The translations under genes and the position numbers were made by a program. Shown one piece after another: positions 1 to 64,000 of a stretch of DNA of 64,000 nucleotides. The stretch is taken from assembly GCA_050250665.1 (NCBI GenBank), contig JBFWOF010000007.1, positions 32,112 through 96,111 of the forward strand, given 5' to 3'. How positions within the stretch are numbered: position 1 is the stretch's first letter; the number at the start of each line of letters is the position of its first letter. The notes below the pieces were generated by a model, which was not told the origin of the DNA, searched no databases, and saw nothing but the letters and a program-made list of their open reading frames with translations. Source of the DNA: Lysobacterales bacterium. Its GTDB lineage: Bacteria > Pseudomonadota > Gammaproteobacteria > Xanthomonadales > SZUA-5.

Positions 1-2012
1 GCGCCTGCCAGTTGCTGCGTGGCGATGCCGAGCAGATCACCGGCAGTTCGGCACGTGCGCTGATCGGGCATCTGCCGCCGGTGCGTGACGAGGGCATGGG
101 CCTGGGCGAGGGTCGGATAGAAGCCAATGGCGATCCCCGCCTGGTCGGTCTGGCCACCGTGGGCTACGGTGGCGGCAACGGCCGGCTGGTCTTGCTGACG
201 GCCAGCCCGCAAGCGGAGTCGCCGCTGGAAATGCTGGCCGGCATGGCCAGAACCGGCCTCGACACCCAGGGTGTGCAGCCGGTGCTTAAGCGCCTGATCG
301 CCGACTATGGACTGGATTTCTTCTACGTCTGTGTGGAGCGCGGTGGTACCGAGGCCGAACCGCAGGTCATGGCTGCATTTCCGCGTACGTCGCAGGGCTC
401 CTTGCATGCGGTCTGGCAAACCGAGCTCTATCGCAGGGTACTGGCCGGTTCCGAATTCAACGCGGCGGAAGATGCGGTTGCCCGTCTGAGCGAGCCCTTT
501 TTCAAGCAATTGCGCCTGAACAGTGTGCAGGCGGTGCCGCTCTACGGCGAGGGTCAGCGCGCCCTCGGTGCCCTGATCGCCGGCGGTCGCAAGCCACAAC
601 CGCGCGCTGCTGAATTGCTGGCCGTGCTGCGTCTGGTGGGCTCGCATCTGGCGCTGCAGTCGCTGGTGGCGCGCTATCGCTCCGACAGCCGTTTCCAGGG
701 GCTGCACGACTCGCTGACGCGCCTGCCCAATCGCCTGCTGTTCAATGATCGCCTGCAATCGGCCATTGCCGAAGCCGGGCGCAGTGGCGAGTTGTTTGCG
801 GTGCTGTTTGTCGATCTGGACCGTTTCAAGACCATCAATGACAGCCTCGGGCATTCGGTCGGCGATCAGGTACTAGGCGCCGTTGCCAAGCGCCTGCGCG
901 CCACCGTGCGCGCGTCCGATACGGTCTCGCGCTATGCCGGTGACGAATTCACCCTGATCCTGCGGCACATCGTCAATCGCGAGGACGTCGCCCGGATTGC
1001 CGACAAGATCGTCAAGGTGCTGGAAACGCCGTTGACGCTGACGGATGGCCGCGAATTGCAGATCACCGCCAGTCTGGGCATCAGCTTCTATCCCGAAGAT
1101 GGCAAGGACGGCGAAACCCTGCTCAAGCACGCCGATGTGGCGATGTACAGCGCCAAGGGTCTGGGACGCAACACCTATCAGGTGTACGTCGCCGTGCCCG
1201 AGGAATCGCACCGCCAGCGTCTGGATCTGGAAACCAAGCTGCGCGTGGCTGAGCGCAACAACGAGCTGCGCGCTTACTATCAGCCGCAGGTCGATGCCCA
1301 GACCGAAGACATCATCGGCATGGAATCGCTGATCCGCTGGGAACATCCGGAGCTGGGTCTGATCAGTCCCGGATTCTTCATTCCCATCGCCGAAGATACT
1401 GGGCTGATCGTGCCGATCGGCGAGTGGATACTGCGCACCGCCTGCGCCGATGCCAAACGCTGGCTCGACATGTTCGATGTGCCCCTGCGGGTCAGCGTCA
1501 ACCTGTCGGCGCTGCAGCTGCGTCAGCCGAATCTGGTCGAAGTGGTCTCGCGGGCGTTGCAGGACACCGGTCTGCCCGGCGACAACCTCGATCTGGAGGT
1601 GACCGAGAGCATCAACATCAAGGACATCCCCAATCTGATGGAACTGCTCGGCCAGCTGCGGGAGCTGGGCTGCCATATCGCCATCGATGATTTCGGCACC
1701 GGTCAGTCCTCGCTCGACTACATCAAGCGTTTCCCGGCAGACCGGATCAAGATCGACCAGACCTTCGTTCGCAACATCGGCGTCGATCCGGCCGACGAGG
1801 CCATCGTTCGGGCGACCATCAACATGGCCCGCAACATGAATCGCATCGTGGTTGCCGAGGGCGTCGAGACTGAGGATCATCTGCGCTTCCTGCGCGAGTA
1901 CGGTTGTCAGGAACTGCAGGGCTATCTGTTCGCCCGGCCGTTGCCGGCTGCGAGTTTCGAGAACCTGCTGAATGAGCGAGCTCGGCTGTTGGCGGAAATG
2001 GCAGATGAATAG
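1..2012 (+). CDS. GGDEF/EAL-domain c-di-GMP signalling protein, 5' end probably outside window
   Basis: ORF 12..2012 stays open to the window edge. GGDEF-type domain ([11 protein letters not shown]) is followed by an EAL-type domain ([27 protein letters not shown]). Confidence 0.85.
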
Positions 2013-2161
2013 GAACTTTCTGCGTTGAGGCTGGTCAGACTCGGCAATCATCGACAATCGAGGATGCCGGGCTCATGGGGTTGAATCTGAGTTGGTCCGC
2101 GCCAACGCCGCGGTCGGCACCACCTGCCGCCAGGCAGGGGACCGCAGGGACAGGAGTTGCA

Positions 2162-2740
2162 GTGGAAGAGGCAGCAATCGATGCGGCCCTGGTGGAGCGC
2201 GTCCAGGCGGGCGACAGGCTGGCCTTCGACCTGCTCGTGCGCAAGTACCAGCACCGCATCATTGCGCTGATCCAGCGCTTTGTGCCGGACTGGCATGAAG
2301 CCCAGGATGTGGCCCAGGAGGCTTTCATCAAGGCCTATCGCGCGCTGCCGAATTTTCGCGGCGACAGCGCTTTCTATACCTGGCTCTACAAGATTTCGGT
2401 GAACACCGCGAAGAACTTCCTGGTGTCGCAGTCACGTCGTCCGCCGATGGACGACATCCTGCTGGAAGATGCCGTTCATCATGAGGCCGCCGGTCGGATG
2501 CATGAACGCGCCACGCCGGAAAATGAATTTCTGCGCGAAGAAGTGGAACGCACGGTCATCGCCGCGGTCGAAGAGTTACCGGAAGAAATCCGAACCGCGC
2601 TGACCTTGCGCGAAATCGATGGTCTGAGCTACGAAGAGATCGCCCAGATCATGAATTGCCCGATAGGAACGGTGCGTTCGCGCATCTTTCGTGGGCGCGA
2701 TGCGGTGGATCGTCGGATTCGGCCGCTGGTGGAGGGTTGA
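2162..2740 (+). CDS. rpoE: ECF sigma factor RpoE/AlgU type (sigma-24)
   Basis: Full-length resemblance to RpoE (VERVQAGD, FRGDSAFYTWLY, VNTAKN, LREIDGLSYEEIA, GTVRSRIFR). Start placed at in-frame GTG 2162 preceded by AGGAG at 2152-2156; ATG 2075 is the alternative. Confidence 0.9.
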   Translation: MEEAAIDAALVERVQAGDRLAFDLLVRKYQHRIIALIQRFVPDWHEAQDVAQEAFIKAYRALPNFRGDSAFYTWLYKISVNTAKNFLVSQSRRPPMDDILLEDAVHHEAAGRMHERATPENEFLREEVERTVIAAVEELPEEIRTALTLREIDGLSYEEIAQIMNCPIGTVRSRIFRGRDAVDRRIRPLVEG

Positions 2741-2745
2741 GAGCG

Positions 2746-3381
2746 ATGAGCGAAGATTTGCGAGAACAATTGTCGGCCTTGATGGATGGTGAACTGGGTC
2801 GCGACGAGCGCGCATTCCTGATGCGGCGCCTGGAGCACGATGCCGAATTGCGGGCCGCATGGACCCGCATGCACCTGATCCGTGATGTCATGACCCATCG
2901 GCCGGGTGGTGCGGCGACGCTGAATCTGGCGGACAGCGTGATGCAGGCGCTGGCTGACGAGGATCGTGCCGCGCCCAAGGCCGTGGCTACAGCATCCGGA
3001 CCGGCCTGGCGGCCGTGGGCGGGTCTGGCAGTTGCGGCATCTGTGGCCATGGCCGCGGTGTTTGCCGTGGCCCCCGAGCGCGCATTCGAGACCGGGCCGT
3101 CCCTGGCGGAGACTGCACCGGCGCCGCGCGCGGCTTTGCCGGTGGGCGTGCCCGGGCCGATCGTGCCCAGCCTGCAGGATCTGGGCAGCGGCGTGCAGCC
3201 GGTGGCCGGTGAGCGTTCGCGGGTCCTGAGCGCGTCACCGATGCCGATGAGCGCCGAGCAGATGCTGTTGATGCGGCACGGACAGGTGGTGGACGGTTCC
3301 TGGTGGGTCGGCGGTGCTCAGCCGGTCTATGCGCAGCCGGAACAGCGCATGGTCGTGCCGGTGTCGGTGAGCGGCGAATAA
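2746..3381 (+). CDS. rseA: anti-sigma-E factor RseA/MucA-like
   Basis: ATG 2746 lies 6 nt after the rpoE stop. N-terminal motif LSALMDGEL and an Ala/Pro-rich middle with a hydrophobic segment. Position is conserved relative to rpoE. Confidence 0.75.
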   Translation: MSEDLREQLSALMDGELGRDERAFLMRRLEHDAELRAAWTRMHLIRDVMTHRPGGAATLNLADSVMQALADEDRAAPKAVATASGPAWRPWAGLAVAASVAMAAVFAVAPERAFETGPSLAETAPAPRAALPVGVPGPIVPSLQDLGSGVQPVAGERSRVLSASPMPMSAEQMLLMRHGQVVDGSWWVGGAQPVYAQPEQRMVVPVSVSGE

Positions 3382-3388
3382 GCCGGCA

Positions 3389-4315
3389 GTGTCCGTGCGC
3401 GTGCATCAATCGATAACAGACATGTGCGCCAAGGTATTGATGCTCGGCGCGATGCTGGTTTTGGTGCCCTTGCTGGCACAGGCGGCAGGCAGCGATGACT
3501 GGCATGCCTGGGCAGTGCGCATGGACAAGGCCCAGCAATCGCTGAACTACGATGCCACCATGGTCATCGATGTCGGTGACAACAACTGGGATCTGGTGGA
3601 GCTGTCGCAGCGCGTCGGTCCCGGCGGCCCCGAGCAGCAGTGGGTCAGCCTCAACGGCGCCGGGCGCCGCCAGCTTCGCACCTCTCAGGGAATCTCGGTC
3701 CTGGGCCCGGAAGGGGATCAGCGTATAGGCCGTGGCGCGCAGTTGCGCCTGGGCGAGGCCTCCGAACAACTGGCCAGTTCCTACCGGATCAGCATGGACG
3801 GAAGCGATCGGGTGGCTGGCCGGCAAGCTGTGCGCATGATCCTGCAACCGCTGCAGCCCGATCGCTATGGATTGCACCTCTGGATCGACGCCGATACGGG
3901 TCTGCCGCTGCGCAGTGAACGGATCGGCAACAACGGCGTCATGCTCGAACGGCGGATGGTGACGCGCCTGACGGTGCGCGGGTTTGCCGGCGGTCGCGCG
4001 CAGGTTCCGCCGCTCGACAGCGCCCAGTTGCCAGGCTGGAGTCTGCCCAGCGGATTCCGGCTGGTCGGTACCGCGCTGGCGGTGCCTGGCCTTGCGGGTG
4101 CCCGACAATGGGTCATCTCCGACGGCGTGGCCTGGGTGTCGGTCTATCAGATGACGCTGCCGTCGGGGCTGACGCTGGACAAGAACGGCTGGCGCCATGG
4201 CGCCATGAGTCAGATCACGGTGCGCAACGGGGATCACTGGTTCTATGTGCTCGGCGATCTGCCGCCGGAAACCCTGATGCGGGTGGGCCAGGCTGCCATT
4301 GCAGCTGAACCCTGA
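3389..4315 (+). CDS. rseB: sigma-E regulatory protein RseB/MucB-like, periplasmic
   Basis: Signal peptide (LVLVPLLAQAAG), ~300 aa, directly after rseA. Start is either 3389 or ATG 3422. Confidence 0.75.
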   Translation: MSVRVHQSITDMCAKVLMLGAMLVLVPLLAQAAGSDDWHAWAVRMDKAQQSLNYDATMVIDVGDNNWDLVELSQRVGPGGPEQQWVSLNGAGRRQLRTSQGISVLGPEGDQRIGRGAQLRLGEASEQLASSYRISMDGSDRVAGRQAVRMILQPLQPDRYGLHLWIDADTGLPLRSERIGNNGVMLERRMVTRLTVRGFAGGRAQVPPLDSAQLPGWSLPSGFRLVGTALAVPGLAGARQWVISDGVAWVSVYQMTLPSGLTLDKNGWRHGAMSQITVRNGDHWFYVLGDLPPETLMRVGQAAIAAEP

Positions 4316-4450
4316 GCGATGTCCAAACCGGTATACGCCCTCAGAGCTGCGTGTTGGAGTCGCGGCTCAGGGGTGGCTCGTGCTTTAATCGCCAGTTTCC
4401 CCAAAGCCCCCTGGTTGCCGATCCGACGCGGCCGGCGGAGCGCATGAGCC

Positions 4451-6244
4451 ATGAATCACATACGTAATTTTTCAATTATCGCGCACGTCGATCACGGCAA
4501 GTCGACGCTGGCCGATCGCTTCATCCAGATTTGCGGCGGCCTGGCCGACCGTGAAATGGAGGCGCAGGTACTCGACAGCAATCCGATCGAGCGCGAGCGC
4601 GGCATCACCATCAAGGCACAGTCGGTGTCGCTGCCCTATCTCAGCGATGACGGCCAGACCTACGAGCTGAACTTCATCGACACCCCCGGGCATGTCGATT
4701 TCTCCTACGAGGTCTCGCGCTCGCTGGCGGCCTGCGAAGGCGCACTGCTGGTGGTGGATGCCGCCCAGGGTGTTGAGGCTCAGAGCGTCGCCAACTGCTA
4801 CACCGCAGTGGAGCAGGGACTGGAAGTGGTTCCCGTACTGAACAAGGTGGATCTGCCTTCGGCCGAGCCCGATCGTGTGCGTCAGGAGATCGAGGACGTC
4901 ATCGGCATCGACGCTACTGACGCCATCGAGATCAGCGCCAAGACCGGCCTCAACGTGCGCCAGGTGCTGGAAGCGATCATCAAGCGCATCCCGCCTCCGG
5001 CCCAGCCGGCGGATACCACGCTGAAGGCCTTGATCATCGATTCCTGGTTCGACAACTACCTCGGCGTGATCTCGCTGGTGCGCGTGGTCCAGGGTGAGAT
5101 CACCGTGGGCGACAAGATCCTGGTGATGTCTACCGGCCGTACCTGGTATGTCGAACAGGTGGGCGTGTTCACCCCCAAGAGACTGCGCCGCGAAAAACTC
5201 AGCTGCGGCCAGGTGGGATTTGTCTGTGCCGCGATCAAGGAAGTGCACGGGGCGCCGGTCGGCGACACCCTGACCAGCGCTGCCAAGCCCGCCAGTGAGG
5301 CCCTGCCGGGCTTTCAGAAGATCAAGCCGCGGGTTTTTGCCGGTCTGTTCCCGACCGAGGCCGACGACTATCCGGCGATGCGCGAAGCCCTGGAGAAGCT
5401 GACACTGAACGATTCGGCCCTGCAATTCGAGCCCGAATCATCCGAGGCCATGGGTTTCGGCTTTCGCTGTGGCTTCCTCGGCATGCTGCACATGGAGATC
5501 GTGCAGGAGCGCCTGGAGCGTGAGTACGATCTGGACCTGATCACCACCGCACCGACGGTGATCTATCAGGTGCTGCGCAAGGACGGCTCGATCTTCGAAC
5601 TCGACAATCCGGCGAAAATGCCGGTGGCCAGCGAGATGGAAGAAATCCGCGAGCCGATCATCGTGGCCAACATCCTGGTGCCGCCCGACTATGTCGGTCC
5701 GGTCATCAAGCTCTGCGAAGAAAAGCGCGGGCGCCAGAAAGGCATCAACTATCTGGGCACGCAGGTGCAGATCAACTACGAAATGCCGCTGGCCGAAGTG
5801 GTGCTGGACTTCTTCGATCGCCTGAAGTCCGCCAGCCGCGGCTATGCCTCCTTCGACTACCATCTGGATCGCTTCGAGGCGGGTCCCTTTGTACGCCTGG
5901 ACATTCTCATCAACGGCGATCGCGTCGATGCGCTGTCCTTGATCGTCCATCGCGCGCAGGCGGACCGCAAGGGCCGCGATCTGGCCGAGAAGATGCGCGA
6001 GCTGATACCGCGGCAGATGTTCGATGTGGCCATCCAGGCGGCGGTCGGTGCCCAGATCATTGCCCGGTCCACGGTCAAGGCGCTGCGCAAGAATGTGTTG
6101 GCCAAATGTTACGGTGGCGACGTTTCGCGCAAGCGCAAGCTGCTGGAAAAGCAGAAGGCCGGCAAGAAGCGCATGAAACAGGTAGGTCGGGTGGAGATTC
6201 CTCAGGAGGCATTCCTGGCGGTGCTTCAGGTGGATGATCGATAG
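4451..6244 (+). CDS. lepA: translation elongation factor 4 (LepA)
   Basis: [22 protein letters not shown] and NKVDL GTPase motifs; 597 aa; conserved C-terminus QEAFLAVL. Confidence 0.97.
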
Positions 6245-6269
6245 GCTTCAGGGACGATAGGACGGGAAC

Positions 6270-7094
6270 ATGGATTTCGCGCTGATCTTGGTGATCTTGA
6301 CCGGTTTGACCGGCGTGGTTTGGTTGATCGACAGCCTGTTCTTCCGGCGTCGGCGGCTGGCATTGCAGGGCGCAGGCTACGGCACCGCCGGCGAACAGCA
6401 GGCCGGCGCCGCCCCTGCTGCGCGCGACCCGGTGGTGGTTGAGTACTCCAAGTCCTTTTTTCCGGTCATTCTGGCGGTGCTGCTGATCCGTTCCTTTCTG
6501 GTCGAGCCCTTCACCATCCCGTCCAGTTCAATGGTGCCCACGCTGCTGATCGGCGACTTCATACTGGTCAACAAGTATGCCTACGGGGTTCGACTGCCCG
6601 TCATCCACACCAAGATTCTTGAAGTCTCGGAACCGAAGCGCGGCGAAGTCGTGGTGTTCCGGCCGCCGCACCATCCCGACAAGAATTACGTCAAGCGACT
6701 GGTGGGACTACCGGGCGACAAGATCACCTACATCAACAACACGCTGTACGTCAACGACATTGCCATGCCGCAGACCTCGGTCGGCCGCTACTTTGCCGAC
6801 GGCAGCAACAGTGAGTCGACTGGAGCCGAGCTGCGCACCGAAACGCTGATGGATGTTCCGCACCAGATCCTGCTGGCGGGTGGTCAGGGCCTGGTGCCGG
6901 GCGGTACATTTGTCGTGCCGCCGGGGCACTATTTCATGATGGGCGACAACCGTGATAGAAGTGAGGACAGTCGCGTCTGGGGCGTGGTGCCGGAAGAAAA
7001 CCTGGTCGGGCGCGCGTTTTTTGTCTGGATGCACTGGGACTGGAAAATCCGGGGCTTCGTCGCCTGGAACCGTATCGGCATGAAAGTGGGGTGA
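6270..7094 (+). CDS. lepB: signal peptidase I
   Basis: N-terminal TM helix, SSSMVPTL catalytic-Ser box, KRLVGLPGD, GDNRDRSEDSR; follows lepA. Confidence 0.93.
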   Translation: MDFALILVILTGLTGVVWLIDSLFFRRRRLALQGAGYGTAGEQQAGAAPAARDPVVVEYSKSFFPVILAVLLIRSFLVEPFTIPSSSMVPTLLIGDFILVNKYAYGVRLPVIHTKILEVSEPKRGEVVVFRPPHHPDKNYVKRLVGLPGDKITYINNTLYVNDIAMPQTSVGRYFADGSNSESTGAELRTETLMDVPHQILLAGGQGLVPGGTFVVPPGHYFMMGDNRDRSEDSRVWGVVPEENLVGRAFFVWMHWDWKIRGFVAWNRIGMKVG

Positions 7095-7098
7095 TGCG

Positions 7099-7479
7099 AT
7101 GGCTACTGCAGCAAGACAGCGCGGAATAACCTTGATTGGCTTCATCATCGTTCTCGGCCTGGCCGGGTTCGCCTTCTTCATTGGCGCCAAGCTGTTCCCG
7201 ATGTACAGCGAATACATGGCGGTCAAGGCAGCCATGATGCAGGTCCGGAACACCCCGGGGTCAGCGCGCATGAATCCCGATCAGGTCTGGAACATCCTGA
7301 CCCGTACCTTCGAGGTCAGCTACGTGGAAAGCGTCACCCGCCAAGATGTGCAGCTGGTGCGCCAGAATGGCTACATCCTCCGGATTGCCTACGAGGTACG
7401 CAAACCGCTGGTCTACAACCTGGATGTAGTCGCCAAGTTCGATCATTCGGTGGACCTGACCCGGAGCGGCGAGCCCTAG
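7099..7479 (+). CDS. small membrane-anchored protein (DUF4845-like, from memory)
   Basis: 126 aa with a single N-terminal TM helix (ITLIGFIIVLGLAGFAFFIGA). Sits between lepB and rnc. Confidence 0.55.
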   Translation: MATAARQRGITLIGFIIVLGLAGFAFFIGAKLFPMYSEYMAVKAAMMQVRNTPGSARMNPDQVWNILTRTFEVSYVESVTRQDVQLVRQNGYILRIAYEVRKPLVYNLDVVAKFDHSVDLTRSGEP

Positions 7480-8153
7480 TGCAGTCCAATCCGCTGCGAC
7501 GCTTTGGCGTCGATTTTGCCGATCCGGCCTTGCTGGATCGTGCGCTGACGCATCGCAGTGCTGGACAGGCCAATTACGAACGCCTGGAGTTTCTGGGCGA
7601 CGCCCTGATCAACACCGCGGTCAGTATCGAACTCTACCAGCGCTACCCGCGCTCTCCCGAGGGCGATCTGACTCGGCTGAGGGCGGCGCTGATCCGCGAA
7701 TCCAGCCTGGCGGAACTGGCGCGCGGGATCGGATTGTCCGACTACCTGCGCATGGGCGGTGGCGAATTGAAGAGCGGCGGTTATCGCCGGGATTCCATTC
7801 TTGCCGACACGCTGGAAGCGCTGGTTGCGGCGGTCTATCTCGATGCGGGCTGGGACCGCTGCCAGGCCTTGATCCGGCAGATGTTTGCTGAGGCCATCGA
7901 CGCCGTTGACATCAACGCCGTCAAGGACGCCAAGACCCGGCTGCAGGAGTGGTTGCAGGGGCGCGGCCTGCCCTTGCCCGACTATCAGTTGATCGATACC
8001 CAGGGTAAGGATCATGACAAGACCTTCAGAGTGGCGTGTCGTATCGCCGATCTCGATTATTCCGCGGATGCGCAAGGGCGCAGCCGCAAATCTGCGGAGC
8101 AGGCTGCTGCGGCTGCGGTGCTGGAACACATAGAACGGAGTCAGCCTCAGTGA
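7479..8153 (+). CDS. rnc: ribonuclease III
   Basis: RNase III signature ERLEFLGDA, C-terminal dsRBD (SRKSAEQAAA). GTG start overlaps the upstream stop. Confidence 0.95.
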   Translation: MQSNPLRRFGVDFADPALLDRALTHRSAGQANYERLEFLGDALINTAVSIELYQRYPRSPEGDLTRLRAALIRESSLAELARGIGLSDYLRMGGGELKSGGYRRDSILADTLEALVAAVYLDAGWDRCQALIRQMFAEAIDAVDINAVKDAKTRLQEWLQGRGLPLPDYQLIDTQGKDHDKTFRVACRIADLDYSADAQGRSRKSAEQAAAAAVLEHIERSQPQ

Positions 8154-9046
8154 ATACCGCTGTCAGCCATCGCGCCGGGTTTGCGGCCCTGGTGGGTCGT
8201 CCCAATGTCGGCAAGTCCAGTCTGCTCAATGCCTTCGTCGGCGCCCATCTGGGCGCGGTGTCGGCAAAGCCGCACACCACCCGCCAGCGCCTGCTGGGAG
8301 TGCGCACCTTCGACACCAGTCAGATCGCCTTCGTCGACACTCCGGGAATCCAGAAACGCCGACCCACCGCCGTGCACAAGGCCATGGATCGGGCCGTGGA
8401 TCAGGCCGTGGCCGAGGTCGATCTGATCGCTCTGGTGGTCGAGGCCGGCATCTGGAAGCCGGGCGATGCCGCTGCCCTGGAGCATGCCCGCGAAACCGGC
8501 TTGCCGATCGCGCTGATCATCAACAAGATCGATCTGCTCAAGGACAAGACCAAGTTGCTGCCCTTCATCGACAAGGTCGGCAAGCTGCACGATTTTGCCG
8601 TGGTCCTGATGGTCAGCGCGCGCCGCGAGCAGGGCACTGAAGACGCCTGCCAGCGCCTCGCGGCGCTGTTGCCGGAGCGCGAGCCGCTGTTCGAGGCAGA
8701 TACCCTGACCGATCGCAGCGAGCGTCACCTGGCGGGCGAATTCGTTCGCGAGCAGCTGATGCGGCAGTTGGGCAATGAAGTCCCCTATGCCTGCGCCGTG
8801 GAAATCGAGGCTTTTGAGCTGGTCGGGCAGCTGCGCCGCATTGCGGCCACGATCTGGGTCGAACGCGACGGCCAGAAGGCAATCGTCATCGGCGAGGGCG
8901 GAGAGCGCCTCAAGCAGATCGGCAGCGCCGCGCGCCTGCAGATGGAAAAACTATTCGGTGGCCGGGTTCACATCGAGATCTGGGTCAAGGTCCGCGCCGA
9001 CTGGAGCGACAACGAACGCTCGCTCAGGCAGTTGGGTTTCGACTGA
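8150..9046 (+). CDS. era: GTPase Era
   Basis: GRPNVGKSSL, DTPG and NKID motifs plus a C-terminal KH region. In-frame GTG 8150 overlaps the rnc stop (GTGA); the ATG 8036 extension lies inside rnc and is not Era-like. Confidence 0.95.
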   Translation: MNTAVSHRAGFAALVGRPNVGKSSLLNAFVGAHLGAVSAKPHTTRQRLLGVRTFDTSQIAFVDTPGIQKRRPTAVHKAMDRAVDQAVAEVDLIALVVEAGIWKPGDAAALEHARETGLPIALIINKIDLLKDKTKLLPFIDKVGKLHDFAVVLMVSARREQGTEDACQRLAALLPEREPLFEADTLTDRSERHLAGEFVREQLMRQLGNEVPYACAVEIEAFELVGQLRRIAATIWVERDGQKAIVIGEGGERLKQIGSAARLQMEKLFGGRVHIEIWVKVRADWSDNERSLRQLGFD

Positions 9047-9234
9047 GACCAGATTTCCCGGCAGGGTGCAGGCTGGTCTGACATGGGAGTCGTTCTCGGT
9101 GCCCTTGTTCTGGCATCAACGGCGGGGCACGGGGCAGGGGGCCAGCTGCGGCGCACGGTTGCTGTGGGCCGGCGCGCCCCGTTCATCGCCTCAGGTCTTA
9201 CCGAACGCAGCGCTAGCCGGCGGGGTGATCATGG

Positions 9235-9936
9235 GTGAACGCCATGCGCGTGAATGACCAGCCCGGCTTTGTGCTGCACAGGCGGCAGTATTCCGAATCC
9301 AGTCTGCTGCTGGAGGTGTTCAGCCGCGATCATGGCCGCATCGGCCTGATCGCCCGCGGTGCGCGCGGATCCAAGAGCGCTCTGCCCGCTCTGCTGCAGC
9401 CCTTTCAGGAACTGCAGCTGGATTTCATGGGGGCGGGCGAGTTGCAGCGACTGATCCGCGCCGAGCCGCTCGGGGCGGCGCTGGCGCTGCGTTCGGAGCG
9501 CTCCCTGGCCGGGCTCTATTGCAATGAACTCATGGTGCGACTGTTGCCGCGCGGGGACGCTCACCCGGCCTTGTACCGGCGCTATGCCGCCGTGCTCGTG
9601 GCGCTGGTGGATGCCGCGTCGATTGCCTGGCCGCTGCGCCTGTTCGAACGCGAACTGCTGGCTGAACTCGGCTACGCCGCCGCTTTCTCCGAGGACGCCC
9701 AGGGCGTGGCCATCGATCCCGCGTTGCGTTACCGATTCCAGCCCGAAGAGGGCTTTGTTCGTGCTGACAACCATATTGGATACAGCGGAGCCGCGTTGTT
9801 GGCGGTCCATCAGGGAATCGAGCCCGAAGCGGCGCTGCTGCGCGAGTTGCGCCAGTTGTTCCGGGAACTGATCAGCCTGCAGTTGCGCGGAGACCCCCTG
9901 CGCTCCTGGGGGCTGATGGCGGGTCTGGGGCGCTGA
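9235..9936 (+). CDS. recO: DNA repair protein RecO
   Basis: N-terminus PGFVLHRRQYSESSLLLEVFSRDHGRIGLIARGAR is typical of RecO; follows era. Confidence 0.9.
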   Translation: MNAMRVNDQPGFVLHRRQYSESSLLLEVFSRDHGRIGLIARGARGSKSALPALLQPFQELQLDFMGAGELQRLIRAEPLGAALALRSERSLAGLYCNELMVRLLPRGDAHPALYRRYAAVLVALVDAASIAWPLRLFERELLAELGYAAAFSEDAQGVAIDPALRYRFQPEEGFVRADNHIGYSGAALLAVHQGIEPEAALLRELRQLFRELISLQLRGDPLRSWGLMAGLGR

Positions 9937-10018
9937 GCCTGAATCCTTGATCAACGTATCGCCAGTTCAAGTTATTGATTTGACGGCAGTGCGGACGCAA
10001 CACCGGCCATATTCACCG

Positions 10019-10092
10019 GTAGGAGCGCCCTTGCGGCGCGACCACTGTTGCGGACCTGCGGTCGGCCGGTCGCGACGCTAGGTCGCTCCTAC
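10019..10092. repeat. REP-like palindromic element, family 1 (GTAGGAGCGCCCTTGCGGCGCGACC ... GGTCGCGACGCTAGGTCGCTCCTAC)
   Basis: Imperfect inverted repeat of ~25 nt arms. The same arms recur at 37846-37920, 37938-38011 and 60831-61076. Confidence 0.85.
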
Positions 10093-10234
10093 AGGCCGGC
10101 TTGTGCTTCATGGCCTGTGGGCAGTTTCGGGGCGATGGAGGTGGCGCGCCATGACGCCGGCCTTGATGGCCCGTCTGCGGTATCAGGACAAGATCCGGAC
10201 TGGCCCGCGCGCCGCATCAGCGGCTGCCCGGAGA

Positions 10235-10984
10235 TCACTCAGCGCGGGCCAATGCCGCGGTGGCAGCTTGCTCCAGCGCTGACCGCGTCAGCGCGAGGAT
10301 GGCCCAGATGTCGCGCTGCTGATCGCGACTGATGTCATGTCCGGCGCGCAGCCGCGACTCGAGCTCGCCGCTGGCTTGTTCCAGTCGATCGCACCCGGTC
10401 AGCGCACAGGCGGCGCTCAGGCGGTGCAGTTGGCTCAGTGATGTAGCCAGAGCCTCAGGCTGCGGCAGGGTCGAGATCCAGGACTCGGCCGTCTGCAGTT
10501 CCTTCAGCAGCATCACTCGCAGCGCTTGCAGGGTTTCGATACGACCGCCGAAACGGGACAGGGCAAGCTCGTCACTGAGCAAGGGCAGCTCGGCGCTTGT
10601 TGATTCGCAGGCACTTCCGGATGCCGGCACGGCCGGAGTGTCGGCCCCGGTTTCCAGCCAGGCCAGCAGTGAGTCCTGATCGACCGGTTTGCGTAGAAAG
10701 ACCACGCCTTCCGGCAATGACTTACCCGAGAGCTCGTCGCCGGAGGTCAGCAACACCGGCCACGGCAGCGGATGCGAATGCTGCTGCAGCCACTGCAAGC
10801 CATCGCCATCGGGCAGTCGCCGGTCGATGATGATTCGGGTGAATCCGCCCTTGCCTAGCTGCAATTCGGCGTGGTCCAGGCAGGAACTGAGCACCGCAAC
10901 GTGGCCGCGTGAGCGCAGCAGTTCGAGCAGCCAGCTGGCGGCTATCGGGTCGTCGTCGATGATCAGGCAGGCGAGAGCGGGCAT
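10235..10984 (-). CDS. response-regulator receiver fused to a C-terminal Hpt-like domain
   Basis: N-terminal REC (LIIDDD ... IIIDRRLPDGDG ... LLTS). C-terminal helical region has an Hpt-like His motif (QLHRLSAACALTGC). Confidence 0.65.
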   Translation of the reverse strand: MPALACLIIDDDPIAASWLLELLRSRGHVAVLSSCLDHAELQLGKGGFTRIIIDRRLPDGDGLQWLQQHSHPLPWPVLLTSGDELSGKSLPEGVVFLRKPVDQDSLLAWLETGADTPAVPASGSACESTSAELPLLSDELALSRFGGRIETLQALRVMLLKELQTAESWISTLPQPEALATSLSQLHRLSAACALTGCDRLEQASGELESRLRAGHDISRDQQRDIWAILALTRSALEQAATAALARAE

Positions 10985-11014
10985 GGACGCAGCATAAACC
11001 TGGCCTGGGGCAAT

Positions 11015-12373
11015 GTGACAGAAGGTCGCGCCGGACCGGCCAGTACGCTAGATTCCCGCGATTGGAACTGTACGCTGGACTACGCCTTGGAACTGTTGAT
11101 TCAGGATCTCTCCCATGACGGGCGCGGCATTGCCCGTGCCGGACAGAAGGCGGTGTTCGTCTCGGGTGCTCTGCCGGGGGAGCGGGTGCTGGCGCACGTG
11201 GTCAAGCGACATCGACAATACGACGATGCGGTCGCTGACGAGATTCTGGAAGCCAGTCCCGACCGCATTCAGCCGCACTGCGCCCATGCCCAGATCTGTT
11301 CGGGCTGCAGCCTGCAGCATCTGTCGCCGCAGCAGCAGATCGAATTCAAGCAGAAACACCTGATCGACAATCTGGAACGCATCGGCAAGGTCAGCCCGCA
11401 GCGTGTGCTGGCGCCGTTGCAGCGCGATATCTGGGGCTACCGACGCAAGGCCCGGCTGTCGGTACGCCATGTCGACAAGAAAGGCAAGGCGCTGGTCGGC
11501 TTTCGCGAGGCCAACGGCCGCTATGTGGCCGAGCTGCAGAGCTGTCCGGTGCTGGATGAGCGGGTGGGCCCGCTGCTGGGGGCCTTGTCGGCGCTGGTGA
11601 CGGACATGGATGCCCGAGCCTCGATTCCGCAGATCGAGGTCGCCGCCGCCGAGCGCGCGGTGCTGGTGTTTCGCCATCTGCATCCGCTGTCGGCAAACGA
11701 CCGCGCGCGTCTGCGCCAGTTCGGGCTGGATCACGGGCTCGATATCGTGCTGCAACCTTCCGGCAATGACAGTCTGGTCGATCTGGATGGCGCCGCGCCC
11801 GCTGCACTCAGCTACGCCATCGACGACACGCTGTCGCTGCAGTATCTGCCGCTGGACTTCGTCCAGGTCAATGACAGCATCAATCGCGCCATGATCGTGC
11901 AGGCGCTGGAACTGCTGGACGTGGGTCCTGCAGATTCCGTGCTCGATCTCTACTGCGGACTTGGCAATTTCACGTTGCCGCTGGCGCGTCAGGCGGCCTC
12001 GGTTTTCGGGGTCGAGGGCGATGCCGGTCTGATCGAGCGCGCCCGTGCCAATGCCAGCTGCTGTGGCATCGCCAATGTCGACTATGCCGTCGCCGATCTC
12101 AGCCTCGATCACAGCGGTGCCGCCTGGGCGCAGGGCGATTACACCCGGATCTTGCTGGATCCGCCGCGTGCCGGTGCCGAAGCAGTGTTCGACTATCTGC
12201 CCGGGTCCGCCGTAGAACGCCTGGTGTATGTCTCCTGTCATCCCGGCACACTGGCGCGCGACACCGCCGTGCTGGTGCAGCGCAAGGGTTTCGACCTGAT
12301 CGCCGCCGGCGTCATGGACATGTTTCCGCACACCGCCCATGTCGAAAGCATGGCCTTGTTCGTGCGCCGTTGA
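11015..12373 (+). CDS. rlmD: 23S rRNA (uracil1939-C5)-methyltransferase RlmD/RumA
   Basis: TRAM-like N-terminus, Fe-S Cys cluster (CAHAQICSGCSLQH), SAM motif LDLYCGLGNF, catalytic YVSCHPGTLARD. Exact start uncertain. Confidence 0.88.
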   Translation: MTEGRAGPASTLDSRDWNCTLDYALELLIQDLSHDGRGIARAGQKAVFVSGALPGERVLAHVVKRHRQYDDAVADEILEASPDRIQPHCAHAQICSGCSLQHLSPQQQIEFKQKHLIDNLERIGKVSPQRVLAPLQRDIWGYRRKARLSVRHVDKKGKALVGFREANGRYVAELQSCPVLDERVGPLLGALSALVTDMDARASIPQIEVAAAERAVLVFRHLHPLSANDRARLRQFGLDHGLDIVLQPSGNDSLVDLDGAAPAALSYAIDDTLSLQYLPLDFVQVNDSINRAMIVQALELLDVGPADSVLDLYCGLGNFTLPLARQAASVFGVEGDAGLIERARANASCCGIANVDYAVADLSLDHSGAAWAQGDYTRILLDPPRAGAEAVFDYLPGSAVERLVYVSCHPGTLARDTAVLVQRKGFDLIAAGVMDMFPHTAHVESMALFVRR

Positions 12374-12407
12374 GTTGCCAGGCGCCCAAGCCGATCAGGA
12401 CCTGTAG

Positions 12408-12881
12408 ATGGCCATCGAAATCGAACGCAAGTTCCTGCTCAGGGGTGAGGATTGGCGCCAGCAGGTGCAGCGCAGTGCCTACATGGCGCAGGGCTATCTG
12501 GGTGGCACCCGGGCCTCGGTGCGGGTGCGGGTCAGTGGTGATCAGGCCTGGCTCAACATCAAGAGCCAGACCCGCGGCAGCACCCGGCTGGAGTTCGAAT
12601 ACCCGATTCCACGGGCCGATGCCGAGGTTCTGCTGGAACAACTGGCGGATGGTCCGGTGGTCTCCAAAACCCGGCACTACGTGGAGATCGGCAGCCATGT
12701 GTTCGAGATCGACGAATTCGACGGTGCCAATCAGGGTCTGATCGTGGCTGAAATCGAGCTTGGCAGCGCCGATGAGGCCTTCCCCAGGCCGTCCTGGCTG
12801 GGTCTGGAGGTGACCGAGGATATGCGCTACTACAACCTCAGTCTGGTCAAACGCCCTTTCACCGAGTGGGAGCAGTCATGA
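12408..12881 (+). CDS. CYTH-domain protein (triphosphatase / class IV cyclase fold)
   Basis: Begins MAIEIERKFLL (EXEXK motif); 157 aa. Confidence 0.8.
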   Translation: MAIEIERKFLLRGEDWRQQVQRSAYMAQGYLGGTRASVRVRVSGDQAWLNIKSQTRGSTRLEFEYPIPRADAEVLLEQLADGPVVSKTRHYVEIGSHVFEIDEFDGANQGLIVAEIELGSADEAFPRPSWLGLEVTEDMRYYNLSLVKRPFTEWEQS

Positions 12882-13897
12882 GTGCCCTGATGATCGGTAT
12901 TTCCGGTGCCGAGCTTGGCGCCGACGAGCGCGAGTGGCTGGTGCACCCGGCGGTCGCCGGCGTGATCCTGTTCAGTCGCAACTATGCCGACCGGGCGCAA
13001 CTCGCCGGTCTCTGCGCGCAAATTCGGGCGCTGGCGCCGGACAGCATCATTGCGGTGGATCAGGAAGGTGGGCGGGTGCAGCGTTTCCGCGAGGGCTTCA
13101 CGCCGCTGCCGTCGCTCGCCGGCATCGGTCGGCTGCATCAGCGCTTGCCCGCTGCGGCGCGGCGGGCGACCCGCTTGCACGCCGAAATCATGGCGGTGGA
13201 GATTCTGGCGGCGGGGCTGGACCTCAGCTTTGCCCCGGTGACCGATCTCGGCCGCGGCAATCTGGCGATCGGCGATCGCGCCTTCGACGCCGATCCCGAG
13301 GCCTGCGCGCAGCTGGCGACGCTGTACGCCGACACCATGCAGGCCGTCGGCATGCCGGCCACACTGAAACACTTTCCCGGCCATGGCAGTGTGCTGGCCG
13401 ACACCCACCATGACCGCGCCATTGACAGCCGCACGCCGGCCGAGATCTTCGATCAGGATCTGCTGCCCTTCGTGACCGGCATGCTGGCTGGCGCACGGGC
13501 GGTGATGATGGCGCACGTCGAGTATCCGAACGTCAGTCCCGAGGCGGCGGGATATTCCCGCTACTGGATCCAGGACGTGCTGCGTCAGACCCTGGATTTT
13601 CGCGGGGTGGTGATTTCCGATGACATCGGTATGGTGGCTGGCGCCGCACTCGGGGCGGTGGAGGATCGGCTCGGTGCCCATCGTGACGCCGGCTGCGATC
13701 TGATCCTGGTGTGCGCGCCGGACCTGGTTCCTGCGGCGCTGGACGCTGCGAGCACGCTGCGCTTGCGTGCCACGAGCAAACTCTCTCGGGCCTTGCGTGG
13801 TCGCCTGCGGGCGCCGCTGCGACGTGCCTTCGAAAGCTCGACTTGGCCTGACCGCGCCGCTAGGCTGGGCGCTTTGCTGGAGTTGATGGATCAATGA
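12866..13897 (+). CDS. nagZ: beta-N-acetylhexosaminidase NagZ
   Basis: GVILFSRNY, IAVDQEGGRVQRF and KHFPGHG motifs. Confidence 0.9.
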   Translation: MGAVMSALMIGISGAELGADEREWLVHPAVAGVILFSRNYADRAQLAGLCAQIRALAPDSIIAVDQEGGRVQRFREGFTPLPSLAGIGRLHQRLPAAARRATRLHAEIMAVEILAAGLDLSFAPVTDLGRGNLAIGDRAFDADPEACAQLATLYADTMQAVGMPATLKHFPGHGSVLADTHHDRAIDSRTPAEIFDQDLLPFVTGMLAGARAVMMAHVEYPNVSPEAAGYSRYWIQDVLRQTLDFRGVVISDDIGMVAGAALGAVEDRLGAHRDAGCDLILVCAPDLVPAALDAASTLRLRATSKLSRALRGRLRAPLRRAFESSTWPDRAARLGALLELMDQ

Positions 13898-14433
13898 GCA
13901 AACTCGATTACCAGACGGCGCTGGAACGCGCCGATCTGTTGCACGACCGGCCCGCGCTGGAAGCGGCGCTGGACCGCATGGCGGCTGAAATCAGCGAACG
14001 CCTGAAGGGTCAGCGCCCGATCTATGTCACCGTATTGACCGGTGGGCTGATCACGGCCGGCATGTTGGCGCCGCGGGTGGATGTCGATCTGGATTTCGAC
14101 TATGTCCACGTCACCCGCTACCACGGCGAGACCAAGGGTGGTGAACTGCACTGGAAGGCACGCCCGCGCTACGATTTCGCCGGCCGTCCTGTGATTTTCG
14201 TCGACGATATCCTCGATGAAGGCCACACCCTGGATGCGCTGAAGAAGCATGCTCTCGCGGCCGGCGCGACCGCCGTCTACATCGCCGTGCTGGTCAAGAA
14301 GGAGCACGATCGCTGCGTGCCCGGCGTCGTGGCCGATTTTGTCGGCCTGACGGTGCCCGATCGCTATGTCTTCGGCTTCGGCATGGACTTCGAAGAGCAC
14401 GGACGCAGCCTGTTCGGAATCTACGCCATATGA
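13894..14433 (+). CDS. hypoxanthine/guanine-type phosphoribosyltransferase
   Basis: PRPP-binding motif VIFVDDILDEGHTL; 179 aa; ATGA-type overlap with nagZ. Confidence 0.8.
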   Translation: MSKLDYQTALERADLLHDRPALEAALDRMAAEISERLKGQRPIYVTVLTGGLITAGMLAPRVDVDLDFDYVHVTRYHGETKGGELHWKARPRYDFAGRPVIFVDDILDEGHTLDALKKHALAAGATAVYIAVLVKKEHDRCVPGVVADFVGLTVPDRYVFGFGMDFEEHGRSLFGIYAI

Positions 14434-15179
14434 GCCGAGCCGATACCGGAATCATTGGTGGCACCGGTTTCGGCCGTCTGGCCGAGTTGCAGTCGGCCCA
14501 GGCGCTGAATCTGGACACTGCCTATGGCCAGCCTTCGAGCCCGGTGCTGGTCGGTAGCATGGCCGGCGTGCCGGTGGCCTTTCTGGCGCGTCATGGCACG
14601 CCGCACCGGATTGCGCCGCATCGGGTCAACTACGCGGCCAATATTGCGGCGCTGAAGGCGGTCGGAGTCAGGCGGATCATCGCCATCAATGCGGTGGGCG
14701 GCATCGCCGAGTGGGCGGGACCTGGCGTGCTGGCGCTGCCGGACCAGCTCATCGACTACAGCCATGGTCGCATCAGCAGTTTCAGTGATGTCGAGGGGCA
14801 GGCGGTAGAGCACATCGATTTCACCGACCCCTTCAGTCAGACGCTGCGGCTGAAGTTGCTGGAAGCGGGGCGATGCGCGGCGATCGATCTGCACGATGGT
14901 GGCGTGCTGGCCGTGACCCAGGGGCCGCGCCTGGAAACCCGTGCCGAAATCGTGCGTCTGGCGCGGGATGGCTGTGATCTGGTCGGCATGACCTCGATGC
15001 CCGAGGCTGCGCTCGCCCGCGAGGCCGGCATCGACTACGCCGCCATCGCCGTGGTCGCCAATGCGGCTGCCGGCTGCGGTGGCAGCGAAGTCATCGGCAT
15101 GCACGAGATCGAGCAGACGCTGGCGGAGGCCATGCATCGGGTGTTGAGGCTGGTGAATGCGCTGTTGCCGAGCCTGTAG
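14430..15179 (+). CDS. S-methyl-5'-thioadenosine/thioinosine phosphorylase
   Basis: GIIGGTGF N-terminus, FLARHG, MTSMPEA; overlaps the upstream stop. Confidence 0.85.
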   Translation: MSRADTGIIGGTGFGRLAELQSAQALNLDTAYGQPSSPVLVGSMAGVPVAFLARHGTPHRIAPHRVNYAANIAALKAVGVRRIIAINAVGGIAEWAGPGVLALPDQLIDYSHGRISSFSDVEGQAVEHIDFTDPFSQTLRLKLLEAGRCAAIDLHDGGVLAVTQGPRLETRAEIVRLARDGCDLVGMTSMPEAALAREAGIDYAAIAVVANAAAGCGGSEVIGMHEIEQTLAEAMHRVLRLVNALLPSL

Positions 15180-15239
15180 CGCGCTTGCGCCTGTGGTATC
15201 TATGTCATCGGATTCATCCGATTTCAGGACGGTGCGCTG

Positions 15240-16952
15240 ATGACCCAGCACGAGACCATGTCCAAGGTGGACACCGCATGGCTGCGGATGGAACGTCCCA
15301 CCAATCTGATGATGATCACCGGCGTGGTCGTGCTCGACCATGCCATCGACGTGACCCAGCTCAAACGCGCGGTCGAGGCGCGCTTTCTGGCCTTCCGGCG
15401 CTTCCGCCAGCGCGCTGTCGAGCTGGCCGGGCAGTGGTTCTGGGAAACCGACGAGTCCTTCGACATCAACTGGCACGTGCGCCGCGCAGCGCTGCCACAG
15501 CCCTCCGGCAAGCCCGAACTGCAGGAATACGTCAGCAATCTGGCCAGTTCGCCGCTGGATACCAGCAAGCCGCTTTGGCAGTTCCATCTGATCGAGAACT
15601 ACGATGGCGGCGGCGCGCTGGTGATCCGCATTCATCATTGCTACGCCGACGGCATAGCCCTGGTGCAGGTGATGTTGTCGCTGATGGATACCTCGGCCGC
15701 GGGCCGCCACGACAAGCCGCATCCCAAGTCCAGGCTGAAGCAGGCTGGCGGGACCATCTTCGAGCGGTTGCTGGCGCCGGCGCGGCACAGCGTGGAGCAC
15801 GCGGCCGAATTCGTGGAATCGGCGCTGGGCATGGCTTTCGACTGGATGCGGCATCCTGCCGGGGCAGCAGAATCGCTGTTTGATACGGCACGGGCCGGTA
15901 CCCGCGAGGCTACCGAGATCGGCAAGGAACTGATCCACGCCCTGACCCTGTCGGATGATCCACCGACGCGCTTCAAGGGGCGCCTCGGCGTGTTCAAGCG
16001 CGTGGCCTGGTGTGATCCGCTGCCGCTGGCCGAGGTCAAGGCCGCCGGCAAGGCGCTCGGCGCCACCGTAAACGACGTGCTGATGGCTTGCGCCGCCGGT
16101 GCCATGCGCGCCTACATGCTCGATCGCGGCGACCAGGTCGATGGGCTGAAAATCCGCGCCACCGTGCCGGTCAATCTGCGACCGCTCGAACATGCGCGTG
16201 AGCTCGGCAACCATTTTGGACTGGTGTTCCTGGATTTGCCGATCGGCGAGCCCAATCCAGTGGCCCGTGTGCACGCGGTGCGCGCGAGCATGACCGAGCT
16301 CAAGCACTCCAAGCAGGCCCTGGTCTCCTACGGATTGTTGAGTGCGCTGGGTGTGGGCCCGGCCATGCTGCAGCGGCCGGCGCTGGAGATGCTGAGCCGC
16401 AAGGCCACCACGGTGGCCACCAATGTGCCGGGACCGTCGGCGCCGCTGTACCTGTGTGGCGGCCAGGTGCGCGAAATGATGTTCTGGGTGCCACAAACCG
16501 GCTCGATTGCGATGGGCATCAGCATCCTGAGCTATGCCGATTCGGTCTATTTCGGACTGATCTCCGACAGCAAGCTGGTGCCCGATCCCGAGCAGATCAT
16601 CCAGCGCTTCGGTGCCGAACTGGAGAAACTGCTGTTGATCGCGCTGATGCAGGAGGGTGATGAACCGATCACGGCGGAGAGCGCCGAGCACATTCTCGCC
16701 GGGATGGCTGCATCGAAGGCTGCGGCAAGGCCTAAGTCCGCTGCAAAGCCCAAAGCCGCTACAAAGCCCAAAGCCGCTACAAAGCCCAAAGCCGCTGCAA
16801 AGCCCAAAGCCGCAGCGAAGGCGAAAGCGGCTGCAAAGCCGAGAGCCAAAGTCAAAGCTGCTGCCAAGACGGGAGCTCGGGCGAAGCCTGGAGCGGCTGC
16901 AAAGGCGAAAGCTGCCGCAGGGCCGAAAGCAGTGACGAAGGCCCGCGTCTAG
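15240..16952 (+). CDS. wax ester synthase/diacylglycerol acyltransferase (WS/DGAT) with a Lys/Ala/Pro-repeat C-terminal tail
   Basis: N-terminus MSKVDTAWLRMERPTN, catalytic HHCYADG motif, NVPGP motif. The last ~85 aa are AAKPKAATKPK... repeats. Confidence 0.85.
   Translation: MTQHETMSKVDTAWLRMERPTNLMMITGVVVLDHAIDVTQLKRAVEARFLAFRRFRQRAVELAGQWFWETDESFDINWHVRRAALPQPSGKPELQEYVSNLASSPLDTSKPLWQFHLIENYDGGGALVIRIHHCYADGIALVQVMLSLMDTSAAGRHDKPHPKSRLKQAGGTIFERLLAPARHSVEHAAEFVESALGMAFDWMRHPAGAAESLFDTARAGTREATEIGKELIHALTLSDDPPTRFKGRLGVFKRVAWCDPLPLAEVKAAGKALGATVNDVLMACAAGAMRAYMLDRGDQVDGLKIRATVPVNLRPLEHARELGNHFGLVFLDLPIGEPNPVARVHAVRASMTELKHSKQALVSYGLLSALGVGPAMLQRPALEMLSRKATTVATNVPGPSAPLYLCGGQVREMMFWVPQTGSIAMGISILSYADSVYFGLISDSKLVPDPEQIIQRFGAELEKLLLIALMQEGDEPITAESAEHILAGMAASKAAARPKSAAKPKAATKPKAATKPKAAAKPKAAAKAKAAAKPRAKVKAAAKTGARAKPGAAAKAKAAAGPKAVTKARV
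16740..16847 (+). repeat. six tandem 18-bp units (GCTRCAAAGCCCAAAGCC) encoding A-[A/T]-K-P-K-A
   Basis: Direct reading of 16740-16847; units 2 and 3 are identical and later units diverge. Confidence 0.9.
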
Positions 16953-17175
16953 CCCGTCGGTCTCGGCGCTCGGTTCCAGCGGGGCCGCAAGCCGTGGCAA
17001 GGCGCTTTGCAGGCTTCGTGAGTGAGCGCACAGACACCACTTCGGGCTTACACTAAGCTGAAAGATGGCAGATGCGGTCCAAACCTGCCAAACCACCTGA
17101 GCAGTTGATGCTTTGTGCTTGATTCTAAATGCCCTATCCTATGGTGATCTGACCCAGAAGGGCGGGAGGGCCAAA

Positions 17176-18558
17176 ATGGCCGAGAAGATCTTGAATCGAT
17201 TGAGCCTGTCGGCAGTCACTCTGGCAGTGGCAGTGGCACTGGCGTGCGTGCCGGAGCCAGGGCATGCCCAGGCACAGAATTTCCAGATGCGCCTGGACCG
17301 GGCGATCGTGTACACGCCACTCTATCCCGGCGGATTTGCCGACACGGTGCCGCCGTACAGCATGTGTCGCTACAACGGCGATGGTAACAGTGGCATGGCG
17401 TTGCGCTTCCGCTACACCTGGAACAACACCTTTCAGGAGTACATCTACACCGAACCCGGTTCTACTTTCTATCCCTATTACTACATGCAGGGCGTCAACC
17501 CGAACCCGGCCTTGGTACCTGCAACGTCCGGCACCGGGCCGGTCTACAAGAATGTCGATGTCGGCTTGCTGACCGGTCCAGTCAACACCCTCGGCGTGCA
17601 AACGCTCACTTTCCGTGGACGCACTTCGGGATTCTTCGGTCAGCCCGTCATGACGGCTTCGCTGCCAGTGCAGATCGAGACGTTGTTCGAGCCCTATCCC
17701 ACGGTCTACCGTGAAGTGCCGGATGGCGCGCTGGATATGCCCACCCAACCTTGGTTTGCCTGGAGTCAGTCCGGAACGCCCGAGAGCGTGCGCTTTGACG
17801 TTGCCCCTTGCAGCAATGCGGCGGCGACGAACAACTCCGAGTGCACTTCGGCGATGCCGTTCGCACCCACGACCACCGCCTGTGGCAGCAGCCTCTACTG
17901 CTCCTCAGGTACGGCGAATACCTTGCAACTGCCGATCACGCTGGTGCGCAACACGGCCTATGAATATCGAGTGATCGGTAGAAACATCTGCGGTCTCAGC
18001 GATGAGCTGGCATCGACGCCATCGCGGCCCTTCTTCCGCACCGCGCAGGCCTGCTTCACCAGCGGTGGCAGCATTCCGGACGGTGGCACGGCCAACTTCG
18101 ACGTCTCGACTCTGGGCATCAATCCAGGTTCTCTGGCGCCCAATTTGCGGGTCACAGTGCATGTGGATCATGCCCAGGTCAGCGATCTGCGGATTTCCCT
18201 GACGAAGACCTCACCGGATAGCGCCGGTCCCTTGTTGCTGATGGATCGTCCTTCCGGGCCGAACTGCTCCGGTCGCCGCATCCAGGCGGTGTTCCGCGAT
18301 GGTGCGATTTCCGCGGTGGCGGCGTGCAAGAGCCAGGAGCCCGCCATCAGCGGCGCCATTTCCCCGGTTCAGGCTTTGTCCTCCTTTGCCAGCACCCAGG
18401 GCGGCGGAAACTGGAGACTGACGGTCGAGGACACCAGTGCCAACGGCAAGGCCGGCTATCTGCGGGAGTGGTGTCTGTCGGCGGATGTGCCGATCTCGCC
18501 GACGGCTTTCGTCGATCCGATCATCTGGGGCAGCGGCTTCGAGACGGTCAGCCCCTGA
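17176..18558 (+). CDS. secreted protein with C-terminal proprotein-convertase P-domain-like module
   Basis: ATG 17176 preceded by GGGAGGG. Signal peptide (AVAVALACVPEPGHAQA). C-terminal segment has VSDLRISLTKTSPDSAG ... GGGNWRLTVEDTSANGKAGYLREWCL. No protease domain recognised. Confidence 0.6.
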   Translation: MAEKILNRLSLSAVTLAVAVALACVPEPGHAQAQNFQMRLDRAIVYTPLYPGGFADTVPPYSMCRYNGDGNSGMALRFRYTWNNTFQEYIYTEPGSTFYPYYYMQGVNPNPALVPATSGTGPVYKNVDVGLLTGPVNTLGVQTLTFRGRTSGFFGQPVMTASLPVQIETLFEPYPTVYREVPDGALDMPTQPWFAWSQSGTPESVRFDVAPCSNAAATNNSECTSAMPFAPTTTACGSSLYCSSGTANTLQLPITLVRNTAYEYRVIGRNICGLSDELASTPSRPFFRTAQACFTSGGSIPDGGTANFDVSTLGINPGSLAPNLRVTVHVDHAQVSDLRISLTKTSPDSAGPLLLMDRPSGPNCSGRRIQAVFRDGAISAVAACKSQEPAISGAISPVQALSSFASTQGGGNWRLTVEDTSANGKAGYLREWCLSADVPISPTAFVDPIIWGSGFETVSP

Positions 18559-18904
18559 GATTCTGAGGCGCCCGCGATCGCGTGAGAGATTCGGGCACGC
18601 AGCCCACCGGGTGGGCTGCGCAGCCACCGTGTGGGGAACTCAGTCCTCCAGTTCGCCGCGCGCTTCCTCTGCGTGCTGCTTCCAGAACGCCAGCTCCGCT
18701 GAACCAAGGAAAGAGCATTCCTAGCAGGACCTCAGTTGCTATCTCAGTGAAAGTCACGTAGCCTGAAGGTTACTGGTTGTCACATTTGATACGAAATGAG
18801 CGCTCCTGAAAGAATCAGGCTGCGTGTTGGCGTCATTGGCAATGCTGGCTACCAGTTCCAAGTCAAGCCTGACAAATGCAAATTTAACTGGGGAGTCAAC
18901 GGTG

Positions 18905-19330
18905 ATGCTGCACAATCGAATTTACACTGTAGCTGGTCTTTTGTCTTTGATCCTCTTTGCGTTGCCATCAGTGGCGAATGCGTTGACAATCAATGGGTTG
19001 TTAGTTCAGCAAACTGACTGCAATCCTGTCAATGTAGCCTACAATTGCTCCGGGACAACGCTATCCACATTCACGAACATACCGAGCGGCAGCGGAACCG
19101 TGTACGCGCAAGTGATGAAAGATAATTACACGAAGGTGAAGTGTATTAATGTCAGGGGTAGTGTATCGGATCGGACTTCATCGGTATCCCTCAATGCAGG
19201 AACGGGCAGTGCCCAAATCAAAATGAGCACTCAGGTATTTTATTCAGTTGGGGATGGTGTCTCTTGCTCTGGTCTCGCGGCCGGAATTAATTTATCGAGC
19301 TCGGCGATAACCTTTGTCAGGGATATCTAG
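18905..19330 (+). CDS. hypothetical small secreted protein in a low-GC islet
   Basis: ATG 18905 preceded by GGGGAG. Signal peptide (LLSLILFALPSVANA), 141 aa, 4 Cys, Ser/Thr/Asn-rich. No family recognised. Confidence 0.5.
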   Translation: MLHNRIYTVAGLLSLILFALPSVANALTINGLLVQQTDCNPVNVAYNCSGTTLSTFTNIPSGSGTVYAQVMKDNYTKVKCINVRGSVSDRTSSVSLNAGTGSAQIKMSTQVFYSVGDGVSCSGLAAGINLSSSAITFVRDI

Positions 19331-19454
19331 GATTACGTGAAGGCGGCGCCGTAAGATTGTCTGTCTCGCGCGAGTGATGCCGAGTGGCCTAGAAAAGCAC
19401 GCCGGTGGGCCGCGATCACGTTCCCGCCAGTTATATTTGCTAACAAAGCGTTGA

Positions 19455-19490
19455 CTGCGACGCTCGGCCGAGCGTCGCAGTGTTATTTGT
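19455..19490. terminator. putative bidirectional hairpin terminator
   Basis: Perfect palindrome CTGCGACGCTCGG/CCGAGCGTCGCAG followed by TGTTATTTGT. Lies between convergent genes. Confidence 0.5.
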
Positions 19491-19496
19491 AGCAAA

Positions 19497-20450
19497 CTAA
19501 TCTTCGAGCTCTTCCCGTGCTTCCTCGATGTCCAACGCCTCCATGGCATCGGCAGGCTCGATGGCTACCGCATCCTGATAGGCCTTGAGCGCGTCACTGC
19601 TGCGCTTCTTGCCGAACATCATCAGCAGGCCATTGCCATACTCGATGTGGGCGATGGGCGCCTGTGGCGTGAGCTTGAGGGCTTCCTGGAAGTGCTTGAT
19701 ACCGGTGTCGGTCTTGGCGCCGTAGGTCATGCCCCCGATCAGCGCACCGATCTTGTCGATGATCTCGGCGTGATACAGGCCCATCGCCGTGTGCGCCTCG
19801 GCATGGGCTGGTGACAGCTTCAGCGTACGCTCCAGACTTTCCTTGATCTTGCCGCCCAGACCCTGTGCCAGTGCCTTGGTGATCGAGATGCACTGGCTGT
19901 AGCGGCCCAGCGCGAAGGCGTGGAAGTAGTGGGCATTGGCATCATCGGGCATCGCCTTGATGGCGGCTTCGGCGCGCTTGGCGCAGTGTTCGAAGTGAGC
20001 CACGCGATCGGCTTCCTTGGCCAGATAGGTGGCGTAGATGCCCTCGGCCTTATTGGCGATGGTGGCCGCGATGACCCCGAGCGCATCGGCGGCCTCGGTG
20101 GCCTTCTGGAATTCGCCTCGGTGGAAGTCGCGCCAGGCCTCCTGCATGGCCGCAGCCACCGCATCGGCGTCGCCGCAATCCTTCAGCGCGGGATGCTTCT
20201 TCTGCAGCGCCGCCACATGCTTCTTGTCCGGGAAGGGTTCCTGGTCACCGGCATGGAGCCTGGGCCAGGCCTTGCTCAGCTTGCTTCCGGCGTAGTCGAA
20301 ATCAGAACTGGCGTGCGGGAACTTGACCCATTTCTTTGCTGCCACGATTGCTCTCCAGAATGCGTCGATCGAATGCCGAGCATCGTCAAAGGGTGCGTCG
20401 CTGGCAAGTGGTGGATGCGAGATTGTGTGGTTGGCACATTCCGACGCCAT
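19497..20450 (-). CDS. hypothetical alpha-helical (TPR-like) protein
   Basis: 317 aa with coding-like composition and an acidic C-terminus (EEAREELED). No family recognised with confidence. Confidence 0.5.
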   Translation of the reverse strand: MASECANHTISHPPLASDAPFDDARHSIDAFWRAIVAAKKWVKFPHASSDFDYAGSKLSKAWPRLHAGDQEPFPDKKHVAALQKKHPALKDCGDADAVAAAMQEAWRDFHRGEFQKATEAADALGVIAATIANKAEGIYATYLAKEADRVAHFEHCAKRAEAAIKAMPDDANAHYFHAFALGRYSQCISITKALAQGLGGKIKESLERTLKLSPAHAEAHTAMGLYHAEIIDKIGALIGGMTYGAKTDTGIKHFQEALKLTPQAPIAHIEYGNGLLMMFGKKRSSDALKAYQDAVAIEPADAMEALDIEEAREELED

Positions 20451-20578
20451 TCGGAAATAGCTGAACAGTCCACCTAAAGCCGGCGCTGCTTAGTGTGATT
20501 GTTCTATGGGCAGCGCTTACTTTGACTGTCAAGCGCGAGTGTTGTGGCGCTCAGTTTCCATCAATGAGGAGTTTAACC

Positions 20579-21022
20579 ATGGCTACGAAAAAGCTCGCCG
20601 GCAAGAAAGTGGTGCGCAATGCCAAGCGCGAAGTCAGCGAAGTGCGTGACAACGCCCGTGACCTGCTGCTGGCTTCGATCGGCGCAGTGTCGATCACCCG
20701 CAAGCAGGGTGCCAGCTTCGTCGGCAATCTGCTGGAGCAGGGTCAGGAACTGCGCGGTCGTGCGCTGAAGCTGGCCGAAGGCAAGGTCGCCGATGTCCGC
20801 CAGCAGGTGGAAGGCGTGATTGGCAAGGTGCAGCAGCGCGCTGCCGCCAATCTGAGCCAGGTCGAGACCGTTGTCGGCGGTCAGGTGACCCGCGTGCTCG
20901 GTCGTCTGGGCGTGCCGTCCAAGGCGGACGTCAAGGAGCTGTCGCGCCGTGTGGCCGAGCTCAACAAGCAGGTCAAGGCGCTGCAGGCCGCGCGCAAGAC
21001 TGGCGAAGCCAAGGCTGCCTGA
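20579..21022 (+). CDS. phasin-family granule-associated protein (PhaI-like)
   Basis: ATG 20579 preceded by GAGGA. Motif LGRLGVPSKADVKELSRRVAELNKQV is typical of PhaF/PhaI-type phasins. 147 aa, no AKP tail. Confidence 0.75.
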   Translation: MATKKLAGKKVVRNAKREVSEVRDNARDLLLASIGAVSITRKQGASFVGNLLEQGQELRGRALKLAEGKVADVRQQVEGVIGKVQQRAAANLSQVETVVGGQVTRVLGRLGVPSKADVKELSRRVAELNKQVKALQAARKTGEAKAA

Positions 21023-21046
21023 TCAAGGCAGTGTCTGAGTTATGCC

Positions 21047-21078
21047 GAAGGGCCGGAGCAATCCGGCCCTTCTTGTTT
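21047..21078. terminator. bidirectional rho-independent terminator
   Basis: GAAGGGCCGG-agcaat-CCGGCCCTTC followed by TTGTTT. Lies between the convergent phasin and TetR genes. Confidence 0.65.
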
Positions 21079-21731
21079 CAGCTGTTGCCGAGATACTGAT
21101 CGGCCAGCCGCGTCAGATGGGCCCGCTCTGCCGATTTCAGATAGGGCGCAATCAACACCATCACCTGATAGATGCCACGGCCGAGATCGACGTCCGATTT
21201 TGCACTGGTCGCCGGCTTGATCTGCTGGAAATTGAGCCAGAAGGTGGTCAATACCACCGTGTTCTGCGAGATCGCCTCGATTTCGCGTTGACTGGCGAGC
21301 ATCGTTCCGGCCTTGACCATTTCCGTGCAGACCGTGGAAATGCTCTCGTGCGCGCGTTTGAGGATGCGCGAAAAATGCATCTTCAGTTTGCGGCTGCGCG
21401 TGAGCAGATCGACCAGATCACGGTAGACGAAGCGATAGTCCCAGATGCACTCGAACACCAGGTGCATCTGCAACCACATGTCTTCGAGATTGGGCGTGCG
21501 CCCCTCCGGAACCAGCAAGGCATCACCGATACGCTCCTCGAAGCGCGCGAACAGCTGCTCGATGATGTCGTCCTTGTTGCGGAAGTGGTAGTACAGGTTT
21601 CCCGGGCTGATCTCGAGTTCGTCGGCGATGTGATTGGTGGTGACGTTGGGCTCACCCTGCACGTTGAACATTTCCAGGCTCTTCGCCAGGATCCGATCAC
21701 GCGTCTTGACTGGCACCGGTTCGGGGCTCAC
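21078..21731 (-). CDS. TetR-family regulator, PhaD-like
   Basis: KTRDRILAKSLEMFNVQGEPNVTTNHIADELEISPGNLYYHF HTH and C-terminal YQVMVLIAPYL resemble Pseudomonas PhaD (from memory). Start placed at GTG 21731 with GAGG upstream, 7 nt after the ACBP stop. Confidence 0.8.
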   Translation of the reverse strand: MSPEPVPVKTRDRILAKSLEMFNVQGEPNVTTNHIADELEISPGNLYYHFRNKDDIIEQLFARFEERIGDALLVPEGRTPNLEDMWLQMHLVFECIWDYRFVYRDLVDLLTRSRKLKMHFSRILKRAHESISTVCTEMVKAGTMLASQREIEAISQNTVVLTTFWLNFQQIKPATSAKSDVDLGRGIYQVMVLIAPYLKSAERAHLTRLADQYLGNS

Positions 21732-21738
21732 ATCGACC

Positions 21739-22002
21739 TCAGAAGTTTCCGCCGAGGCGCTTGACCAGGTCGATGTACTTCTGCTTTGCCTCGTCATGGG
21801 TGAGGCCCTTGAGCTTCTCCCAGGCTTCGTACTTGGCGGTGCCAACGAAGTCGAAGAAGCCGGGCTTCGGACCCGATACATCACCTTCGGTCGCCTGCTT
21901 GAAGTGGCTGTACAGCTTCAGCATGGTGTCGTTGTCGGGACGTTCCGGCAACTGCTTGGCGGCTTCGGTGGCGGCTTGAAACTGGCTTTCGATGTCTGAC
22001 AT
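21739..22002 (-). CDS. acyl-CoA-binding protein (ACBP)
   Basis: 87 aa with LKLYSHFKQATEGD and KYEAWEKLKG motifs. ATG 22002 preceded by GGGGGAAA. Confidence 0.9.
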   Translation of the reverse strand: MSDIESQFQAATEAAKQLPERPDNDTMLKLYSHFKQATEGDVSGPKPGFFDFVGTAKYEAWEKLKGLTHDEAKQKYIDLVKRLGGNF

Positions 22003-22205
22003 CTGTGTTTCCCCCAGAAATGGATGGTCAATCCCGGTCGCCACTATCGTTCCGACGATCAGGATTCGCAAGTGTTCCTGACGACCCTCTCTACAACTAT
22101 CACGTTCTGGTTGCTAGCGGCTCGGCTTCAGGCTGGTTATCTTAGGCGACAATCCGCCGGTTCCGCGGCGGCCCAAATCTCGAAGAACTCGGGGGAGGAA
22201 CAGGC

Positions 22206-24197
22206 ATGACTTACTTCGTTACGGGCGCCACCGGCTTTCTGGGTCGATTCCTGATCGGGAATCTGCTCAAGCGCAAGGGCACGATTCATGTGCTGGTCCG
22301 GCGTGGCTCCAAGGAGAAGTTCGAGGCCTTGCAGGCCAGATACCCGGAAGCCGGGGATCGTCTGGTGGCCGTCACTGGCGATCTGACCAAGGCCAAACTC
22401 GGTCTGAGTGCCCAGGCGCAGTCGCAGCTGAAGGGCAAGATCAAGCACTTCTTCCATCTCGCAGCCATCTATGACCTGTCGGCCAGTGCCGAATCGCAGC
22501 AGGCGGCAAACATCGACGGTACCCGCAATGCGGTGCAGCTGGCCGAGGCAGTAGGAGCAGGTTGCTTCCATCACGTCAGTTCGATTGCGGCCGCGGGCCT
22601 GTATTCGGGTGTGTTCCGCGAAGACATGTTCGACGAAGCAGAGAACCTGGATCACCCCTATTTCCGCACCAAGCATGATTCCGAAGGCATCGTCCGCAAG
22701 GAATGCAAGCGTCCCTTCCGCATCTACCGGCCGGGCATGGTCGTTGGTCATTCCCAGACTGGTGAGATCGACAAGATCGACGGCCCCTACTACTTCTTCA
22801 CCCTGCTCAAGCGCATGCGTGAGCTGTTGCCGCCGTGGATGCCCTTGCTGGGCATGGAAGGCGGACGCATCAACCTGGTGCCGGTGGATTTCGTGGTCAA
22901 CGCCATGGACCACATCGCCCATGAGAAAGGCTACGACGGCGGCTGCTTTCACCTCACTGATCCGGCGCCGCGCCGGGTCGGCGAGGTGCTGAACAGCTTC
23001 GCCTATGCCGGACATGCGCCGGAAATGACCATGCGCATCGACGCCCGCATCTTCCAGATCATCCCGGCCTCCATCCGCGGGGCGATCGGCATGCTGCCGC
23101 CGGTGCGACGGATCATGGGGCACGTGCTCAAGAGCCTGAACATTCCGGCCGATGTCCTGAAGTTCTTCAATTATCCGACCCGTTTCGACAGTCGCGAAAC
23201 CGAGCGCGCGCTCAAGGGCTCCGGCATCAAGGTGCCCGATCTCGACACCTACGCCTGGCGCCTCTGGGATTATTGGGAGCGCCACCTCGACCCCGATCTG
23301 TTCGTCGATCGCTCGCTGTCCAGCCGGGTCAAGGACAAGGTGGTCCTGATCACCGGTGGCTCCTCGGGCATCGGCCTGGCGACCGCCAGGAAGGTGGCTG
23401 CCGCCGGCGCACGCACGCTGATCTGTGCGCGCGGACTGGAAGATCTGGAAAAGGCCAAGGCCGAGATCGAGGCCGAGACCAAGAACGCCAAGGTGTTCAT
23501 CTATCAGGTGGATCTGGCGGAGTTGTCGTCAGCGGACGATCTGGTCAAGAAGGTCACTGCCGAGCATGGCGCGGTTGACGTGCTGATCAACAACGCCGGT
23601 CGTTCGATCCGGCGATCGATCGAACTGTCCTACGACCGCTTCCACGACTTCGAGCGCACCATGCAGCTGAACTATTTCGGTTCACTGCGGCTGGTCATGG
23701 GCTTTCTGCCGGGCATGACCGAGCGCCGCAAGGGCCATGTGATCAACATCAGCTCGATTGGCGTGCTCACCAACGCGCCGCGCTTCTCGGCCTACGTGGC
23801 CAGCAAGGCCGCGCTGGATGCCTTCTCGCGCTGCGCCGCCAGCGAGTTCTCCGACAAGAACATCCACTTCACGATCATCAACATGCCCTTGGTGAAGACG
23901 CCGATGATTGGCCCCACCAAGATCTACGACAACGTGCCTACGTTGACCCCTGACGAGGCTGCTGACATGGTCGTGCGCGGCATCATCGAGCGGCCGCATC
24001 GATTGGCGACACGGATGGGCATCTTCGCGGAAATGCTGCATCTGATGGCGCCCAAGGTCTATCAGGTGGTGCTCAACACCGCTTTCCAGCTGTTCCCGGA
24101 TTCCGCCGCTGCCAAGGGCGTGAAGGGCGGCCAGGAAGCACCGCCGTCGAGCGAGCAGGTGGCTTTCGCATCGCTGATGCGGGGCGTGCACTGGTAG
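22206..24197 (+). CDS. two-domain fatty acyl-CoA/aldehyde reductase (NAD(P)-binding reductase domain + SDR domain)
   Basis: N-terminal VTGATGFLG Rossmann. Second domain ITGGSSGIG with YVASK (YxxxK). At 663 aa the architecture matches the ~661-aa Marinobacter fatty alcohol-forming reductase (from memory). Confidence 0.8.
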   Translation: MTYFVTGATGFLGRFLIGNLLKRKGTIHVLVRRGSKEKFEALQARYPEAGDRLVAVTGDLTKAKLGLSAQAQSQLKGKIKHFFHLAAIYDLSASAESQQAANIDGTRNAVQLAEAVGAGCFHHVSSIAAAGLYSGVFREDMFDEAENLDHPYFRTKHDSEGIVRKECKRPFRIYRPGMVVGHSQTGEIDKIDGPYYFFTLLKRMRELLPPWMPLLGMEGGRINLVPVDFVVNAMDHIAHEKGYDGGCFHLTDPAPRRVGEVLNSFAYAGHAPEMTMRIDARIFQIIPASIRGAIGMLPPVRRIMGHVLKSLNIPADVLKFFNYPTRFDSRETERALKGSGIKVPDLDTYAWRLWDYWERHLDPDLFVDRSLSSRVKDKVVLITGGSSGIGLATARKVAAAGARTLICARGLEDLEKAKAEIEAETKNAKVFIYQVDLAELSSADDLVKKVTAEHGAVDVLINNAGRSIRRSIELSYDRFHDFERTMQLNYFGSLRLVMGFLPGMTERRKGHVINISSIGVLTNAPRFSAYVASKAALDAFSRCAASEFSDKNIHFTIINMPLVKTPMIGPTKIYDNVPTLTPDEAADMVVRGIIERPHRLATRMGIFAEMLHLMAPKVYQVVLNTAFQLFPDSAAAKGVKGGQEAPPSSEQVAFASLMRGVHW

Positions 24198-24223
24198 TCT
24201 GCCGAGCGGCATTGCTGCAAACG

Positions 24224-24251
24224 AAAAAGGCGCCCTCAGGGGCGCCTTTTT
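24224..24251. terminator. rho-independent terminator (bidirectional A/T flanks)
   Basis: AAAAA-GGCGCCC-tcag-GGGCGCC-TTTTT, 27 nt after the reductase stop. Confidence 0.8.
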
Positions 24252-24708
24252 CGTTCTTGGCCCGGTCATGGTCAAGCGCAGTTGATTGACGGGTCCATAC
24301 GAGTCGACTGTTTCGGCCCGAAACTGCGGCGGCTTGCAGGTCGCGACGCGAGGCCGCTCCAGTGTGTAGCCCGTTGTGCCGAGCAGCGGCTCAGCGGGGC
24401 TTTTTCGCGTCACCGCCCGCAGAGCGCTGCGCGCACTTCGGGCTACGCAGAGCCGCTTTGCCACAGTCTCGTAAATTCAACAACTTACGATGCCGGTTGA
24501 TGGAAAGCCAACGGTGTCGGCCTGCCGCAGAAGCTCGCCCGTCAGTCTCGGTAGCGAGTTGCGAATGGGCGCCTCAAAAAAGGTGCCCGCCAGCCGGCCG
24601 GTCGGGGAGGGCGATCGGCAAAAAACGTTGGCTGGCGGACATGGAAACGGGGGCGCATCCTTGCGCCAAAGGTCGGCGAGTGGCTCGCCGACCTGATATC
24701 AGCCTGAA

Positions 24709-25404
24709 TCAGGCCGCCGGCTTGGTTTCCGCAGCCGCGACCACGGCTTCGGTGGTCTTCGGCGCAGCAGCCTTCTTCGGCGCCGCAGCCTTCGGCGCAG
24801 CAGCCTTCTTCGGCGCAGCAGCCTTCGGAGCAGCGGCCTTCTTCGGGGCAGCAGCCTTCGGAGCGGCGGCCTTCGGAGCAGCCTTCTTCGGCGCTGCAGC
24901 CTTCGGAGCAGCAGCCTTCGGAGCAGCAGCCTTCGGAGCAGCAGCCTTCTTCGGCGTTGCGGCGCGGTTGCCCGCATCCAGCGAACGCACGGCCTTGCTC
25001 AGCTCGTCAACGCGCTTGGCCAGCTCTTCCAGCTCTTCGCGACCCGGAATGCCGAGAGTGCCCAGAGCCTTGGAGACGCGATTCTCGAACACCTGTTCGA
25101 GGCGGTCCCAAGTGTCAGAGGCTCGTTCCTTGACCTGTGTAACGGTGGTTTCGACCATGCCGCGCACTTCCTCAACTTTGTTGCCGGTCAGCTTGCGCGT
25201 CGCTTTCTCAAGCACTGCGCCTTCCTTGACCAGCGTCTCGTAGAACTTGCCGCTCTGCTCCTGTGCCTTGGAGAAAGCACCCAAGCCTGCCAGCCAGATC
25301 TGCTCGGCCTGTTCCATGACGGCCTTGGCGGTGTTCTTCAGCGTGTTCTCGCTGGCGGAATCCTTGGCCTTGGCCTTGAATTTGGTACCTTTGGAAGTTT
25401 TCAT
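24709..25404 (-). CDS. PhaF-like granule-associated protein (phasin domain + AAPK histone-H1-like tail)
   Basis: N-terminal IWLAGLGAFSKAQE, mid LGIPGREELEELAKRVDELSKAV, then ~69 aa of AAAPK/AAAPKK repeats. Confidence 0.8.
   Translation of the reverse strand: MKTSKGTKFKAKAKDSASENTLKNTAKAVMEQAEQIWLAGLGAFSKAQEQSGKFYETLVKEGAVLEKATRKLTGNKVEEVRGMVETTVTQVKERASDTWDRLEQVFENRVSKALGTLGIPGREELEELAKRVDELSKAVRSLDAGNRAATPKKAAAPKAAAPKAAAPKAAAPKKAAPKAAAPKAAAPKKAAAPKAAAPKKAAAPKAAAPKKAAAPKTTEAVVAAAETKPAA
24757..24963 (-). repeat. tandem 15/18-bp coding repeats (AAAPK / AAAPKK)
   Basis: Direct reading: GCAGCCTTCGG / GCAGCCTTCTTCGG periodicity on the + strand. Confidence 0.85.
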
Positions 25405-25532
25405 CTTGACCCTCTGCTCGTTCCAGCCTCGCCCCGCTTCGCCAGGTGCGAAGCGCAGGAATGTGGAGGCATGGTGCGGCCCGGGGCTAGAATATTCACA
25501 CTATGCAAAGCCTATTCGACGCGGTTTTTCGG

Positions 25533-26855
25533 TCAATATGGGCTTGCATTCTCAGGGAATTGTTCGATAGGGGCCGATTTGCGACGTGAGTTGGAAGGGC
25601 GCTTGCGGCCTTCCTGCAGACGCCGGGTTCGCTGCAGTGCTCGATCAAGTTCATTCAGCGATCGGTCCAGCCGTGACAGCAAGGTCGAGTTCGGCGGCCT
25701 GGTGCCTTCCAGACCATCCCAAACCGTGCGCTCGGTATCTTCGAGTATGTCGTCGCGCAGACTCAACCCATGCCGTTCCAGCACCGGCTGCAGCTGCTCG
25801 CGGCGCAGCCGCAGATCGGCCAGCGTGGTGGCATAGGCGTGTTCGCACAGTCGGCGGCGACTGCTGAAACTGAAGACGTTGGTGAAGAACATCTCGGCGT
25901 CGTCCAGATCCGGCTGGAACAGCACCAGATCGGAATGATCGTAAGCCTTGTCATATTTGCCGAAGCCGACCCGCATGCGTGAATAGAGCATGGCCCGGAT
26001 GGTTTGCGAGATGACCCTGGGAAAACCGCCATCCACGAGGCTGGCCGGAGGTTCATCGCCACGGTCGCGCATGCGCGAGGCATCAAAGGGTACCAACGGA
26101 TTCAATGCCAGCAGCAGGTCGATATCCTCATCCAGCGCGATCGAGGCGTGCAGCGTGCGTTGCAGGGCGCCGTCGACGTAGTAGCGGCCATTGATTTCCA
26201 CTGGCGGATAGAAGCCCGGCAGTGCCGAACTGGCCTGGACGGCCTTGGATATCGGCACGGTGTTGTCGGTGCCTGTGCCAAAGCGCACGGCGTGGCCGGT
26301 GTCGATGTCCACGGCCACCACATACAGCGGCCGATCCAGCTTGCGGAAATCGTTGCTGCGGCCGGGCGCATTGAAGATGCCGCTGAGGTAGCGCTCGATG
26401 CCCTCATTGTCGAACAGACCGGTGGGAATCGCCGCGCCTAGCCGGCCCAATGACTCACTCCACCGAACCGAACGTGGATGCAGGGCCAGATCGACCAGCC
26501 AGTCGGCCAGGATTCCCGGCACGGCGCTCAGGCGCTTGATGTATTCGTAGAAAGCCGGCTTCAGGAAGTGTTCCGGACGGAACTGATGCTCGGGCGATTC
26601 CTCGGTGATGAACATGCGGCACATTTCCGCCGAATCGACCCGGTTGGCGAGGCCAGCCGCCAGAAACGCGCCCGAGCTCACGCCCACGTAAACGTCCAGC
26701 CGGGTCAGGTCCAGCCCGTCTATGGCCTCGTCCAGCGCCCGCAGGGCGCCCATTTCGTAGATGCCACCGATCGGGCCGCCGCCGGCAACCGCCAGTCCGA
26801 TCCGGTGCGGGGTGTTCAGTGAACGGGTTCGACGAGCTTCCTGCAAATGCAGCAT
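25533..26855 (-). CDS. patatin-like phospholipase/lipase
   Basis: Oxyanion AGGGPIGG, nucleophile elbow GVSSGA, catalytic DGAL; 440 aa. Confidence 0.85.
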   Translation of the reverse strand: MLHLQEARRTRSLNTPHRIGLAVAGGGPIGGIYEMGALRALDEAIDGLDLTRLDVYVGVSSGAFLAAGLANRVDSAEMCRMFITEESPEHQFRPEHFLKPAFYEYIKRLSAVPGILADWLVDLALHPRSVRWSESLGRLGAAIPTGLFDNEGIERYLSGIFNAPGRSNDFRKLDRPLYVVAVDIDTGHAVRFGTGTDNTVPISKAVQASSALPGFYPPVEINGRYYVDGALQRTLHASIALDEDIDLLLALNPLVPFDASRMRDRGDEPPASLVDGGFPRVISQTIRAMLYSRMRVGFGKYDKAYDHSDLVLFQPDLDDAEMFFTNVFSFSSRRRLCEHAYATTLADLRLRREQLQPVLERHGLSLRDDILEDTERTVWDGLEGTRPPNSTLLSRLDRSLNELDRALQRTRRLQEGRKRPSNSRRKSAPIEQFPENASPY

Positions 26856-26929
26856 TCTGGGGCATCCCTGATTCTGATCGCGCCCGATTGTAGTCTCGCT
26901 GGCTTTGACAGTTCGCTCGGCATGCGCGC

Positions 26930-27955
26930 TTGTTTACCTTCTTCATGCTGCGGCAGTGGAGTGTGCGATCTATTGCGCTGGCGCAAACTATGTCCATGAA
27001 CGATCGAGAATTTTTGCCGCCACAGGCACATCGCCCCACCCTGAAGTGGGCTCTTGTTGCGGTCTGGCTGGCGCAGCTGGCGCTGCTGGTGTGGGTGGCG
27101 CTGGCGCTGCGTGCCCAGGGGTGGACCTGGCTTGGCGCCGCGTCGAGCGTCGTCCTGGTCTGGTTGCTGCTGCAGGGATTGCTGCTGGCCTTCCCCTATG
27201 TGCTGAAGTGGCGACTGGGCGATTGGTCGCGGGAGATCCGGGGATCGCTGCGGCAGATGCTGCGCACGTTGAGTGTCGAAGCAGGCTGGATGACACGCTT
27301 CTATCTGATCGAACATCCGTGGCGAGGTGCGCCGATGCAGCTGCAGCCCGCGGATCAGCGCCTGCCGCTGCTGCTGGTGCACGGATTTCTCTGCAATGGT
27401 GCGGTCTGGAATCCGCTGGCGGCTGACCTTCGGGCTGCGGGGCGCAGTTTCGCCAGCGTGTCCCTGGAGCCGAGCTACCGGGATTTCCAGCAACAGCTGC
27501 GTGATCTCGATGCCGCGGTGTCCATGTGGCTGGCCGCCACCGGCGTATCACGATTGATCCTGATCGGGCACAGCATGGGCGGACTGCTGGCGCGAGCGTA
27601 CGCCGATCGCGATCCGCAACGCTGCGCGGCGGTGATCTGCGTAGCGGCACCGCATCATGGCACCTATCTCGGCGACTGGTTCCACGGATTGGAAGGCGGT
27701 CCGCCTTCGCCCCGTTGCCGGTGGCTGCAGGAGTACAACGCCCGCAGCCAGGAGCGGATTGCGGTGCCGGCCTTGAATCTGTGGAGTGCTGACGACAGTA
27801 TCGTGTTGCCGGCTGCCAGCGCGCAGCTCGCGGCGACGCCCGAGCAGGCTCTGCATGGCCATGGTCATATGGCACTGGTGGCGGCGCCCGCAGCCCGTGC
27901 CCTGTTGATGCGTACACTGGGCGAACTTGAATCCGGCCTGGAGGGCTCATCGTGA
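26930..27955 (+). CDS. membrane-anchored alpha/beta-hydrolase (lipase/esterase-like)
   Basis: Two N-terminal TM helices, LLLVHGFLCNG, nucleophile elbow GHSMGG. Start 26930 or ATG 26990. Confidence 0.75.
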   Translation: MFTFFMLRQWSVRSIALAQTMSMNDREFLPPQAHRPTLKWALVAVWLAQLALLVWVALALRAQGWTWLGAASSVVLVWLLLQGLLLAFPYVLKWRLGDWSREIRGSLRQMLRTLSVEAGWMTRFYLIEHPWRGAPMQLQPADQRLPLLLVHGFLCNGAVWNPLAADLRAAGRSFASVSLEPSYRDFQQQLRDLDAAVSMWLAATGVSRLILIGHSMGGLLARAYADRDPQRCAAVICVAAPHHGTYLGDWFHGLEGGPPSPRCRWLQEYNARSQERIAVPALNLWSADDSIVLPAASAQLAATPEQALHGHGHMALVAAPAARALLMRTLGELESGLEGSS

Positions 27956-28001
27956 CGCGAATCGGGAATCCATCGACGTCCACAGACAAGGTCAAGTCCA
28001 T

Positions 28002-28739
28002 ATGAGTGCCATCGGTGAACGCCTGCGCGCCCTGCTGAACCGATTGCAGCAGCAGCACCAGCGATCTGGCGCCGATGCCGACGTCGCCCGGCGTCTGGCG
28101 GCACTGCGGGCCTGGCAATCGCGACGGCTGGCCGCCAGCTACGCCGATATCCGCCAGCAACCCCGATTTGCGGCAGCCTGCGAGTTCTTTCTGGCCGATC
28201 TCTATGGAGAGGGTGATTTTGCCGACCGTGACCGGGCCGTGGAGCGGGTGGTGCCGATCATGATGCGATTGCTGCCCGAAGGTGTGCTCGCCAGTCTGGC
28301 ACGTGCGATCGAGCTCAATGCGCTCAGTCAGGAGCTCGATTACGGCATGGCTGCGGCTCTGCCCGGACATTGCACGCACGCCGATGCCATCACCGATGTC
28401 GATTACGCCGCCGCCTACGCGCTGTCAGCCGAACGTCAGGCCCGCCGTCGGCAACTGGCCCTGCTGCTGGTGCTGGGGCGTGAACTCGACCGGCTGGTGC
28501 GCAAGCCAATGCTGTCCGAATTACTGCACCTGTGCCGCTGGCCGGCGCGGATGGCGGGCCTCGGCGCGTTGCAGAGTTTTCTCGAGCGCGGCTTCGATGC
28601 CTTTGGCAAGCTCGGCGGTGCCAATGTGTTTCTGGGTACGATCCTGCTGCGCGAGCGCGCCTTCATGCGTGCCGTCGACCGCGTGCTCGACGGCAATGCC
28701 CAGTTGCGACTTCAGGATCCGAATTCCTGGTCCAGGTAG
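28002..28739 (+). CDS. hypothetical protein with FFLADLY motif (possibly the family named for an FFLEELY motif; from memory, unverified)
   Basis: 245 aa, helical, motif ACEFFLADLYGEGDF. Start placed at ATG 28002. Confidence 0.45.
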   Translation: MSAIGERLRALLNRLQQQHQRSGADADVARRLAALRAWQSRRLAASYADIRQQPRFAAACEFFLADLYGEGDFADRDRAVERVVPIMMRLLPEGVLASLARAIELNALSQELDYGMAAALPGHCTHADAITDVDYAAAYALSAERQARRRQLALLLVLGRELDRLVRKPMLSELLHLCRWPARMAGLGALQSFLERGFDAFGKLGGANVFLGTILLRERAFMRAVDRVLDGNAQLRLQDPNSWSR

Positions 28740-28990
28740 CGCCCGATTTCCTGCTCGATGGCCGACTTGATCGGCAGCAACAGCCAGCTGATGTTCGCGT
28801 GCACTGACACCGAATCGGCCTCCACCGCGATCTCGCCATCCACGCCCACGCGCGAGAACTCCAGCGTGTTGCGATTCCAGCGGGCGTCGATCTCGAACTT
28901 GTCCCGAATGTGCTTGGCGACCTTGTCGACCGCCTTCTTGGCCTTGGTGACACCCAGTTCGTGCTGTCGATGCATGCGTATAGTGGCCAT
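28712..28990 (-). CDS. small polyhydroxyalkanoic-acid-system protein (PHA_gran_rgn type)
   Basis: 92 aa. Pattern H.LG...AK.AVDKVA..I...F.I...W..N.L.F.R.GV.G.I.V ... IEQEI..YLD matches that family as I remember it. Confidence 0.65.
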   Translation of the reverse strand: MATIRMHRQHELGVTKAKKAVDKVAKHIRDKFEIDARWNRNTLEFSRVGVDGEIAVEADSVSVHANISWLLLPIKSAIEQEIGRYLDQEFGS

Positions 28991-29029
28991 ATCGAGCCCT
29001 CCCTTGCCCGGATCAGGTCAGGGTTGATT

Positions 29030-29821
29030 ATGATGAAAGCCAAGTCCCGTGGGGAGCATTCTGTGCGCATCTGTCTCGCCGTGTGGTTGCTGGGAGTCTC
29101 ATTGCCGCTTCTGGCACAGGAACAGCCGCGTTCGCAGCCCGCTGCGGCGGCCCCCAGAGTCCAATCTGAGCCCGCGGCTCCTGCCGCTGCAAGGCCGGCG
29201 GAAGCTGCAACGATGAAGCTGCACGGCCAGCTGCTCCTGAGCAGTGGCGGGCGACCGCTGCGCAGCGAAGAAGCCCAGGATGCGGTTGTCTACTTTCGAC
29301 CGGATTCGCCGGTAGCGCCGGTGGTGCCGACAACACCTTTCGTCATTGCCACCGAGCGCAAGACCTTCGTGCCCAGAGTCTTGCCGATACCGGTCGGTGC
29401 CAGCGTGCGTTTTCCGAACAACGATCCAATTCTGCACAACGTCTTTTCCAGCACCCGCGAGGCCGCCTTCGACCTCGGCCTGTACGGGCGCAGCGAGGGC
29501 GAGAGCTATCACTTCACCCAGCCGGGGGTGATTCGGGTGTTCTGCAATGTGCATCACGCCATGGTGGCCCATGTGCTGGTGCTCGATACGCCATTCTTCA
29601 CCAAGCCCGACGCCCAGGGCAGATTCAATCTGAAAGGAATTCCTCCCGGCCCCGGTGAACTGTTCGTGTGGCATGAACGGGCCCAGCTCTGGCGGAGTAA
29701 GATCAGTGCTGGCACAGATGACGAGGTCAAGGTGCAGCTGGAGCTGAGCAAGCGGCGGGTGCCGCCGCATCTCAACAAGACCGGCCAGCCCTACCGGAGG
29801 ACAAGGCCTGATGAGTACTGA
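29030..29821 (+). CDS. periplasmic cupredoxin-fold-like protein
   Basis: Signal peptide (LAVWLLGVSLPLLAQE). VRFPNNDPILHNVFS ... VFCNVHHAMVAHVLV resembles plastocyanin-like / methylamine-utilisation-annotated proteins. 11-nt overlap with the next gene. Confidence 0.55.
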   Translation: MMKAKSRGEHSVRICLAVWLLGVSLPLLAQEQPRSQPAAAAPRVQSEPAAPAAARPAEAATMKLHGQLLLSSGGRPLRSEEAQDAVVYFRPDSPVAPVVPTTPFVIATERKTFVPRVLPIPVGASVRFPNNDPILHNVFSSTREAAFDLGLYGRSEGESYHFTQPGVIRVFCNVHHAMVAHVLVLDTPFFTKPDAQGRFNLKGIPPGPGELFVWHERAQLWRSKISAGTDDEVKVQLELSKRRVPPHLNKTGQPYRRTRPDEY

Positions 29822-32600
29822 ACGCGGATTCAGGCTGCCCCTGGCTGCTCGTATCTTCTTTGCGAGCGGCTTCATGGTGGCTCTTGCCGTGGCGCTGGCG
29901 GCGCTGGTGACGCTGCAGTATGGCCGTCGCGCGGGAGAGGACGCGGTTGACCACAGTCTGGAAGCGGCCAACAACGCCCAGGAACGGTTCGAGGCGCTGT
30001 CCTTCCAGAAGCTCGACATCGTGGCCAAGACGATCATCAACGATGCCAGCTTCGTGCGCTATGTGGCGACCGCCACGGTGGGCAGCAGCGGCCTGAACGA
30101 GCTCGGCATCGCCTCACCGCCGGACGTGCCAGTGGCGGCGGCGACCGAGCCCGATGAATCAGGGAGTTCCGAGCAATCCGCCAGTCTGCCAGCCCCGGAG
30201 CCGGATGCCGACAGCGCTTCGGTCAAGGATCTGCTGACTCAGTTTGGCGAAAGTTACGACTTCAGCTTCGGGATGGTGCTGGATGCTGACGGTCGGGTGG
30301 TCGCCCGCACGGACGAACGCGAGGCCTTCGCCGATGATCTTTCCGACGATCCCATGTTCGGCAACATGATCAAGGACATCGTCGGAGTGACCGGATACTG
30401 GCGCAATGGCCTGGCTTTGCTGCAGGTGTCGGCGCAGCCAATGGTGATGCAGGATGAACTGGTCGGATTTCTGGTCATCGGCGTGCCGGTGGATGCCGGC
30501 GTGGTCAAGCAGGTGCGCGAAGTCAGCGGTGGCGAAGTCGCCTTCTGGGTCATGGATCAGGACAAGCTGCGCCTGATAGCCACGTCGGTGGATGAATCTG
30601 CTGCGGCTCTGCTGAAGGAATCGATCTCCAGGATCGAACCCAATCTGCTCGAAAGTCTGCAGGCCGGCCGCTCGCTGGCGCGGGTGCGTGATCTCTCTCT
30701 GGGGAGCACCACCCTGGCAGCCAGTCTGGCGCCGCTGTTCGGTCAGCCTGGGGACGCCGTGGGTGGCGTGATCACCATGACCTCCATCGACACGGCCATG
30801 GCGCCTTTCCAGTCCATCCGCAACGCCGTGCTGCTGGGTGGACTGATCGCGCTGCTGTTGTCGCTGGCGGTGTCCTGGTGGCTGGCTCGCAGGGTGTTGC
30901 GGCCGGTCTCCGAATTGATTGAGGCCGCTGAACAGGCGGCTGGCGGCAACTATCACCAGCAGTTGACCATCGAAGGCAATGACGAAGTGGCCAGACTCGG
31001 ACGGGCCTTCGACTCGCTGCTCAGCGATCTGCGTGAGAAGAAGGACATCGAAGGATACGTCGGCCATCTGTCGCGTTTCCTGCCCGATCCAGGTTCCGAG
31101 GCGCAGCTTTTGCCGGCGGCGCCGGCGCCCAAACCAGTCACCAGACGCGAATGCGCACTGGTGGGTCTGGAGCTTCGACGTTTCCTGCGCGCGCCACCCA
31201 AGGGTGAGGAAGCGATCACCTTGACCGCGCTCGGTCAGTTGATCGAAGAAGCGGTTGCCCGTGCCCAGGCCGCTGGTGGCGAGCTGCTGGAGCAGGAAGG
31301 TCCCAGACTGCTGTTCGGATTCGGTGGTGAGTCGTCCGAACTGCGGGCGCTGGCGGCGGTCAGCGCCTGGTGGGAAGGACGCATCGGTACCAGCGACAAT
31401 GGCGCGGCGGTGGCGCTGGCACTGGGCGAGATCGTGCACGGATCGTTGCCGGCTCGGCCGGAATCAAGCGCCACCATCGGCTTGCCGGTGCTGCAGGTCG
31501 AGCGTCTGCTGGCGGAGACGCCGGTGGGTCAGATGCTGCTGTCGCCGGCCTTCGGCGAGCGCATCAAGAGCATCGGTCAGACCGGCGTGTTGCGCGCCGC
31601 GCAGGGGCAGAGCAGCGGCAAGCGCTTCCTGTCGATCGATCGTCCCAGTCTGAGCGCAGTGGCGCGGCTGGCTCCTGGCCTGTCCCAGGCCACGGTGATG
31701 ATGGGGGCAGAGGGTGCCGCTACCCAGGTCGCCGGTGCTGCTGCTCCGGCAGCATCCGACCAGGCTTCGACCCGGCTGGCGCTGGGGATGCGCTTCGCCG
31801 GTCGTTACGAGATTCTGGCGATACTCGGCGCCGGTGGCATGGGCATGGTCTACAAGGCGCGCGACACCGACCTGTCCGATGTGGTGGCGCTGAAGATGCT
31901 GCGCCCGGGGATGGTCATCGATGCCGAGCAACTGGAGGGACTCAAGGTCGAGCTCAAGCTGGCGCGCAAGATCACCCACCCCAATGTGCTGCGCACCTAC
32001 GATTTCGGCGAATTCCAGGGCGTACCCTACATTTCGATGGAATATGTGCGCGGCCTGACCCTGCGTTACCTGCTGCAGCAGGCCGGCAGATTGCCGTTCT
32101 CGGCAGCCTTGCGGATCGCCCGGCAGCTGTGCATGGGCCTGGATGCCGCGCATCAGATGGGCGTGATCCATCGCGACATCAAGCCGGAGAACATCATCAT
32201 CGAGCAGAGCGGCAACGCCAAGCTGATGGACTTCGGCATCGCCCGCTCTGCCGGACGCTCGGATTCCAGGCATACCCAGCCGGGTACCTTCCTGGGTACG
32301 CCCAACTATGCCTCGCCCGAACAGCTCTCGGGTTCGGATCTGGATCAACGTACCGACATCTATTCCACCGGCGTCATGTTGTGCGAAATGTTCTGCGGCA
32401 AGTTGCCCTTCACCGGTAGCAATACCATGGAACTCTATGTAGCCCATCTGCAACAGGCACCGATCAAGCCCTCCGAGTTGTGGCCCGATATTCCGCGGGC
32501 TCTGGAAGAGGTCATTCTCAAATGCCTGGAGAAAAAGCCCGATGATCGATACGCTTCGTCGGCGGATCTGCTGGTGGCGTTGTCCGGACTGCGGGCCTGA
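29811..32600 (+). CDS. transmembrane sensor Ser/Thr protein kinase (periplasmic sensor, HAMP, degenerate cyclase-homology-like domain, STK)
   Basis: TM helix, ~300-aa periplasmic region, second TM, HAMP (LRPVSELIEAAEQAAGGNYHQQL...DEVARLGRAFDSL). A CHD-like stretch lacks the metal Asp (ALVGLELRRF). Kinase motifs GAGGMGMVYKA, VALK, HRDIKPEN, DFGIAR are present. Confidence 0.85.
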   Translation: MSTERGFRLPLAARIFFASGFMVALAVALAALVTLQYGRRAGEDAVDHSLEAANNAQERFEALSFQKLDIVAKTIINDASFVRYVATATVGSSGLNELGIASPPDVPVAAATEPDESGSSEQSASLPAPEPDADSASVKDLLTQFGESYDFSFGMVLDADGRVVARTDEREAFADDLSDDPMFGNMIKDIVGVTGYWRNGLALLQVSAQPMVMQDELVGFLVIGVPVDAGVVKQVREVSGGEVAFWVMDQDKLRLIATSVDESAAALLKESISRIEPNLLESLQAGRSLARVRDLSLGSTTLAASLAPLFGQPGDAVGGVITMTSIDTAMAPFQSIRNAVLLGGLIALLLSLAVSWWLARRVLRPVSELIEAAEQAAGGNYHQQLTIEGNDEVARLGRAFDSLLSDLREKKDIEGYVGHLSRFLPDPGSEAQLLPAAPAPKPVTRRECALVGLELRRFLRAPPKGEEAITLTALGQLIEEAVARAQAAGGELLEQEGPRLLFGFGGESSELRALAAVSAWWEGRIGTSDNGAAVALALGEIVHGSLPARPESSATIGLPVLQVERLLAETPVGQMLLSPAFGERIKSIGQTGVLRAAQGQSSGKRFLSIDRPSLSAVARLAPGLSQATVMMGAEGAATQVAGAAAPAASDQASTRLALGMRFAGRYEILAILGAGGMGMVYKARDTDLSDVVALKMLRPGMVIDAEQLEGLKVELKLARKITHPNVLRTYDFGEFQGVPYISMEYVRGLTLRYLLQQAGRLPFSAALRIARQLCMGLDAAHQMGVIHRDIKPENIIIEQSGNAKLMDFGIARSAGRSDSRHTQPGTFLGTPNYASPEQLSGSDLDQRTDIYSTGVMLCEMFCGKLPFTGSNTMELYVAHLQQAPIKPSELWPDIPRALEEVILKCLEKKPDDRYASSADLLVALSGLRA

Positions 32601-32611
32601 GGGGGACACAG

Positions 32612-33706
32612 ATGCTGAATTCGAGCGTGGGCGCCATCGCACTGGGCATTGCTCTGGCCGGTGCGGCGTTGACGGCATCGGCGCAGTCGACGGCGGATGA
32701 GGATGTACAGGCGCCGTCTTCGGCCCTGTTCGACTGGTACGGTGATCTGCGCGTGCGCGGCGAACGCACCATCGACATTCCCGGCCGCGCTGATGATCTC
32801 GAACGCCTGCGCGCCTCGCTGCGCTTTGGCGGACGCTATATCAGCGACAGCGGCTGGGAGTTCGCCGCCGCGGCGAAGCTGGGCGCCGGTACCGACAGCA
32901 ATGACGATACCCGCCGCAATCTGGACAACGAACAGTCCAACGGCGCCGGCCTTGATGAGCTGTACGCGTCCTACAGTGCAGGCGAGAACACCTTGTTCAG
33001 GCTGGGCAAGGGGCGCATGCCGCTGGTGCTGACACCGCTGACCTGGGATCGCGATCTGCGGCCTGTCGGCGCCAGCGTCGAGTATTCGGCCTCGGTGCGC
33101 GATTTCGACGCCTTCCATCTGACCGCCGGATATTTCGCTGGCGATCACCTCTACGGCGATGAGTCGCGCATCGGTGCGCTGCAGGTCGGTTACGGCTGGC
33201 TCGAAGGCGGCGAAAGCGGATTCAGCACCTTTCTGACTTACCTGGATTTCACCGACATCGACGTGCTGGCGCGCGAGGGCCTCGGACGCACCAATCGCCG
33301 CATCGGCAATCGCTTCGTCAGCGACTACCGATTGCTGGACCTGCAGTTCATCGGCCGGGTGCAGGCCTTCGAATCGCCGCTGGTGGCTCGCCTCGATCTG
33401 GTCCGAAATCTTGGTGCGGATGACCAGCGCGATGGCGCCCGCTTCAGCCTGATCTGGGGTGATGCGGATCAGCTTGGTGGTTGGGAATTGGGCTACGCCT
33501 TCCAGCGCGCCGGGCGCGACGCCGTGCTCGCCGCCTATTCCGAAGACGACTGGTGGTTCCACAGTTTTGCGCGCGGTTCGATGCCCTGGGTGGCCTATGG
33601 CTTCAGTGAGCGTCTGACCTTGCAGGCCTCGGCTTTCATCGAACGGCGCGACGGAGTCAGCGACTATACCGATCGCTGGCTGCTCGACCTGCGCTCACGC
33701 TGGTAG
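32612..33706 (+). CDS. outer-membrane beta-barrel porin-like protein (alginate-export-like)
   Basis: Signal peptide ending TASAQS, alternating beta-strand pattern, LDELYASYS...FRLGKGRMP, C-terminal ...LDLRSRW. Confidence 0.6.
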   Translation: MLNSSVGAIALGIALAGAALTASAQSTADEDVQAPSSALFDWYGDLRVRGERTIDIPGRADDLERLRASLRFGGRYISDSGWEFAAAAKLGAGTDSNDDTRRNLDNEQSNGAGLDELYASYSAGENTLFRLGKGRMPLVLTPLTWDRDLRPVGASVEYSASVRDFDAFHLTAGYFAGDHLYGDESRIGALQVGYGWLEGGESGFSTFLTYLDFTDIDVLAREGLGRTNRRIGNRFVSDYRLLDLQFIGRVQAFESPLVARLDLVRNLGADDQRDGARFSLIWGDADQLGGWELGYAFQRAGRDAVLAAYSEDDWWFHSFARGSMPWVAYGFSERLTLQASAFIERRDGVSDYTDRWLLDLRSRW

Positions 33707-33747
33707 TCTTCGCCCATGACCTTTCTACAGAGCCCCTGACGCAGCCG

Positions 33748-34599
33748 ATGAAGATCAGCTTTCCCGGCGGAGAGAGACAGGACTTCCAGGCTTCGGAAGG
33801 CGTGTTGCGCGTGGGCTCGGCGGCCGACAACGACATCGTGCTGCCCGCCGCCAAACAGGTGCTGCCGCACCATCTGGAACTGCGGGTCGAGCCCCGACGG
33901 GGCATCACCCTCAGCGTCAGCGACCCCAAGGCCTCGGTGCACGTCAATGGCCGGCCGGTGCGCGAGAAAGCCATTCTCAGGCTCGGTGACATGGTCGGCG
34001 CTGGCGATGTACGCATGGTCATGCGTCCCGATCAGGACCGCACCGAGAAGCCGCCCAAGCCCGCCTCCGACAACGAAACCCGACAGCGCCACACACCACC
34101 CCGTGTGGTGCTGCGCGGTGTGTCCGGCGGCTACTTCGGCAAGGTCATCCCGCTGCGCTCCAAGACCGTGATCGGGCGCGGTAGTGACTGTGATCTGGTC
34201 TTGAACGAGCCGGAAATGAGCCGTCGCCACGCAATCATCGAGAACACGCCCGAAGGGCTGTTCCTGCGCGATCTGGCGTCGGCCAATGGCACCTTCGTCA
34301 ACGGCACTTCGGTACGCGACACCGTGCTCAAGCCGGGCGATCAGCTGGCTTTCGACCAGAATCGATTCCTGATCGAGGCCCCGGGTTATCTGCTGCAGAT
34401 GCCGGGCGACGAGCCGATCAATGTCGGTCAGATCACCCAGGTGCAGCGACCGCTGGTGATACCCCCGGCAGCGAGCGTCAAGGTCGGCGAAGAGGATGGT
34501 GAGAACAGTGCGGTCGACTGGATCATCATGACCGCCGCTGTGGTCACCTTGCTGGCGCTGGCATTGCTGGTCTATCTGGAGTTCGGGCGCGCCGTCTGA
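33748..34599 (+). CDS. double FHA-domain protein with C-terminal TM anchor
   Basis: FHA 1 (LRVGSAADNDIVL ... VHVNGRPV). FHA 2 (IGRGSDCDLVLNEPEMSRRHA ... LASANGTFVNG). C-terminal helix WIIMTAAVVTLLALALLVYL. Confidence 0.85.
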   Translation: MKISFPGGERQDFQASEGVLRVGSAADNDIVLPAAKQVLPHHLELRVEPRRGITLSVSDPKASVHVNGRPVREKAILRLGDMVGAGDVRMVMRPDQDRTEKPPKPASDNETRQRHTPPRVVLRGVSGGYFGKVIPLRSKTVIGRGSDCDLVLNEPEMSRRHAIIENTPEGLFLRDLASANGTFVNGTSVRDTVLKPGDQLAFDQNRFLIEAPGYLLQMPGDEPINVGQITQVQRPLVIPPAASVKVGEEDGENSAVDWIIMTAAVVTLLALALLVYLEFGRAV

Positions 34600-34889
34600 G
34601 CATCGACGCGGTAGCTGCGCTCAACCCGGGTGATCTCGACCCGATACCAGCGATACCACTGCTCTCGACCGCGCTGCTGGGCCTGCAGATGCTCAGGGTG
34701 CGCGCGCCAGCGTGCCACGGTGTCCAGATCAGGCCAGTAGGAGAGCGCTATTTCCTCACTGCCTTCGGTCAATGCATGGAACTCCAGACAGCCGAAGTCA
34801 GTCAGCGCCAGCTGCCGCATCCTTGCCGCCGTGGCAGTGTATTCAGCATCCAGCTGCTTGATTCCGGCGCGAAAGACCACGAGATACAT
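34572..34889 (-). CDS. antibiotic-biosynthesis-monooxygenase (ABM) domain protein
   Basis: 105 aa with ferredoxin-like ABM pattern (YLVVFRA ... ALSYWPDLDTVARWRAHPEH). Confidence 0.7.
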   Translation of the reverse strand: MYLVVFRAGIKQLDAEYTATAARMRQLALTDFGCLEFHALTEGSEEIALSYWPDLDTVARWRAHPEHLQAQQRGREQWYRWYRVEITRVERSYRVDAQTARPNSR

Positions 34890-34921
34890 TGCCCGCTCCC
34901 CAGAGCCACCGGCCCTGAACT

Positions 34922-35794
34922 TTGGAAGACCCGATCATGCCTGCAGTGACGCTGATCCAGCAGCCCGACAGACTGCAGATGGCTGCTTTCGAAGGCTATG
35001 TGCGGCAGGTGTTCCCGCGAGCCAGCTTTGCCGCGTGGATGGCCTGGGGCGAGTGGAACGAGGACTATCGCGCGCTGGCGCTGATGGCTGGCGCCGAGAT
35101 CATTGCCAACGTGTCGCTGACCCGCATGCAACTGCTGCTTGACGGAAACATGGTGCCAGCCTGGCAATTGGGTGCAGTGGGCGTGCTTCCGCAATGGCGC
35201 GGCCAGGGACTGTCGCGGCAGCTGATGGAGGCCGCGCTGTCGCTGACCGCCAATGATCCGGTATTGCTGTTTGCCAACGACAAGGTTCGCGACTTCTATC
35301 CACGCTTCGGCTTTGCGCCTTGTCCGACGGCGACCTTCGTTGCCGAATACGCCTGCGATCCGGGTCAGCACCCGGCACCAGCGCTTCCGACCGAAGCTGC
35401 CACCACGCGCGCGCTGATCCACGATCTGGCCGAATCGGGTTTGGCCAGCACCAGGCGCTTTGGTGCGCGCGGATACGGACGGACACTGACCTGGTATCTG
35501 GCCAATCGATGGGTGCCCGATCCCAGGCAACTGGATTCGCACACGCTGGTGTTCTGCCGGACCGATGGAGATTGTCTGGTCATCGACGACATTCTCTCGG
35601 CGAAGCCCTTCGATCTCGACGCAGCGCTGCCGCGACTGATCAGCTCACCCATCCGCCGCATTCGTTTTGGCTTCACGCCGGAGCTTTGCTGGCCACGGGC
35701 CTGCACCATCGGCACGGACGACGACGCTCATCTCTTTGTCAGAGGATTCATGCCGGAAACGCCACAACGCTTCCCGGTTCTGGCGCGGACCTAG
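34922..35794 (+). CDS. GNAT-family N-acetyltransferase
   Basis: Acetyl-CoA motif LGAVGVLPQWRGQGLSRQLMEAAL ... FYPRFGF. Start 34922 or ATG 34937. Confidence 0.75.
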   Translation: MEDPIMPAVTLIQQPDRLQMAAFEGYVRQVFPRASFAAWMAWGEWNEDYRALALMAGAEIIANVSLTRMQLLLDGNMVPAWQLGAVGVLPQWRGQGLSRQLMEAALSLTANDPVLLFANDKVRDFYPRFGFAPCPTATFVAEYACDPGQHPAPALPTEAATTRALIHDLAESGLASTRRFGARGYGRTLTWYLANRWVPDPRQLDSHTLVFCRTDGDCLVIDDILSAKPFDLDAALPRLISSPIRRIRFGFTPELCWPRACTIGTDDDAHLFVRGFMPETPQRFPVLART

Positions 35795-36289
35795 CTAGGC
35801 CCAGTCGCGATCGCTGCAGCGGCTGTGGCCCTGACGGAGCGCCTGCTGCAGCGCGTGATGGGCGCGCCTGAGCAGCCGGTTCGACTCCAGTTCGTCGCCG
35901 CTGCCGGTGGCCATGCCGATCCTGGCGCCTGCCTGCACCGGGGTACCACCCAGCTGTATCGGCTCCTTCAGCGCTTCGAGCATGCGATCCGCCAGACGAT
36001 GGGCGGCGAAGGGGTTCTGCATGTATTCGGCAATGATCAGCCATGTCGAATCCTTGAGCCGATCCACCCGATCGCTGCGCCGCGCGCAGCGGCGTACACG
36101 TTCCGCGAAAGCCTGCAGTGCCTGCTCGCTGGCTTCATCACCGAGGGTGGCACGAACCCGCTCCGCTTCGCTGAAGTCCACGCAGAGCAGCGCCAGCGTG
36201 ACCGAATGAGCGCGCGCCCGATTCACGGCATCATTCAGATGCGCGCGCAGCGTTTCCTGCGCGGCCAGTGCCGGTACGGGATCGAGCAT
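35795..36289 (-). CDS. stand-alone degenerate GGDEF-like domain protein
   Basis: LALLCVDFSEAERV ... ALQAFAERVRRCARRSDRVDRLKDSTWLII follows the GGDEF fold pattern, but the GG[DE]EF site is replaced (LKDSTW). Start ATG 36289 or 36331. Confidence 0.5.
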   Translation of the reverse strand: MLDPVPALAAQETLRAHLNDAVNRARAHSVTLALLCVDFSEAERVRATLGDEASEQALQAFAERVRRCARRSDRVDRLKDSTWLIIAEYMQNPFAAHRLADRMLEALKEPIQLGGTPVQAGARIGMATGSGDELESNRLLRRAHHALQQALRQGHSRCSDRDWA

Positions 36290-36456
36290 GCTGGATTGGC
36301 AGATCGGTGAATTGAACACGGGCGACAACATTCCGGTTTTCGCAACGGTGGCGCAGGATAGCAATCTGCGGCACTGGCGGGGCGCAAGCCGGAATGGCGA
36401 TGTGCGACTCAGTCGGCGCCGCCCGGAACCCGTGATTGAGATGCAAGGTACTGCCC

Positions 36457-37617
36457 ATGCTGACTGCTCTGGCCATCGCCAACTATCGCTCGCTGCGCGA
36501 TCTGACACTGCCACTGCAGCCCTTGACGGTGATTGCCGGTGCCAATGGCAGCGGCAAGTCCAATCTCTATCGGGCGCTGCGCCTGCTCGCGGAGACTGCG
36601 CAGGGCAATGTCGTGGGTGCTCTGGCGCGTGAAGGCGGACTGGCGTCGACGTTCTGGGCTGGGCCGGAGCGCTTCAGCCGCGGTATGCGCTCCGGCGAGG
36701 TGCCGGTGCAGGGCGGCCCACGGCAGCAGCGTCAGCGCCTGTTGCTGGGCTTCGCTTCAGAGGACTTTGGCTATGCCATCGACCTTGGCATACCTCCAGC
36801 CGGGGTCAGCGCCTTCAATCTGGATCCGGAGATCAAGCTCGAGTGTCTGTGGGCCGGACCGCTGCTGCGCAGCGCCAGTGTGCTGGTCGAGCGTCGGGTC
36901 CGATTGATCCGCGCCCGTGCCGGCCGCGACTGGCGGGTGCTTGACGCGCATGTGCCGAGCTACGAGAGCATGCTGTCGCGGGCTTTTGATCCGCAGGCCG
37001 CACCGGAATTGCTGGCACTGCGCGAACGTCTGCGCAACTGGCGCTTCTACGATCATTTCCGCACCGATCCGGAAGCGCCCGCGCGGCAGAGTCAGCTCGG
37101 TACGCGCACGCCGGCGCTGGCACATGACGGAAGAGACCTGGCGGCTGCGCTGCAGACCATTCGCGAAATCGGTGACGCGCGGGCGCTGCATGCGGCCATC
37201 GAAGACGCCTTCCCGGGTGCCGAGCTGGGCTTGCATGCAGAGCAAGGTCGCTTTCAGGTCAGCCTGAAGCAATCCGGATTGCTGCGAGCACTGGGTGCCG
37301 CCGAACTCTCCGACGGCACGTTGCGCTATCTGCTGTGGATCGCCGCGCTGTTGACGCCGCGGCCACCTCCGCTGATGGTGCTGAACGAACCCGAGACCAG
37401 TCTGCACCCGGATCTGCTGCCGGCACTGGGTCGGCTGATCGCCGATGCCGCCACCCGTACCCAGGTCTGGGTGATCTCCCATAGCCCCAGACTGATCGCC
37501 GCGCTGGAACGCAGCGCCGGCTGCGCCACCCTGACCCTGGACAAGGAACTCGGCGAAACCCGTGTGGCCGGACAGGATCTGCTGGAGGTGCCAGCCTGGC
37601 GCTGGCCGGAGCGCTAG
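36457..37617 (+). CDS. AAA/ABC-type ATPase (AAA_21 / RecF-like predicted ATPase)
   Basis: Walker A GANGSGKSN, signature-like LSDGTLRYL, Walker B LMVLNEPETSLHP. Start at ATG 36457. Confidence 0.8.
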   Translation: MLTALAIANYRSLRDLTLPLQPLTVIAGANGSGKSNLYRALRLLAETAQGNVVGALAREGGLASTFWAGPERFSRGMRSGEVPVQGGPRQQRQRLLLGFASEDFGYAIDLGIPPAGVSAFNLDPEIKLECLWAGPLLRSASVLVERRVRLIRARAGRDWRVLDAHVPSYESMLSRAFDPQAAPELLALRERLRNWRFYDHFRTDPEAPARQSQLGTRTPALAHDGRDLAAALQTIREIGDARALHAAIEDAFPGAELGLHAEQGRFQVSLKQSGLLRALGAAELSDGTLRYLLWIAALLTPRPPPLMVLNEPETSLHPDLLPALGRLIADAATRTQVWVISHSPRLIAALERSAGCATLTLDKELGETRVAGQDLLEVPAWRWPER

Positions 37618-37683
37618 CGTCTGTCAGGCAAGGGACGGGCGGGTCTCCGCTGGCGAGCACGCACCCATGGCCCCAAAACCCCC

Positions 37684-38235
37684 GGCGTCATTGCGAGCGT
37701 AGCGAAGCAATCCAGTTGTAGGTCACGTTGCTCGCGTAGCGAGCTACGTGACGAAACTCGATGTCACGTAGTCCGCTAACGCGGACAACATGACCTACGA
37801 CGGCGAGTGACGTCCGCATGAGCACAGCGCCGGCTTCGTCCACCTGTAGGAGCGCCCTTGCGGCGCGACCGGGGGTGATGTCCCGCGGCGTCGCCGGTCG
37901 CGCCGTGAAGGCGCTCCTACGAGGAACGCCGTCTGTTGTAGGAGCGCCCTTGCGTCGCGACCACTGCTGCGGACGTGCGACTTGCCGGTCGCGACGCGAG
38001 GTCGCTCCTACAGGCACCTTGCGGTTCATGGTCCGTGGGCTGTTTCGGTCCGACACAGGTGGCTCTCCATGAACCCATGTCGTAACGTGTTGATTTCTGG
38101 TCGATGGTGTAGGTTGGGCTAAGCGCAGCGTGCCCAACACCAGCGTCCATTGTTGGGCACGCTGCGCTTTGCCCAACCTACAGTTCATGGCGCTTGGGCA
38201 GCTTTGGGCCGAAACAGGTGGCTCGCAATGACGCC
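37684..38235. repeat. composite cluster of REP-like elements (at least three families)
   Basis: Family 1 pairs at 37846-37920 and 37938-38011. GTAGGTTGGGC...GCCCAACCTAC palindrome at 38109-38181. A GTCATTGCGAGC-type motif at both ends forms a perfect 15-bp inverted repeat (37684-37698 / 38221-38235). A ~45-bp direct repeat starts at about 38024 and 38184. Confidence 0.8.
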
Positions 38236-38293
38236 GATTTCCGGGCCAGGTGTAGTCACGTCGATAGCAGCGACCAGCGCTGCTGTCAGGCGC

Positions 38294-40060
38294 TCAGATC
38301 TCACCGGTCTGCAAACGCCACAGCCTGGCGTATTGACCGTCGCGGGCCAATAGCTGGTCATGGCTGCCTGATTCGATGATGCGACCGTGATCGAGCACGT
38401 GGATGCAATCGGCGTGGCGCACGGTGGACAGCCGATGGGCCACCACCAGCACGCTGCGACCCTGGGCGGCACTGCGCAGCGAATGGGCGATGGCGGCTTC
38501 GGTTTCGTTGTCGATGGCGCTGGTGGCTTCGTCCAGCACCAGAATCAGGGGATCGCGATAGAGGGCGCGGGCCAGGGCGATGCGCTGGCGTTGTCCGCCC
38601 GATAGCTCCGATCCGGCTTCGCCGACCGCATATCCATAGCCACCGGGCATGGCGACAATGAAGTCATGCGCCTCGGCGGCGCGCGCCGCGGCTTCGATCC
38701 GCGCTGGATCGGGCTGGTCGTCGCCGTAGGCGATGTTGTCGGCCACCGTGCCGTCGGTGAGAAAGGGCTCCTGGGCGACGAAAGCGATGCGCTGGCGCAG
38801 CTGGCCCGGATCGATGCCGCGGATGTCGGTGCCATCCAGCCGGATGCTTCCGGCCCGCGGGTCCAGAAAGCGCAGCAGCAGCTTCAGCAGCGTGCTCTTG
38901 CCGCTGCCGGTGCTGCCGACCAGGGCCACGGTGGCGCCGGCAGGCACGGCAAAGCTGACGCCCGCCAGCGCCGGTCGCTCGCCATAGGCGAATTCGACGG
39001 CCTCGAACTGCAGTTCGCCGCGTGCCGGTGTCGGCAGCCCTCCGGTCGCGCGCACCGGCGCCGGCGTCGCCAGCAGGTCCAGCACGCGATTGACCGAGGC
39101 CATGGCGCGGTTGTAGAGATCGGTCATGTCGGCCAATCGGGTCATCGGCCACAGCAGCCGCTGGGTCAGGTAGACCAGCGCCGAATAGCTGCCCACCCCG
39201 AGTTGGCCCTGCAGCGTCAACCAGCCGCCGTAGAGCAGCGTGGCGACGAAACCGATCAGAATGGCCAGACGAATCACCGGCGTGATCGCGGCGGCGAAAC
39301 GGATGGCCTCGGCATTGCTGGCGCGATAGCCATCCGAGGCGGCGCGCAGATGTCCGGCCTCGAAATCCTCTGCGGTATAGGCCTGGATGGTGGCCATGCC
39401 GCGCAGATTGTTGTCCAGCCGCGCCGACAGCGTGGCCGCCGCCTCGCGGGCGGCGGCATAGCGCGGACCCAGACGGGCCTGAAACCAGAAGGCGCCGATC
39501 ACGATCAGCGGAATTGGCAGGATCGCCAGCACTGCCAGCGTTGGTGTCATCACGAAGAACACCGCGCCCACCAGCAAGGACGACACGAATACCTGGATCA
39601 GATCATTGGCGCCGGTGTTGACGAAGCGCTCGACCTGATTGATGTCCTCGTTCATCAGCGCCATCAGCCGACCGCTGCGGGCGCGGGCAATGGTGTCGGG
39701 TGGCAGCTGCTGTAGATGCTCGTAGGCCGCCTGCCGCAAGCCGTGCTGCAGATCCTGCGCCAGCCCGCGCCAGTTCACCGCGTACAGGTATTCGAACAGC
39801 GATTCCAGCGCCCAGATGACGATGGTCAGTGCCGTCAGCCACAGCAGCTGGGTCATCGGCTCGATGATGCCGAGGCGCGCCAGGAAGGATTCCTTCTGGT
39901 TGACGACCACATCGACAGCGACACCGATCAGGATCTCCGGCAGCACGTCGAAGAATTTGTTCAGCGTCGAATACAGGCTGGCCCGGAATGCCCGCGCACG
40001 GTGCGGTGCGGCGTAGACATAGAGGCGTTTGAGCGGGTGCTGCGCAGCGCTGGCGGTCAT
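38294..40060 (-). CDS. ABC exporter, fused permease/ATPase (MsbA/multidrug type)
   Basis: Six-TM N-terminal half, Walker A GSTGSGKST, signature LSGGQRQR, Walker B ILVLDEATS. Confidence 0.9.
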   Translation of the reverse strand: MTASAAQHPLKRLYVYAAPHRARAFRASLYSTLNKFFDVLPEILIGVAVDVVVNQKESFLARLGIIEPMTQLLWLTALTIVIWALESLFEYLYAVNWRGLAQDLQHGLRQAAYEHLQQLPPDTIARARSGRLMALMNEDINQVERFVNTGANDLIQVFVSSLLVGAVFFVMTPTLAVLAILPIPLIVIGAFWFQARLGPRYAAAREAAATLSARLDNNLRGMATIQAYTAEDFEAGHLRAASDGYRASNAEAIRFAAAITPVIRLAILIGFVATLLYGGWLTLQGQLGVGSYSALVYLTQRLLWPMTRLADMTDLYNRAMASVNRVLDLLATPAPVRATGGLPTPARGELQFEAVEFAYGERPALAGVSFAVPAGATVALVGSTGSGKSTLLKLLLRFLDPRAGSIRLDGTDIRGIDPGQLRQRIAFVAQEPFLTDGTVADNIAYGDDQPDPARIEAAARAAEAHDFIVAMPGGYGYAVGEAGSELSGGQRQRIALARALYRDPLILVLDEATSAIDNETEAAIAHSLRSAAQGRSVLVVAHRLSTVRHADCIHVLDHGRIIESGSHDQLLARDGQYARLWRLQTGEI

Positions 40061-40196
40061 CGGTCGGAATCATCAGGGATTGCCGCGGACACTGCCTGCA
40101 TGCGCTGCCAGCGACAAGATGTTGAAGAGCGGATTGAAGGGCGAAGCGCGGGCGCGGCAGCCACCGTATAGCTGGTGGAAACCCCGGGGGGCAGGT

Positions 40197-40835
40197 TTAC
40201 TCCGGCGCCAGCTCGATCAGCACCTCATTGCGGCGGAACGGTGGCAGTACCCAGGGGGCATTGTAGCGGGCAGTCCACGGCATGCCCTGGGTACTGAGGC
40301 CCGCCGCGGTCAGCAGCTGCTTCAGGCTGGATTCGGCCCGTGCAAACTGGGCCGGCGTGCCGCGGCCGGAAAAGCGGATTGCCGCCACCCGTCGCGGTGC
40401 GACGCTGCGCAGCTCCACCCGCGGATCGGTAGGTCTGGGCAATGTGGCCAGCTGCGAATCGGCTGGCATGTAGAAGCTCATGCGCCAGCGACCCTCGCCG
40501 TGGGGTCCACTGCTGATTCGATCGGCTGCACTGGGGTAGGTCGCCAGTTCGGGCGCCATCGCCACCGGCGCGGTCATGGCAATCTTCTGCCGGTCCTGAT
40601 TTCCGCCGAAGATGTAATTGGCCAGGCGTCTGAATCCGGCATTGCCTGCATCCCGGAAATCGCCCTCATCGACAATCGTCTCGGCGACGATGACGCTGTC
40701 GTAGCGGCGGACTTCAGCCTGGTCAGCGAGGGTCTGTTCTACCTGGTAGGGCACTTGTTCGGTGGCCATGGTGTTCTCCGCCGGCAAAGCCGAGAGGCTG
40801 AGCAGCAGCATGAGCGATCCCAGACGGGCATTCAT
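40197..40835 (-). CDS. SOUL/heme-binding-protein family, secreted
   Basis: Signal peptide, then NAGFRRLANYIFGGN ... IAMTAPV, typical of SOUL family. Confidence 0.7.
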   Translation of the reverse strand: MNARLGSLMLLLSLSALPAENTMATEQVPYQVEQTLADQAEVRRYDSVIVAETIVDEGDFRDAGNAGFRRLANYIFGGNQDRQKIAMTAPVAMAPELATYPSAADRISSGPHGEGRWRMSFYMPADSQLATLPRPTDPRVELRSVAPRRVAAIRFSGRGTPAQFARAESSLKQLLTAAGLSTQGMPWTARYNAPWVLPPFRRNEVLIELAPE

Positions 40836-41110
40836 CGTTCACTCCAGAAGGTCAGGCAAGATGTCGATCGCCGTTCTGAGTGCCGGCGCAGGCCAGGCTG
40901 GCCTGCCTGGTGCCGCGGAGGTGCAATCGACGAAAGCCTGAGTATCGATCTTCCGCTGTGCAGAAGCGGTCAGCGCCCGCCATCAGCGATGCGCTGGTCG
41001 GCGAAAAAATCCTTGGTGGAGATATCAAAATGGCGTGAAATCCGGCGTAGCATCGGCGCGCCTGCGGGCCCGTCGTGGGCGCGCCGATGACGCGTTCGAG
41101 GACTGCCGAG

Positions 41111-42388
41111 ATGGCCTCTGGCAACAAACTGACGGTGTACATACTGATCGCGCTGGTGCTGGGCGCGATGACCGGTCTGGTGATCCATGGCACCGTCGCC
41201 GATCCGGGGGCGACCGTGCCCTGGTTCAGCATGGTCACGACGATCTTCCTGCGCCTGATCAAGATGATCATCGCGCCACTGGTGTTCGCGACGCTGGTGG
41301 TGGGCATTGCCAAGATGGGCGATGTCGGCACCGTTGGCCGTATCGGCATCAAGGCGCTGGTCTGGTTTGTCGGTGCCTCGCTGGTGTCCTTGCTGCTCGG
41401 ATTGGTGCTGGTCAATCTGTTTCAGCCGGGCGTGAACATCGGCATCGAGTTGCCGGGCGCCGACGCGCAGACCGATATCGTTGCCACCGGCATGAGCCTG
41501 CAGGATTTCATCACCCATCTGGTGCCAAGCAGCATCGTCGATGGCATGGCGAAGAACGAGATTCTGCAGATCGTGGTGTTCTCGGTGTTCTTCGGCGTGG
41601 GGTGCGCCGGCGTCGGCGACAAGGCCAGGGTACTGGTGGATGCGCTGGAAGGCCTGTCCTATGTGATGCTGCGCATGACCATGCTGGTGATGTGGTTCGC
41701 ACCCTTCGCCGTGTTCGCCGCGGTCTCGGCGGCGATTGCCAAGAGCGGCGTCGAAGTCTTCCTGGTCTACGGGCGCTTCATGGCCGAGTTCTACATCGGC
41801 ATCCTGCTGCTCTGGGGCGTGTTGTTCCTGGCCGCCTGGAGTGTCATCGGCAAGCGCGCCGTCACCTTGTTCAAGGCGGTGCGCGAGCCCACGCTGCTGG
41901 CCTTTGCCACCGCCTCCAGTGAAGCGGCCTATCCGAAAACCCTGGCGATGCTGGAGAAATTCGGCTGCAGCAATCGGGTGGCGTCCTTCGTGTTACCGCT
42001 GGGCTATTCCTTCAATCTCGACGGCTCGATGATGTACTGCACTTTCGCCGTGCTGTTCATCGCCCAGGCCTATGGCATTGATCTCAGCGCCGGCCAGCAG
42101 CTGACCATGTTGCTGATCCTGATGGTCACCTCCAAGGGCATGGCCGGCGTGCCGCGGGCCTCGCTGGTGGTCATCGCAGCCACGCTGTCGCAGTTCAATA
42201 TTCCCGAGGCCGGCTTGTTGCTGCTGCTGGCGGTCGATCACTTCCTGGACATGGCGCGCTCGGCCACCAACGTCATCGGCAACAGCGTGGCCACCGCCGT
42301 GGTCTCGCATTGGGATGGCCAGCTGCGCAGCGAGGCCGAGGTCAACGCCGAATTGCTGCATGCGGTGGGCGCGGACGAGGCGGCGTAG
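41111..42388 (+). CDS. dicarboxylate/amino acid:cation symporter (DAACS family)
   Basis: FLRLIKMIIAPLVF, SSEAAYP, GYSFNLDGS and SKGMAGVP motifs. Start placed at ATG 41111. Confidence 0.9.
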   Translation: MASGNKLTVYILIALVLGAMTGLVIHGTVADPGATVPWFSMVTTIFLRLIKMIIAPLVFATLVVGIAKMGDVGTVGRIGIKALVWFVGASLVSLLLGLVLVNLFQPGVNIGIELPGADAQTDIVATGMSLQDFITHLVPSSIVDGMAKNEILQIVVFSVFFGVGCAGVGDKARVLVDALEGLSYVMLRMTMLVMWFAPFAVFAAVSAAIAKSGVEVFLVYGRFMAEFYIGILLLWGVLFLAAWSVIGKRAVTLFKAVREPTLLAFATASSEAAYPKTLAMLEKFGCSNRVASFVLPLGYSFNLDGSMMYCTFAVLFIAQAYGIDLSAGQQLTMLLILMVTSKGMAGVPRASLVVIAATLSQFNIPEAGLLLLLAVDHFLDMARSATNVIGNSVATAVVSHWDGQLRSEAEVNAELLHAVGADEAA

Positions 42389-42393
42389 CGGAA

Positions 42394-42642
42394 GCAGCGG
42401 AGCAAGCTCCGCTCTACCAAAGCATCGATGTGCGAGGCTCTTGTAGTGCCGAGCTTGCTCGGCAGGGTGTGCGACGAGAGCGGCGGTGTACGAGGCTGTT
42501 GTAGTGCCGAGCTTGCTCGGCAGGGTGTGCTGTTGAAGAGATGCAGGCAGCGACAAGCCCAGCCAAAGCAGCGGAGCAAGCTCCGCTCTACCAAAGCATC
42601 GATGTGCGAGGCTCTTGTAGTGCCGAGCTTGCTCGGCAGGGT
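42394..42642. repeat. REP-like cluster, family 3
   Basis: A ~75-bp unit (GCAGCGGAGCAAGCTCCGC...GTAGTGCCGAGCTTGCTCGGCAGGGT) occurs at 42394-42468 and 42568-42642. An extra copy of the GTAGTGCCGAGCTTGCTCGGCAGGGTGTGC hairpin lies at about 42501-42530. Confidence 0.85.
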
Positions 42643-42682
42643 CTGCTAGCCTTTGCAGCCTCTGACGGCATCGGATGAAATC

Positions 42683-45600
42683 ATGCGCGCATCCCGTTTG
42701 ATCGCGGTTTTGACGCTTTACGGCACGGCGCTGATGGCCAATCCGGTCCCCGACGCGGCACTGAATGATCTGGACTGGCGTCTGCTCGGACCTTTCCGTG
42801 GCGGCTGGAGCACCGTCGCCGTCGGCGTGCCCGAGTCACCCGATACCTACTACTTCGGCGCCGCTGGCGGCGGGGTCTGGAAGACCACCGACAGTGGCAA
42901 GAACTGGCGTCCGATCTTCGACCAGCAGGCCGCTTCGGTCGGCGCTGTGGCCGTGGCACCCAGCGATCCGCGGGTGATCTATGTCGGCACCGGTCAGCCG
43001 CAGGCGCGCTACGACACCGCGGCCGGCGATGGCGTCTACGGCAGTCGCGATGGCGGTCAAAGCTGGAGCCACCTCGGCCTGACGCTGACCCGTCACATCG
43101 GCGCCATTTCGGTCGATCCGGCCGACGCCAACACGGTGCTGGTGGCGGCCCTGGGTCCGTTGTACGCGCAGAGCCCCGATCGCGGCGTTTATCGCAGCAG
43201 CGATGGCGGCCAGTCGTGGACGCGCACGCTGGCCATCGACGATGCCACCGGCGCGGTCGATCTGGCGCGCGATCCGCCCCACCCGCAGCGCATCTATGCG
43301 GCCGCCTGGGAATCGCGCAATTACCCGTGGATGAGCTATTTCACGCCGATGGTCGGCAAGGGCAGCGGGATCTATCGATCCGAGGATGGCGGTCTGAGCT
43401 GGACGCGACTGCAGGGCGAAGGCTGGCCCGAGGACGCTGTCGGACGCATCGGTCTGGCGGTGGCGGCACACGGGGTATCCACCCGCATCTATGCCGTGGT
43501 CGATTCGGAAGCATCGGGCGGCCTCTATCGCTCCGACGACGACGGTGCCCACTGGCAGCGGGTACAGGCCAATCCGGAGCTGGGTTCGAGCTACTTCGGC
43601 CGGGTGACCGTCGATCCCGATGACGCCGACACGGTCTACATCATGGATCGCTCGATCCGGGTTTCGCACGATGCCGGCCTGACGCTCAGCTGGCTGCGCG
43701 GCTCGCCCGGCGGCGACGACTATCACGACCTGTGGATCAATCCGCTGCAGCCGCAGCACCTGATTGCCGCCAGCGATCAGGGCACCGTGGTCAGCAGCAA
43801 TGGTGGCGACAGCTGGAGCGACTGGTACAACCAGCCCACCGGCCAGTTCTACTGCCTGCACGTGGACCAGCGCTTTCCGTATTGGCTCTATGCCGGACAG
43901 CAGGACAATGGTTCGGTCGCCATCACCAGCCGCTCCGACTACGGCGCCATCAGTTTCCGGGACTGGCATCCGGTGGGCGCCGACGAGCGCGATTGTGATG
44001 TGCCCGATCCGGACGACGCCAACATCGTCTACGGCAGTGGCCTGGGCGGTCGGGTAGGGCGCTTCGATGCGCGCACCGGCGATGTGCAGAACATCAGCCC
44101 TTCGCTGATCAACAGCTACGGCCGCGATCCGCGCACGGTCGAACATCGCTGGGCCTGGATGACGCCGCTGACCATCAGTCCGCTGGCGCCGCATTCGCTC
44201 TTTCTCGGTGCCCAGATCCTGTGGCGCAGCGATGACCGCGGCCAGAACTGGCGCGTGATCAGTGGCGATCTCACCGGCAAGACCCGTGAGGCCGCCGAGT
44301 GCGCCGGCGAGGTGGCACAGTCAGACGCGCGTGCCTGCGGCTTTGGCGTGATCTACACCATCGCCCCGTCGCCGCACGACGCCGAGGAAGTCTGGGTGGG
44401 CACCGACAGTGGTCTGCTGCAGCGCACGCGTGATGGCGGCCAGAGCTGGGAGAACCTGACACCGCCGACCTTGCCCGAATGGGGCATCGTCAGCCGCATC
44501 GAGCTGTCGGCACTGGACCGGAACACGGTTTATCTGGCGGTGGATCGCCATCGTCTGAACCAGTTCGCGCCGATGATCTTCCGCTCCCATGACGGCGGTC
44601 AGAGCTGGACCGAGATCAGCGCCGGCCTGCCGCCGGGCGAGTTCAGCAGCGTTGTTCGCGCCGATCCGGTGCAGGCCGGATTGCTGTTCGTCGGCACCGA
44701 TCGCGGGGTCTACACCTCCGTCGACGATGGCGCGCACTGGCAGCCCCTGAGCCGTCAGCTGCCGGTGGCCTGGGTGCGTGACATGCGCGTGGTTGGCGAT
44801 GATCTGGCCATCGCCACGCAGGGGCGCGGACTGTGGATCCTGGACAACATCAGTCGCTTGCGCGCGCTGGCGCAGCAGCCGGTTTTCAGCGCGCCACGGC
44901 TGTTCCCGCCGGCAGCCGCCATCCGTCTGCGCCAGAACCAGAACAAGGACACGCCGCTGGCGGCGGAGATACCGCTCGGGCGCAATCCGCCCACCGGCGC
45001 GCTGATCGAGTACTACCTGCCCAAGCCCGCCAGCACGGTCGAGCTGCGCATCCTGGCGGCCGACGGCAGCGTGATTCGCCAGTTCAGCAGCGCCGATGAG
45101 CCCGAGGACCTGCCGTCGGAGCAGTATTTCTCCGATCTCTATCGGCGCCCACGCGCCGGTCTGCCCCTGAGTGCTGGCGCCCATCGTTGGGTCTGGAATC
45201 TGCGCCACCCGCGACCGCTGGCGCTGAACTACGACTTCACCATCGCCGCCGTGGCCGGCATTGAAACCGAACGTTTGCCGCAGGGACCGCTGGCCTTGCC
45301 CGGCCCATACACGGTGGAACTGATCGTCGATGGCCGCAAGCAGAGCGCCCCGCTGTCGGTGCGGCTCGACCCGCGCCTGAGCCTGAGCGAATCCGAGCTG
45401 GGCCAGATCCTGGCCTTCAATCAGCAGATCGGGCGGACCCTGGCGAGCGCGGTCGACAGGATCCGCAAGCTCAGTGCCGATCTGGATTTGCTGACGAAGG
45501 CGCCGGCGAAGGCCGACACCGAGGTGCGTACTGCGGCGATCAAGGCCGAACTCGACGGGCAGTCCGGGAAAACTGGTCTGAAGGCCTGGGCCGGCATTCT

Positions 45601-45712
45601 CGCCGGCCTGGCCACGGACGCCGAGAGTGCGGAGCGCGTGCCCACCACCGCGCAACAGGCCCTGCTGAGCGCCGCGATCAAGGCCCTGGAGACCAGGCCC
45701 GCAGCGGGCTGA
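42683..45712 (+). CDS. secreted BNR/Asp-box repeat protein (sortilin/VPS10- or GH74-like double propeller)
   Basis: Signal peptide and about 10 SxDxGxxW boxes (TTDSGKNW, SRDGGQSW, SSDGGQSW, SEDGGLSW, TRDGGQSW and others). Confidence 0.8.
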   Translation: MRASRLIAVLTLYGTALMANPVPDAALNDLDWRLLGPFRGGWSTVAVGVPESPDTYYFGAAGGGVWKTTDSGKNWRPIFDQQAASVGAVAVAPSDPRVIYVGTGQPQARYDTAAGDGVYGSRDGGQSWSHLGLTLTRHIGAISVDPADANTVLVAALGPLYAQSPDRGVYRSSDGGQSWTRTLAIDDATGAVDLARDPPHPQRIYAAAWESRNYPWMSYFTPMVGKGSGIYRSEDGGLSWTRLQGEGWPEDAVGRIGLAVAAHGVSTRIYAVVDSEASGGLYRSDDDGAHWQRVQANPELGSSYFGRVTVDPDDADTVYIMDRSIRVSHDAGLTLSWLRGSPGGDDYHDLWINPLQPQHLIAASDQGTVVSSNGGDSWSDWYNQPTGQFYCLHVDQRFPYWLYAGQQDNGSVAITSRSDYGAISFRDWHPVGADERDCDVPDPDDANIVYGSGLGGRVGRFDARTGDVQNISPSLINSYGRDPRTVEHRWAWMTPLTISPLAPHSLFLGAQILWRSDDRGQNWRVISGDLTGKTREAAECAGEVAQSDARACGFGVIYTIAPSPHDAEEVWVGTDSGLLQRTRDGGQSWENLTPPTLPEWGIVSRIELSALDRNTVYLAVDRHRLNQFAPMIFRSHDGGQSWTEISAGLPPGEFSSVVRADPVQAGLLFVGTDRGVYTSVDDGAHWQPLSRQLPVAWVRDMRVVGDDLAIATQGRGLWILDNISRLRALAQQPVFSAPRLFPPAAAIRLRQNQNKDTPLAAEIPLGRNPPTGALIEYYLPKPASTVELRILAADGSVIRQFSSADEPEDLPSEQYFSDLYRRPRAGLPLSAGAHRWVWNLRHPRPLALNYDFTIAAVAGIETERLPQGPLALPGPYTVELIVDGRKQSAPLSVRLDPRLSLSESELGQILAFNQQIGRTLASAVDRIRKLSADLDLLTKAPAKADTEVRTAAIKAELDGQSGKTGLKAWAGILAGLATDAESAERVPTTAQQALLSAAIKALETRPAAG

Positions 45713-45818
45713 GCGATGCGCGCAGCGGAGGTGCCAGTCCGGAACCTTCTCCCCGCGGCCGGGGAGAAGGTGAAGACCGCGAGGCTGAGCGTGGACAAGT
45801 CGACCACCCGTAGCGGCG

Positions 45819-47990
45819 TCAGTCGCTCAGGCGCGAGATCGGTGTCGCTTGCCGAATCCAGCGGGTGGAGTCTGTCGCCCGCATCAAGGCCTGAATGTCG
45901 ATGCTGCTGGGCGCGGCCGAATCAGACAGATGCAACTGCAGCGTTCCAGCGGCAAAGGACTGCAGCGGCGTGGTCGGGCAACCCGGACATGGCCCGCTGA
46001 AGCCGGTCAGTTCGATGGCCGGAAGTAGACCGGCTGCAGCGGCCTGGGTGCTGCCGATCAGCCAGCGTCCCTGACCGTCATGGTCGTAGGCGTAGAGCAC
46101 GGTGGCCGCGAGCACGGTGCCCGGATTGGCGCCGGTAGCCAACGACAGTCCCCAGCCGGCGTCGTCCGGACTGAACCAGAGGCCGGTGTAATCCGGCTGC
46201 GCTGGTCCCTGGGCATAACGGATCGGCTCCACACACCAGCTGACCTGGCGCTGCTCGATCACCAGATCCAGCACCGCCAGCTCGATCGCGTCGCTGCGGT
46301 CGGTGCCGTCGCGACAGCTCGGGTGGGCCGCGGCGTGGTCGAAGCGCAGCGCCAGCAGCGTGGCGCTGGCCGGCAAGGATCGCTGCATGGGCGTGCGCGT
46401 GGGCGCGTAGTCGTATCGGCGCAGTTCCGGCGCCAGCGCCTGGCCCAGCATCGCGGCGGTACCCAGGTACCACACCGGGGCGCCATCGCTGCCGTAGGTG
46501 TACAGAATCAGCGCATATTGATCGCCGACCCGCTGCAGATCGAAACCATGTCCGGGGCGGGCGCGGTCCCACCACAAACCGCGTGTGGGTGCGGCGGTGG
46601 TCATATGTTTGGGCCCCAGGCCTTCGGCGATCACTTCGGGTAGTTGACCGCTGCCGTCGGTGGTGCCCGATAGCCGAAAGCCGTTGGCCAGATTGCCGTC
46701 GTGGCAGTCGAGACCGCGTTTGACGCAGGAATCGAGCACGGTCTGCAGCACCTCATGATGCCAGCCGTTCATCCAGTCGCCGTGCAGCGACAGGCCGCCG
46801 GCCTCGGTGGCCGTCACCGTGTACATATCCGACGCCAGCCGCCAGCCACGCGAGCTGCGGGTCAGGGGATCGGCATTCTCGGGGCGCACGCCAAAGGCGT
46901 AGTGATAACTCACGCGCAGGATCGGCACCGGATGGGAAGCGGGGCAAACCGTGCTTTGGCCGACGCTGACCGGATAGGCCAGGTGGCTCTTGTGGTCGGC
47001 GCTGTCGAGATCGACGCCGTTCCAGCAGCTCGGGAAGAAGATGTCGAAGCGCAGCCGGTCCGGCGCCACGCACTCGGGGATGGTCGCGGACCAGCGCGGA
47101 TTGCCGGCGTCACTGGAGTTCCAGGACTGGCAGTGCCAGCGCACGATGCTGCTCGATTGCGGCGTGGCGCCCGGCATCACCCGCATGTCACCGGCAATCA
47201 TGCGCAGGCCGGTCGGGATGGGCTGGATCGCGCTGAGGTCGTCGATGCCGGCGGAGTAGTAGAAGACCTCGTGCGCCTCCTCGTCATTGCCGACCACCGC
47301 CGGAACCACGCTCCAGGCCGGCTGGCCACGCTCATCCAGCGCGCGGACGCCATTGCTGTACAGCGGCGCCAGCAGGGTCGGCACCCAATAGACGCTGCGG
47401 TTCACGCGGTTGCCCTGGCAGCTGGAGACGTGGCCATCGTGGACGTCCTCGGCGGCGTACAGCGACTCGATCGTGGTGGCGTAGTTGATGCCCAGAAAGC
47501 CGTAGAAACTGTGCTGATGGGCGGCATAGGCCTGGCCCGGAAACACGATCGGATCGTCGTAGGCACTGTGGGCAAAGGCGCAGTTGATGCGGAAGATGCC
47601 GCGCCAGCTGTTGGGCGCTGCAGCGGCGGGTTGTTGCGTGGTGGGAATCAGATCACTGTTGGCGCCGGCATACACGCTGGTGACGGTCCAGCTGTGGGTG
47701 ATGGCCGGTCCGCGCTGACCGTCGAGGGTGTAGGCGCGCACGGCGAAACGGTGGCTGCCCCGCGCCAGCGCCAGCAGCGTATGCGGGCTGCTGCAACTGG
47801 CGAACGCGGCATCGTCGAGCGCGCACTCGTAGCCCTGCACAGCGCCAGCGCTGAACTCGAAACGGGCGTAGTCGTCGCTGCTGGTGTTGGCCGGCGCATG
47901 CACGAGCACCGTAACCGGCGCCGATTGCGCCTGGGCCAGGCTGGCGCTCAGGAGCAGCAGGCACGCAGGCAGTGTCCAAAGGCTTTTCAT
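45819..47990 (-). CDS. secreted DUF1996-domain protein
   Basis: Signal peptide (LLLLSASLAQAQSA). FRINCAFAHSAYDDPIVFPGQAYAAHQHSFYG matches the DUF1996 signature as remembered. ATGA overlap with the upstream gene. Confidence 0.65.
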   Translation of the reverse strand: MKSLWTLPACLLLLSASLAQAQSAPVTVLVHAPANTSSDDYARFEFSAGAVQGYECALDDAAFASCSSPHTLLALARGSHRFAVRAYTLDGQRGPAITHSWTVTSVYAGANSDLIPTTQQPAAAAPNSWRGIFRINCAFAHSAYDDPIVFPGQAYAAHQHSFYGFLGINYATTIESLYAAEDVHDGHVSSCQGNRVNRSVYWVPTLLAPLYSNGVRALDERGQPAWSVVPAVVGNDEEAHEVFYYSAGIDDLSAIQPIPTGLRMIAGDMRVMPGATPQSSSIVRWHCQSWNSSDAGNPRWSATIPECVAPDRLRFDIFFPSCWNGVDLDSADHKSHLAYPVSVGQSTVCPASHPVPILRVSYHYAFGVRPENADPLTRSSRGWRLASDMYTVTATEAGGLSLHGDWMNGWHHEVLQTVLDSCVKRGLDCHDGNLANGFRLSGTTDGSGQLPEVIAEGLGPKHMTTAAPTRGLWWDRARPGHGFDLQRVGDQYALILYTYGSDGAPVWYLGTAAMLGQALAPELRRYDYAPTRTPMQRSLPASATLLALRFDHAAAHPSCRDGTDRSDAIELAVLDLVIEQRQVSWCVEPIRYAQGPAQPDYTGLWFSPDDAGWGLSLATGANPGTVLAATVLYAYDHDGQGRWLIGSTQAAAAGLLPAIELTGFSGPCPGCPTTPLQSFAAGTLQLHLSDSAAPSSIDIQALMRATDSTRWIRQATPISRLSD

Positions 47991-48340
47991 TGCGCTGCTC
48001 CCGGCTTCTGGGGGCGCTGCGGCCGATCCGGTCGTGGATGCGCCTGCCGCCAGGCCTGCAGGCGCTCGAACTGCGCCGGTGACAGCAGTGTGGCCAGTTC
48101 GCGATCCAGCGATTCGCGTCGGGCCATGCGCTCGGCGCGAGTCGATTGTCTGCGGGCTTCACGGTCGGCGCGGGCCTGCTCGAACAATGAGCGCACCGGT
48201 CCCTGCTGCTCCGGCGTCAATTCCAGCGCCTGTACCAGCTCGTCGAGGGCCGGTCGCGGGGCCGCTGGTGCAGCCCAGCTCATGGAGCTTGCGAGCAGCA
48301 GCGCGGCGAAGGTATGCAGCCTGTATGCGGAGTTGATCAT
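47987..48340 (-). CDS. periplasmic LTXXQ-motif protein (Spy/CpxP-like)
   Basis: Signal peptide (FAALLLASSMSWA), LTPEQ and LSPAQ motifs, Arg/Glu-rich helices. Start at ATG 48340. Confidence 0.6.
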   Translation of the reverse strand: MINSAYRLHTFAALLLASSMSWAAPAAPRPALDELVQALELTPEQQGPVRSLFEQARADREARRQSTRAERMARRESLDRELATLLSPAQFERLQAWRQAHPRPDRPQRPQKPGAAQ

Positions 48341-48513
48341 GGTGATGTCCCTGCTTGCGCCGGCGATCTCCGGCAAGCAGACGATCGGCAATTTCTGTGC
48401 TTCGAATTCGAGCACGCGGTGAGGAAATTGTGGAGTTTGCTGACGCCGCCTGTTGCACAGAGGGACAAGTGGTTACTGTCACTGCAGGCGAGAACCAACC
48501 CGGATCCCCATCG

Positions 48514-49980
48514 ATGCGACTGCGAGTATGGCAACGTCTGTTCCTGGTGCTGACGGCGCTGGTGCTCGGCAGCCAGCTGCTGACCCTGTGGGCGCAGCAG
48601 CGCGTGTTCGGCCATGGGCTGCTCGATTACGTCAATGGTCTGGACCGGAGCCGGGCCGAGGCCGTGGTCGAGCAGCTCTCGGCTCTGTACCTGCGCGAGG
48701 GCGGCTTCGAATCGCTCGCAAGCACCCAGGGACGCTTTCGGCGTCTGGTACTGCGCGCCGCAGCGGGTAGTGGGGCGGAAGGCGAGGCCCCGGTCGAAGC
48801 GCCGGCGCGACAACGCGAAGGCCGCGGACCGCCGCGTGCCCAGCGTTCTCCAGGCGCCGGGCAAACCCGACCGCCACCGCCCAAGTCTGGCGCCATTGAT
48901 TTCTTTGCCCGGCTCAAACTGCAGGATGTGCAGGGCCGGGACATCGCCGGAAATCTGCGCCTTTCAGACGGACAGGCCATCGCCATCGAAGCCGATGGTG
49001 CCGTGGTCGGACAGCTGGTGCTGGCCGCATTGCCGCAGCTCAACGACGCCGCCGATCTGGCCTTTGCCCAGCAGCAGACCCAGGCCATGACGCTGACGGC
49101 CATCGGCGTTCTGGCGCTGGCCCTGCCGCTGTCGCTGCTGCTGGCGCGGCAGTTCACGCGTCCGCTGCGATCGGTGGTCAGGGCCGCACATGCGTTGGCT
49201 GCCGGCAATGACGCGCCGCCGGTCGAGGTGCGCGGGCGCGACGAGCTGGCCGAGCTTGCGCAGGACTTCAACCGGCTGTCTGAACTCCACGCGCGTAACC
49301 GCCATCTGCGGCAGCAGTGGATGGCCGATGTCTCGCATGAGCTGCGCACGCCGCTGACGGTCATCCGTGGCGAACTTGAAGCATTGACCTGCGGCGTGCG
49401 CGTGCCAGATGCGGATGCGCTGCGCTCGCTGAGCGCCGAGGCGGAGCAGCTGTCCGCATTGATCGATGATCTGTTCCAGCTCAGCCTGGCCGATCTCGGC
49501 GCGCTGGAATATCGCTTCGAGATTGTCGACCTGCGTGAACTGCTGGGCGATGCCGTGGCCGCGCACCAGCGTGCCTGCGCTGAAGCCGGGCTTGCGCTGT
49601 CCTTGGATCCGGGCTCGGAACCGCTGCCGGTGCGCGCCGATCCCCGGCGCTTGCGCCAGCTCTGCGACAACCTGCTGGTCAATGCCCGCCGCTACAGCGA
49701 TCGCGGCGGCCGCGTCGAAGTGCACAGCGGTCGCGAGGGCCGCTGGGCCAGGCTGCGTATCGACGACACGCCGCCGGGCGTGGACCCGCAGCAGCTCGAA
49801 CAGCTGTTCGAGCGCTTCTTCCGGGTCGAGCGTTCGCGCAGCCGCGCCGGTGGTGGCGCCGGGCTGGGACTGGCCATCTGCAAAGCCATCGCCGAAGCCC
49901 ACGGCGCGCGCATCGAAGCCTCCGCCTCGCCGCTGGGCGGATTGCGGGTTGATCTGACCATTCCGCTGGAAACAGCCTGA
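48514..49980 (+). CDS. baeS: sensor histidine kinase, BaeS-like
   Basis: Two TM segments, HAMP, H-box MADVSHELRTPLT, N/G boxes (NARRYS, GGGAGLGLAICK). Start at ATG 48514. Confidence 0.8.
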   Translation: MRLRVWQRLFLVLTALVLGSQLLTLWAQQRVFGHGLLDYVNGLDRSRAEAVVEQLSALYLREGGFESLASTQGRFRRLVLRAAAGSGAEGEAPVEAPARQREGRGPPRAQRSPGAGQTRPPPPKSGAIDFFARLKLQDVQGRDIAGNLRLSDGQAIAIEADGAVVGQLVLAALPQLNDAADLAFAQQQTQAMTLTAIGVLALALPLSLLLARQFTRPLRSVVRAAHALAAGNDAPPVEVRGRDELAELAQDFNRLSELHARNRHLRQQWMADVSHELRTPLTVIRGELEALTCGVRVPDADALRSLSAEAEQLSALIDDLFQLSLADLGALEYRFEIVDLRELLGDAVAAHQRACAEAGLALSLDPGSEPLPVRADPRRLRQLCDNLLVNARRYSDRGGRVEVHSGREGRWARLRIDDTPPGVDPQQLEQLFERFFRVERSRSRAGGGAGLGLAICKAIAEAHGARIEASASPLGGLRVDLTIPLETA

Positions 49981-50669
49981 TGAACAGTGCACACATCCTG
50001 ATCGTCGAAGACGAAGCCAAGATCGCCTCGCTGTTGCGCGATTTTCTGAGTAGCGAGGGTCATCGCATCAGTGTGCTCGGCGAAGGTACCGAGGTCATTG
50101 CCTGGATTCGCGCGCAGAATCCCGATCTGGTGCTGCTCGACCTGATGCTGCCGGGGCGCGATGGCCTGTCGATCTGCCGCGAACTGCGGAGCTTTTCCAC
50201 GGTGCCGGTGATCATGCTCACCGCCCGCGTCGAGGAGATCGACCGCCTGCTGGGGCTGGATCTGGGCGCCGACGACTACATCTGCAAGCCCTTCAGCCTG
50301 CGCGAGGTGGTTGCCCGCGTCCGCGGCCTGCTGCGCCGGGCGTCACCGGGATCGACCAGCGAGTTCATGCTCGATCCCGTGCGCTTCGAGGCCCGTTTCC
50401 GCGGCCAGCAGCTGGCCCTGACCGTCGCCGAATTCCGCCTGTTGAACGCGCTGGTATCGCAGCCGGGCCGGGTCTATGGCCGAGCCCAACTGCTGGATCT
50501 GCTGTACCTCGATCACCGCGTGGTCACCGATCGTTCGGTGGATACCCACGTGAAGAATCTGCGCCGCAAGCTGCAGGAAGTCGCACCGGAAGCCGACCCG
50601 ATACAGACCGTTTATGGCGCCGGCTACAAGTACGCGGTCCAGGTGCCGGGTAGCAGCGATCGCGGCTGA
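49980..50669 (+). CDS. baeR: OmpR-family response regulator, BaeR-like
   Basis: ILIVEDE, DLVLLDLMLPGRDG, EEIDRLLGLDLGADDYICKPFSLREVVARV, RVVTDRSVDTHVKNLRRKL closely track E. coli BaeR (from memory). Confidence 0.85.
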   Translation: MNSAHILIVEDEAKIASLLRDFLSSEGHRISVLGEGTEVIAWIRAQNPDLVLLDLMLPGRDGLSICRELRSFSTVPVIMLTARVEEIDRLLGLDLGADDYICKPFSLREVVARVRGLLRRASPGSTSEFMLDPVRFEARFRGQQLALTVAEFRLLNALVSQPGRVYGRAQLLDLLYLDHRVVTDRSVDTHVKNLRRKLQEVAPEADPIQTVYGAGYKYAVQVPGSSDRG

Positions 50670-50950
50670 AGCCGCTCCCACAGTTGTGGTGTGTCCGCGG
50701 CTCTCAGGCCAGCGTACTCCGCCGCCCTGTGGGAGCGGACTCTGTCCGCGATCGGGGTGTCTGCGAGCAGCGCAGCTGTCAGTTCGACCCTTCGCGTCAA
50801 CGTGACTTAGCTCCTGCCGGGAAAAGAGGGGCAGGGGGCAAGGGGCAGGGGACCACCCCGCCGCACGGTCAGATCGTGTAGCGAGCTTGGGCCCCTGCCA
50901 CTCGCCTCCTGTTTGTTGCGCGAAAAAGCGCACCGCCAGGGGCGACCGAG
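50642..50950. repeat. direct repeat copy A (REP family 2 derived), interrupted by a 95-bp insertion at 50816-50910
   Basis: 50642-50815 and 50911-50950 align by eye with 58507-58720. Contains CGCGGCTGAAGCCGCTCCCACA / TGTGGGAGCGGACTCTGTCCGCG inverted arms and a GTCA..ACGTGAC hairpin. Confidence 0.85.
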
Positions 50951-50962
50951 TCTCGGTCGACC

Positions 50963-51034
50963 CTGCGCGCAGAGACCGACGAACTCCGCACGCGGCTCGA
51001 TCGTATCGAGCCGTTGCTGGGGGCGAAGGACTGA
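50963..51034 (+). pseudogene. remnant 3' end of a tail-fibre-like (S74 chaperone) gene
   Basis: Translates LRAETDELRTRLDRIEPLLGAKD*, versus the intact gene end MRAENAALRARLDRIEQLLGAKD* at 53127-53198. An in-frame stop lies at 50879-50881 with no homologous coding between it and the remnant. Confidence 0.7.
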
Positions 51035-51121
51035 TCAAGACGTTGCGCCATAGCTCCAGTCTTGTCGCGTTTTGCGGTCGGCTCCGTAGATGTAGATATG
51101 TCCTCAAGAGCGACGCCAGAC

Positions 51122-51385
51122 ATGCGCCTTCATCTCACACCCTTGATCCTGCTGTTGGGTCTCGCCGCGCCAGCGGCGGCCGAGTCGAATGGCGATTCGT
51201 TTCGCGCCACCGCGACCATTGAAAAGCGCCAGGTCAGCGAGGACGGCCGTTACGCCGTGGTGGGCCAGGCCCTGCGCAAGCAGGAAACGGGCTCTGCCGA
51301 CGGGCGCTATGTACTCAAGACCACCGCCGCGACCTGCAACCCCGGCGCCGACAGCCTGTTCCGCAACGGCTTTGAAAACCCCTGA
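51122..51385 (+). CDS. small secreted hypothetical protein
   Basis: Signal peptide (LILLLGLAAPAAAE), 87 aa, internal DGRYAV/DGRYVL repeat, C-terminal LFRNGFENP. Confidence 0.5.
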   Translation: MRLHLTPLILLLGLAAPAAAESNGDSFRATATIEKRQVSEDGRYAVVGQALRKQETGSADGRYVLKTTAATCNPGADSLFRNGFENP

Positions 51386-51401
51386 TTTCCTGGAGATTCC
51401 C

Positions 51402-53198
51402 ATGCGCCTGACTCTGCTTACGCTCGCCATCGCCGGCCTGCTCGTCACCTTGCCCGCTAGCGCCGACACGCTGACCTACAGCGGCTATCTCGAATCCGGC
51501 AATGCACCCGCCAATGGTCACTTTGACCTGCGTCTGGTCACGCATGGCGACGCCAAGTTCGGCGCGCCGCTGGCGGCGCCGATCGAGTTCCCTGCGGTCG
51601 CGGTGACCGACGGCGCCTTCCGCGTCGAGTTCGAGATGCCGGCTGGCCGCGATGAGGCCTGGGTGGAACTGGCGGTGCGCGCCGCAGGCGAATCCGTCTG
51701 GAGCACGATCCCGGGGCGTACCAAGGCAAGTTCCGCACCCAGCGCGATCGGCCAGTGCTGGAGCAGCACCGGCGATGACGGCAGCAACCCGGCATTGAAC
51801 TTTCTGGGCACCACCGATGCACAGCCGCTGGTGCTGCGCACGCGCAATGTGCAGAGCCTGCGGTTGGAGCCGAGCTCGATTTTGTTCAACGGCGCACCCA
51901 TTACGGCGAACGTCATCGCGGGGTCGAGCGCGAACAGCGTTACCGCAGGCGTACGTGGCGCCACGATTGCGGGAGGTGGCTTGCCCAGCGGCAACAGCGA
52001 TCCTGACTTTGACGATGAAGCACCCAATCGCGTGACCGATGCCTACGGCACGGTCGGTGGTGGTTATGGCAACCGGGCCGGAGATAACGCGGGATCTGCA
52101 ACGGATGCAGGCCATGCCACGGTTGCCGGCGGCACCAGGAACATCGCGACGGGGCTTGGCAGTGCCATCGCAGGAGGCTCAACGAACACGGCGAGTGCAG
52201 TCGGCAGCAGCGTGGGCGGTGGCGGCGGGAACCTTGCAAGCGGTAATTACGGGGTTGTCGCAGGGGGCGCCCTGAATTCAGCCACCGGCGCCGGGAGCAC
52301 GGTCAGCGGCGGCATTTCCAACTGTGCCGGTGGTGTCGGCTCGTGGGCGGGTGGCAACCGAGCCAAGGTGCGGCCTGGCAGCGAATCAGGCTTAGGCGGC
52401 AATGCCTGTGCAGTTGAGCTATCGCCGGACGCACTGGGCGATCACGGTACGTTTGTCTGGTCCGACAGTGGATTCGGCGGCGGCGGCAGCCCATTTGTTT
52501 CCACCGGCCCCAACCAATTCCTCGTCCGCGCCCAGGGCGGCATGGCGATCAACACCAACACCCCGACTGCCGGTGCCGCGCTCACGGTGAACGGCAATGT
52601 CGCTGTTGCCACCACCGGCTCGCTCAGCTTCGGCTCGCAAACCCGGCAGATGCTCAACCTCTGGGGCCCGGCCGGCTACGGCATTGGCGTGCAGAGCGAT
52701 CGTCTCTACTTCCGCAGCTTCAGCGGCTTCAGCTGGTTCCAGGGCGGCGCGCACAACGATGCGGCCGACAACGCCGGCACCGGCGGCACGCTGCGCATGC
52801 GCCTGTCCAATACCGGCCAGCTGCAAACCACCACCGGCACCATCAGCACGCTGTCCGACGCGCGTTTGAAGGATCAGATCGCGGACTACTCCGGCGCACT
52901 GGATCGCATCAACGCGCTGCGCCCCGTGAGCTATCACTACCGCAACGCCGGCAAGGCCGCCTTCCAACCCGAGGGCACGCATTTGGGATTCATCGCCCAG
53001 GAAATGCAGCAGGTCTTTCCGCAGTGGGTCAGCGAGGGCGACGACGGCCACTTGATGCTGTCGATGCGCGGCTTCGAGGCCGTCGCCGTCAGGGCGATGC
53101 AGGAGCTGAGTGCGGAGAACGACGCGATGCGGGCCGAGAACGCCGCGCTCCGCGCGCGGCTGGATCGCATCGAGCAGTTGTTGGGAGCGAAGGACTGA
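51402..53198 (+). CDS. secreted tail-fibre-like protein with C-terminal S74-type intramolecular chaperone domain
   Basis: ATG 51402 preceded by GGAGA. Signal peptide. Gly-rich GG..N.A.G..S.V.GG head-like repeats. C-terminal SDARLKDQI ... LGFIAQEMQQVFPQWV ... coiled-coil tail. Confidence 0.8.
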   Translation: MRLTLLTLAIAGLLVTLPASADTLTYSGYLESGNAPANGHFDLRLVTHGDAKFGAPLAAPIEFPAVAVTDGAFRVEFEMPAGRDEAWVELAVRAAGESVWSTIPGRTKASSAPSAIGQCWSSTGDDGSNPALNFLGTTDAQPLVLRTRNVQSLRLEPSSILFNGAPITANVIAGSSANSVTAGVRGATIAGGGLPSGNSDPDFDDEAPNRVTDAYGTVGGGYGNRAGDNAGSATDAGHATVAGGTRNIATGLGSAIAGGSTNTASAVGSSVGGGGGNLASGNYGVVAGGALNSATGAGSTVSGGISNCAGGVGSWAGGNRAKVRPGSESGLGGNACAVELSPDALGDHGTFVWSDSGFGGGGSPFVSTGPNQFLVRAQGGMAINTNTPTAGAALTVNGNVAVATTGSLSFGSQTRQMLNLWGPAGYGIGVQSDRLYFRSFSGFSWFQGGAHNDAADNAGTGGTLRMRLSNTGQLQTTTGTISTLSDARLKDQIADYSGALDRINALRPVSYHYRNAGKAAFQPEGTHLGFIAQEMQQVFPQWVSEGDDGHLMLSMRGFEAVAVRAMQELSAENDAMRAENAALRARLDRIEQLLGAKD

Positions 53199-53286
53199 AT
53201 TCAGCGATTGCCCACAGCGCCAGTTTTGTCGCGATTGGCGCTCGGAGTCGTAACTGACAATAAGCCCCCAAGGAACGAGCCACCTC

Positions 53287-54705
53287 ATGAGACCAACAAC
53301 GATCCCTCTTGCCGCGATGCCGAGCCTTGCCTTGCCACTTGCGACTGAATCGAATGCCGTCAAGCGACGCGGATTGCTCAGCCTTGGCGTCGCAGCATTG
53401 ATCGCCAGCGCCAGGTGCGCGGCGGAACCGATAGACCTGGATGTCGGGTTTGGCTTGAACGGCACAGTCTACGCACCGAACGATGCCCCGGGCTCGAACA
53501 ACCGGGACCGCACGGTCGCGGTCTTCCCGATCAGTTTTGACGACTACATCGTCGTCGCCGAAACCGCGAACGCATCCGGTGGCGTGAGCCCCACGTTCGT
53601 CCGTGTGACACCGACCGGTGTCCAATCGCGCAATACCGTCAACCTCAATGTCGTGGGTGTCACCGCTGCTTGCCGGGATCCGGCCAGTGGTGGATTCGTG
53701 CTTGGCATGCGCACGACTTCGTCCCAGGGCAACGCCATCGAATTCCGCAAATACAGCGCTGTGGGCACCCAGGACATGGCGTTCGGCGCGAGCGACGGTC
53801 GTTTTGCCTACGGCTCTGGTCTCTTTGAACGGGCGGCCGAAATGACCTGCCACGACGGTAGATTCTCGGCTGCGATGTGGCTCGGAACTACTGACGGCGA
53901 CTGGACCGGATATCGAATCGTGCAGGGTCCGCTGTCCGGTGGCTCCTTGGGAAACGGCAGACTGATGCTCCCTTCCAATACGCGCACGACCCGAACCTTG
54001 GGCAGCGGTGGCAGGGACGACGGTAAAGTGGTTTTCGTCAACGAACTCGATCAGGAAAACCAGCCCCTGTCCGTAGAGGTGCTGCAATTTGCGACCACGC
54101 AATTGAACCCGCAGCCGAGCATTGCCACCATCGCGATCGGCCAACACTGCGCGCTGGGCAGTACAAGTACCGTCGACAAGGCCCACGTCGATGGTTTGGG
54201 GCGAGTGCATGTTGCAGGCTCATCAACGATCGGCGCCACCCTCATTTCCAGCGGCAGGAAATTCAACTGGCTGATGCAGTTCAACCTAACGGACTCTGGC
54301 ACGATTGTTGCGGTTCGCTGTGGCACCCGCACGTTTGCGACGTTCAGCTTCGGTGCGATTCCGCCTGTGACGACAAACACCGCAGAAGCCTTCGAATTAA
54401 CGGGCCAGTCCATCTACTTGCTCACCACGCTGGCGACCGGCAACCTGACCCCCGACACGTCGACTCCGCAGCTTCTGCGCTTCCGGACCGCCGATTTGGT
54501 TTCTGACCTTTCCTATCTGCCAACCCTCATCACCGCCCCCGGCAACACGACACCGATGCATCGCGGCCGCAGCTTGTTATTTGATACGCGCCCCGCAGAT
54601 TCAAGGCTGCTGATCGCCGGCAACCGAGAATTTCAGGGCACCGACGAGGATCCGTTCGTGGTGCGCATGATCACTGCGCCGCTGTTTGCGAACGGCTTCG
54701 AATAA
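53287..54705 (+). CDS. secreted hypothetical protein, possibly beta-propeller (delta-60-repeat-like)
   Basis: N-terminal KRRGLLSLGVAALIASA (Tat-like or Sec signal). LDVGFGLNGTV- and QDMAFGASDGRF-type repeats. C-terminal LFANGFE. Confidence 0.45.
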   Translation: MRPTTIPLAAMPSLALPLATESNAVKRRGLLSLGVAALIASARCAAEPIDLDVGFGLNGTVYAPNDAPGSNNRDRTVAVFPISFDDYIVVAETANASGGVSPTFVRVTPTGVQSRNTVNLNVVGVTAACRDPASGGFVLGMRTTSSQGNAIEFRKYSAVGTQDMAFGASDGRFAYGSGLFERAAEMTCHDGRFSAAMWLGTTDGDWTGYRIVQGPLSGGSLGNGRLMLPSNTRTTRTLGSGGRDDGKVVFVNELDQENQPLSVEVLQFATTQLNPQPSIATIAIGQHCALGSTSTVDKAHVDGLGRVHVAGSSTIGATLISSGRKFNWLMQFNLTDSGTIVAVRCGTRTFATFSFGAIPPVTTNTAEAFELTGQSIYLLTTLATGNLTPDTSTPQLLRFRTADLVSDLSYLPTLITAPGNTTPMHRGRSLLFDTRPADSRLLIAGNREFQGTDEDPFVVRMITAPLFANGFE

Positions 54706-54759
54706 GCGCGTCCAGACGCGGACGTCAGTGGCGCATCAACTGTGCGGCCTGTGCTGAAC

Positions 54760-55302
54760 TCAAACGTTGAGCAGGAAGGCCCGCGCCGTGCGCCACTGCC
54801 GTTGCACCGTGCGCAGCGATACTCCCTGCAAGGCCGCGACCTCGTCGAGGTCGAGGCCGGAGAACACGCGCAGCGCGACCAGTTCGGCGAGTTCCGGGTC
54901 GTCGCGTTCGAGCGTGCGCATCGCCGCATCCCAGTCGACCAGTTCGGTCCAGTCCTGCGGCGCGACCGGCTCTCCGCCGATTTCCGGCATGCCATCGACG
55001 TACAGGCGGATACGTTCCAGCTCGGCTGCACGCGAACGCTGGCGGTCGATCCAGATCTGCTTCATCGCCGCGGCGGCGATGCGAAAGAAATGCACGCGAT
55101 CTTCGGCCTGAACCACGCTGCCGGCCAGCTTGAGCCAGGTTTCATTGACCAGCATGGTCGGCGACAGCGTGGCGCGCGAGTCGGCAGCGAGTCGCCGAGC
55201 GGCCAGACCGCGCAACTCCAGTTGGATGGCCCCGAACGCGGCATCGAAGGCAACCCGGTCACCTTCGGCGGCGCGGTGGATGAGTTGAGTGATCTGAGTC
55301 AT
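54760..55302 (-). CDS. ECF sigma factor of the Ser/Thr-kinase-associated type
   Basis: ITQLIHRAAEGDRVAFDAAF ... LSPTMLVNETWLKL ... LRTVQRQWRTARAFL. Pattern of the ECF subgroup usually paired with an STK. Confidence 0.85.
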   Translation of the reverse strand: MTQITQLIHRAAEGDRVAFDAAFGAIQLELRGLAARRLAADSRATLSPTMLVNETWLKLAGSVVQAEDRVHFFRIAAAAMKQIWIDRQRSRAAELERIRLYVDGMPEIGGEPVAPQDWTELVDWDAAMRTLERDDPELAELVALRVFSGLDLDEVAALQGVSLRTVQRQWRTARAFLLNV

Positions 55303-55341
55303 CGGATGGGGGCGCTGGAACCTCGGTTGAACGCACTTCGA

Positions 55342-55504
55342 CTAGTGTGGTGTCCCAAAAGTAATTCCACTAATTTCCGATGGATGTGGTCGCGAGGCAA
55401 GGCGCGAGAAGGAAGCTGTAGCAGCGCTACAGCGACGCCGCGCAACGCAGCATCGGGGCCACAGACGCGGAGATTAGTGAAGGACTGCTGGGACACCACA
55501 CTAG
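55342..55504. repeat. perfect 16-bp inverted repeat (CTAGTGTGGTGTCCCA / TGGGACACCACACTAG) enclosing 131 bp
   Basis: Read directly at 55342-55357 and 55489-55504. The interior is locally AT-richer and contains a CTGTAGCAGCGCTACAG hairpin. Confidence 0.7.
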
Positions 55505-55620
55505 CTTAGCAGGCTGTCGAAACGAGCCTGTAGAGGTGACCAGGAGGCAGCGCAACATCACAGGTTTAGGCAACGCCCGGCGGCTTGCTGAATCCCTGAG
55601 CGCGCGGCTAGTCTTCGGCG

Positions 55621-58462
55621 ATGCACAACCCGCTGCGCGAGCGCTGGCCCGAGGTGAAGGCGCTGTTCGAAGCAGCGTCGATGCAGCCCCGCGCCGAGCG
55701 TTCGGCATGGTTGGCGACTCAGCCAGCCGACGCCGCGTTGCGCGCCGCGGTGGTCGCGATGCTGGCCGACGCCGACTCCGATACCGTCGGCGCCGAAGCA
55801 CGCGATTTGGAACCAGAGTCTGCCGAGGGTCAGTACATCGGGCGCTACCGGATCCTGCGCACCTTGGGCCGCGGTGGCATGGGTGTGGTCTATCTCGCCG
55901 AACAGGCAAATCCGCAGCGCCTGAATGCTGGCCCGGTTGTCACACCCGGGGATCGCGCACATCGTCGAAGTCGATGCGGATGCCGACGAACGTCCCTTCC
56001 TGGTGATGGAGTACGTCGACGGCATTGATCTCACCGATCATTGCGCCAGACTTTCGCGCGATCAGCGATTGGCATTGCTGGCGCAGGTCGCCGATGCCGT
56101 CGAGCACGCGCACGCCCGGGGTGTGGTGCATCGCGATCTCAAACCGTCGAATATTCTGATCGACGCCGAGGGCCATCCCAAAGTGCTCGACTTCGGCATC
56201 GGGCAAATCATGGGGGAGGGGCACACCCTGACCGAGACCGGGATGCTGCTCGGCACGCCGGCCTACATGAGCCCGGAACAAGCCATTGGCAGCTCACGGC
56301 CGGATGCGCGCAGCGATGTCTACGCGCTCGGCGTGATGGCCTACGAGTTGATGACCGACCGCTTGCCGCTGCCGGTCGCTGGACTGACTCCGCTGGAGGC
56401 GCTGCGACAGGTAGGCGAGGTCACGCCGCCGCCGATGTCGCGACTCGATCGGACTTTGCGCGGCGATCTGGAGGTGATCGTCGAGACCGCGCTGGCAAAG
56501 ATTCCTCAGCAGCGTTACGCCAGTGCCGGGTTGTTCGCCGACGATCTGCGGCGCTATCTGGCAGCCGAGCCGATCCGCGCGCGGCGACCGCCGTGGTGGC
56601 GCCGCGCGGTGTTGTTGGCGCGGCGCAAACCGGCACTGGTGGCGGCGCTCGCCATGGCGCTGGGTGGCTTGCTGATCGGCAGCGGGCTGGCTCTGGCATT
56701 TGCAATCGGCGCCGCGCGCGATCGCGACCGCGCCGAGGCTGCGCTGGCGCAGGCTCGCGGCACCCAGGAGGCACTGGCCCGGGTGTTTGCGGCCGGCAAT
56801 CCGGTGATTGCGGGCAAACCGGAGGTTGCGTTCCGGGAGGTGCTGAGCGCCGCGCCATCGCAGCTGGCCGGCATGCCGCCGCAGATCCGCTTGCCGGTGC
56901 AGTACACGGTGGCGCTGGCGCAGACGCAGATTGGCGACGATCAGGCGGCGATCGCCGGCTTCGCGGCGGCAGCGGAGATTGCCGCCGAACTTGGGCTTGG
57001 GCGGGCACGCGCACAGGCCGAGCTGCGCCGCCTCATGGTCGCGTTCGATCATGTGGATATCGCCGAGTCGGCGCGTGCGGTCGAAGCGCTGCTGGCTGAC
57101 CCGCACGTGCTCGCCGATCCGCTGCTGCACGCCGGGTCGCTGATCAACGCTTCGGGGATCGCGCTGGCCCAGTTCCGCGATCAAACCGCTGCCGCGCGGC
57201 TCGCCGCCGCGCTTGCGCTGTGGCCGCGGGTGACCGCGATGACGCCGGCGATCGACGACGCCACGCTGGATGCCGAAGTCGAGATCGGCCTGCTTCAGTT
57301 GCAACTCATTGCGATGGCGACGGGTGGCGCTGGCCCGGATGCACCGCGCCGTCTGGCGGCAGAGGCCAGCGAGGCCTACGCGCGGCTGTCCCTGCGCCTG
57401 CCCGCCGATCACCCGGTTCTGGCGGCGCTGCGCGTTGTTGCGCAAAACCTGGCCGATGCCCTTGCTGGCCGCTCGGAGTGGCGGACCAGGCTGCACGCGA
57501 CGATCGACGCGCAGATCCCGCGGCTTGGATACGCGCATCCCACCATCGCAGCGCAGATCACGACGGGTCTGCAACTGGCGGGCTTGCAGGGGTTGATCGA
57601 TCCGCCGCTGCAGCAGCAACTGGTCGAGGTGGCGCGGGCAATGCCACCCGGCAGCCGGCGAAGGCTGCGGCTGATGTTGCAGGCGGCGGCGGAGAGTGGC
57701 TTCCCCGCGCGTGTCGGCGTCACTGCTGATGAGATCGCTGCAGCCCGAGCGACCATCTGTGAGGCCGCACGCGGGATCGACCAGGACTGTATCTGGGCCG
57801 AAGTCGGCATCGCACAACTGGAGTTCAACGAGGGGCGCGCCGCGGCCGCGCACGCGCGGCTCGACGCGCTGTACCAACGTCGCTCTGAACTTCCGGCGCC
57901 GCTGGCGCTGCGCGTTTACATGATCGCGGCGTCACTGAACCAGTGGGACGGCCGCTACGATCAGGCGGTTGCGGCTGCTGAGGCCGCGCTCGCTGCGGCA
58001 CTGGCGGACACCGACCTCACTGACGAAAGCCGCGACAGGACGTTGTTGGCGTTGAGCTGGAGTTTCCGGCCCCAACGCTGTGACCGCGTGATCGAGGTGA
58101 TCGGGCCGATCGAGTCAAGACTCACGTCCAATCCCGGCGTTTCTGGCGACGTGCTGGCGCGCCTGCTGTCGACCTGCGAGGTGCGCGCCGGGCGCGATGT
58201 GGACAGCGCGCTCGCCCGCCTCGCGCCTTGGTGGCAGCGCCTGCAGGACCCGGCAGTCGACCCGATGATTCGATTGGACGTGATTTCGGCCCACCTCGAG
58301 ATTTTCGACGTGCTCGGGCGCGACGCCGATTTCGCGCAATGGGCGCGTGAGCTTGCCGCGCTGGAAGCGGCCGGTCTCGATCTCGACAAGTTGGCCACGC
58401 GGATGCCCTGGATCGCGCGGGCACGAGCGATGACGCGTGGCGTGGGCGCGCCATCGCACTGA
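55621..58462 (+). pseudogene. Ser/Thr protein kinase with TPR-like C-terminal region, disrupted by internal deletion/frameshift
   Basis: Frame 1 (55621-56028) gives the N-terminal region and Gly loop GRGGMGVVYLAEQANPQR, then nonsense. Frame 2 (55925-58462) resumes at MLARLSHPGIAHIV ... HRDLKPSN ... DFGIGQ. The VAxK/alpha-C segment between them is missing. Confidence 0.7.
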
Positions 58463-58506
58463 AGCTTCCTCGCGCGGTCGAGGCCTGCAGCATCCGCGAC
58501 CATGCG

Positions 58507-58720
58507 GGTGCCCGGCACAGCAGTCGCGGCTGAAGCCGCTCCCACAGTTGTGGTGTGTCCGGGACTCTCAGGCCAGCGTACTCCGCCGCCCTGTGGGAGC
58601 GGACTCTGTCCGCGATCCGGGTGCCTGCGAGCTGCGCAGCTGTCACGTAGACCCTTCGGGTCAACGTGACCTACCTCCACGGTTTGATGCGCGAACAAGC
58701 GCACCGCCAGGGGCGACCGG
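58507..58720. repeat. direct repeat copy B (REP family 2 derived)
   Basis: Aligns with 50642-50815 plus 50911-50950; most positions identical by eye. Confidence 0.85.
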
Positions 58721-58813
58721 GACTCCCACCATTCTCGCGCACTCGGACCCTTGGGCCCGTGCTTGCATCATCGATCGCTAGCTGTGCATACTGTGCATAC
58801 CAAATAGACACAG

Positions 58814-59224
58814 ATGATCGTGGACGCAAAACTCTTTCTCTCCGCCAGCAGTGGCGCGCCCATGTACCAGCAGGTGATCGACCAGATCACCATGAAGGTC
58901 ATGGCCGGCGACTGGCCGGCGGGGACCGCACTGCCATCGATACGTGAACTGGCCAGCCAGAGTCAGGTCAGCGTGATCACGGTCAAGCGGGCCTACCAGG
59001 AACTGGAGCGATCTGGGGTCATCGTGACGCGCCAGGGCAAAGGTTCATTTGTCGCCGACTCTCCGGACATGCAGCGGGCCCTGTTGCACGCCGAATTTGC
59101 CGAACACCTGCGCGCCCTGCTGCTGACGGCAGCGAAGCTGGGTCTGGGCATCGAAGACATCAAACAACTGCTCGACGAGTCCGCAACCGTCGATACCAAC
59201 GCAACATCTGAGGAAACGCCATGA
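58814..59224 (+). CDS. GntR-family regulator, YtrA-like short type
   Basis: PMYQQVIDQI ... LPSIRELASQSQVSVITVKRAYQELERSGVIVTRQGKGSFV winged HTH; short effector region. Confidence 0.85.
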   Translation: MIVDAKLFLSASSGAPMYQQVIDQITMKVMAGDWPAGTALPSIRELASQSQVSVITVKRAYQELERSGVIVTRQGKGSFVADSPDMQRALLHAEFAEHLRALLLTAAKLGLGIEDIKQLLDESATVDTNATSEETP

Positions 59225-60105
59225 GCAACGCCTTCTCGGTCTCCGGCATCAGCAAGCGCTATCCGCATTTCGCGCTGGAGGACATTGATCTCAGCCTGCC
59301 TGAGGGCCAGATCATGGGTCTGGTGGGCGTCAATGGAGCCGGCAAGACCACCTTGCTGCGGATTCTGACCGGGCTGGCCCAGCCCGATCGTGGGCAGGTC
59401 GAAGTGCTGGGCTATGCCATGCCCGCGCAACAGGTGGCGGCCAAGCGCGAGATCGGCTTTGCCTCCGAGGACATGCGCCTGTACAAGGGCCGCAGCCTGC
59501 GCTGGCACATGGATCTGGTCGCCGCCATCTATCCCGGCTGGGATGAGAGCTACGCCGCCGAGCTGCTGCGGCGCTTTGATCTGCGTCCCGAACAGCTGAT
59601 GGCGGGTCTTTCCCATGGCCAGCGTGTAAAGTCGCTATTGCTGCTGTGTCTGGCCAGACACCCGAGGCTGCTGCTGCTGGACGAGCCGACCACGGGACTG
59701 GATCCGGTTGCACGCGCGGAAGTGCTGGATGCGCTCGCCGATGTGCTGCGCGACGAGGCCCGCAGCGTGCTGTTTTCCTCGCACAACACCCATGACATCG
59801 AGCAGCTGGCCGACAGCATCACCTTCCTTCACCAGGGTCGAATCATTGCCTCAGAAGACAAGGAGCATTTCCTGGACAGCTGGCGGCGCATGGTGTGTCA
59901 GACCGACGCCCACTTTGATCAGCAGGAGTTTCCGGAAGTGGCCAGCTTGCGCCGCAACGGATCGATGCTGGAGCTCAAGATCAAGGGATTCAGCGAAGAG
60001 CTGGCGCCGCGTCTGGAAGCGCGCGGACTGGCCATCAAGAGCTCGCACGCCATGAGCCTGGAAGACATATTCGTGACCACCGTTCGCACCGGAGTTGCCG
60101 CATGA
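59221..60105 (+). CDS. ABC transporter ATP-binding protein
   Basis: Walker A GVNGAGKTT, signature LSHGQRVK, Walker B LLLLDEPTTGLD. ATGA overlap with the GntR gene. Confidence 0.9.
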   Translation: MSNAFSVSGISKRYPHFALEDIDLSLPEGQIMGLVGVNGAGKTTLLRILTGLAQPDRGQVEVLGYAMPAQQVAAKREIGFASEDMRLYKGRSLRWHMDLVAAIYPGWDESYAAELLRRFDLRPEQLMAGLSHGQRVKSLLLLCLARHPRLLLLDEPTTGLDPVARAEVLDALADVLRDEARSVLFSSHNTHDIEQLADSITFLHQGRIIASEDKEHFLDSWRRMVCQTDAHFDQQEFPEVASLRRNGSMLELKIKGFSEELAPRLEARGLAIKSSHAMSLEDIFVTTVRTGVAA

Positions 60106-60788
60106 AGGCCCTCGAACCCAATTTTCCCATCATCCGGCTGCTGATCAGCAAGGACTGGCAGCTGTTCGAGAAACAGCTGGCGGCGTATGTCGTGGCCGGC
60201 ATCGTGGCACTGTGTCTGCTGGGGATGGCCACGCCCTGGAGCTTCTACCTCGGCTCCTTGCTGCTGATCATCGTCATGGTGGCGGCGGCCTGTTTCTCGA
60301 TCTCGACCTCGCTGCTGGTCGAGCGCAAGGAGCAGACCCTCGGCTTCATCATGAGCCTGCCGGTATCGCCGATGGACTTCTATCTGGCCAAGCTGGCGGG
60401 CAATCTGATCACCTTTCTGACGCCCTTCGTGATCATCGCGCTGGGCACGCTGGGCGTGATCCTGTTCACGCCCTTGCCCGATGGTCTGGTGGTGCTCGCC
60501 GTGCTGGTTTTTGGCCACATCGGTCTGGCCTACTGCATCTCGCTGGGCATGGCGATGGCGGTGGAATCGGAGGGCTGGAACACCTTCGTGATGATCGCCA
60601 GCATGGTGCTGATCAATCCCTTCCTGATGGGCATCGGCCAGATCCCCGGCTTCGATGCCCAGTTCAAGTCCGAACAGATCGTCTGGAGCGGACCGGCCAT
60701 CGCCATCCTGTCAGCGCAGTTGCTGCTGAGTCTGGCCATCCTGGTGCTGACCGGCTGGGTGCACAGCCGCAAGCGCTCGTTCTATTGA
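60102..60788 (+). CDS. ABC-2-type membrane permease-like protein
   Basis: 228 aa with about six hydrophobic helices; overlaps the ATPase stop. Confidence 0.6.
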   Translation: MKALEPNFPIIRLLISKDWQLFEKQLAAYVVAGIVALCLLGMATPWSFYLGSLLLIIVMVAAACFSISTSLLVERKEQTLGFIMSLPVSPMDFYLAKLAGNLITFLTPFVIIALGTLGVILFTPLPDGLVVLAVLVFGHIGLAYCISLGMAMAVESEGWNTFVMIASMVLINPFLMGIGQIPGFDAQFKSEQIVWSGPAIAILSAQLLLSLAILVLTGWVHSRKRSFY

Positions 60789-60830
60789 GCACGCGCGCAG
60801 CGACGCGCACCCTCGGCCTTCGTTCGCTCT

Positions 60831-61076
60831 GTAGGAGCGCCCTTGCGGCGCGACCGTCGTGTGGCCGGTCCCGACACGAGGTCGCTACACGAGGTCGTTC
60901 ACTCCCAACGACCGACCCGAGTCGTAGGAGCGCCCTCGCGGCGCGACCGTTGACTAACAGGTCGCGACGCAAGGTCGCTACACGAGGTCGTTCCCACCCA
61001 ACGACCCACCCGAGTCGTAGGAGCGCCCTCGCGGCGCGACCGTGACTAACAGGTCGCGACGCAAGGTCGCTCCTAC
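60831..61076. repeat. tandem array (~2.6 copies of a ~93-bp unit) built on REP family 1
   Basis: Units start at 60831, 60924 and 61017. Each begins GTAGGAGCGCCCT(T/C)GCGGCGCGACC and ends ...GGTCGCTACACGAGGTCGTTC..CCCAACGACC.ACCCGAGTC. The last copy is truncated at ...GGTCGCTCCTAC. Confidence 0.9.
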
Positions 61077-61142
61077 TCAACGATGAGACTCGCCCGCTGG
61101 CATTGCCATGCCGGGCCGACCAGCACCCAGGATCCGCTGTCC

Positions 61143-62327
61143 ATGCCAAGCACCGAGCGCCTGCACTACCTCGACAACCTGCGCGCGCTGGCGATGCTGG
61201 CCGGCGTGCTCTTCCACGCCGCGCTGGCCTACAGCCCGCTGGCGCATCCGCTGTTTCCGACCGCCGACCGCCAGAGCTCAGTGCTGGTCGATGTGCTGGT
61301 CTGGTTTCCGCATCTGTTCCGCATGCCGCTGTTCTTCCTGGTCGCAGGCTTCTTCACGGCACTGCTGGTCCAGCGCCGCGGCCTTGGCGGCATGTTCCGC
61401 AACCGGCTGTTCCGGGTGGCGCTGCCTTTTGTGCTGTTCTGGCCGCTGATACATCAGTGCCTCGCGGTCACCACCCTGCACGCGGCCGCCACGGCAGAAC
61501 ATCCCTCGCCCTTGCTGGCCTTGATCCGCCAGTTCCAGCAGCAGGACGGCCTGCCGCCGCTGCCGCCTGGCACCTCGCACCTGTGGTTCCTGTACTACCT
61601 CATGTACTTCTATGTGCTGGTCTGGGCGGCGCGAGTGTTCGGGATCGAGCAATGGGCCGCGCGGATCGCACGCATGCGCCCGGCGCTGCTGTTGGCAGGG
61701 ATGCCACTGGCGATAGCCTTGCCGCTGGCGACGGTCAGCGCGCCGCACCCGGCACCCGAAAGCCTGCTGCCGCAATTCTGGGCGCTCGGCTACTTCGGGT
61801 TCTTCTTCGCGCTGGGCTACGGCCTGCACGGCCAGACCGAACTCATCGATGCCTGGCGCCCGCACGCCCGGACGCTGCTTCTGGCCGGCATCGCCTGCTA
61901 TGCCGTTTGGCTGCCGCTGGTCCTGACCCAGATCGATGGCGAATTCCTGGTTGGGCCGATCCAGCTGCTTCAGGCCTGCCTGGCCGCCGCCATCAGCGTC
62001 TGGATGACCCTGGCCTGCCTGTGCTTCGGTCGCAGTCTGTTGAACCGCAGCAGCCGCCTGCTCGGCTATCTGTCCGAGACTTCCTACTGGGTGTACCTGG
62101 TGCATCTGCCGATCCTGTTCGCCGTTCAGTACCGGCTGATGGATGCGGACTTGCACTGGATTCTGAAGTTTGCAGTCGCGGTGATGGCTACCCTGGGACT
62201 TGCACTGTTGGGATATGAAGCCCTGGTGCGGCGCTTCGCACCGCTGGCGCGCATGCTCGGAAGCAGTCGGTCTGTTGTGGCGGGTGGTGCCACATCTCAG
62301 ATCGCGCCGACCATCGGCAACATCTGA
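61143..62327 (+). CDS. acyltransferase family 3 membrane protein (OpgC-like)
   Basis: RLHYLDNLRALAMLAGVLFH N-terminus and about 10 TM helices. Start at ATG 61143. Confidence 0.8.
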   Translation: MPSTERLHYLDNLRALAMLAGVLFHAALAYSPLAHPLFPTADRQSSVLVDVLVWFPHLFRMPLFFLVAGFFTALLVQRRGLGGMFRNRLFRVALPFVLFWPLIHQCLAVTTLHAAATAEHPSPLLALIRQFQQQDGLPPLPPGTSHLWFLYYLMYFYVLVWAARVFGIEQWAARIARMRPALLLAGMPLAIALPLATVSAPHPAPESLLPQFWALGYFGFFFALGYGLHGQTELIDAWRPHARTLLLAGIACYAVWLPLVLTQIDGEFLVGPIQLLQACLAAAISVWMTLACLCFGRSLLNRSSRLLGYLSETSYWVYLVHLPILFAVQYRLMDADLHWILKFAVAVMATLGLALLGYEALVRRFAPLARMLGSSRSVVAGGATSQIAPTIGNI

Positions 62328-62389
62328 ACTCGCTTGGACTGGCTAGCTGCACGAGCTCTCCATCGGCAAGCGTAACGCCTGCCCTCGTC

Positions 62390-62409
62390 ATTCCCGCGAA
62401 GGCGGGAAT
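62390..62409. repeat. REP-like hairpin ATTCCCGC-gaag-GCGGGAAT
   Basis: Perfect 8-bp stem in the intergenic region. The motif type CGTCATTCCCGCGAAGGCGGGAATCC is a common proteobacterial REP. Confidence 0.5.
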
Positions 62410-62521
62410 CCAGTGCTTTCAATAGCTTGCGTGCGAGTGTAAGCTCGGTTTCGCCGTCCATTCTCGCGGGCCATCCGGGCAGCAAATCTGCAGTCCACGC
62501 AATACCGATGGGAGGTCGCTG

Positions 62522-63229
62522 ATGTTGCGCATCTGTTTCCTGTTGATGGTCCTCATCTGCGGCTCGGCCGGGGCCGCGGACAGCATCCGCCCGGTGATGT
62601 CCTGGGATGACTATTTCCAGGCCTTGAAGGAAGAAGGCCAGTCGGATGCCGAGGCCAGGGCGGAGATCGCCGAGAGCCTTGAGAGCCTGCGTGACATGGA
62701 CCGGGCGGCTGGCGCCGATCGCGTGGGTGTAGTCGCGCCGCCGTTCAACTTCGATACCTGGATCAACTCGAAAGCGCTGACGCTGGAACACTTGCGCGGC
62801 AAGGTCGTACTGGTGCGCTGGTGGACCGATACCTGCCCCTTCTGCGCCAGCAGTGCGCCTGCACTCCGTTCGCTGCATGAGGAATATGCCGATCAGGGAT
62901 TGGTCGTCATCGGCGTGTTCCACCCCAAGGCCGGCCGCGATGACCCGCTGGATGTCGCTCGCGTGCAGCGTGCCGTCGACGCCAGACAATTCGTGTTTCC
63001 CGTTGCAATCGACTGGGACTGGCGCAAGCACACCCTCAAGGACTGGTGGCTGACTGGCCCCAAGCGTCCGGCGACCTCAGTGACCTTCCTGCTGGACAAG
63101 CAGGGCATCATCCGCTTCGTGCATCCGGGCATGGAATACCACGAAGCCAACGGGTCCCAGGATCACGAGATCTGCGCCAGCGACATGTCGCTCATCCGCG
63201 CCAGTGTGAAGCGCTTGCTGGCGGAGTAG
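62522..63229 (+). CDS. TlpA/redoxin-like thiol-disulfide oxidoreductase, secreted
   Basis: Signal peptide (LLMVLICGSAGAA); thioredoxin-fold motif WWTDTCPFCASS (CxxC). Confidence 0.8.
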   Translation: MLRICFLLMVLICGSAGAADSIRPVMSWDDYFQALKEEGQSDAEARAEIAESLESLRDMDRAAGADRVGVVAPPFNFDTWINSKALTLEHLRGKVVLVRWWTDTCPFCASSAPALRSLHEEYADQGLVVIGVFHPKAGRDDPLDVARVQRAVDARQFVFPVAIDWDWRKHTLKDWWLTGPKRPATSVTFLLDKQGIIRFVHPGMEYHEANGSQDHEICASDMSLIRASVKRLLAE

Positions 63230-63344
63230 GCCACCAAGGGCCGGGTCCGCATTCCGGATCAGCCCTCAGTCCCTCAACCCGCCAGCGCCGATAGCGGCCT
63301 CGGGGGAAGCCGCGCTCTCAGCCTGGGGACGGCGCAGCTCTCGC

Positions 63345-64000
63345 TCAGTTGGTCACCATGAACCAGGCATTGACGAAATCATTGCTGGCCAGATTGATCA
63401 CGGTCGATTTGTTGCGCACGCAGAAACCCACCCGATAGGTGCCGGCCTGCGTCACCACCCGCGAACCGTTGGCCGATAACAAGGTCTTGTTTGGCTGGGC
63501 CAGAACGGTGGCATCCAGAAAGTTCATCGGGTGGAACGGTTCGAGAGTGGCGCCAGCGACGTTGTTGCTGATGCACAGGGAGACCGATGCAGTCACCGTA
63601 CTGTTGGAATTGTGCCCGAACGAGCCGCTGCCGCTGCCGGTTATGCGCTGTCCGGCGCTGACGGTGACGGTCGTGAACGGGCCGGCGAAGACCCACGGTG
63701 GTGTTGCCATGCCCGGCGAGACGATGGCCGGAATGGAACCCGCGAGTGAGGCGATCTGAACCACGCCGCTCGGGCCTTGAGGGCCGGGATTGCCGGCCAG
63801 TGCGAACTGCGCCACCGGCGTGGCGGTGATCGACTGCCGCGGCGTCAGAGGGTCGTAGGCACCCACGCTGCTACCTTCACGGACGGCGATCGCCAGCCAG
63901 CGCGCCTCGGAACCGAAAGCGCCGAAGTTGAGCTCGACGCTGAACACACCGTTCTCGACCGGAATATCGTTCGCGGTCAACACCGAACCGACCGGGTTGC
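63345..64000 (-). CDS. secreted fibre-like protein with short collagen-like segment and C-terminal beta-rich globular domain (5' end outside window)
   Basis: Reading frame stays open to the window edge. ENGVFSVELNFGAFGSEARWLAIAVR resembles the N-terminal module of the 51402 protein. GNPGPQGPSG triplets are followed by a ~140-aa Ser/Thr/Asn-rich domain. Confidence 0.55.
   Translation of the reverse strand, partial: NPVGSVLTANDIPVENGVFSVELNFGAFGSEARWLAIAVREGSSVGAYDPLTPRQSITATPVAQFALAGNPGPQGPSGVVQIASLAGSIPAIVSPGMATPPWVFAGPFTTVTVSAGQRITGSGSGSFGHNSNSTVTASVSLCISNNVAGATLEPFHPMNFLDATVLAQPNKTLLSANGSRVVTQAGTYRVGFCVRNKSTVINLASNDFVNAWFMVTN

Follow-up and report, generated by a model that had tools for sequence, protein, structure and literature searches.

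The locus described here raises the question of why an enzyme of neutral-lipid synthesis should end in a long cationic tail, and what such a tail might bind. The window (the whole stretch of Lysobacterales DNA that was analysed, 64,000 nucleotides) encodes a 570 aa protein that an earlier note, made from the letters alone, had assigned to the wax ester synthase/diacylglycerol acyltransferase (WS/DGAT) family and described as fused to a histone-H1-like tail of about 85 aa. The gene is organized as follows.

15240..16952, + strand: WS/DGAT gene, ATG start, 570 aa
15258..16634, + strand: catalytic core, aa 7–465
15633–15653, + strand: HHCYADG active-site motif, aa 132–138 (alignment)
16635..16703, + strand: conserved acidic linker, aa 466–488, LIALMQEGDEPITAESAEHILAG, net charge −5 (subfamily comparison)
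16704..16949, + strand: cationic Ala/Lys/Pro tail, aa 489–570 (composition, pLDDT and frame conservation)
16738..16840, + strand: tandem array of 5.7 copies of an 18 bp unit, CCGCTGCAAAGCCCAAAG, encoding A-A/T-K-P-K-A (Tandem Repeats Finder)

The family assignment is borne out by three profiles that score above their curated cut-offs: WS_DGAT_cat (PF03007; aa 7–280, 140 bits versus 23.6), WS_DGAT_C (PF06974; aa 323–464, 137.7 bits versus 20.7) and TIGR02946 (aa 7–465, 425.6 bits versus 309.95). Such profiles, with which the note had proposed to define the domain boundaries, place the end of the core near aa 465. The core is modelled by AlphaFold2 with a pLDDT mostly above 90, and His132, His133, Asp137 and Gly138 of the HHCYADG motif are invariant in an alignment of 66 WS/DGAT sequences. 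Its net charge is 0, and no transmembrane segment is found from the composition and the AlphaFold2 model. The statement in the note that characterized WS/DGATs are tail-less proteins of about 460 aa agrees with the solved enzymes, the AtfA-type protein of Acinetobacter (463 aa; PDB entry 7NXG) and that of Marinobacter (455 aa; PDB entry 6CHJ). Both share the two-domain fold and the HHxxxDG motif with the 570 aa protein, but stop where its core stops and have neither the acidic linker helix nor the basic tail.

The acidic linker is common to the subfamily, and homologues without a tail stop just past it; helices are predicted at aa 451–470 and 479–496 in the AlphaFold2 model. The basic tail that follows was found to be 82 aa long. 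It consists of 44% Ala, 26% Lys and 10% Pro (80% together), with no Asp or Glu, a net charge of +25 and a pI of 12, and is predicted to be disordered (pLDDT of 34–49 from about aa 505 to 570). In this dominance of Ala, Lys and Pro without acidic residues, and in its predicted disorder, it is of the histone H1-like, PhaF/AlgP type, and its composition does resemble that of the tail of the PhaF-like phasin encoded further along the window (50% Ala, 22% Lys and 16% Pro), a likeness that the note had pointed out. These two are the only AKP-rich segments in the six reading frames of the window. The tail contains the hexapeptide A(A/T)KPKA four times and six KP dipeptides in total. The KPAA tetrapeptide that characterizes PhaF/AlgP-type tails does not occur in it, an absence that we counted against a role on the nucleoid. 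By itself the tail matched no Pfam family.

Could the tail be an artefact of assembly, a frameshifted and untranslated stretch? Repeats are error-prone in assemblies, and an exact look-up of the 570 aa protein among public assemblies returned no record. The array itself is real, with 88% matches, although Tandem Repeats Finder delimits it slightly differently from the six units at 16740–16847 listed in the note; the clean A(A/T)KPKA units cover only about 34 aa, the remaining tail being degenerate. Two independent assemblies were compared, a 98%-identical MAG (L001) and a 93% relative (L081). The unit is present in 10.0 copies in L001 and in about three in L081, compared with 5.7 here, which is the in-frame variation in copy number that the note had anticipated. 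L001 has the identical frame and TAG stop, and its sole difference in length is an in-frame indel of 30 bp; L081 also encodes a basic tail in the same frame, and the indels relative to both are multiples of three. Within the tail, the substitutions relative to L001 fall 11/8/31 over the three codon positions. Judged from this comparison the tail is translated, because L001 keeps the frame and the stop, the indel is in frame and the substitutions are biased towards third positions. A frameshift that places a stop near position 16700, which the note had named as a possible refutation, is thereby ruled out as the origin of the tail; moreover, nearly every member of the subfamily bears such a tail. 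We therefore regard the artefact as barely conceivable.

The note had spoken of a fusion. The nearest relatives carry Arg-rich tails of only 16–22 aa (for example PRRRRKARSSAS; net charge +6 to +8), and in a tree of 203 sequences, 122 of which are tailed, about seven state changes are needed and the reconstruction places a tail at the root. In place of a fusion, these comparisons indicate that the tail is a recent, lineage-specific tandem-repeat expansion of a short polybasic C-terminal extension, itself ancestral to the Lysobacterales/gammaproteobacterial WS/DGAT subfamily. The expansion may have proceeded by slippage or duplication of the 18 bp unit encoding AAKPKA. A search of homologues for tails, which the note had suggested, gave 108 whose extension is 10 aa or longer; all 108 have a net charge of at least +3 (median +9, about +0.24 per residue), and their tails cannot be aligned with one another. 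Many of the more distant ones have a short terminal motif of the kind FAxEIxRFRxRR, for which an amphipathic helix is possible. By this comparison, the charge of the tail is selected and its sequence is not.

Such variability also suits a neutral explanation, according to which the tail has no specific ligand and is low-complexity sequence that expanded in a largely neutral way, its AKP repeats drifting in length by replication slippage, and a short basic end may merely help solubility or charge balance. The amino-acid divergence from L001 is 19% in the tail versus 2% in the core, the tail length ranges from about 16 to more than 200 aa among relatives, several lineages in the tree have lost the tail completely, and the codon usage of the tail is atypical (GC3 of 0.55 versus 0.83 in the core). 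Yet drift would have to coexist with a positive charge in every one of the 108 extensions, with the exclusion of acidic residues from the tail, with the independent expansion of different basic units in separate lineages, such as (KKSVA)n in L076 and (ASKQA)n in P0032, with the third-position bias that persists within the tail, and with the tight linkage of the tail to a storage cluster. We consider neutrality improbable.

This cluster lies downstream of the WS/DGAT gene and comprises the following features.

19497..20450, − strand: TPR-repeat protein, 317 aa (TPR_11)
20495..21022, + strand: short PhaI-like phasin (PF05597, 82.1 bits)
21078..21884, − strand: TetR-family regulator, 268 aa (PF13972, 138 bits; TetR_N, 42 bits)
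22206..24197, + strand: two-domain fatty acyl-CoA reductase-type protein, 663 aa (NAD_binding_4 and SDR domains)
24709..25404, − strand: PhaF-like phasin, 231 aa (PF05597/TIGR01837 domain by profiles, AAAPK(K) tail by composition)
25533..26855, − strand: patatin-like lipase, 440 aa (PF01734, 104.5 bits)

The reductase-type protein matches PF07993 (Male-sterility/NAD_binding_4; 167 bits), PF00106 (SDR; 183 bits) and, over its full length, NF005539 (987 bits). It has the architecture of the Maqu_2507-type two-domain reductases (about 660 aa), to which it is likened by domains and not by sequence. As this gene is linked to it, the WS/DGAT gene is suggested to encode a putative wax ester synthase/diacylglycerol acyltransferase engaged in wax-ester synthesis; the patatin-like lipase is a candidate for the enzyme that mobilizes the stored lipid. 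The PhaI-like phasin probably starts at the Met codon at 20579 (147 aa) and scores 76.9 bits with TIGR01837, under the cut-off of 94.7. The TPR protein is kept between the WS/DGAT and phasin genes in related clusters (42–97% identity, ten clustered loci; 52–97% in every clustered locus except L076). An ORF at 21042–21764 (+ strand), considered as a further conserved cluster gene, has no Pfam match and is the antisense shadow of the TetR gene. A promoter/terminator scan of 15000–17300 gave no matches, so that operon boundaries cannot be inferred around the WS/DGAT gene.

A reductase gene lies within 10 kb of the WS/DGAT gene for seven of seven basic-tailed genes versus none of 43 tail-less ones (Fisher p = 1e-8, a value that overstates independence because the association stems from about three clades). 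By this gene content, the tailed WS/DGATs belong to a conserved cluster for wax-ester storage that also comprises the reductase, the TetR regulator, the two phasins (PhaI-like and PhaF-like) and the patatin lipase. On scaffolds of Burkholderiales, an earlier paper mentions in passing genes for a WS/DGAT, a reductase like Maqu_2507 and phasins.

The PhaF-like phasin has the PhaF-type architecture, a PF05597/TIGR01837 granule-binding domain (140 bits for PF05597; 118.6 bits for TIGR01837, over the cut-off of 94.7) followed by an AKP tail. The note had placed this tail at 24757–24963; a comparable tail is indeed present on the phasin gene, but it spans 24712–24969 (aa 146–231, 86 aa), and a 15/33 bp repeat array occupies 24757–24949. 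A common origin of the two AKP tails was considered and rejected: their longest DNA match is 13 nt and their units and codons differ. In the absence of DNA homology the two tails are convergent. Among the ORFs of the window that were scanned, the phasin has the WS/DGAT, reductase, TetR and patatin genes as neighbours, in a linkage that is conserved. Since its gene belongs to the conserved wax-ester cluster of the WS/DGAT, the PhaF-like phasin probably coats the same lipid body.

What, then, might the tail of the enzyme bind? The cationic tail, together with a gene cluster for fat bodies, suggests the chromosome, or another negatively charged surface, as the probable anchor of the enzyme. The reading that we favour, of which we are about half persuaded, is that of a WS/DGAT in a wax-ester cluster whose disordered cationic tail, expanded from an ancestral extension, serves as an anchor to a polyanion, most likely the DNA of the nucleoid. 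The tail would hold both the synthase and the lipid body in formation on the nucleoid whatever the DNA sequence; wax-ester/triacylglycerol (TAG) bodies would be begun and kept on the chromosome and divided among the daughter cells, and the PhaF-like phasin would use its AKP tail, which evolved separately, to tether the body once mature. Set beside the direct observations on the gene, its domains, its tail and its synteny, nucleoid tethering is plausible as to both what the tail binds and what follows in the cell. There are precedents: the histone-like tails of PhaM and PhaF and the HhH domain of PhaH tether PHB granules to the nucleoid (PMC13052382), and the PAKKA motifs of MLDS bind DNA and bring it to lipid droplets (PMC5504291). 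Nevertheless, AKP composition does not identify a ligand, because the Lys-rich Ala/Pro tail of HBHA binds the anionic phosphoinositides PI and PIP2 and is required for the formation of lipid inclusions (PMC6176652), and the KPAA repeats of PhaF, a disordered region, bind RNA (PMC12818456).

The example of HBHA leads to the main rival, and a serious one: the polybasic tail would electrostatically anchor the enzyme to anionic phospholipids. These would be phosphatidylglycerol or cardiolipin in the inner leaflet of the cytoplasmic membrane, or else the lipids of the phospholipid monolayer around the lipid body; a soluble acyltransferase would in this way stay at the surface into which its hydrophobic substrates and products partition. 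This would suit a core that is uncharged overall and has no transmembrane segment, and the amphipathic helix that the FAxEIxRFRxRR-like ends of many distant tails could form. The Arg/Lys clusters of the nearest relatives, with +6 to +8 in 16–22 aa, are typical of polybasic membrane-targeting motifs, and resemble them just as well as they would resemble DNA anchors. AtfA-type enzymes are described as working at the cytoplasmic membrane, which we counted, together with the lipid-binding domains found at the position of the tail in other WS/DGATs, against the nucleoid. Conversely, an H1-like expansion to 82 aa and +25 far exceeds the needs of membrane targeting, the co-encoded PF05597 phasin has a tail of the PhaF type, for which binding to both DNA and RNA has been demonstrated, and DNA-binding HhH domains occupy the same position in other WS/DGAT lineages. 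Anchoring to phospholipids is thus possible, and appreciably less likely than a polyanion anchor on the nucleoid.

A further alternative is that the tail binds RNA, like the translational activator PhaF, or polyphosphate granules, like AlgP, and so couples storage to translation or to polyphosphate bodies. The disordered KPAA region of PhaF binds specific mRNAs and activates their translation, and the H1-like AlgP is reported to associate with polyphosphate granules and to space them (PMC9239181). A biosynthetic enzyme, however, has no reason to activate translation, the tail is too variable among close relatives for specific RNA recognition, and no polyphosphate genes were noted among the cluster genes scanned; we judge this coupling decidedly improbable.

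Other members of the family carry modules of their own at the position of the tail. HHH_5 domains score 30.1 and 49.9 bits there, above the Pfam cut-off; they are carried by 25 of the 120 relatives listed for P0199, and all of these 25 that have a source name are Chloroflexota. These HhH fusions lend indirect support to nucleoid tethering. A C3H Cys motif is found in 15 of 150 family representatives; a profile search of it against the PDB gave nothing significant (best E = 0.1), and its Pfam matches to DUF5763, zf-TRM13_CCCH, zf-C3Hc3H, WRC and zf-primase were all under the cut-offs. ACBP and SRPBCC lipid-binding domains occupy the same position in yet other WS/DGATs, so that the C-terminal extensions are not all related to nucleic acids. 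We may tentatively propose, while thinking it more probably wrong than right, that WS/DGATs have repeatedly and independently gained nucleic-acid-binding C-terminal modules: cationic tails in Lysobacterales, HhH domains in Chloroflexota and C3H zinc-finger-like motifs elsewhere. If so, in many bacteria wax-ester/TAG bodies would begin on the nucleoid and be passed on with it, and not only at the cytoplasmic membrane, and the PF05597 'PHA' phasins would be coat and tether proteins of Gram-negative wax-ester bodies. As basic, HhH and C3H extensions recur family-wide, the question is testable in several phyla.

Literature searches returned no report of C-terminal extensions of WS/DGATs, of lysine-rich or HhH tails on them, or of phasins on wax-ester bodies. 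Nucleoid tethering of storage granules as such is established for PHB (PhaM, PhaF and PhaH), polyphosphate (AlgP) and actinobacterial TAG droplets (MLDS). The tether is a non-enzymatic adaptor in each of these systems, whereas here the cationic tail is on the synthesizing enzyme itself. Should it anchor the enzyme to DNA, the start site of Gram-negative lipid bodies would be located, the role of PF05597 phasins would reach beyond PHA, and tail length would become a simple handle for engineering how many wax-ester bodies a production strain forms and how large they are.

The pseudomonad pha locus is mirrored by the wax-ester cluster with its PhaF/PhaI-type phasins: as with PhaF, PhaI and PhaD of Pseudomonas, the window has two phasins, one of PhaF architecture and a shorter one resembling PhaI, together with a TetR regulator, and the repeat number reported to vary between relatives for PhaF also varies among the relatives of the window phasin. 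The pha locus has PhaC and PhaZ, however, where the cluster has the WS/DGAT, the fatty acyl-CoA reductase and the patatin lipase, and the PhaF unit is KPAA, whereas that of the WS/DGAT, which has no phasin domain, is A(A/T)KPKA. Caulobacter crescentus PhaH uses an HhH domain as an alternative to a histone-like tail for tethering granules to DNA, just as WS/DGATs bear either a basic tail or HHH_5; PhaH is nevertheless a phasin and not an enzyme, and the WS/DGAT of the window has no HhH domain. The MLDS/TadA/HBHA proteins of Rhodococcus and Mycobacterium belong to lipid droplets and end in Lys/Ala/Pro tails of the PAKKA type, that of MLDS binding DNA non-specifically and recruiting it to TAG droplets and that of HBHA having been shown to bind phosphoinositides rather than DNA. 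They are structural, non-enzymatic and actinobacterial, whereas the tail described here is on a Gram-negative neutral-lipid synthase. Finally, in Cupriavidus necator (Ralstonia eutropha) the storage-polymer synthase PhaC1 is held on the nucleoid through the Lys/Ala/Pro histone-like tail of PhaM, on which granule number and inheritance depend (PMC13052382). There the tail is on a separate activator that binds the synthase and the polymer is PHB; here it lies within the synthase polypeptide, the product is wax ester/TAG and there is no sequence homology to PhaM–PhaC1. The arrangement would be a one-protein version of PhaM–PhaC1, parallel to PhaF and MLDS, and the tailed WS/DGAT is thus a variation on an already known principle of granule tethering.

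The WS/DGAT gene of the window (15240..16952, +) is an ORF with an ATG start that encodes 570 aa, and its product clearly belongs to the WS/DGAT family. Two Pfam domains were recognized, WS_DGAT_cat (aa 7-280) and WS_DGAT_C (aa 323-464), and the NCBIfam model TIGR02946 matches aa 7-465 (425.6 bits, cut-off 309.95 bits). The HHCYADG motif recognized in the earlier note occupies aa 132-138; across an alignment of 66 sequences, its His, Asp and Gly positions do not vary. Directly C-terminal to the core is a 23-aa acidic segment (LIALMQEGDEPITAESAEHILAG, net charge -5), followed by the tail itself (aa 489-570, nt 16704-16949), 82 aa with 44% Ala, 26% Lys, 10% Pro, no acidic residue and a net charge of +25. 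The two WS/DGATs solved in the PDB (463 and 455 aa) terminate where the window core ends, in line with the statement of the earlier note that characterized enzymes are about 460 aa long and tail-less. The 18-bp tandem array is essentially as first described (16738-16840, 5.7 copies, 88% matches by Tandem Repeats Finder). The AlphaFold2 model, built on the 66-sequence alignment, is confident from the core through the terminal helix as far as about aa 496; across approximately aa 505-570, pLDDT is 34-49, as expected for a disordered region. By composition and predicted disorder, the tail is histone-H1-like. An 891-aa ORF on the opposite strand (14421..17096, -) was discarded as a high-GC shadow spanning the PNP and WS/DGAT genes.

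A Lysobacterales MAG contig (L001, JALHRS010000030.1) has the same gene order and a WS/DGAT core 98% identical to that of the window. Its tail-coding DNA keeps the frame and shares the TAG stop, the sole length difference being an in-frame 30-bp indel. Substitutions at codon positions 1/2/3 number 12/2/67 in the core (2% amino-acid divergence) and 11/8/31 in the tail (19%); the tail protein therefore evolves faster, yet the third-position excess typical of coding DNA remains. A sequencing frameshift with a stop near 16700, envisaged earlier as a way in which the tail might not be translated, is thus rejected, and an artefactual tail is hardly credible. The array has 10.0 copies in L001, compared with 5.7 in the window and about three in a 93% relative (L081/P0001), in which the stop codon comes earlier than in the window. 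The in-frame copy-number variation that had been suggested for these units is therefore demonstrated among close relatives.

The best 120 database matches (55-93% identity, Xanthomonadales/Lysobacterales where named) are 487-660 aa long, and in 108 of them at least 10 further residues follow the conserved acidic segment. The net charge is at least +3 in 108/108 extended homologues (median +9, median length 43.5 aa), and these extensions could not be aligned with one another. Judging from these comparisons, the conserved property of the tails is their positive charge and not their sequence; that the tail is a largely neutral low-complexity expansion seems doubtful. Within the subclade of the window, tail length increases stepwise, from Arg-rich ends of just 16-22 aa in the closest relatives (72-85% identity; for example PAAVKPRRRRKSRSSAS) to 35 aa in P0001, 72 aa in L001 and 82 aa in the window. 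Elsewhere the basic repeats are (KKSVA)n in the locus L076 (about 210 aa past the linker, around 11400-12100 of L076, net charge +44), (ASKQA)n in the homologue P0032 and SKTRSxSIGK in P0064; these different units were expanded independently in other lineages. A rough, quick neighbour-joining tree of 203 WS/DGAT cores contains 122 tailed sequences; it has about seven state changes, its root is reconstructed as tailed, and one large Lysobacter-type clade lacks the tail. The tail is thus no one-off fusion; an old feature has been expanded. In Tahibacter-type relatives, many of the longer tails terminate in a conserved short F(A/G)xE(I/L)xRFRxRR or (V/L)F(E/D)LA (for example P0051, P0063, P0081, P0091, L010, L011, L065; P0075, P0083, P0084, P0087); such ends could fold into an amphipathic helix or act as a docking peptide, and they are absent from the clade of the window.

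Electrostatic anchoring to anionic phospholipid, in the membrane or the droplet monolayer, would account at least equally well for the short Arg-rich ends seen in the nearest relatives. HBHA has a Lys/Ala/Pro tail that binds anionic phosphoinositides and on which the formation of lipid inclusions depends (PMC6176652). We regard this phospholipid anchoring as possible, and as the main rival to the attachment to the nucleoid that we favour.

A core-only query of 1.84 billion cluster representatives gave a wider view of what WS/DGATs carry at this position.

C-terminal extensions of the best 150 hits
96: no extension or <30 aa
15: C3H motif, C-x9-C-x10-C-x2-H, consensus C.A.T.AG.PCKN.ALPG...CRVH
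14: basic low-complexity tail
8: acidic extension
1: HhH-like extension (regular expression)
15: other extension
1: C-terminally incomplete match

Among these hits, HHH_5 is found in the homologues P0129 and P0199 at 30.1 and 49.9 bits, over the Pfam cut-off, and among the matches listed for a P0199-seeded search 25/120 WS/DGATs bear HhH Pfam domains, from Chloroflexota wherever the source is named. The HhH domains are PF14520, PF12836 or PF00633, C-terminal and often preceded by an acidic spacer; besides P0129 and P0199 they occur in 24 further hits of that search (for example P0272, P0274, P0327 and P0383). C3H-motif C-termini occur in distant WS/DGATs (P0134, P0139, P0144, P0148, P0149, P0188, P0190, P0196, P0204, P0210, P0212, P0267 and P0268). 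The motif weakly resembles WRC, zf-C3Hc3H, zf-TRM13, zf-primase and DUF5763, all under curated cut-offs, and its profile found nothing significant in the PDB. The first four are presumed nucleic-acid-binding zinc fingers, and the likeness is suggestive only. P0147 and P0191 carry, one, an ACBP domain (PF00887, 66.7 bits) and, the other, an SRPBCC/Polyketide_cyc2 lipid-binding domain (59 bits) together with a short basic stretch at its end. The C-terminus of WS/DGATs generally serves as a site where accessory domains are attached.

Downstream of the WS/DGAT gene, the genes follow in this order.

17113-18558, +, P-domain (proprotein-convertase) protein, 481 aa
18824-19330, +, ORF without family match, 168 aa
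19497-20450, -, TPR protein, 317 aa
between the TPR and TetR genes, +, short PF05597 phasin
21078..21884, -, TetR-family regulator
after the TetR gene, +, Male-sterility-plus-SDR reductase, 663 aa (NF005539, 987 bits, full length)
24709..25404, -, PhaF-like phasin, PF05597, 231 aa (TIGR01837, 118.6 bits, above cut-off)
after the PhaF-like phasin, -, patatin-like lipase

The reductase is assigned by its architecture, which is of the Maqu_2507 type, and by the NCBIfam equivalog. The P-domain gene was seen only in close relatives, so that together with the 168-aa ORF it probably forms an insertion that has nothing to do with lipid storage. By eye, the N-terminus of each protein looks hydrophobic, and the P-domain protein is putatively secreted. 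The TPR protein adjoins the phasin genes in every wax-ester-cluster locus (42-97% identity, 52-97% without L076) and may be an uncharacterised lipid-body component. A 240-aa ORF (21042-21764, +) was rejected as a gene; it lies antisense to the TetR gene (21078-21884, -), and its conservation in relatives merely shadows that of the regulator. About 3 kb past the lipase gene lies a gene for a 929-aa HAMP and eukaryotic-type Ser/Thr kinase protein (29811-32600, +). In a set of 50 genome loci whose sequence extends 9.5 kb or more downstream, a reductase match (at least 60% identity) lies within 10 kb of 7/7 basic-tailed genes and 0/43 tail-less genes (Fisher p = 1e-8, which overstates independence since the seven span only about three clades). 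WS/DGAT, Maqu_2507-like reductase and PHA-granule-protein genes also occur together on Burkholderiales scaffolds in a metagenomic survey, which did not interpret them as such a cluster (PMC10351704). The full-text literature searched, which covers few subscription journals, contains no report of PF05597 phasins serving wax-ester bodies.

The second AKP tail proved real: 86 aa of AAAPK(K) repeats (array at 24757-24949) end the PhaF-like phasin. Scanned in all six frames, the window has just two AKP-rich segments, this one and the WS/DGAT tail. Their likeness is convergent, because their DNA is not homologous (the longest match is 13 nt) and their units and codons differ. The phasin repeat number differs between the window and L001, and in the related loci L005 and L006 the WS/DGAT tail is short, yet the phasin tail is still long. 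Codon use in both tails is atypical for the GC-rich host genome: GC3 is 0.55 in the WS/DGAT tail (16704-16949, +) versus 0.83 in its core, and 0.66 in the phasin tail (24712-24969, -) versus 0.75 in the phasin core, and GCT is the top Ala codon in both tails (12/36 and 25/43, respectively; 5/55 in the WS/DGAT core). The cause could lie in repeat history, tRNA supply or mRNA structure.

PhaM and PhaF, through histone-like tails, and PhaH, through an HhH domain, each tether PHB granules to the nucleoid, and PhaM additionally forms a complex with the synthase and activates it (PMC13052382). MLDS of Rhodococcus has a PAKKA tail, which binds DNA non-specifically and recruits it to TAG droplets (PMC5504291). 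WS/DGATs show both module types that phasins use for DNA tethering, the HhH of the Chloroflexota enzymes being of the PhaH type, and the tail is co-encoded with a PhaF-type phasin. For these reasons we favour, with an even measure of confidence, a nucleoid anchor with DNA as its presumed ligand, through which lipid-body formation would begin on the chromosome. The KPAA repeats of PhaF also bind RNA (PMC12818456); that the WS/DGAT tail binds RNA or polyP is improbable. No copy of KPAA, the literal motif found in PhaF and AlgP, occurs in the WS/DGAT tail, which we therefore describe as one that may work like theirs, and not as part of a common family. In its gene layout, a synthase, a lipase and a TetR regulator beside a pair of PhaF/PhaI-type phasins, the window mirrors the pseudomonad pha locus (in part PMC13052382), except that neutral-lipid enzymes stand where that locus has PhaC and PhaZ. 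The full-text literature searched, which covers few subscription journals, nowhere describes a WS/DGAT with a cationic or HhH extension. The tethering principle itself is known already from these systems; what appears to be new is a putative tether module on the synthase itself, within a wax-ester cluster, and the recurrence of such modules across the family.

Follow-up and report, generated by a model that had tools for sequence, protein, structure and literature searches.

This locus, from a soil or water bacterium of the Lysobacter order, raises the question of why relatives of the proteins that coat and regulate PHA granules are encoded among enzymes of wax-ester metabolism. A sequence-only reading of the window (the whole 64-kb stretch of DNA analysed here) had listed nine genes in this region, with a gene for a wax ester synthase/diacylglycerol acyltransferase (WS/DGAT) 3.6 kb upstream. 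All nine are present at the positions given, with significant HMM matches, and the end position of the WS/DGAT gene was confirmed. A further member of the cluster, absent from that list, is the gene for a conserved TPR protein of 317 aa (19497–20450, minus strand; PF13414, TPR_11), which is divergent from the short phasin gene described below. The TPR protein weakly matches RMD1-3 (E=0.007) and, by profile, RMDN3 (PDB 7cc7, E=0.02).

The enzymes for wax-ester synthesis are clearly recognizable. The WS/DGAT (570 aa; 15240–16952, plus strand; PF03007 and PF06974) scores 425.6 bits against TIGR02946 (cutoff 310) and contains the active-site motif HHCYADG. Its C-terminus is a K/A/P-rich tail of AAKPKA repeats, coded at 16738–16840 (18 nt x 5.7 copies by TRF) and fused directly to the enzyme in this lineage only (the window and locus L004). 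In the window, a 2.5-kb insertion separates this gene from the remainder of the cluster. The two-domain fatty acyl-CoA reductase (FAR) is of the Maqu_2507 type (663 aa; 22206–24197, plus strand; PF07993 and PF00106), with the reductase domain N-terminal and the SDR domain C-terminal. It scores 987 bits against NF005539 (cutoff 549) and, aligned end to end, shares 63% identity with a 661-aa Marinobacter member of the family (P0129); both YxxxK motifs are kept, with no variation at Y152/K156 or Y530/K534 in alignment A1. Immediately 3′ of the gene, a hairpin leading into a T run (24226–24249, plus strand) is a likely terminator. Upstream, a divergent promoter region (22006–22205), compared across 74 loci, is predicted to serve FAR on one side and, on the other, an acyl-CoA-binding protein (ACBP; 88 aa; 21739–22005, minus strand; PF00887, 103.9 bits), which leads a gene pair completed by a TetR regulator.

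This regulator (at most 217 aa; 21078–21731, minus strand) matches PF00440 and PF13972 with 139 bits, is 36% identical to a real Pseudomonas PhaD (E=7e-42) with the same Pfam pair, and has 3nnr and 3rh2 as its nearest PDB entries. Judged by its sequence it is a true PhaD homologue, in line with its earlier description as PhaD-like. It had been placed 7 nt downstream of ACBP; the common strand holds, and the spacing from the ACBP stop is 7–28 nt, depending on whether translation starts at 21731 or at a GTG 21 nt further in. A G+C-rich hairpin at 21047–21072, found in both the terminator scan and the palindrome list, is a likely bidirectional terminator between the convergent TetR and short phasin genes.

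Two phasins are encoded. The long phasin (231 aa; 24709–25404, minus strand; PF05597, 140 bits) scores 118.6 bits against TIGR01837, above the cutoff of 94.7, and is 34–41% identical to Pseudomonas PhaF. Its N-terminal phasin domain is followed by a histone-H1-like tail of twelve AAAPK repeats, coded at 24757–24949 (15 nt x 12.3 copies by TRF), which agrees with the earlier description of a PhaF-like protein with an AAPK tail; homologues across the compared loci also have basic tails. The short phasin (147 aa; 20579–21022, plus strand; PF05597, 82.8 bits) lacks such a tail and is 25–34% identical to Pseudomonas PhaI by tblastn. Its designation as PhaI-like is upheld by domain and size, but its TIGR01837 score of 76.9 bits falls below the cutoff. 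A PHA_gran_rgn protein of 92 aa (28712–28990, minus strand) matches TIGR02610 (67 bits, cutoff 40.25), and its AF2 model (alpha-beta4-alpha, pLDDT 70) best fits PDB 2jpi (TM 0.62). Its homologues lie just past phaI in many Pseudomonas pha loci.

The TIGR01837 and TIGR02610 families were defined from PHA granule proteins, and it is possible, if rather unlikely in our judgement, that the cell has ordinary PHA or PHB granules to which the phasins, the PhaD-like TetR and the TIGR02610 protein belong. The synthase, probably a class III PhaC-PhaE, would then lie elsewhere in the genome, and FAR, ACBP and patatin would be adjacent since both systems use acyl-CoA pools, rather than through any phasin coat on wax-ester bodies. 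The window itself yielded no synthase. Neither C. necator PhaC (a query checked against PDB 5hz2) nor P. putida PhaC1 (a query matching real contigs at 98% identity) gave a tblastn match below E=0.4 in the 64 kb, real PhaZ and PhaC2 sequences taken from a comparison locus (L086) had no match below E=0.01, and some 50 ORFs of the window, scanned against Pfam, included no PHA synthase, PhaE, PhaR or depolymerase family. The earlier statement that PhaC and PhaZ are missing from the window is borne out, and phaC is likewise absent within 10 kb in all 83 FAR loci. This differs from Pseudomonas, where the PhaD, PhaF, PhaI and TIGR02610 families are always beside phaC1-phaZ-phaC2. Absence from the window alone is a weak argument that the genome has no PHA system. 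The phasins might serve PHB granules because relatives such as Xanthomonas oryzae, of the same order, carry phaC-phaE elsewhere and make PHB; in that species phaC-phaE, phaR and phaZ are scattered over separate genome sites. Stenotrophomonas genomes are reported to contain phaABC, and Lysobacter and Stenotrophomonas are listed among PHA accumulators. However, the class III PHB system of X. oryzae has its own, separate regulator, PhaR, and therefore the PhaD/PhaF/PhaI set would constitute a second system.

The promoter regions of both phasin genes contain an operator-like box. The box on the short phasin side, CTTAGT-GTGATTGT-TCTATG (20489–20508, plus strand; PWM score 26.0), lies 71 nt 5′ of the ATG of that gene; its distance to the TPR start codon is 39 nt. 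That on the long phasin side, CATAGT-GTGAATAT-TCTAGC (25486–25505, minus strand), lies 82 nt 5′ of the ATG and is the top match in the window (PWM score 31.4); its spacer is one position off that of the P. putida-type PI box, CTTAGG-GTGAAGAT-TCTAAT. Both align with PI and with the Pseudomonas PC1 box, TTTAGA-GCGCATTT-TCTAAA, over 20 bp in a 6-8-6 layout, the published geometry of PhaD operators. They are the only two PWM matches in the 64 kb, and the same two sites are its sole TAG-N10-CTA dyads. Over 1.32 Mb the PWM gives 79 matches, compared with 0.02 per shuffled window. In the PWM and dyad scans of the 64-kb window, no PhaD-type box was found 5′ of FAR, ACBP, WS/DGAT or patatin, and therefore co-regulation of the enzymes with the coat is not established. 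The resemblance to Pseudomonas pha promoters, the lack of a box at the lipid enzyme genes, and a close phasin homologue that stands alone with its box at another locus (L165) would all suit a service to PHA granules.

Comparison with relatives covered 45 FAR loci with full flanks, from Lysobacterales, one Chromatiales MAG and Betaproteobacteria, in which FAR is 64–98% identical. The TetR-ACBP pair is divergent from FAR in 44 of the 45, a phasin occurs in 40, and the box lies 5′ of phasin genes in 40; homologues of the TPR protein are found in 29, the FFLEELY protein (see below) in 27 and the TIGR02610 protein in 26, while PhaC is found in none. Synteny across relatives, proposed earlier as a check, supports a conserved neighbourhood. 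The insertion next to WS/DGAT and a gene order unlike that of the Pseudomonas cluster could suggest that two unrelated units came together by chance in one genome, but this idea, which we consider vanishingly improbable, is refuted by the synteny counts, with the neighbourhood kept in 40 of 45 loci and Betaproteobacteria included. At locus L167, located by a phasin-anchored look-up, FAR, ACBP and TetR are again adjacent.

The position of WS/DGAT is more variable. Only six of the 45 loci have it less than 10 kb from FAR, a count that would fit a PHA-granule role for the phasins. It is an immediate neighbour in about 10 loci of distant lineages. It adjoins the TPR gene in L032, L064, L076, L078 and L083; the first four of these have the compact order WS/DGAT-TPR-[box]-phasin-TetR-ACBP<>FAR, and the betaproteobacterial L083 has an all-in-one, 13-kb version of the cluster. 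Such tight sets, with all six genes side by side in several loci of two classes, Gamma- and Betaproteobacteria, argue against that PHA-granule role. The most conserved core is TetR-ACBP<>FAR, which is phasin-free in loci of the L052, L065, L067 and L077 type. This core, with WS/DGAT mostly outside the cluster, could instead supply fatty alcohols or aldehydes for a non-storage use, such as envelope lipids or acyl-CoA detoxification, with no wax-ester organelle and with the phasins giving general amphipathic protection wherever a hydrophobic phase or membrane stress arises. We consider this improbable in view of the directly adjacent WS/DGAT genes, the linked patatin lipase and the Maqu_2507 FAR family, which in Marinobacter provides the alcohols for wax esters.

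The patatin-like lipase (440 aa; 25533–26855, minus strand; PF01734, 104.5 bits), with GGGxxG, GVSSG and DGA motifs, adjoins the long phasin in 31 of the 45 loci. Patatin-like proteins are also reported on the PHB granules of Ralstonia eutropha, which tells against the wax-ester reading proposed below. The alpha/beta hydrolase (341 aa; 26930–27955, plus strand; PF00561 and PF12146) has an N-terminal membrane segment and the nucleophile elbow GHSMGG, and is present in only four of the 45 loci; in betaproteobacterial loci a hydrolase 29–34% identical to it adjoins FAR. Next to it is a 270-aa FFLEELY-motif protein (DUF8198; 27927–28739, plus strand; NF047641, 220 bits), in which the motif reads FFLADLY. 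No PDB relative of this protein was found, and its AF2 single-sequence model (pLDDT 41) is too low for use.

From the family assignments, the box common to both phasin genes and the conserved neighbourhood, we propose, with roughly even confidence, that these genes form a conserved island for lipid storage, with phasin-coated wax-ester (possibly TAG) inclusions and a PhaD-type regulator. WS/DGAT and FAR would convert acyl-CoA to wax esters and possibly triacylglycerol, while ACBP could buffer or deliver the acyl-CoA pool. ACBP and TetR probably share one transcript, and by analogy with PhaD the TetR may respond to a fatty acyl-CoA-type ligand, possibly as an activator, and bind the 20-bp boxes. 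The two PF05597 phasins would coat the inclusion, and the long phasin could tether it to the nucleoid through its AAAPK repeats, as in PhaF, with WS/DGAT carrying a similar tail in this lineage. The patatin and alpha/beta hydrolase may mobilize the stored esters, and the TPR, FFLEELY and TIGR02610 proteins could be accessory parts. The phasins may also occupy PHA granules, if the genome has a synthase too. The association of granule coat and regulator genes with the making and breakdown of wax esters, in a layout found in dozens of species, suggests that bacterial fat droplets may have a protein coat, a possibility now open to experiment.

The pha cluster of Pseudomonas putida (phaC1-phaZ-phaC2-phaD plus phaI-phaF, with the TIGR02610 gene past phaI) shares with the window a PhaD-family TetR, an AKP-tailed long phasin, a tail-less short phasin, a TIGR02610 protein, and a 6-8-6 box with a near-identical spacer about 70–80 nt 5′ of the phasin start codon. 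Unlike it, the window lacks class II synthases and PhaZ and has FAR, ACBP, patatin, alpha/beta hydrolase, TPR, FFLEELY and WS/DGAT as neighbours; its phasins do not share an operon, and its TetR follows ACBP rather than phaC2. The four shared non-enzyme families, the phasin boxes and the conserved phaC-free cluster speak for a granule module associated with wax-ester enzymes. However, the more specific suggestion that FAR and patatin take the polymerase and depolymerase roles is not supported as a one-for-one positional swap: the gene order differs, and Pseudomonas phaC1 is preceded by a box, whereas the biosynthetic genes here, FAR and WS/DGAT, are not, nor is patatin. Overall, the sequence-only reading is partly supported.

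That reading knew of no description of such a pathway swap. The co-occurrence of genes was noted once in passing, in WS/DGAT-ACBP-SDR scaffolds of Betaproteobacteria from Subantarctic sediment, some of which encode either a phasin or what was called a 'PHA system family protein' (PMC10351704). There the phasin and PHA-system genes were taken as PHA metabolism, and no coat or regulator role in wax-ester storage was proposed; TetR and an operator are unmentioned, and Lysobacterales were outside the survey.

The wax ester pathway of Marinobacter resembles that of the window in its FAR and in a WS/DGAT with the same two Pfam domains and HHxxxDG motif. TetR, ACBP, phasin and patatin are all absent from the FAR gene neighbourhood in Marinobacter, the genus in which this reductase family has been studied, and this counts against the proposed storage island. 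We know of no structural coat proteins of Marinobacter wax-ester bodies. Structural or tethering proteins of other storage inclusions are TadA and MLDS of Rhodococcus and PhaM of Ralstonia, in which basic DNA-binding segments tie the inclusion to the nucleoid. These belong to unrelated protein families, and we claim no homology; the likeness would be one of role, with the C-terminal tails of the long phasin (AAAPK) and WS/DGAT (AAKPKA) acting, by analogy, as comparable tethers.

The window is DNA of an uncultured member of the Lysobacterales (Xanthomonadales). All of the genes named in the sequence-only reading are present in it, as judged from the ORF listing and from Pfam and NCBIfam scans. 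The WS/DGAT gene (wax ester synthase/diacylglycerol acyltransferase; 15240-16952) encodes a protein with PF03007 and PF06974 that scores 425.6 bits against TIGR02946 (cutoff 309.95), and its translation reads HHCYADG at the active site, an intact HHxxxDG motif. A conserved TPR gene on the minus strand (20450-19497) is an extra member of the cluster. It is followed by the gene for a short phasin (20579-21022; PF05597) and by a minus-strand pair encoding an acyl-CoA-binding protein (ACBP) and a TetR regulator (22005-21078). Divergent from this pair is the gene for a two-domain fatty acyl-CoA reductase (FAR; 22206-24197; NF005539, 987 bits), which converges on a minus-strand gene for an AAAPK-tailed long phasin (25404-24709; TIGR01837 and PF05597). 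The 510-bp non-coding gap between these two genes (24198-24708) contains several hairpins, and Rfam gave no match anywhere in the window, this gap 3′ of FAR included. The remaining members are a patatin (26855-25533, minus strand) with intact GVSSG and DGA motifs, a membrane alpha/beta hydrolase (26930-27955) with an intact GHSMGG motif, an FFLEELY-family protein (27927-28739; NF047641, 220.1 bits, cutoff 55) and a TIGR02610 protein (28990-28712, minus strand; 67 bits, cutoff 40.25). The hydrolase and FFLEELY ORFs, on the same strand, overlap by 29 nt (27927-27955), and the 3′ end of the FFLEELY ORF shares 28 nt with that of the TIGR02610 ORF converging on it (28712-28739).

Along its entire length the FAR shares 63% identity with the 661-aa FAR family of Marinobacter (Maqu_2507 included; orthologue P0129). 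It is 70-72% identical to Lysobacter and Luteimonas proteins and 100% identical to a protein of "MAG: Lysobacterales bacterium". Both YxxxK motifs are kept, and Y152/K156 and Y530/K534 are invariant in the FAR alignment. With its reductase and SDR architecture, its YxxxK pair and its full-length identity, the protein is predicted to be a Maqu_2507-type enzyme.

The absence of PhaC- and PhaZ-type sequences from the window, also asserted in the sequence-only reading, was upheld by tblastn and Pfam scans. Tblastn of the window with Cupriavidus necator PhaC and Pseudomonas putida PhaC1 produced nothing below E=0.4; in a check of these queries, PhaC was confirmed against PDB 5hz2 and PhaC1 was 98% identical to real contigs. 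Metagenome contigs served as reference pha clusters, for example L086, a Pseudomonas-type contig carrying phaC1, phaZ, phaC2, phaD, phaF and phaI, and the real PhaZ and PhaC2 from this contig gave no tblastn match in the window. The class II phaC of a Pseudomonas mandelii plasmid was unusable as a reference, having no phaD, phaF or phaI as a neighbor. Among some 50 window ORFs, Pfam scans found housekeeping genes, signalling proteins and transporters, and none of the PHA synthase, PhaE, PhaR or depolymerase families.

In the main rival explanation, a synthase encoded outside the window would supply ordinary PHB granules for these phasins to coat; PHA and PHB makers do occur within the order. 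Xanthomonas oryzae, in which phaC and phaE are adjacent and phaR and phaZ lie elsewhere, makes PHB, and there are reports of PHA accumulation or of pha genes in Stenotrophomonas and Lysobacter. Against this explanation, PHB formation in the order has a separate regulator, PhaR, and phaC is never close by, being absent from all 83 related loci and from the 64-kb window.

The proteins that surround PHA enzymes in Pseudomonas are well represented in the cluster. The window TetR is 36% identical to the PhaD of L086 over 190 aa (BLASTP, E=7e-42), and PF00440 and PF13972 are common to the window TetR (139 bits) and to this PhaD (122.6 bits). The long phasin is 34-41% identical to PhaF and scores 118.6 bits against TIGR01837 (cutoff 94.7) and 140 bits against PF05597. 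Its tail is a histone-H1-like AAAPK repeat (12.3 copies of a 15-nt unit); K/A/P-rich tails are also found on homologues across loci, and the L086 PhaF is likewise tailed. The short phasin (147 aa) is 25-34% identical to PhaI, with a PF05597 score above the Pfam cutoff (82.8 bits) and a TIGR01837 score below the cutoff (76.9 versus 94.7). Homologues of the TIGR02610 protein sit just beyond phaI in many Pseudomonas loci. With the homologies of the TetR, the two phasins and the TIGR02610 protein, all four non-enzyme families of the Pseudomonas pha loci are present. The C-terminal part of both phasin domains (24709-25404 and 20579-21022) also weakly matches the C-terminus of the class III subunit PhaE (PF09712, E=6e-4; TIGR01834, E=2e-4 and 6e-3). 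The best 120 matches listed by a protein search with the phasin N-domain contained only relatives from MAGs (58% identity or more); Xanthomonas and Stenotrophomonas were not represented.

A PhaD-type box of 20 bp lies 5′ of each phasin gene: CTTAGT-GTGATTGT-TCTATG ahead of the short phasin (20489-20508) and CATAGT-GTGAATAT-TCTAGC ahead of the long phasin (25505-25486, minus strand). These are the only high-scoring PWM matches in 64 kb, where shuffled sequences lead one to expect 0.02, and the only TAG-N10-CTA dyads in the window. They align with the boxes of the Pseudomonas loci, CTTAGG-GTGAAGAT-TCTAAT 5′ of phaI and TTTAGA-GCGCATTT-TCTAAA 5′ of phaC1. Published PhaD operators consist of two inverted 6-bp half-sites 8 bp apart (PMC7590123), a geometry shared by the window and Pseudomonas boxes. 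The box also precedes phasin genes in nearly all related loci, betaproteobacterial ones included, and we infer that the window TetR binds these sites. An 11-mer at 17048-17060 resembles the left part of the box; it had no PWM score and was dismissed as a chance likeness. In one Lysobacter locus (L001, 7580-8067), a second PhaD-type box lies ahead of an ORF of 135 aa for which no Pfam label was precomputed. A direct scan gave this ORF a phasin match below threshold (PF05597, E=7e-5), so that it is probably a short phasin that has diverged.

PWM and dyad scans of the window found no PhaD-type box ahead of FAR, ACBP, WS/DGAT or patatin. The intergenic region between ACBP and FAR, searched for a common operator, yielded only conserved promoter-like blocks (TTGACC; GGAATTGT...TCTGGCAACGTAG) and no PhaD-type dyad. 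That the enzyme genes carry no box favors the PHB explanation, as does a lone phasin gene that retains its box in L165, a locus reached from phasin homologues. In a second locus reached in this way (L167), FAR, ACBP and TetR again adjoin the phasin gene.

The gene neighborhood was compared across relatives by a FAR-alignment scan with one genome per species, which gave 80 loci with FARs 64-98% identical. Most are from Lysobacterales; the others include Betaproteobacteria (Usitatibacter, GR16-43 and others), a Chromatiales MAG and an Alcanivoracaceae MAG. In the 45 loci whose flanks measure 6 kb or more in both directions, TetR and ACBP are each found in 44, any phasin in 40, the PhaD-type box in 40, patatin in 31, TPR in 29, FFLEELY in 27, TIGR02610 in 26, WS/DGAT in 6 and PhaC in none. 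Gene order is identical in complete Lysobacter genomes by precomputed Pfam labels, and in the betaproteobacterial locus L083 ten cluster genes fall within 13 kb. Genomes with the cluster include Lysobacter CP091194 and CP093547, Betaproteobacteria bacterium GR16-43 (CP019169), Chiayiivirga flava DSM 24163, Dokdonella soli, Luteimonas and Tahibacter soli. The rarity of WS/DGAT is a further point for PHB. The consistent linkage of the regulator gene to ACBP and FAR counts against it, and so does the recurrence of compact arrangements that include WS/DGAT: in the gene maps of four loci (L032, L064, L076 and L078) WS/DGAT adjoins TPR-[box]-phasin-TetR-ACBP<>FAR. In two of these, the interval from the short phasin to TetR contains a weak PhaZ-like alpha/beta hydrolase match (L064, 8540-8911; L076, 5857-6228; E of about 0.002-0.003 to real Pseudomonas PhaZ).

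In the window, WS/DGAT is split from the TPR gene by a 2.5-kb lower-GC (0.58) stretch encoding a 481-aa secreted proprotein-convertase P-domain protein and a 168-aa ORF (17113-19330). Since the two genes are adjacent in several other loci, this stretch looks like an insertion. The downstream flank of the cluster (28910-34599) comprises an ORF of 303 aa, a HAMP-Ser/Thr kinase of 929 aa, a further ORF of 364 aa and a double-FHA protein. In L036, L054 and L055, too, the TIGR02610 gene is followed by the 303-aa ORF and the kinase, and Lysobacter has an FHA protein in the matching downstream position. Farther away (51189-54705), a 669-aa endosialidase-chaperone (Peptidase_S74) protein and a 472-aa ORF with no Pfam match are encoded in a stretch that may be foreign DNA; the ORFs of this stretch did not pass the GC3 filter.

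Basic tails are not confined to the phasins. The C-terminus of the window WS/DGAT (16600-16952) is a K/A/P-rich tail of about 100 residues built on an AAKPKA repeat (18-nt unit, 5.7 copies), which is found only in the window and its 98% relative L004; betaproteobacterial cluster WS/DGATs have different basic tails that end in (V/I)PKRFRNL. Since the repeat units measure 15 nt and 18 nt, the long-phasin and WS/DGAT tails are not copies of one another. Both, the latter in this lineage, suggest tethering to the nucleoid.

The accessory proteins offer fewer clues. The TPR protein has generic TPR matches only, and a weak likeness to RMDN3, in its lipid-transfer TPR domain (Pfam E=0.007; profile versus 7cc7, E=0.02), is no more than a lead. 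The FFLEELY motif reads FFLADLY in the window, F87, F88 and Y93 are invariant in the family alignment, and sequence and profile searches found no PDB relative. The TIGR02610 protein is modelled by AF2 as alpha-beta4-alpha (pLDDT 70), and the best fold match of the model is the uncharacterized protein PA4090 (PDB 2jpi, TM 0.62), a likeness at the level of predicted fold only.

The conserved neighborhood points to a functional unit centered on acyl-CoA. In such a unit, FAR and WS/DGAT would carry out synthesis, ACBP would handle acyl-CoA, a PhaD-type sensor (the TetR) would drive both coat proteins (the phasins), and patatin and the hydrolase would mobilize the store. PhaD, an activator whose ligand is thought to be a CoA intermediate of beta-oxidation, interacts with PhaF (PMC7590123). 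Co-transcription of the TetR gene with ACBP fits this logic. The earlier proposal that the module serves wax-ester or triacylglycerol (TAG) bodies is partly supported: it gains from the conserved linkage to FAR, ACBP and patatin and loses from the boxless enzyme genes and the scarcity of WS/DGAT. Patatin-like proteins occur on the PHB granules of Ralstonia, which we count in favor of PHB. On balance, we give an even chance to the phasins acting on wax-ester or TAG inclusions.

Textbooks treat phasins as proteins of PHA granules, and we know of no established structural or regulatory proteins of Gram-negative wax-ester or triacylglycerol bodies. Full-text literature searches found no description of phasins on Gram-negative wax-ester bodies, or of such a cluster, except for a report of a phasin or "PHA system protein" on WS/DGAT-ACBP-SDR scaffolds, interpreted there as PHA genes (PMC10351704); literature searches for wax esters in Lysobacter gave no paper. 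By combining homologues of PhaD, PhaF and PhaI, along with their operator, with WS/DGAT, FAR, ACBP and patatin, the cluster offers a specific coat candidate that can be put to the test, and culturable carriers exist (Lysobacter, Luteimonas, Dokdonella and Chiayiivirga). If the wax-ester/TAG reading is true, the PF05597, TIGR01837, TIGR02610 and PhaD families would not be PHA-specific, so that many automatic "PHA" annotations would need correction. It would also hint at exchange of coat modules between storage organelles and offer parts for wax-ester engineering: a regulator responsive to acyl-CoA, its operator, and tags that bind droplets. Should the phasins serve PHB instead, the control of a PHB coat would be unexpectedly coupled in the genome to fatty alcohol metabolism.

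A broader idea, which we put forward tentatively and think slightly less probable than its being wrong, is that PF05597 phasins and a PhaD-type regulator form a dedicated coat and control system for wax-ester/TAG bodies in Lysobacterales and some Betaproteobacteria. These phasins would be the first structural proteins assigned to neutral-lipid droplets in Gram-negative bacteria. The Pseudomonas PHA coat would in that case represent one instance in which a wider acyl-CoA-sensing "hydrophobic inclusion" module was recruited, and droplet synthesis would start at the nucleoid, given the histone-like tail on the WS/DGAT of this lineage. The Marinobacter FAR occurs without any of these cluster neighbors. 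PhaI-type phasins are short PF05597 proteins of some 140 residues with no basic tail; the short phasin of the window is like them in domain and size, and its gene is not co-transcribed with that of the long phasin. The WS/DGAT tail is similar to the histone-like tail of PhaF but has a different repeat unit. Finally, whereas Pseudomonas phaD belongs to the pha operon, 3′ of phaC2, the window TetR gene follows ACBP and faces FAR.

Follow-up and report, generated by a model that had tools for sequence, protein, structure and literature searches.

An uncharacterised signalling operon of Lysobacterales with a conserved core of a cupredoxin-type protein and a pseudo-cyclase receptor Ser/Thr kinase

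In the TagQRST-PpkA-Fha1-PppA threonine-phosphorylation pathway, which belongs to the H1 type VI secretion system of Pseudomonas aeruginosa, a transmembrane Hanks kinase is governed by a component in the outer membrane together with a periplasmic accessory protein, and an FHA protein reads the phosphothreonine. The YfiBNR (TpbB) system likewise links a HAMP transducer of the inner membrane, which has a periplasmic sensor, to a redox-sensitive partner in the periplasm and a protein of the outer membrane. Two further groups of receptors carry a cyclase fold: HAMP-adenylyl cyclases such as mycobacterial Rv3645 and Rv1319c, in which a transmembrane sensor, HAMP and a helical transducer precede the cyclase, and the animal receptor guanylyl cyclases (GC-A and others), single-chain receptors that combine kinase and cyclase folds, one of them dead and regulatory. 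On the input side, Cache and dCache domains as a rule bind their ligands directly, and the usual task of cupredoxins is to carry electrons, not to sense. To our knowledge, the input is known for very few receptor Ser/Thr kinases of bacteria.

The locus analyzed here lies in a stretch of 64,000 nt from a Lysobacterales bacterium (assembly GCA_050250665.1, contig JBFWOF010000007.1, positions 32,112-96,111 of the forward strand), which is referred to as the window, and it comprises four genes, g1 to g4, that follow one another on the same strand (Table 1). The open reading frames are tightly packed, as a preliminary description of this DNA had stated: g1 and g2 overlap by 11 nt, and gaps of 11 nt and 41 nt separate g2 from g3 and g3 from g4, respectively. 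The longest reading frame of g1 opens at a GTG at 28910, the signal peptide coming with the ATG at 29030, and a ribosome-binding site (GGGGGA) is found ahead of g3. Judged by its packing, the arrangement is operon-like; a scan of positions 28600-35000 for promoters and terminators gave no signal above chance. Comparison of single sequences with Pfam and NCBIfam was insufficient for these proteins, giving no cyclase call and sub-threshold matches for the cupredoxin and the porin, and family profiles and structure models were added. Pfam, the profiles and the models together agreed with the domain assignments that had been proposed for all four proteins, the cupredoxin guess included. Overall, the locus is a real, uncharacterised signalling operon, and its conserved core is the g1 cupredoxin together with the g2 pseudo-cyclase receptor kinase. 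A search of the literature on the cupredoxin/Cache-HAMP cassette and on the g2 architecture found nothing relevant.

Table 1. Features of the g1-g4 locus, in positions of the window.
Feature	Position	Strand	Basis
g1, secreted cupredoxin-type protein, 263 aa	29030..29821	+	ORF, family profile, AlphaFold2/Foldseek
g1 putative type-1 copper site (H136, C172, H175, M178)	29435..29563	+	alignments, PDB profile
g1 putative ligand codons	H136 29435-29437; C172 29543-29545; H175 29552-29554; M178 29561-29563	+	
g1 C-terminal tail motif, H247-L-N-K-x-G-x-P-Y255	29768..29794	+	alignments, near-invariant
g2, transmembrane receptor Ser/Thr kinase, 929 aa	29811..32600	+	ORF, Pfam
g2 periplasmic double-Cache-like sensor, about residues 36-336	29916..30818	+	weak Pfam, homologues
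g2 HAMP (residues 357-409) and signalling helix	30879..31088	+	Pfam HAMP, E = 8e-13
g2 pseudo-cyclase, class III cyclase-homology fold, about residues 445-620	31143..31670	+	profile, AlphaFold2, Foldseek
g2 Hanks-type kinase domain, residues 666-915	31806..32555	+	Pfam Pkinase; VALK, HRD, DFG intact
g3, putative outer-membrane porin, Porin_5 family, 364 aa	32612..33706	+	weak PF16930, homologues
g4, tail-anchored double-FHA protein, 283 aa	33748..34599	+	Pfam FHA, family alignment
g4 FHA1, about residues 18-85		+	degenerate; family alignment
g4 FHA2, residues 140-202	34165-34353	+	canonical; family alignment
g4 C-terminal transmembrane helix, about residues 257-279	34516-34584	+	hydrophobic stretch

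The likeness to TagQRST-PpkA-Fha1-PppA is one of logic only. Unlike that system, the locus is accompanied by no type VI secretion genes, PppA, or TagR/TagQ homologues among the window ORFs that were scanned, and a PP2C phosphatase was found neither in the operon nor in those other window ORFs that were scanned. The PpkA sensor is of the von Willebrand A type, whereas that of g2 is of the Cache/HAMP type; the outer-membrane component of the Tag system is a lipoprotein, in place of which a predicted beta-barrel porin is found here, and a cupredoxin takes the place of the periplasmic partner. Unlike Fha1, the FHA protein of the locus is an adaptor of small size with two FHA domains and a tail anchor, and the match of the TagH model (TIGR03354) was confined to the FHA domain (42.9 bits, cutoff 120). 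YfiBNR, in turn, has no sequence relationship to the locus, since g1 is a cupredoxin and not a YfiR/DUF4154 protein, and the output here would be Ser/Thr phosphorylation; the NCBIfam match of g2 to a YfiR-associated kinase model covered the HAMP region only.

In g1, a signal peptide and a Pro/Ala-rich linker precede a cupredoxin domain, which includes an Ig-like (CarboxypepD_reg-like) part; the C-terminal tail is conserved. Its Pfam matches to Copper-bind (PF00127, 16.6 against a cutoff of 21.2) and CarboxypepD_reg were both sub-threshold, and its NCBIfam scores were also under the family thresholds. When the g1 family profile was compared with the PDB, type-1 copper domains were retrieved at E = 6e-6, and the H...C-x2-H-x2-M motifs of g1 aligned with the ligands of the solved domains. 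The AlphaFold2 model (pLDDT 84.6) has the Greek-key cupredoxin fold, and its best Foldseek match was amicyanin (1id2, E = 3e-7, target-normalised TM-score 0.72); the signal peptide, the fold and the aligned ligands thus bear out the earlier view of g1 as a secreted, plastocyanin-like protein. The four putative ligands are invariant in an alignment of 48 g1 sequences, are at least 95% conserved in 75 locus-derived sequences that include those of Acidobacteria, and are kept also in the g1 relatives linked to GGDEF-EAL proteins, a conservation that suggests copper binding. Like amicyanin, plastocyanin and pseudoazurin, g1 combines this fold with a His...Cys-x2-His-x2-Met set, and its C-x2-H-x2-M loop has the spacing of amicyanin; unlike them, it carries the extra Ig-like part and the conserved tail, and is encoded with signal transducers rather than redox enzymes. 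The model confidence drops to pLDDT 54-73 in the tail, which contains the sequence PPHLNKFGKPY and is probably flexible. Its near-invariant motif occurs in all kinase-linked g1 proteins, including the partners of kinases that have no pseudo-cyclase, and is missing from the GGDEF-EAL-linked relatives; it may be a docking motif.

In g2, a double-Cache-like sensor is followed by HAMP, a signalling helix, a class III cyclase fold and a Hanks kinase. The sensor is flanked by two transmembrane helices and contains a low-complexity, poorly conserved insert at about residues 95-135. Pfam matched it weakly to CHASE4 (E = 0.018) and dCache_1 (E = 0.064), and dCache_3 (PF14827) matches were obtained in many g2 homologues as well as in the GGDEF-EAL proteins that have a g1-like partner. 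The signalling helix bears the motif SDLREKxDxEGYVxxLSRFLPD, a block with a mean column identity of 88%, the highest value outside the kinase domain, and the motif is retained in kinase variants that have no pseudo-cyclase. The kinase domain itself is of the Hanks Ser/Thr type (PF00069, E = 1e-54, 186 bits against a cutoff of 31.7), and the earlier reading of it as intact from its VALK, HRDIKPEN and DFG motifs holds throughout the family, for the Lys, the Arg and the Asp of the three motifs are each present in 103 of 103 members; Thr822 of the activation loop is found in 100 of the 103. It is to be noted that the linker ahead of the kinase contains a conserved Thr-hydrophobic motif, which is a weak lead. 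Its T638 (96/103) was considered as an FHA docking site and rejected: the motif is present in most members irrespective of a nearby FHA gene, and hence does not lend specific support to FHA docking.

The region between the signalling helix and the kinase gave no Pfam match as a single sequence, PF00211 included. A profile of 28 sequences, compared with the PDB, retrieved the class III cyclases Cya2 (E = 3e-6) and CyaB (E = 1e-5) with residue-level alignment, and the AlphaFold2 model (pLDDT 85.5) returned class III cyclases as all of its top 50 Foldseek matches (best E 3e-9, target-normalised TM-score 0.6-0.7), superposing on Cya2, CyaB and Rv1625c. The degenerate cyclase domain that had been proposed between HAMP and the kinase is therefore indeed there. 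Of the catalytic set of two metal Asp residues, a transition-state Asn and an Arg, the Arg alone is kept, as R565. The first metal position is E454, with Glu in 93 and Asp in 8 of 103 family members; the second is P498, with Pro, Gln or Ala and never Asp in the family; and the transition-state position is L561, with Leu, Tyr or Phe. The preliminary description had named the stretch ALVGLELRRF as one that lacks a metal-binding Asp, which is correct, with the added detail that this stretch holds the first metal position, occupied by Glu. By its residues, the domain is judged catalytically dead throughout the family, i.e., a pseudo-enzyme. Unlike Cya2, CyaB and Rv1625c, g2 has thus lost the catalytic residues and has gained an active kinase C-terminally, and it is a mirror image of the animal receptor guanylyl cyclases, where the kinase is dead and the cyclase active, with reversed domain order and an independent origin.

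Part of the degenerate site is nonetheless strongly conserved, R499 and R565 each occurring in 100 of the 103 members and position 454 being Glu or Asp in 101 of them despite the lost catalysis. Such a pattern would be expected if the pseudo-cyclase kept nucleotide binding, with ATP, GTP, a cyclic nucleotide or pyrophosphate as candidate ligands, at a degenerate pocket of its dimer interface, and the kinase integrated cytoplasmic nucleotide signals with periplasmic ones. The neighborhoods of related kinases are also in keeping with it, as acidobacterial loci encode an intact FHA-GAF-adenylyl cyclase and a GAF-HD-GYP protein, and other Lysobacterales loci have PAS-GGDEF-EAL genes downstream. 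We nevertheless hold this to be improbable, considering that the substrate-specifying position is variable and that sister kinases without the domain keep both g1 and the synteny, so that the domain is dispensable for the core pathway. The occurrence of such kinases with g1 marks the pseudo-cyclase as an optional insert, not an essential relay.

Conservation of the gene set was surveyed in 80 related genome loci. In all 74 testable loci, of Lysobacterales and Acidobacteriota, g1 was directly upstream of g2 and usually overlapped it. Cultured carriers include Dokdonella immobilis, Tahibacter soli, Tahibacter sp. UC22_41 and Chiayiivirga flava. The co-occurrence of the quartet that had been expected thus stood for this pair, but not for a fixed set of four: g3 and g4 are accessories of some lineages only. 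The g3 gene was present in 60 of 60 Lysobacterales loci for which the sequence downstream was available, whereas 15 loci of Acidobacteriota lacked it, and it is a Lysobacterales-specific accessory. The acidobacterial versions carry GAF-HD-GYP and FHA-GAF-adenylyl-cyclase genes instead. As to its nature, g3 matched PF16930 below threshold (16.8 bits against a cutoff of 22), but most of its homologues carry this family, some of them being named "putative porin"; together with a signal peptide and a C-terminal Trp (W364) that is invariant in the family, this accords with its initial description as a beta-barrel outer-membrane protein ending in Trp. The family, with 348 matches, is small and accompanies the kinase. 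A sequence search with the g3 family profile gave no relative of solved structure, and hhalign gave no relationship of g3 to the upstream outer-membrane-like protein of Acidobacteriota or to DUF3034; the outer-membrane partners that occur in the various lineages are therefore analogues, with no homology detected between them.

Another reading, with which the porin gene after the kinase in all 60 Lysobacterales loci would agree, is that g2 senses a small molecule. Given the general behavior of Cache domains, the g2 sensor could itself bind a diffusible ligand admitted by the porin, with g1 acting as a modulator or chaperone in the manner of YfiR or TagR and its copper-site residues serving stability only, while the downstream signalling would be unchanged. 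The restriction of the g1 tail to kinase-linked forms would suit this proposal as well, since it suggests protein-protein docking over electron transfer. However, an irrelevant metal site would hardly account for four copper ligands that do not vary between phyla or between types of output, and the porin is absent not only from Acidobacteriota but also from the variant locus L088, which has the FHA gene; overall, we regard a small ligand as a rather unlikely answer.

The g4 protein matched PF00498 in two stretches (E = 6e-30), and a C-terminal hydrophobic stretch was found in 36 of 36 sequences of its family. The two FHA domains and the C-terminal transmembrane helix of the preliminary description were therefore recovered, but the family alignment showed the phosphothreonine-binding pattern GR...SRRH...NG in FHA2 only, FHA1 being degenerate. 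A g4-type FHA gene was present in 45 of the 60 porin-bearing Lysobacterales loci, and about 14 testable Lysobacterales loci had no adjacent FHA gene, which counts against the pathway that we favor (below). On the acidobacterial side, the FHA-GAF-adenylyl cyclase downstream of one locus (L077) was verified by Pfam and has intact catalytic residues, and weak FHA matches were obtained at the same downstream position in nine loci. An FHA protein thus recurs near g2-type kinases in two phyla, in line with the common partnership of FHA domains and Ser/Thr kinases that had been pointed out earlier.

Synteny alone must be read with care here, as the genes that flank the operon within Lysobacterales (for a patatin, an alpha/beta hydrolase and an unknown protein of 270 aa) likewise keep their places although they are functionally unrelated to it; the adjacency of g3 and g4 is for this reason weaker functional evidence than it appears. 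The four genes might then be neighbors by inherited synteny and not one pathway, g1 being an electron-transfer cupredoxin, g3 a general porin, and g4 the servant of another kinase, for instance the second Ser/Thr kinase of the window (55925-58462); the absence of g4 from a quarter of the loci also fits. This we find very doubtful, because the pairing of g1 with g2 survives across phyla, output domains and the plasmids of unrelated proteobacteria, the two genes overlap, the small g3 family accompanies the kinase, and FHA proteins stand beside the kinase independently in Acidobacteriota. An AAA_21 ATPase (36436-37617) was also considered as a member and rejected, since it is only 28% identical to the AAA_21 protein that follows the acidobacterial module and is separated from g4 by intervening genes; the likeness is probably a coincidence.

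Cupredoxins of the g1 type were also found outside the kinase loci. In other proteobacteria they are encoded directly upstream of dCache_3-HAMP-GGDEF-EAL proteins, a pairing that was seen in five of the five stronger plasmid matches examined (Beta- and Alphaproteobacteria), and these sister cassettes are closer still to YfiBNR in output. As noted, g1 is equally paired, in the same synteny, with kinases that have no pseudo-cyclase. Since the pair of g1 and the Cache/HAMP receptor is constant while the outputs change, it represents a sensory cassette with swappable outputs. A more specific and more ambitious reading is that a blue-copper protein here serves for sensing in place of electron transport, a double-Cache/HAMP receptor responding to the redox state, or to the copper occupancy, of a periplasmic type-1 cupredoxin. 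The two would make up a widespread, previously unrecognised cassette of Gamma-, Beta- and Alphaproteobacteria and Acidobacteriota, which would act through Ser/Thr phosphorylation, whether a pseudo-cyclase relay is present or not, or through c-di-GMP turnover, and which would often be accompanied by an outer-membrane beta-barrel and, in certain lineages, by a secreted truncated haemoglobin; this reading is put forward as a possibility that at present we would sooner doubt than accept.

The gene surroundings of these relatives lend some support to a role in redox or copper sensing. Sister cassettes contain truncated haemoglobins with signal peptides and outer-membrane-like DUF3034 proteins, neither of which was found in the 64-kb window. 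CusF adjoins one cassette variant, and remoter relatives of g1 are surrounded by genes for c-type cytochromes and for cbb3 oxidase/SCO.

For the locus itself, the reading that we tentatively prefer, and to which we give a little less than an even chance, is that the four genes form one operon for a receptor Ser/Thr-kinase pathway, the obligate sensory core of which is the type-1-copper cupredoxin g1 and the double-Cache domain of g2. The predicted sites of the proteins (outer membrane, periplasm, inner membrane and its cytoplasmic face) are compatible with the trans-envelope span that had been envisaged. In this pathway, the copper site of g1 would change its state, either in oxidation or in copper occupancy, and would thereby alter the engagement of the g2 Cache domain by g1. 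The signal would cross the membrane and pass through HAMP and the signalling helix to the catalytically dead cyclase-fold dimer, a dimerisation or transducer module that is possibly allosteric and that would set how active the intact Hanks kinase is. FHA proteins would then read the resulting phosphothreonine, the reader here being the canonical FHA2 of the membrane-anchored g4; in Acidobacteriota, the reader would be the FHA-GAF-adenylyl cyclase, and the output there would consequently be a nucleotide second messenger. The g3 porin probably lets the signal or copper through the outer membrane, or tethers a periplasmic partner.

As a family, the g2 kinases offer a testable candidate for an input, namely a metalloprotein partner whose state could evidently be switched. 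The natural variants that have no pseudo-cyclase provide a comparison for what a dead cyclase fold adds to transmembrane signalling. More broadly, the recurrent pairing of a cupredoxin with a Cache/HAMP receptor would define a modular device for periplasmic redox or copper sensing, one that bears on envelope stress, copper homeostasis and c-di-GMP biology.

The four ORFs had been presented in the preliminary description as a trans-envelope Ser/Thr-kinase module, and ORF calling confirmed their positions, common strand and spacing: g1 (secreted cupredoxin-type protein) overlaps g2 (929-aa kinase) by 11 nt, and the gaps are 11 nt from g2 to g3 (putative porin) and 41 nt from g3 to g4 (FHA protein). 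GC3 was high in all four (0.72-0.81), and a clear ribosome-binding site, GGGGGA, precedes g3. Neither the operon nor any other window ORF scanned contained a PP2C phosphatase. Scanning one genome per species with the HAMP-to-kinase segment yielded 194 confirmed relatives, and in 80 of these loci ORFs were called and searched with the four window proteins. It was found that g1 lay directly upstream of the kinase, usually overlapping its start, in 74/74 loci with upstream sequence, in both phyla. The porin was present in 60/60 Lysobacterales loci extending past the kinase and in 0/15 Acidobacteriota loci; a g4-type FHA gene occurred in 45 of the 60 porin-bearing loci, while Dokdonella and others lacked it and had nothing consistent in its place. 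Co-occurrence, the proposed check on the quartet, therefore held for g1-g2, but not for g3 outside Lysobacterales, nor uniformly for g4. Since unrelated flanking genes are also syntenic within Lysobacterales, the neighbouring position of g3 and g4 there carries less weight as evidence than does the pairing of g1 with g2 across phyla. These results establish that g1, a periplasmic cupredoxin with a putative copper site, and the Cache/HAMP transmembrane transducer form an invariant, translationally coupled pair, that FHA readers are recurrent but not universal, and that outer-membrane partners are lineage-specific.

Coordinates of the operon, its surroundings in the window, and related loci
Feature	Location	Strand	Remark
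g1	29030-29821	+	ORF calling
g2	29811-32600	+	ORF calling
Linker Thr motif	31713-31730		g2 residues about 635-640
g3	32612-33706	+	ORF calling
g4	33748-34599	+	ORF calling
Lipid-storage gene neighbourhood	15240-28990
Wax-ester synthase/DGAT	15240-16952		lipid storage
Fatty acyl reductase fused to SDR	22206-24197		lipid storage
Probable patatin-like protein	25533-26855	-	assigned by eye
Alpha/beta hydrolase	26930-27955		lipid storage
270-aa protein	27927-28739	+	no Pfam match
92-aa PHA-granule-region-like gene	28712-28990	-
Small stand-alone GGDEF protein	35795-36514	-
AAA_21/AAA_15 ATPase	36436-37617	+
PF07638-type ECF sigma factor	54760-55302	-
Second Ser/Thr kinase	55925-58462	+	start probably further upstream
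Acidobacterial module, L077	4829-13642		Thermoanaerobaculia
Downstream stretch, L036	11682-16606		Rudaea-type; Pfam-checked
Downstream stretch, L050	11641-16632		Tahibacter; Pfam-checked
DUF3034/globin/cupredoxin/GGDEF-EAL cluster	L081 5547-9866; L083 5237-9734; L084 3649-7862; L087 3533-7836
DUF3034 + globin beside g1-kinase	L090 2-4062; L091 43-3385
CusF-like protein	L092 5595-6128	-

Pfam gave only sub-threshold cupredoxin hints for g1, whose relatives carry the source names "plastocyanin", "cupredoxin domain-containing" or "methylamine utilization protein". H136, C172, H175 and M178 were invariant in a 48-sequence alignment, and likewise conserved over 75 locus-derived sequences, Acidobacteria included. 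The g1 profile matched type-1 copper domains in the PDB (E down to 6e-6), among them nitrite reductase cupredoxin domains, a Nitrosopumilus blue-copper protein, plastocyanins and amicyanins, with the His and the C-x2-H-x2-M loop aligned to their copper ligands. The AlphaFold2 model (pLDDT 84.6) was most similar to amicyanin (E = 3e-7, target-normalised TM-score 0.72), which shares the C-x2-H-x2-M spacing. The protein also contains a signal peptide and a Pro/Ala-rich linker, an Ig-like CarboxypepD_reg-like part, and a conserved C-terminal tail, PPHLNKFGKPY, modelled with low confidence. Profile and model thus indicate that g1, earlier termed plastocyanin-like, is a genuine cupredoxin with a putative type-1 copper site.

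In g2, Pfam called the expected HAMP (residues 357-409, E = 8e-13) and kinase (residues 666-915, E = 1e-54) domains, with only sub-threshold hints in the periplasmic Cache-like region and no match between HAMP and kinase; NCBIfam added nothing specific for the window proteins. A kinase 100% identical to g2 has already been recorded, in a metagenome-assembled genome of Lysobacterales, and about 110 full-length family members were retrieved from Lysobacterales/Rhodanobacteraceae and Acidobacteriota. The kinase motifs, previously judged intact, are so throughout the family, the VALK Lys, HRD Arg and DFG Asp each being invariant (103/103). A profile of 28 sequences of the intervening segment matched the class III cyclases Cya2 (2w01, E = 3e-6), CyaB (3r5g, E = 1e-5) and Ma1120 (E = 3e-3) in the PDB. 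The AlphaFold2 model of the segment (mean pLDDT 85.5, core >90) had the beta-alpha-beta-beta-alpha-beta cyclase topology, and its top 50 Foldseek matches in the PDB were all class III adenylyl/guanylyl cyclases (E from 3e-9). Catalytic positions were compared by residue-level alignment to PDB cyclases and by counts over 103 family members. The first metal Asp is replaced by E454 (Glu in 93, Asp in 8), which is the Glu of the ALVGLELRRF stretch already noted to lack this Asp; the second by P498 (Pro, Gln or Ala, in no member Asp), the Gly after it by R499 (Arg in 100), and the transition-state Asn by L561 (Leu, Tyr or Phe); of the catalytic residues only the transition-state Arg is kept, as R565 (Arg in 100). 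Because the cyclase catalytic set is lost, the domain is, by its sequence, a pseudo-cyclase, and the degenerate cyclase proposed between HAMP and kinase is real. In most family members a conserved Thr, with hydrophobic residues after it (for example APTVV or ATQV), also lies 25-35 residues before the kinase domain; it is present with or without a nearby FHA gene, and is a candidate autophosphorylation site.

For g3, Pfam gave a sub-threshold porin hint only, and no solved relative was detectable by sequence; most homologues in this small family (348 matches) have Porin_5, and the name "putative porin" is given to some of them. The signal peptide and invariant C-terminal Trp are consistent with the outer-membrane barrel originally described. 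Two FHA stretches were found in g4 (Pfam, E = 6e-30), and a C-terminal hydrophobic anchor in 36/36 aligned relatives, as a double-FHA anchor would have; however, the phosphothreonine-binding residues (GR...SRRH...NG) are kept in the second FHA domain only, the first being degenerate.

When annotated plasmids were searched with g1 by tblastn, "methylamine utilization proteins" were retrieved, and in 5/5 stronger matches examined (two Caballeronia, Burkholderia, Comamonas, Novosphingobium) an EAL-annotated gene lay immediately downstream, three of these five proteins being dCache_3-HAMP-GGDEF-EAL by Pfam. The plasmid g1 relatives keep the four copper-ligand residues and lack the C-terminal tail. 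Four of the five cassettes also have a DUF3034 gene (product with signal peptide and a beta-barrel-like C-terminus whose last residue is Phe or Tyr) together with a gene for a group-1 truncated haemoglobin (signal peptide or lipoprotein signal). This four-gene cluster, on which no literature was found, is conserved on Caballeronia, Novosphingobium and Burkholderia plasmids; with secreted truncated globins beside both a c-di-GMP enzyme and a copper protein, it suggests sensing of O2, NO or redox state in the periplasm. Genes for c-type cytochromes or for cbb3 oxidase/SCO surround weaker g1 relatives. Residues 1-625 of g2, used as query in an exhaustive search, revealed many 660-760-aa kinases whose match is confined to sensor, HAMP and signalling helix, and alignment showed the helix running straight into the kinase, establishing that the dead cyclase-fold module between helix and intact kinase is optional. 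All four such kinases looked up had g1 upstream, with copper ligands and tail intact. Locus L088 has g1, kinase and then FHA, with no porin; L089 was called as a kinase-porin fusion; in L092 the pair adjoins a periplasmic copper-binding protein that is CusF-like and has a tail rich in His, Asp and Met; and in L090 and L091 g1 and a dCache_3 kinase without pseudo-cyclase adjoin the DUF3034 + globin pair, which links the kinase-type and GGDEF-EAL-type cassettes. The operon core is thus a cassette with swappable outputs.

The Thermoanaerobaculia module, with domains verified by Pfam in L077 and gene families recurring over loci, consists of an outer-membrane-like protein of about 455 aa (about 470 aa in L077; family in 11 of these loci), g1, kinase, a GAF-HD-GYP protein (directly downstream of the kinase in 10 loci) and an FHA-GAF-adenylyl cyclase, called by Pfam in L077, where its catalytic residues are intact, and indicated in nine loci by weak FHA matches at the corresponding place. 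In L077 an AAA_21 ATPase follows. An ATPase of this class also lies, together with a GGDEF protein, 1.2-1.8 kb downstream of the window operon, but the two ATPases are only 28% identical, so the resemblance is probably coincidence. In L036 and L050, two conserved proteins without Pfam match (about 250 aa; 310-376 aa) come after the FHA gene, and then a five-PAS-GGDEF-EAL protein with a length of about 1000-1190 aa; all three are absent from the window. The 270-aa protein just upstream of g1 has the same position in about 28 Lysobacterales loci, and may reflect mere synteny or be an extra partner. Elsewhere in the window, the second Ser/Thr kinase gene is divergent from that of the ECF sigma factor.

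Mechanistically, g1 would act as a co-sensor, its copper oxidation state or occupancy controlling engagement with the Cache domain, and HAMP and the signalling helix would relay the signal. The pseudo-cyclase dimer could serve as a dimerisation or transducer module, and perhaps also allosterically, since R499, R565 and E454 are conserved. Phosphothreonine sites made by the kinase would recruit the second FHA domain of g4 or, in Acidobacteriota, the FHA-GAF-cyclase in its place. Among known systems, YfiBNR and the TagQRST-PpkA-Fha1 pathway of type VI secretion in P. aeruginosa are closest in logic, with no sequence relationship. Membrane HAMP-adenylyl cyclases are closest to g2 in domain order. 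Animal receptor guanylyl cyclases, in which a pseudokinase is paired with an active cyclase, are a conceptual mirror image of g2, with its dead cyclase and intact kinase. Neither the cassette nor the g2 architecture was found described in the literature searched. Overall, the preliminary observation was confirmed and its interpretation partly supported: the operon is a receptor Ser/Thr kinase pathway, of a kind already known, and its unusual, testable part is the input module.
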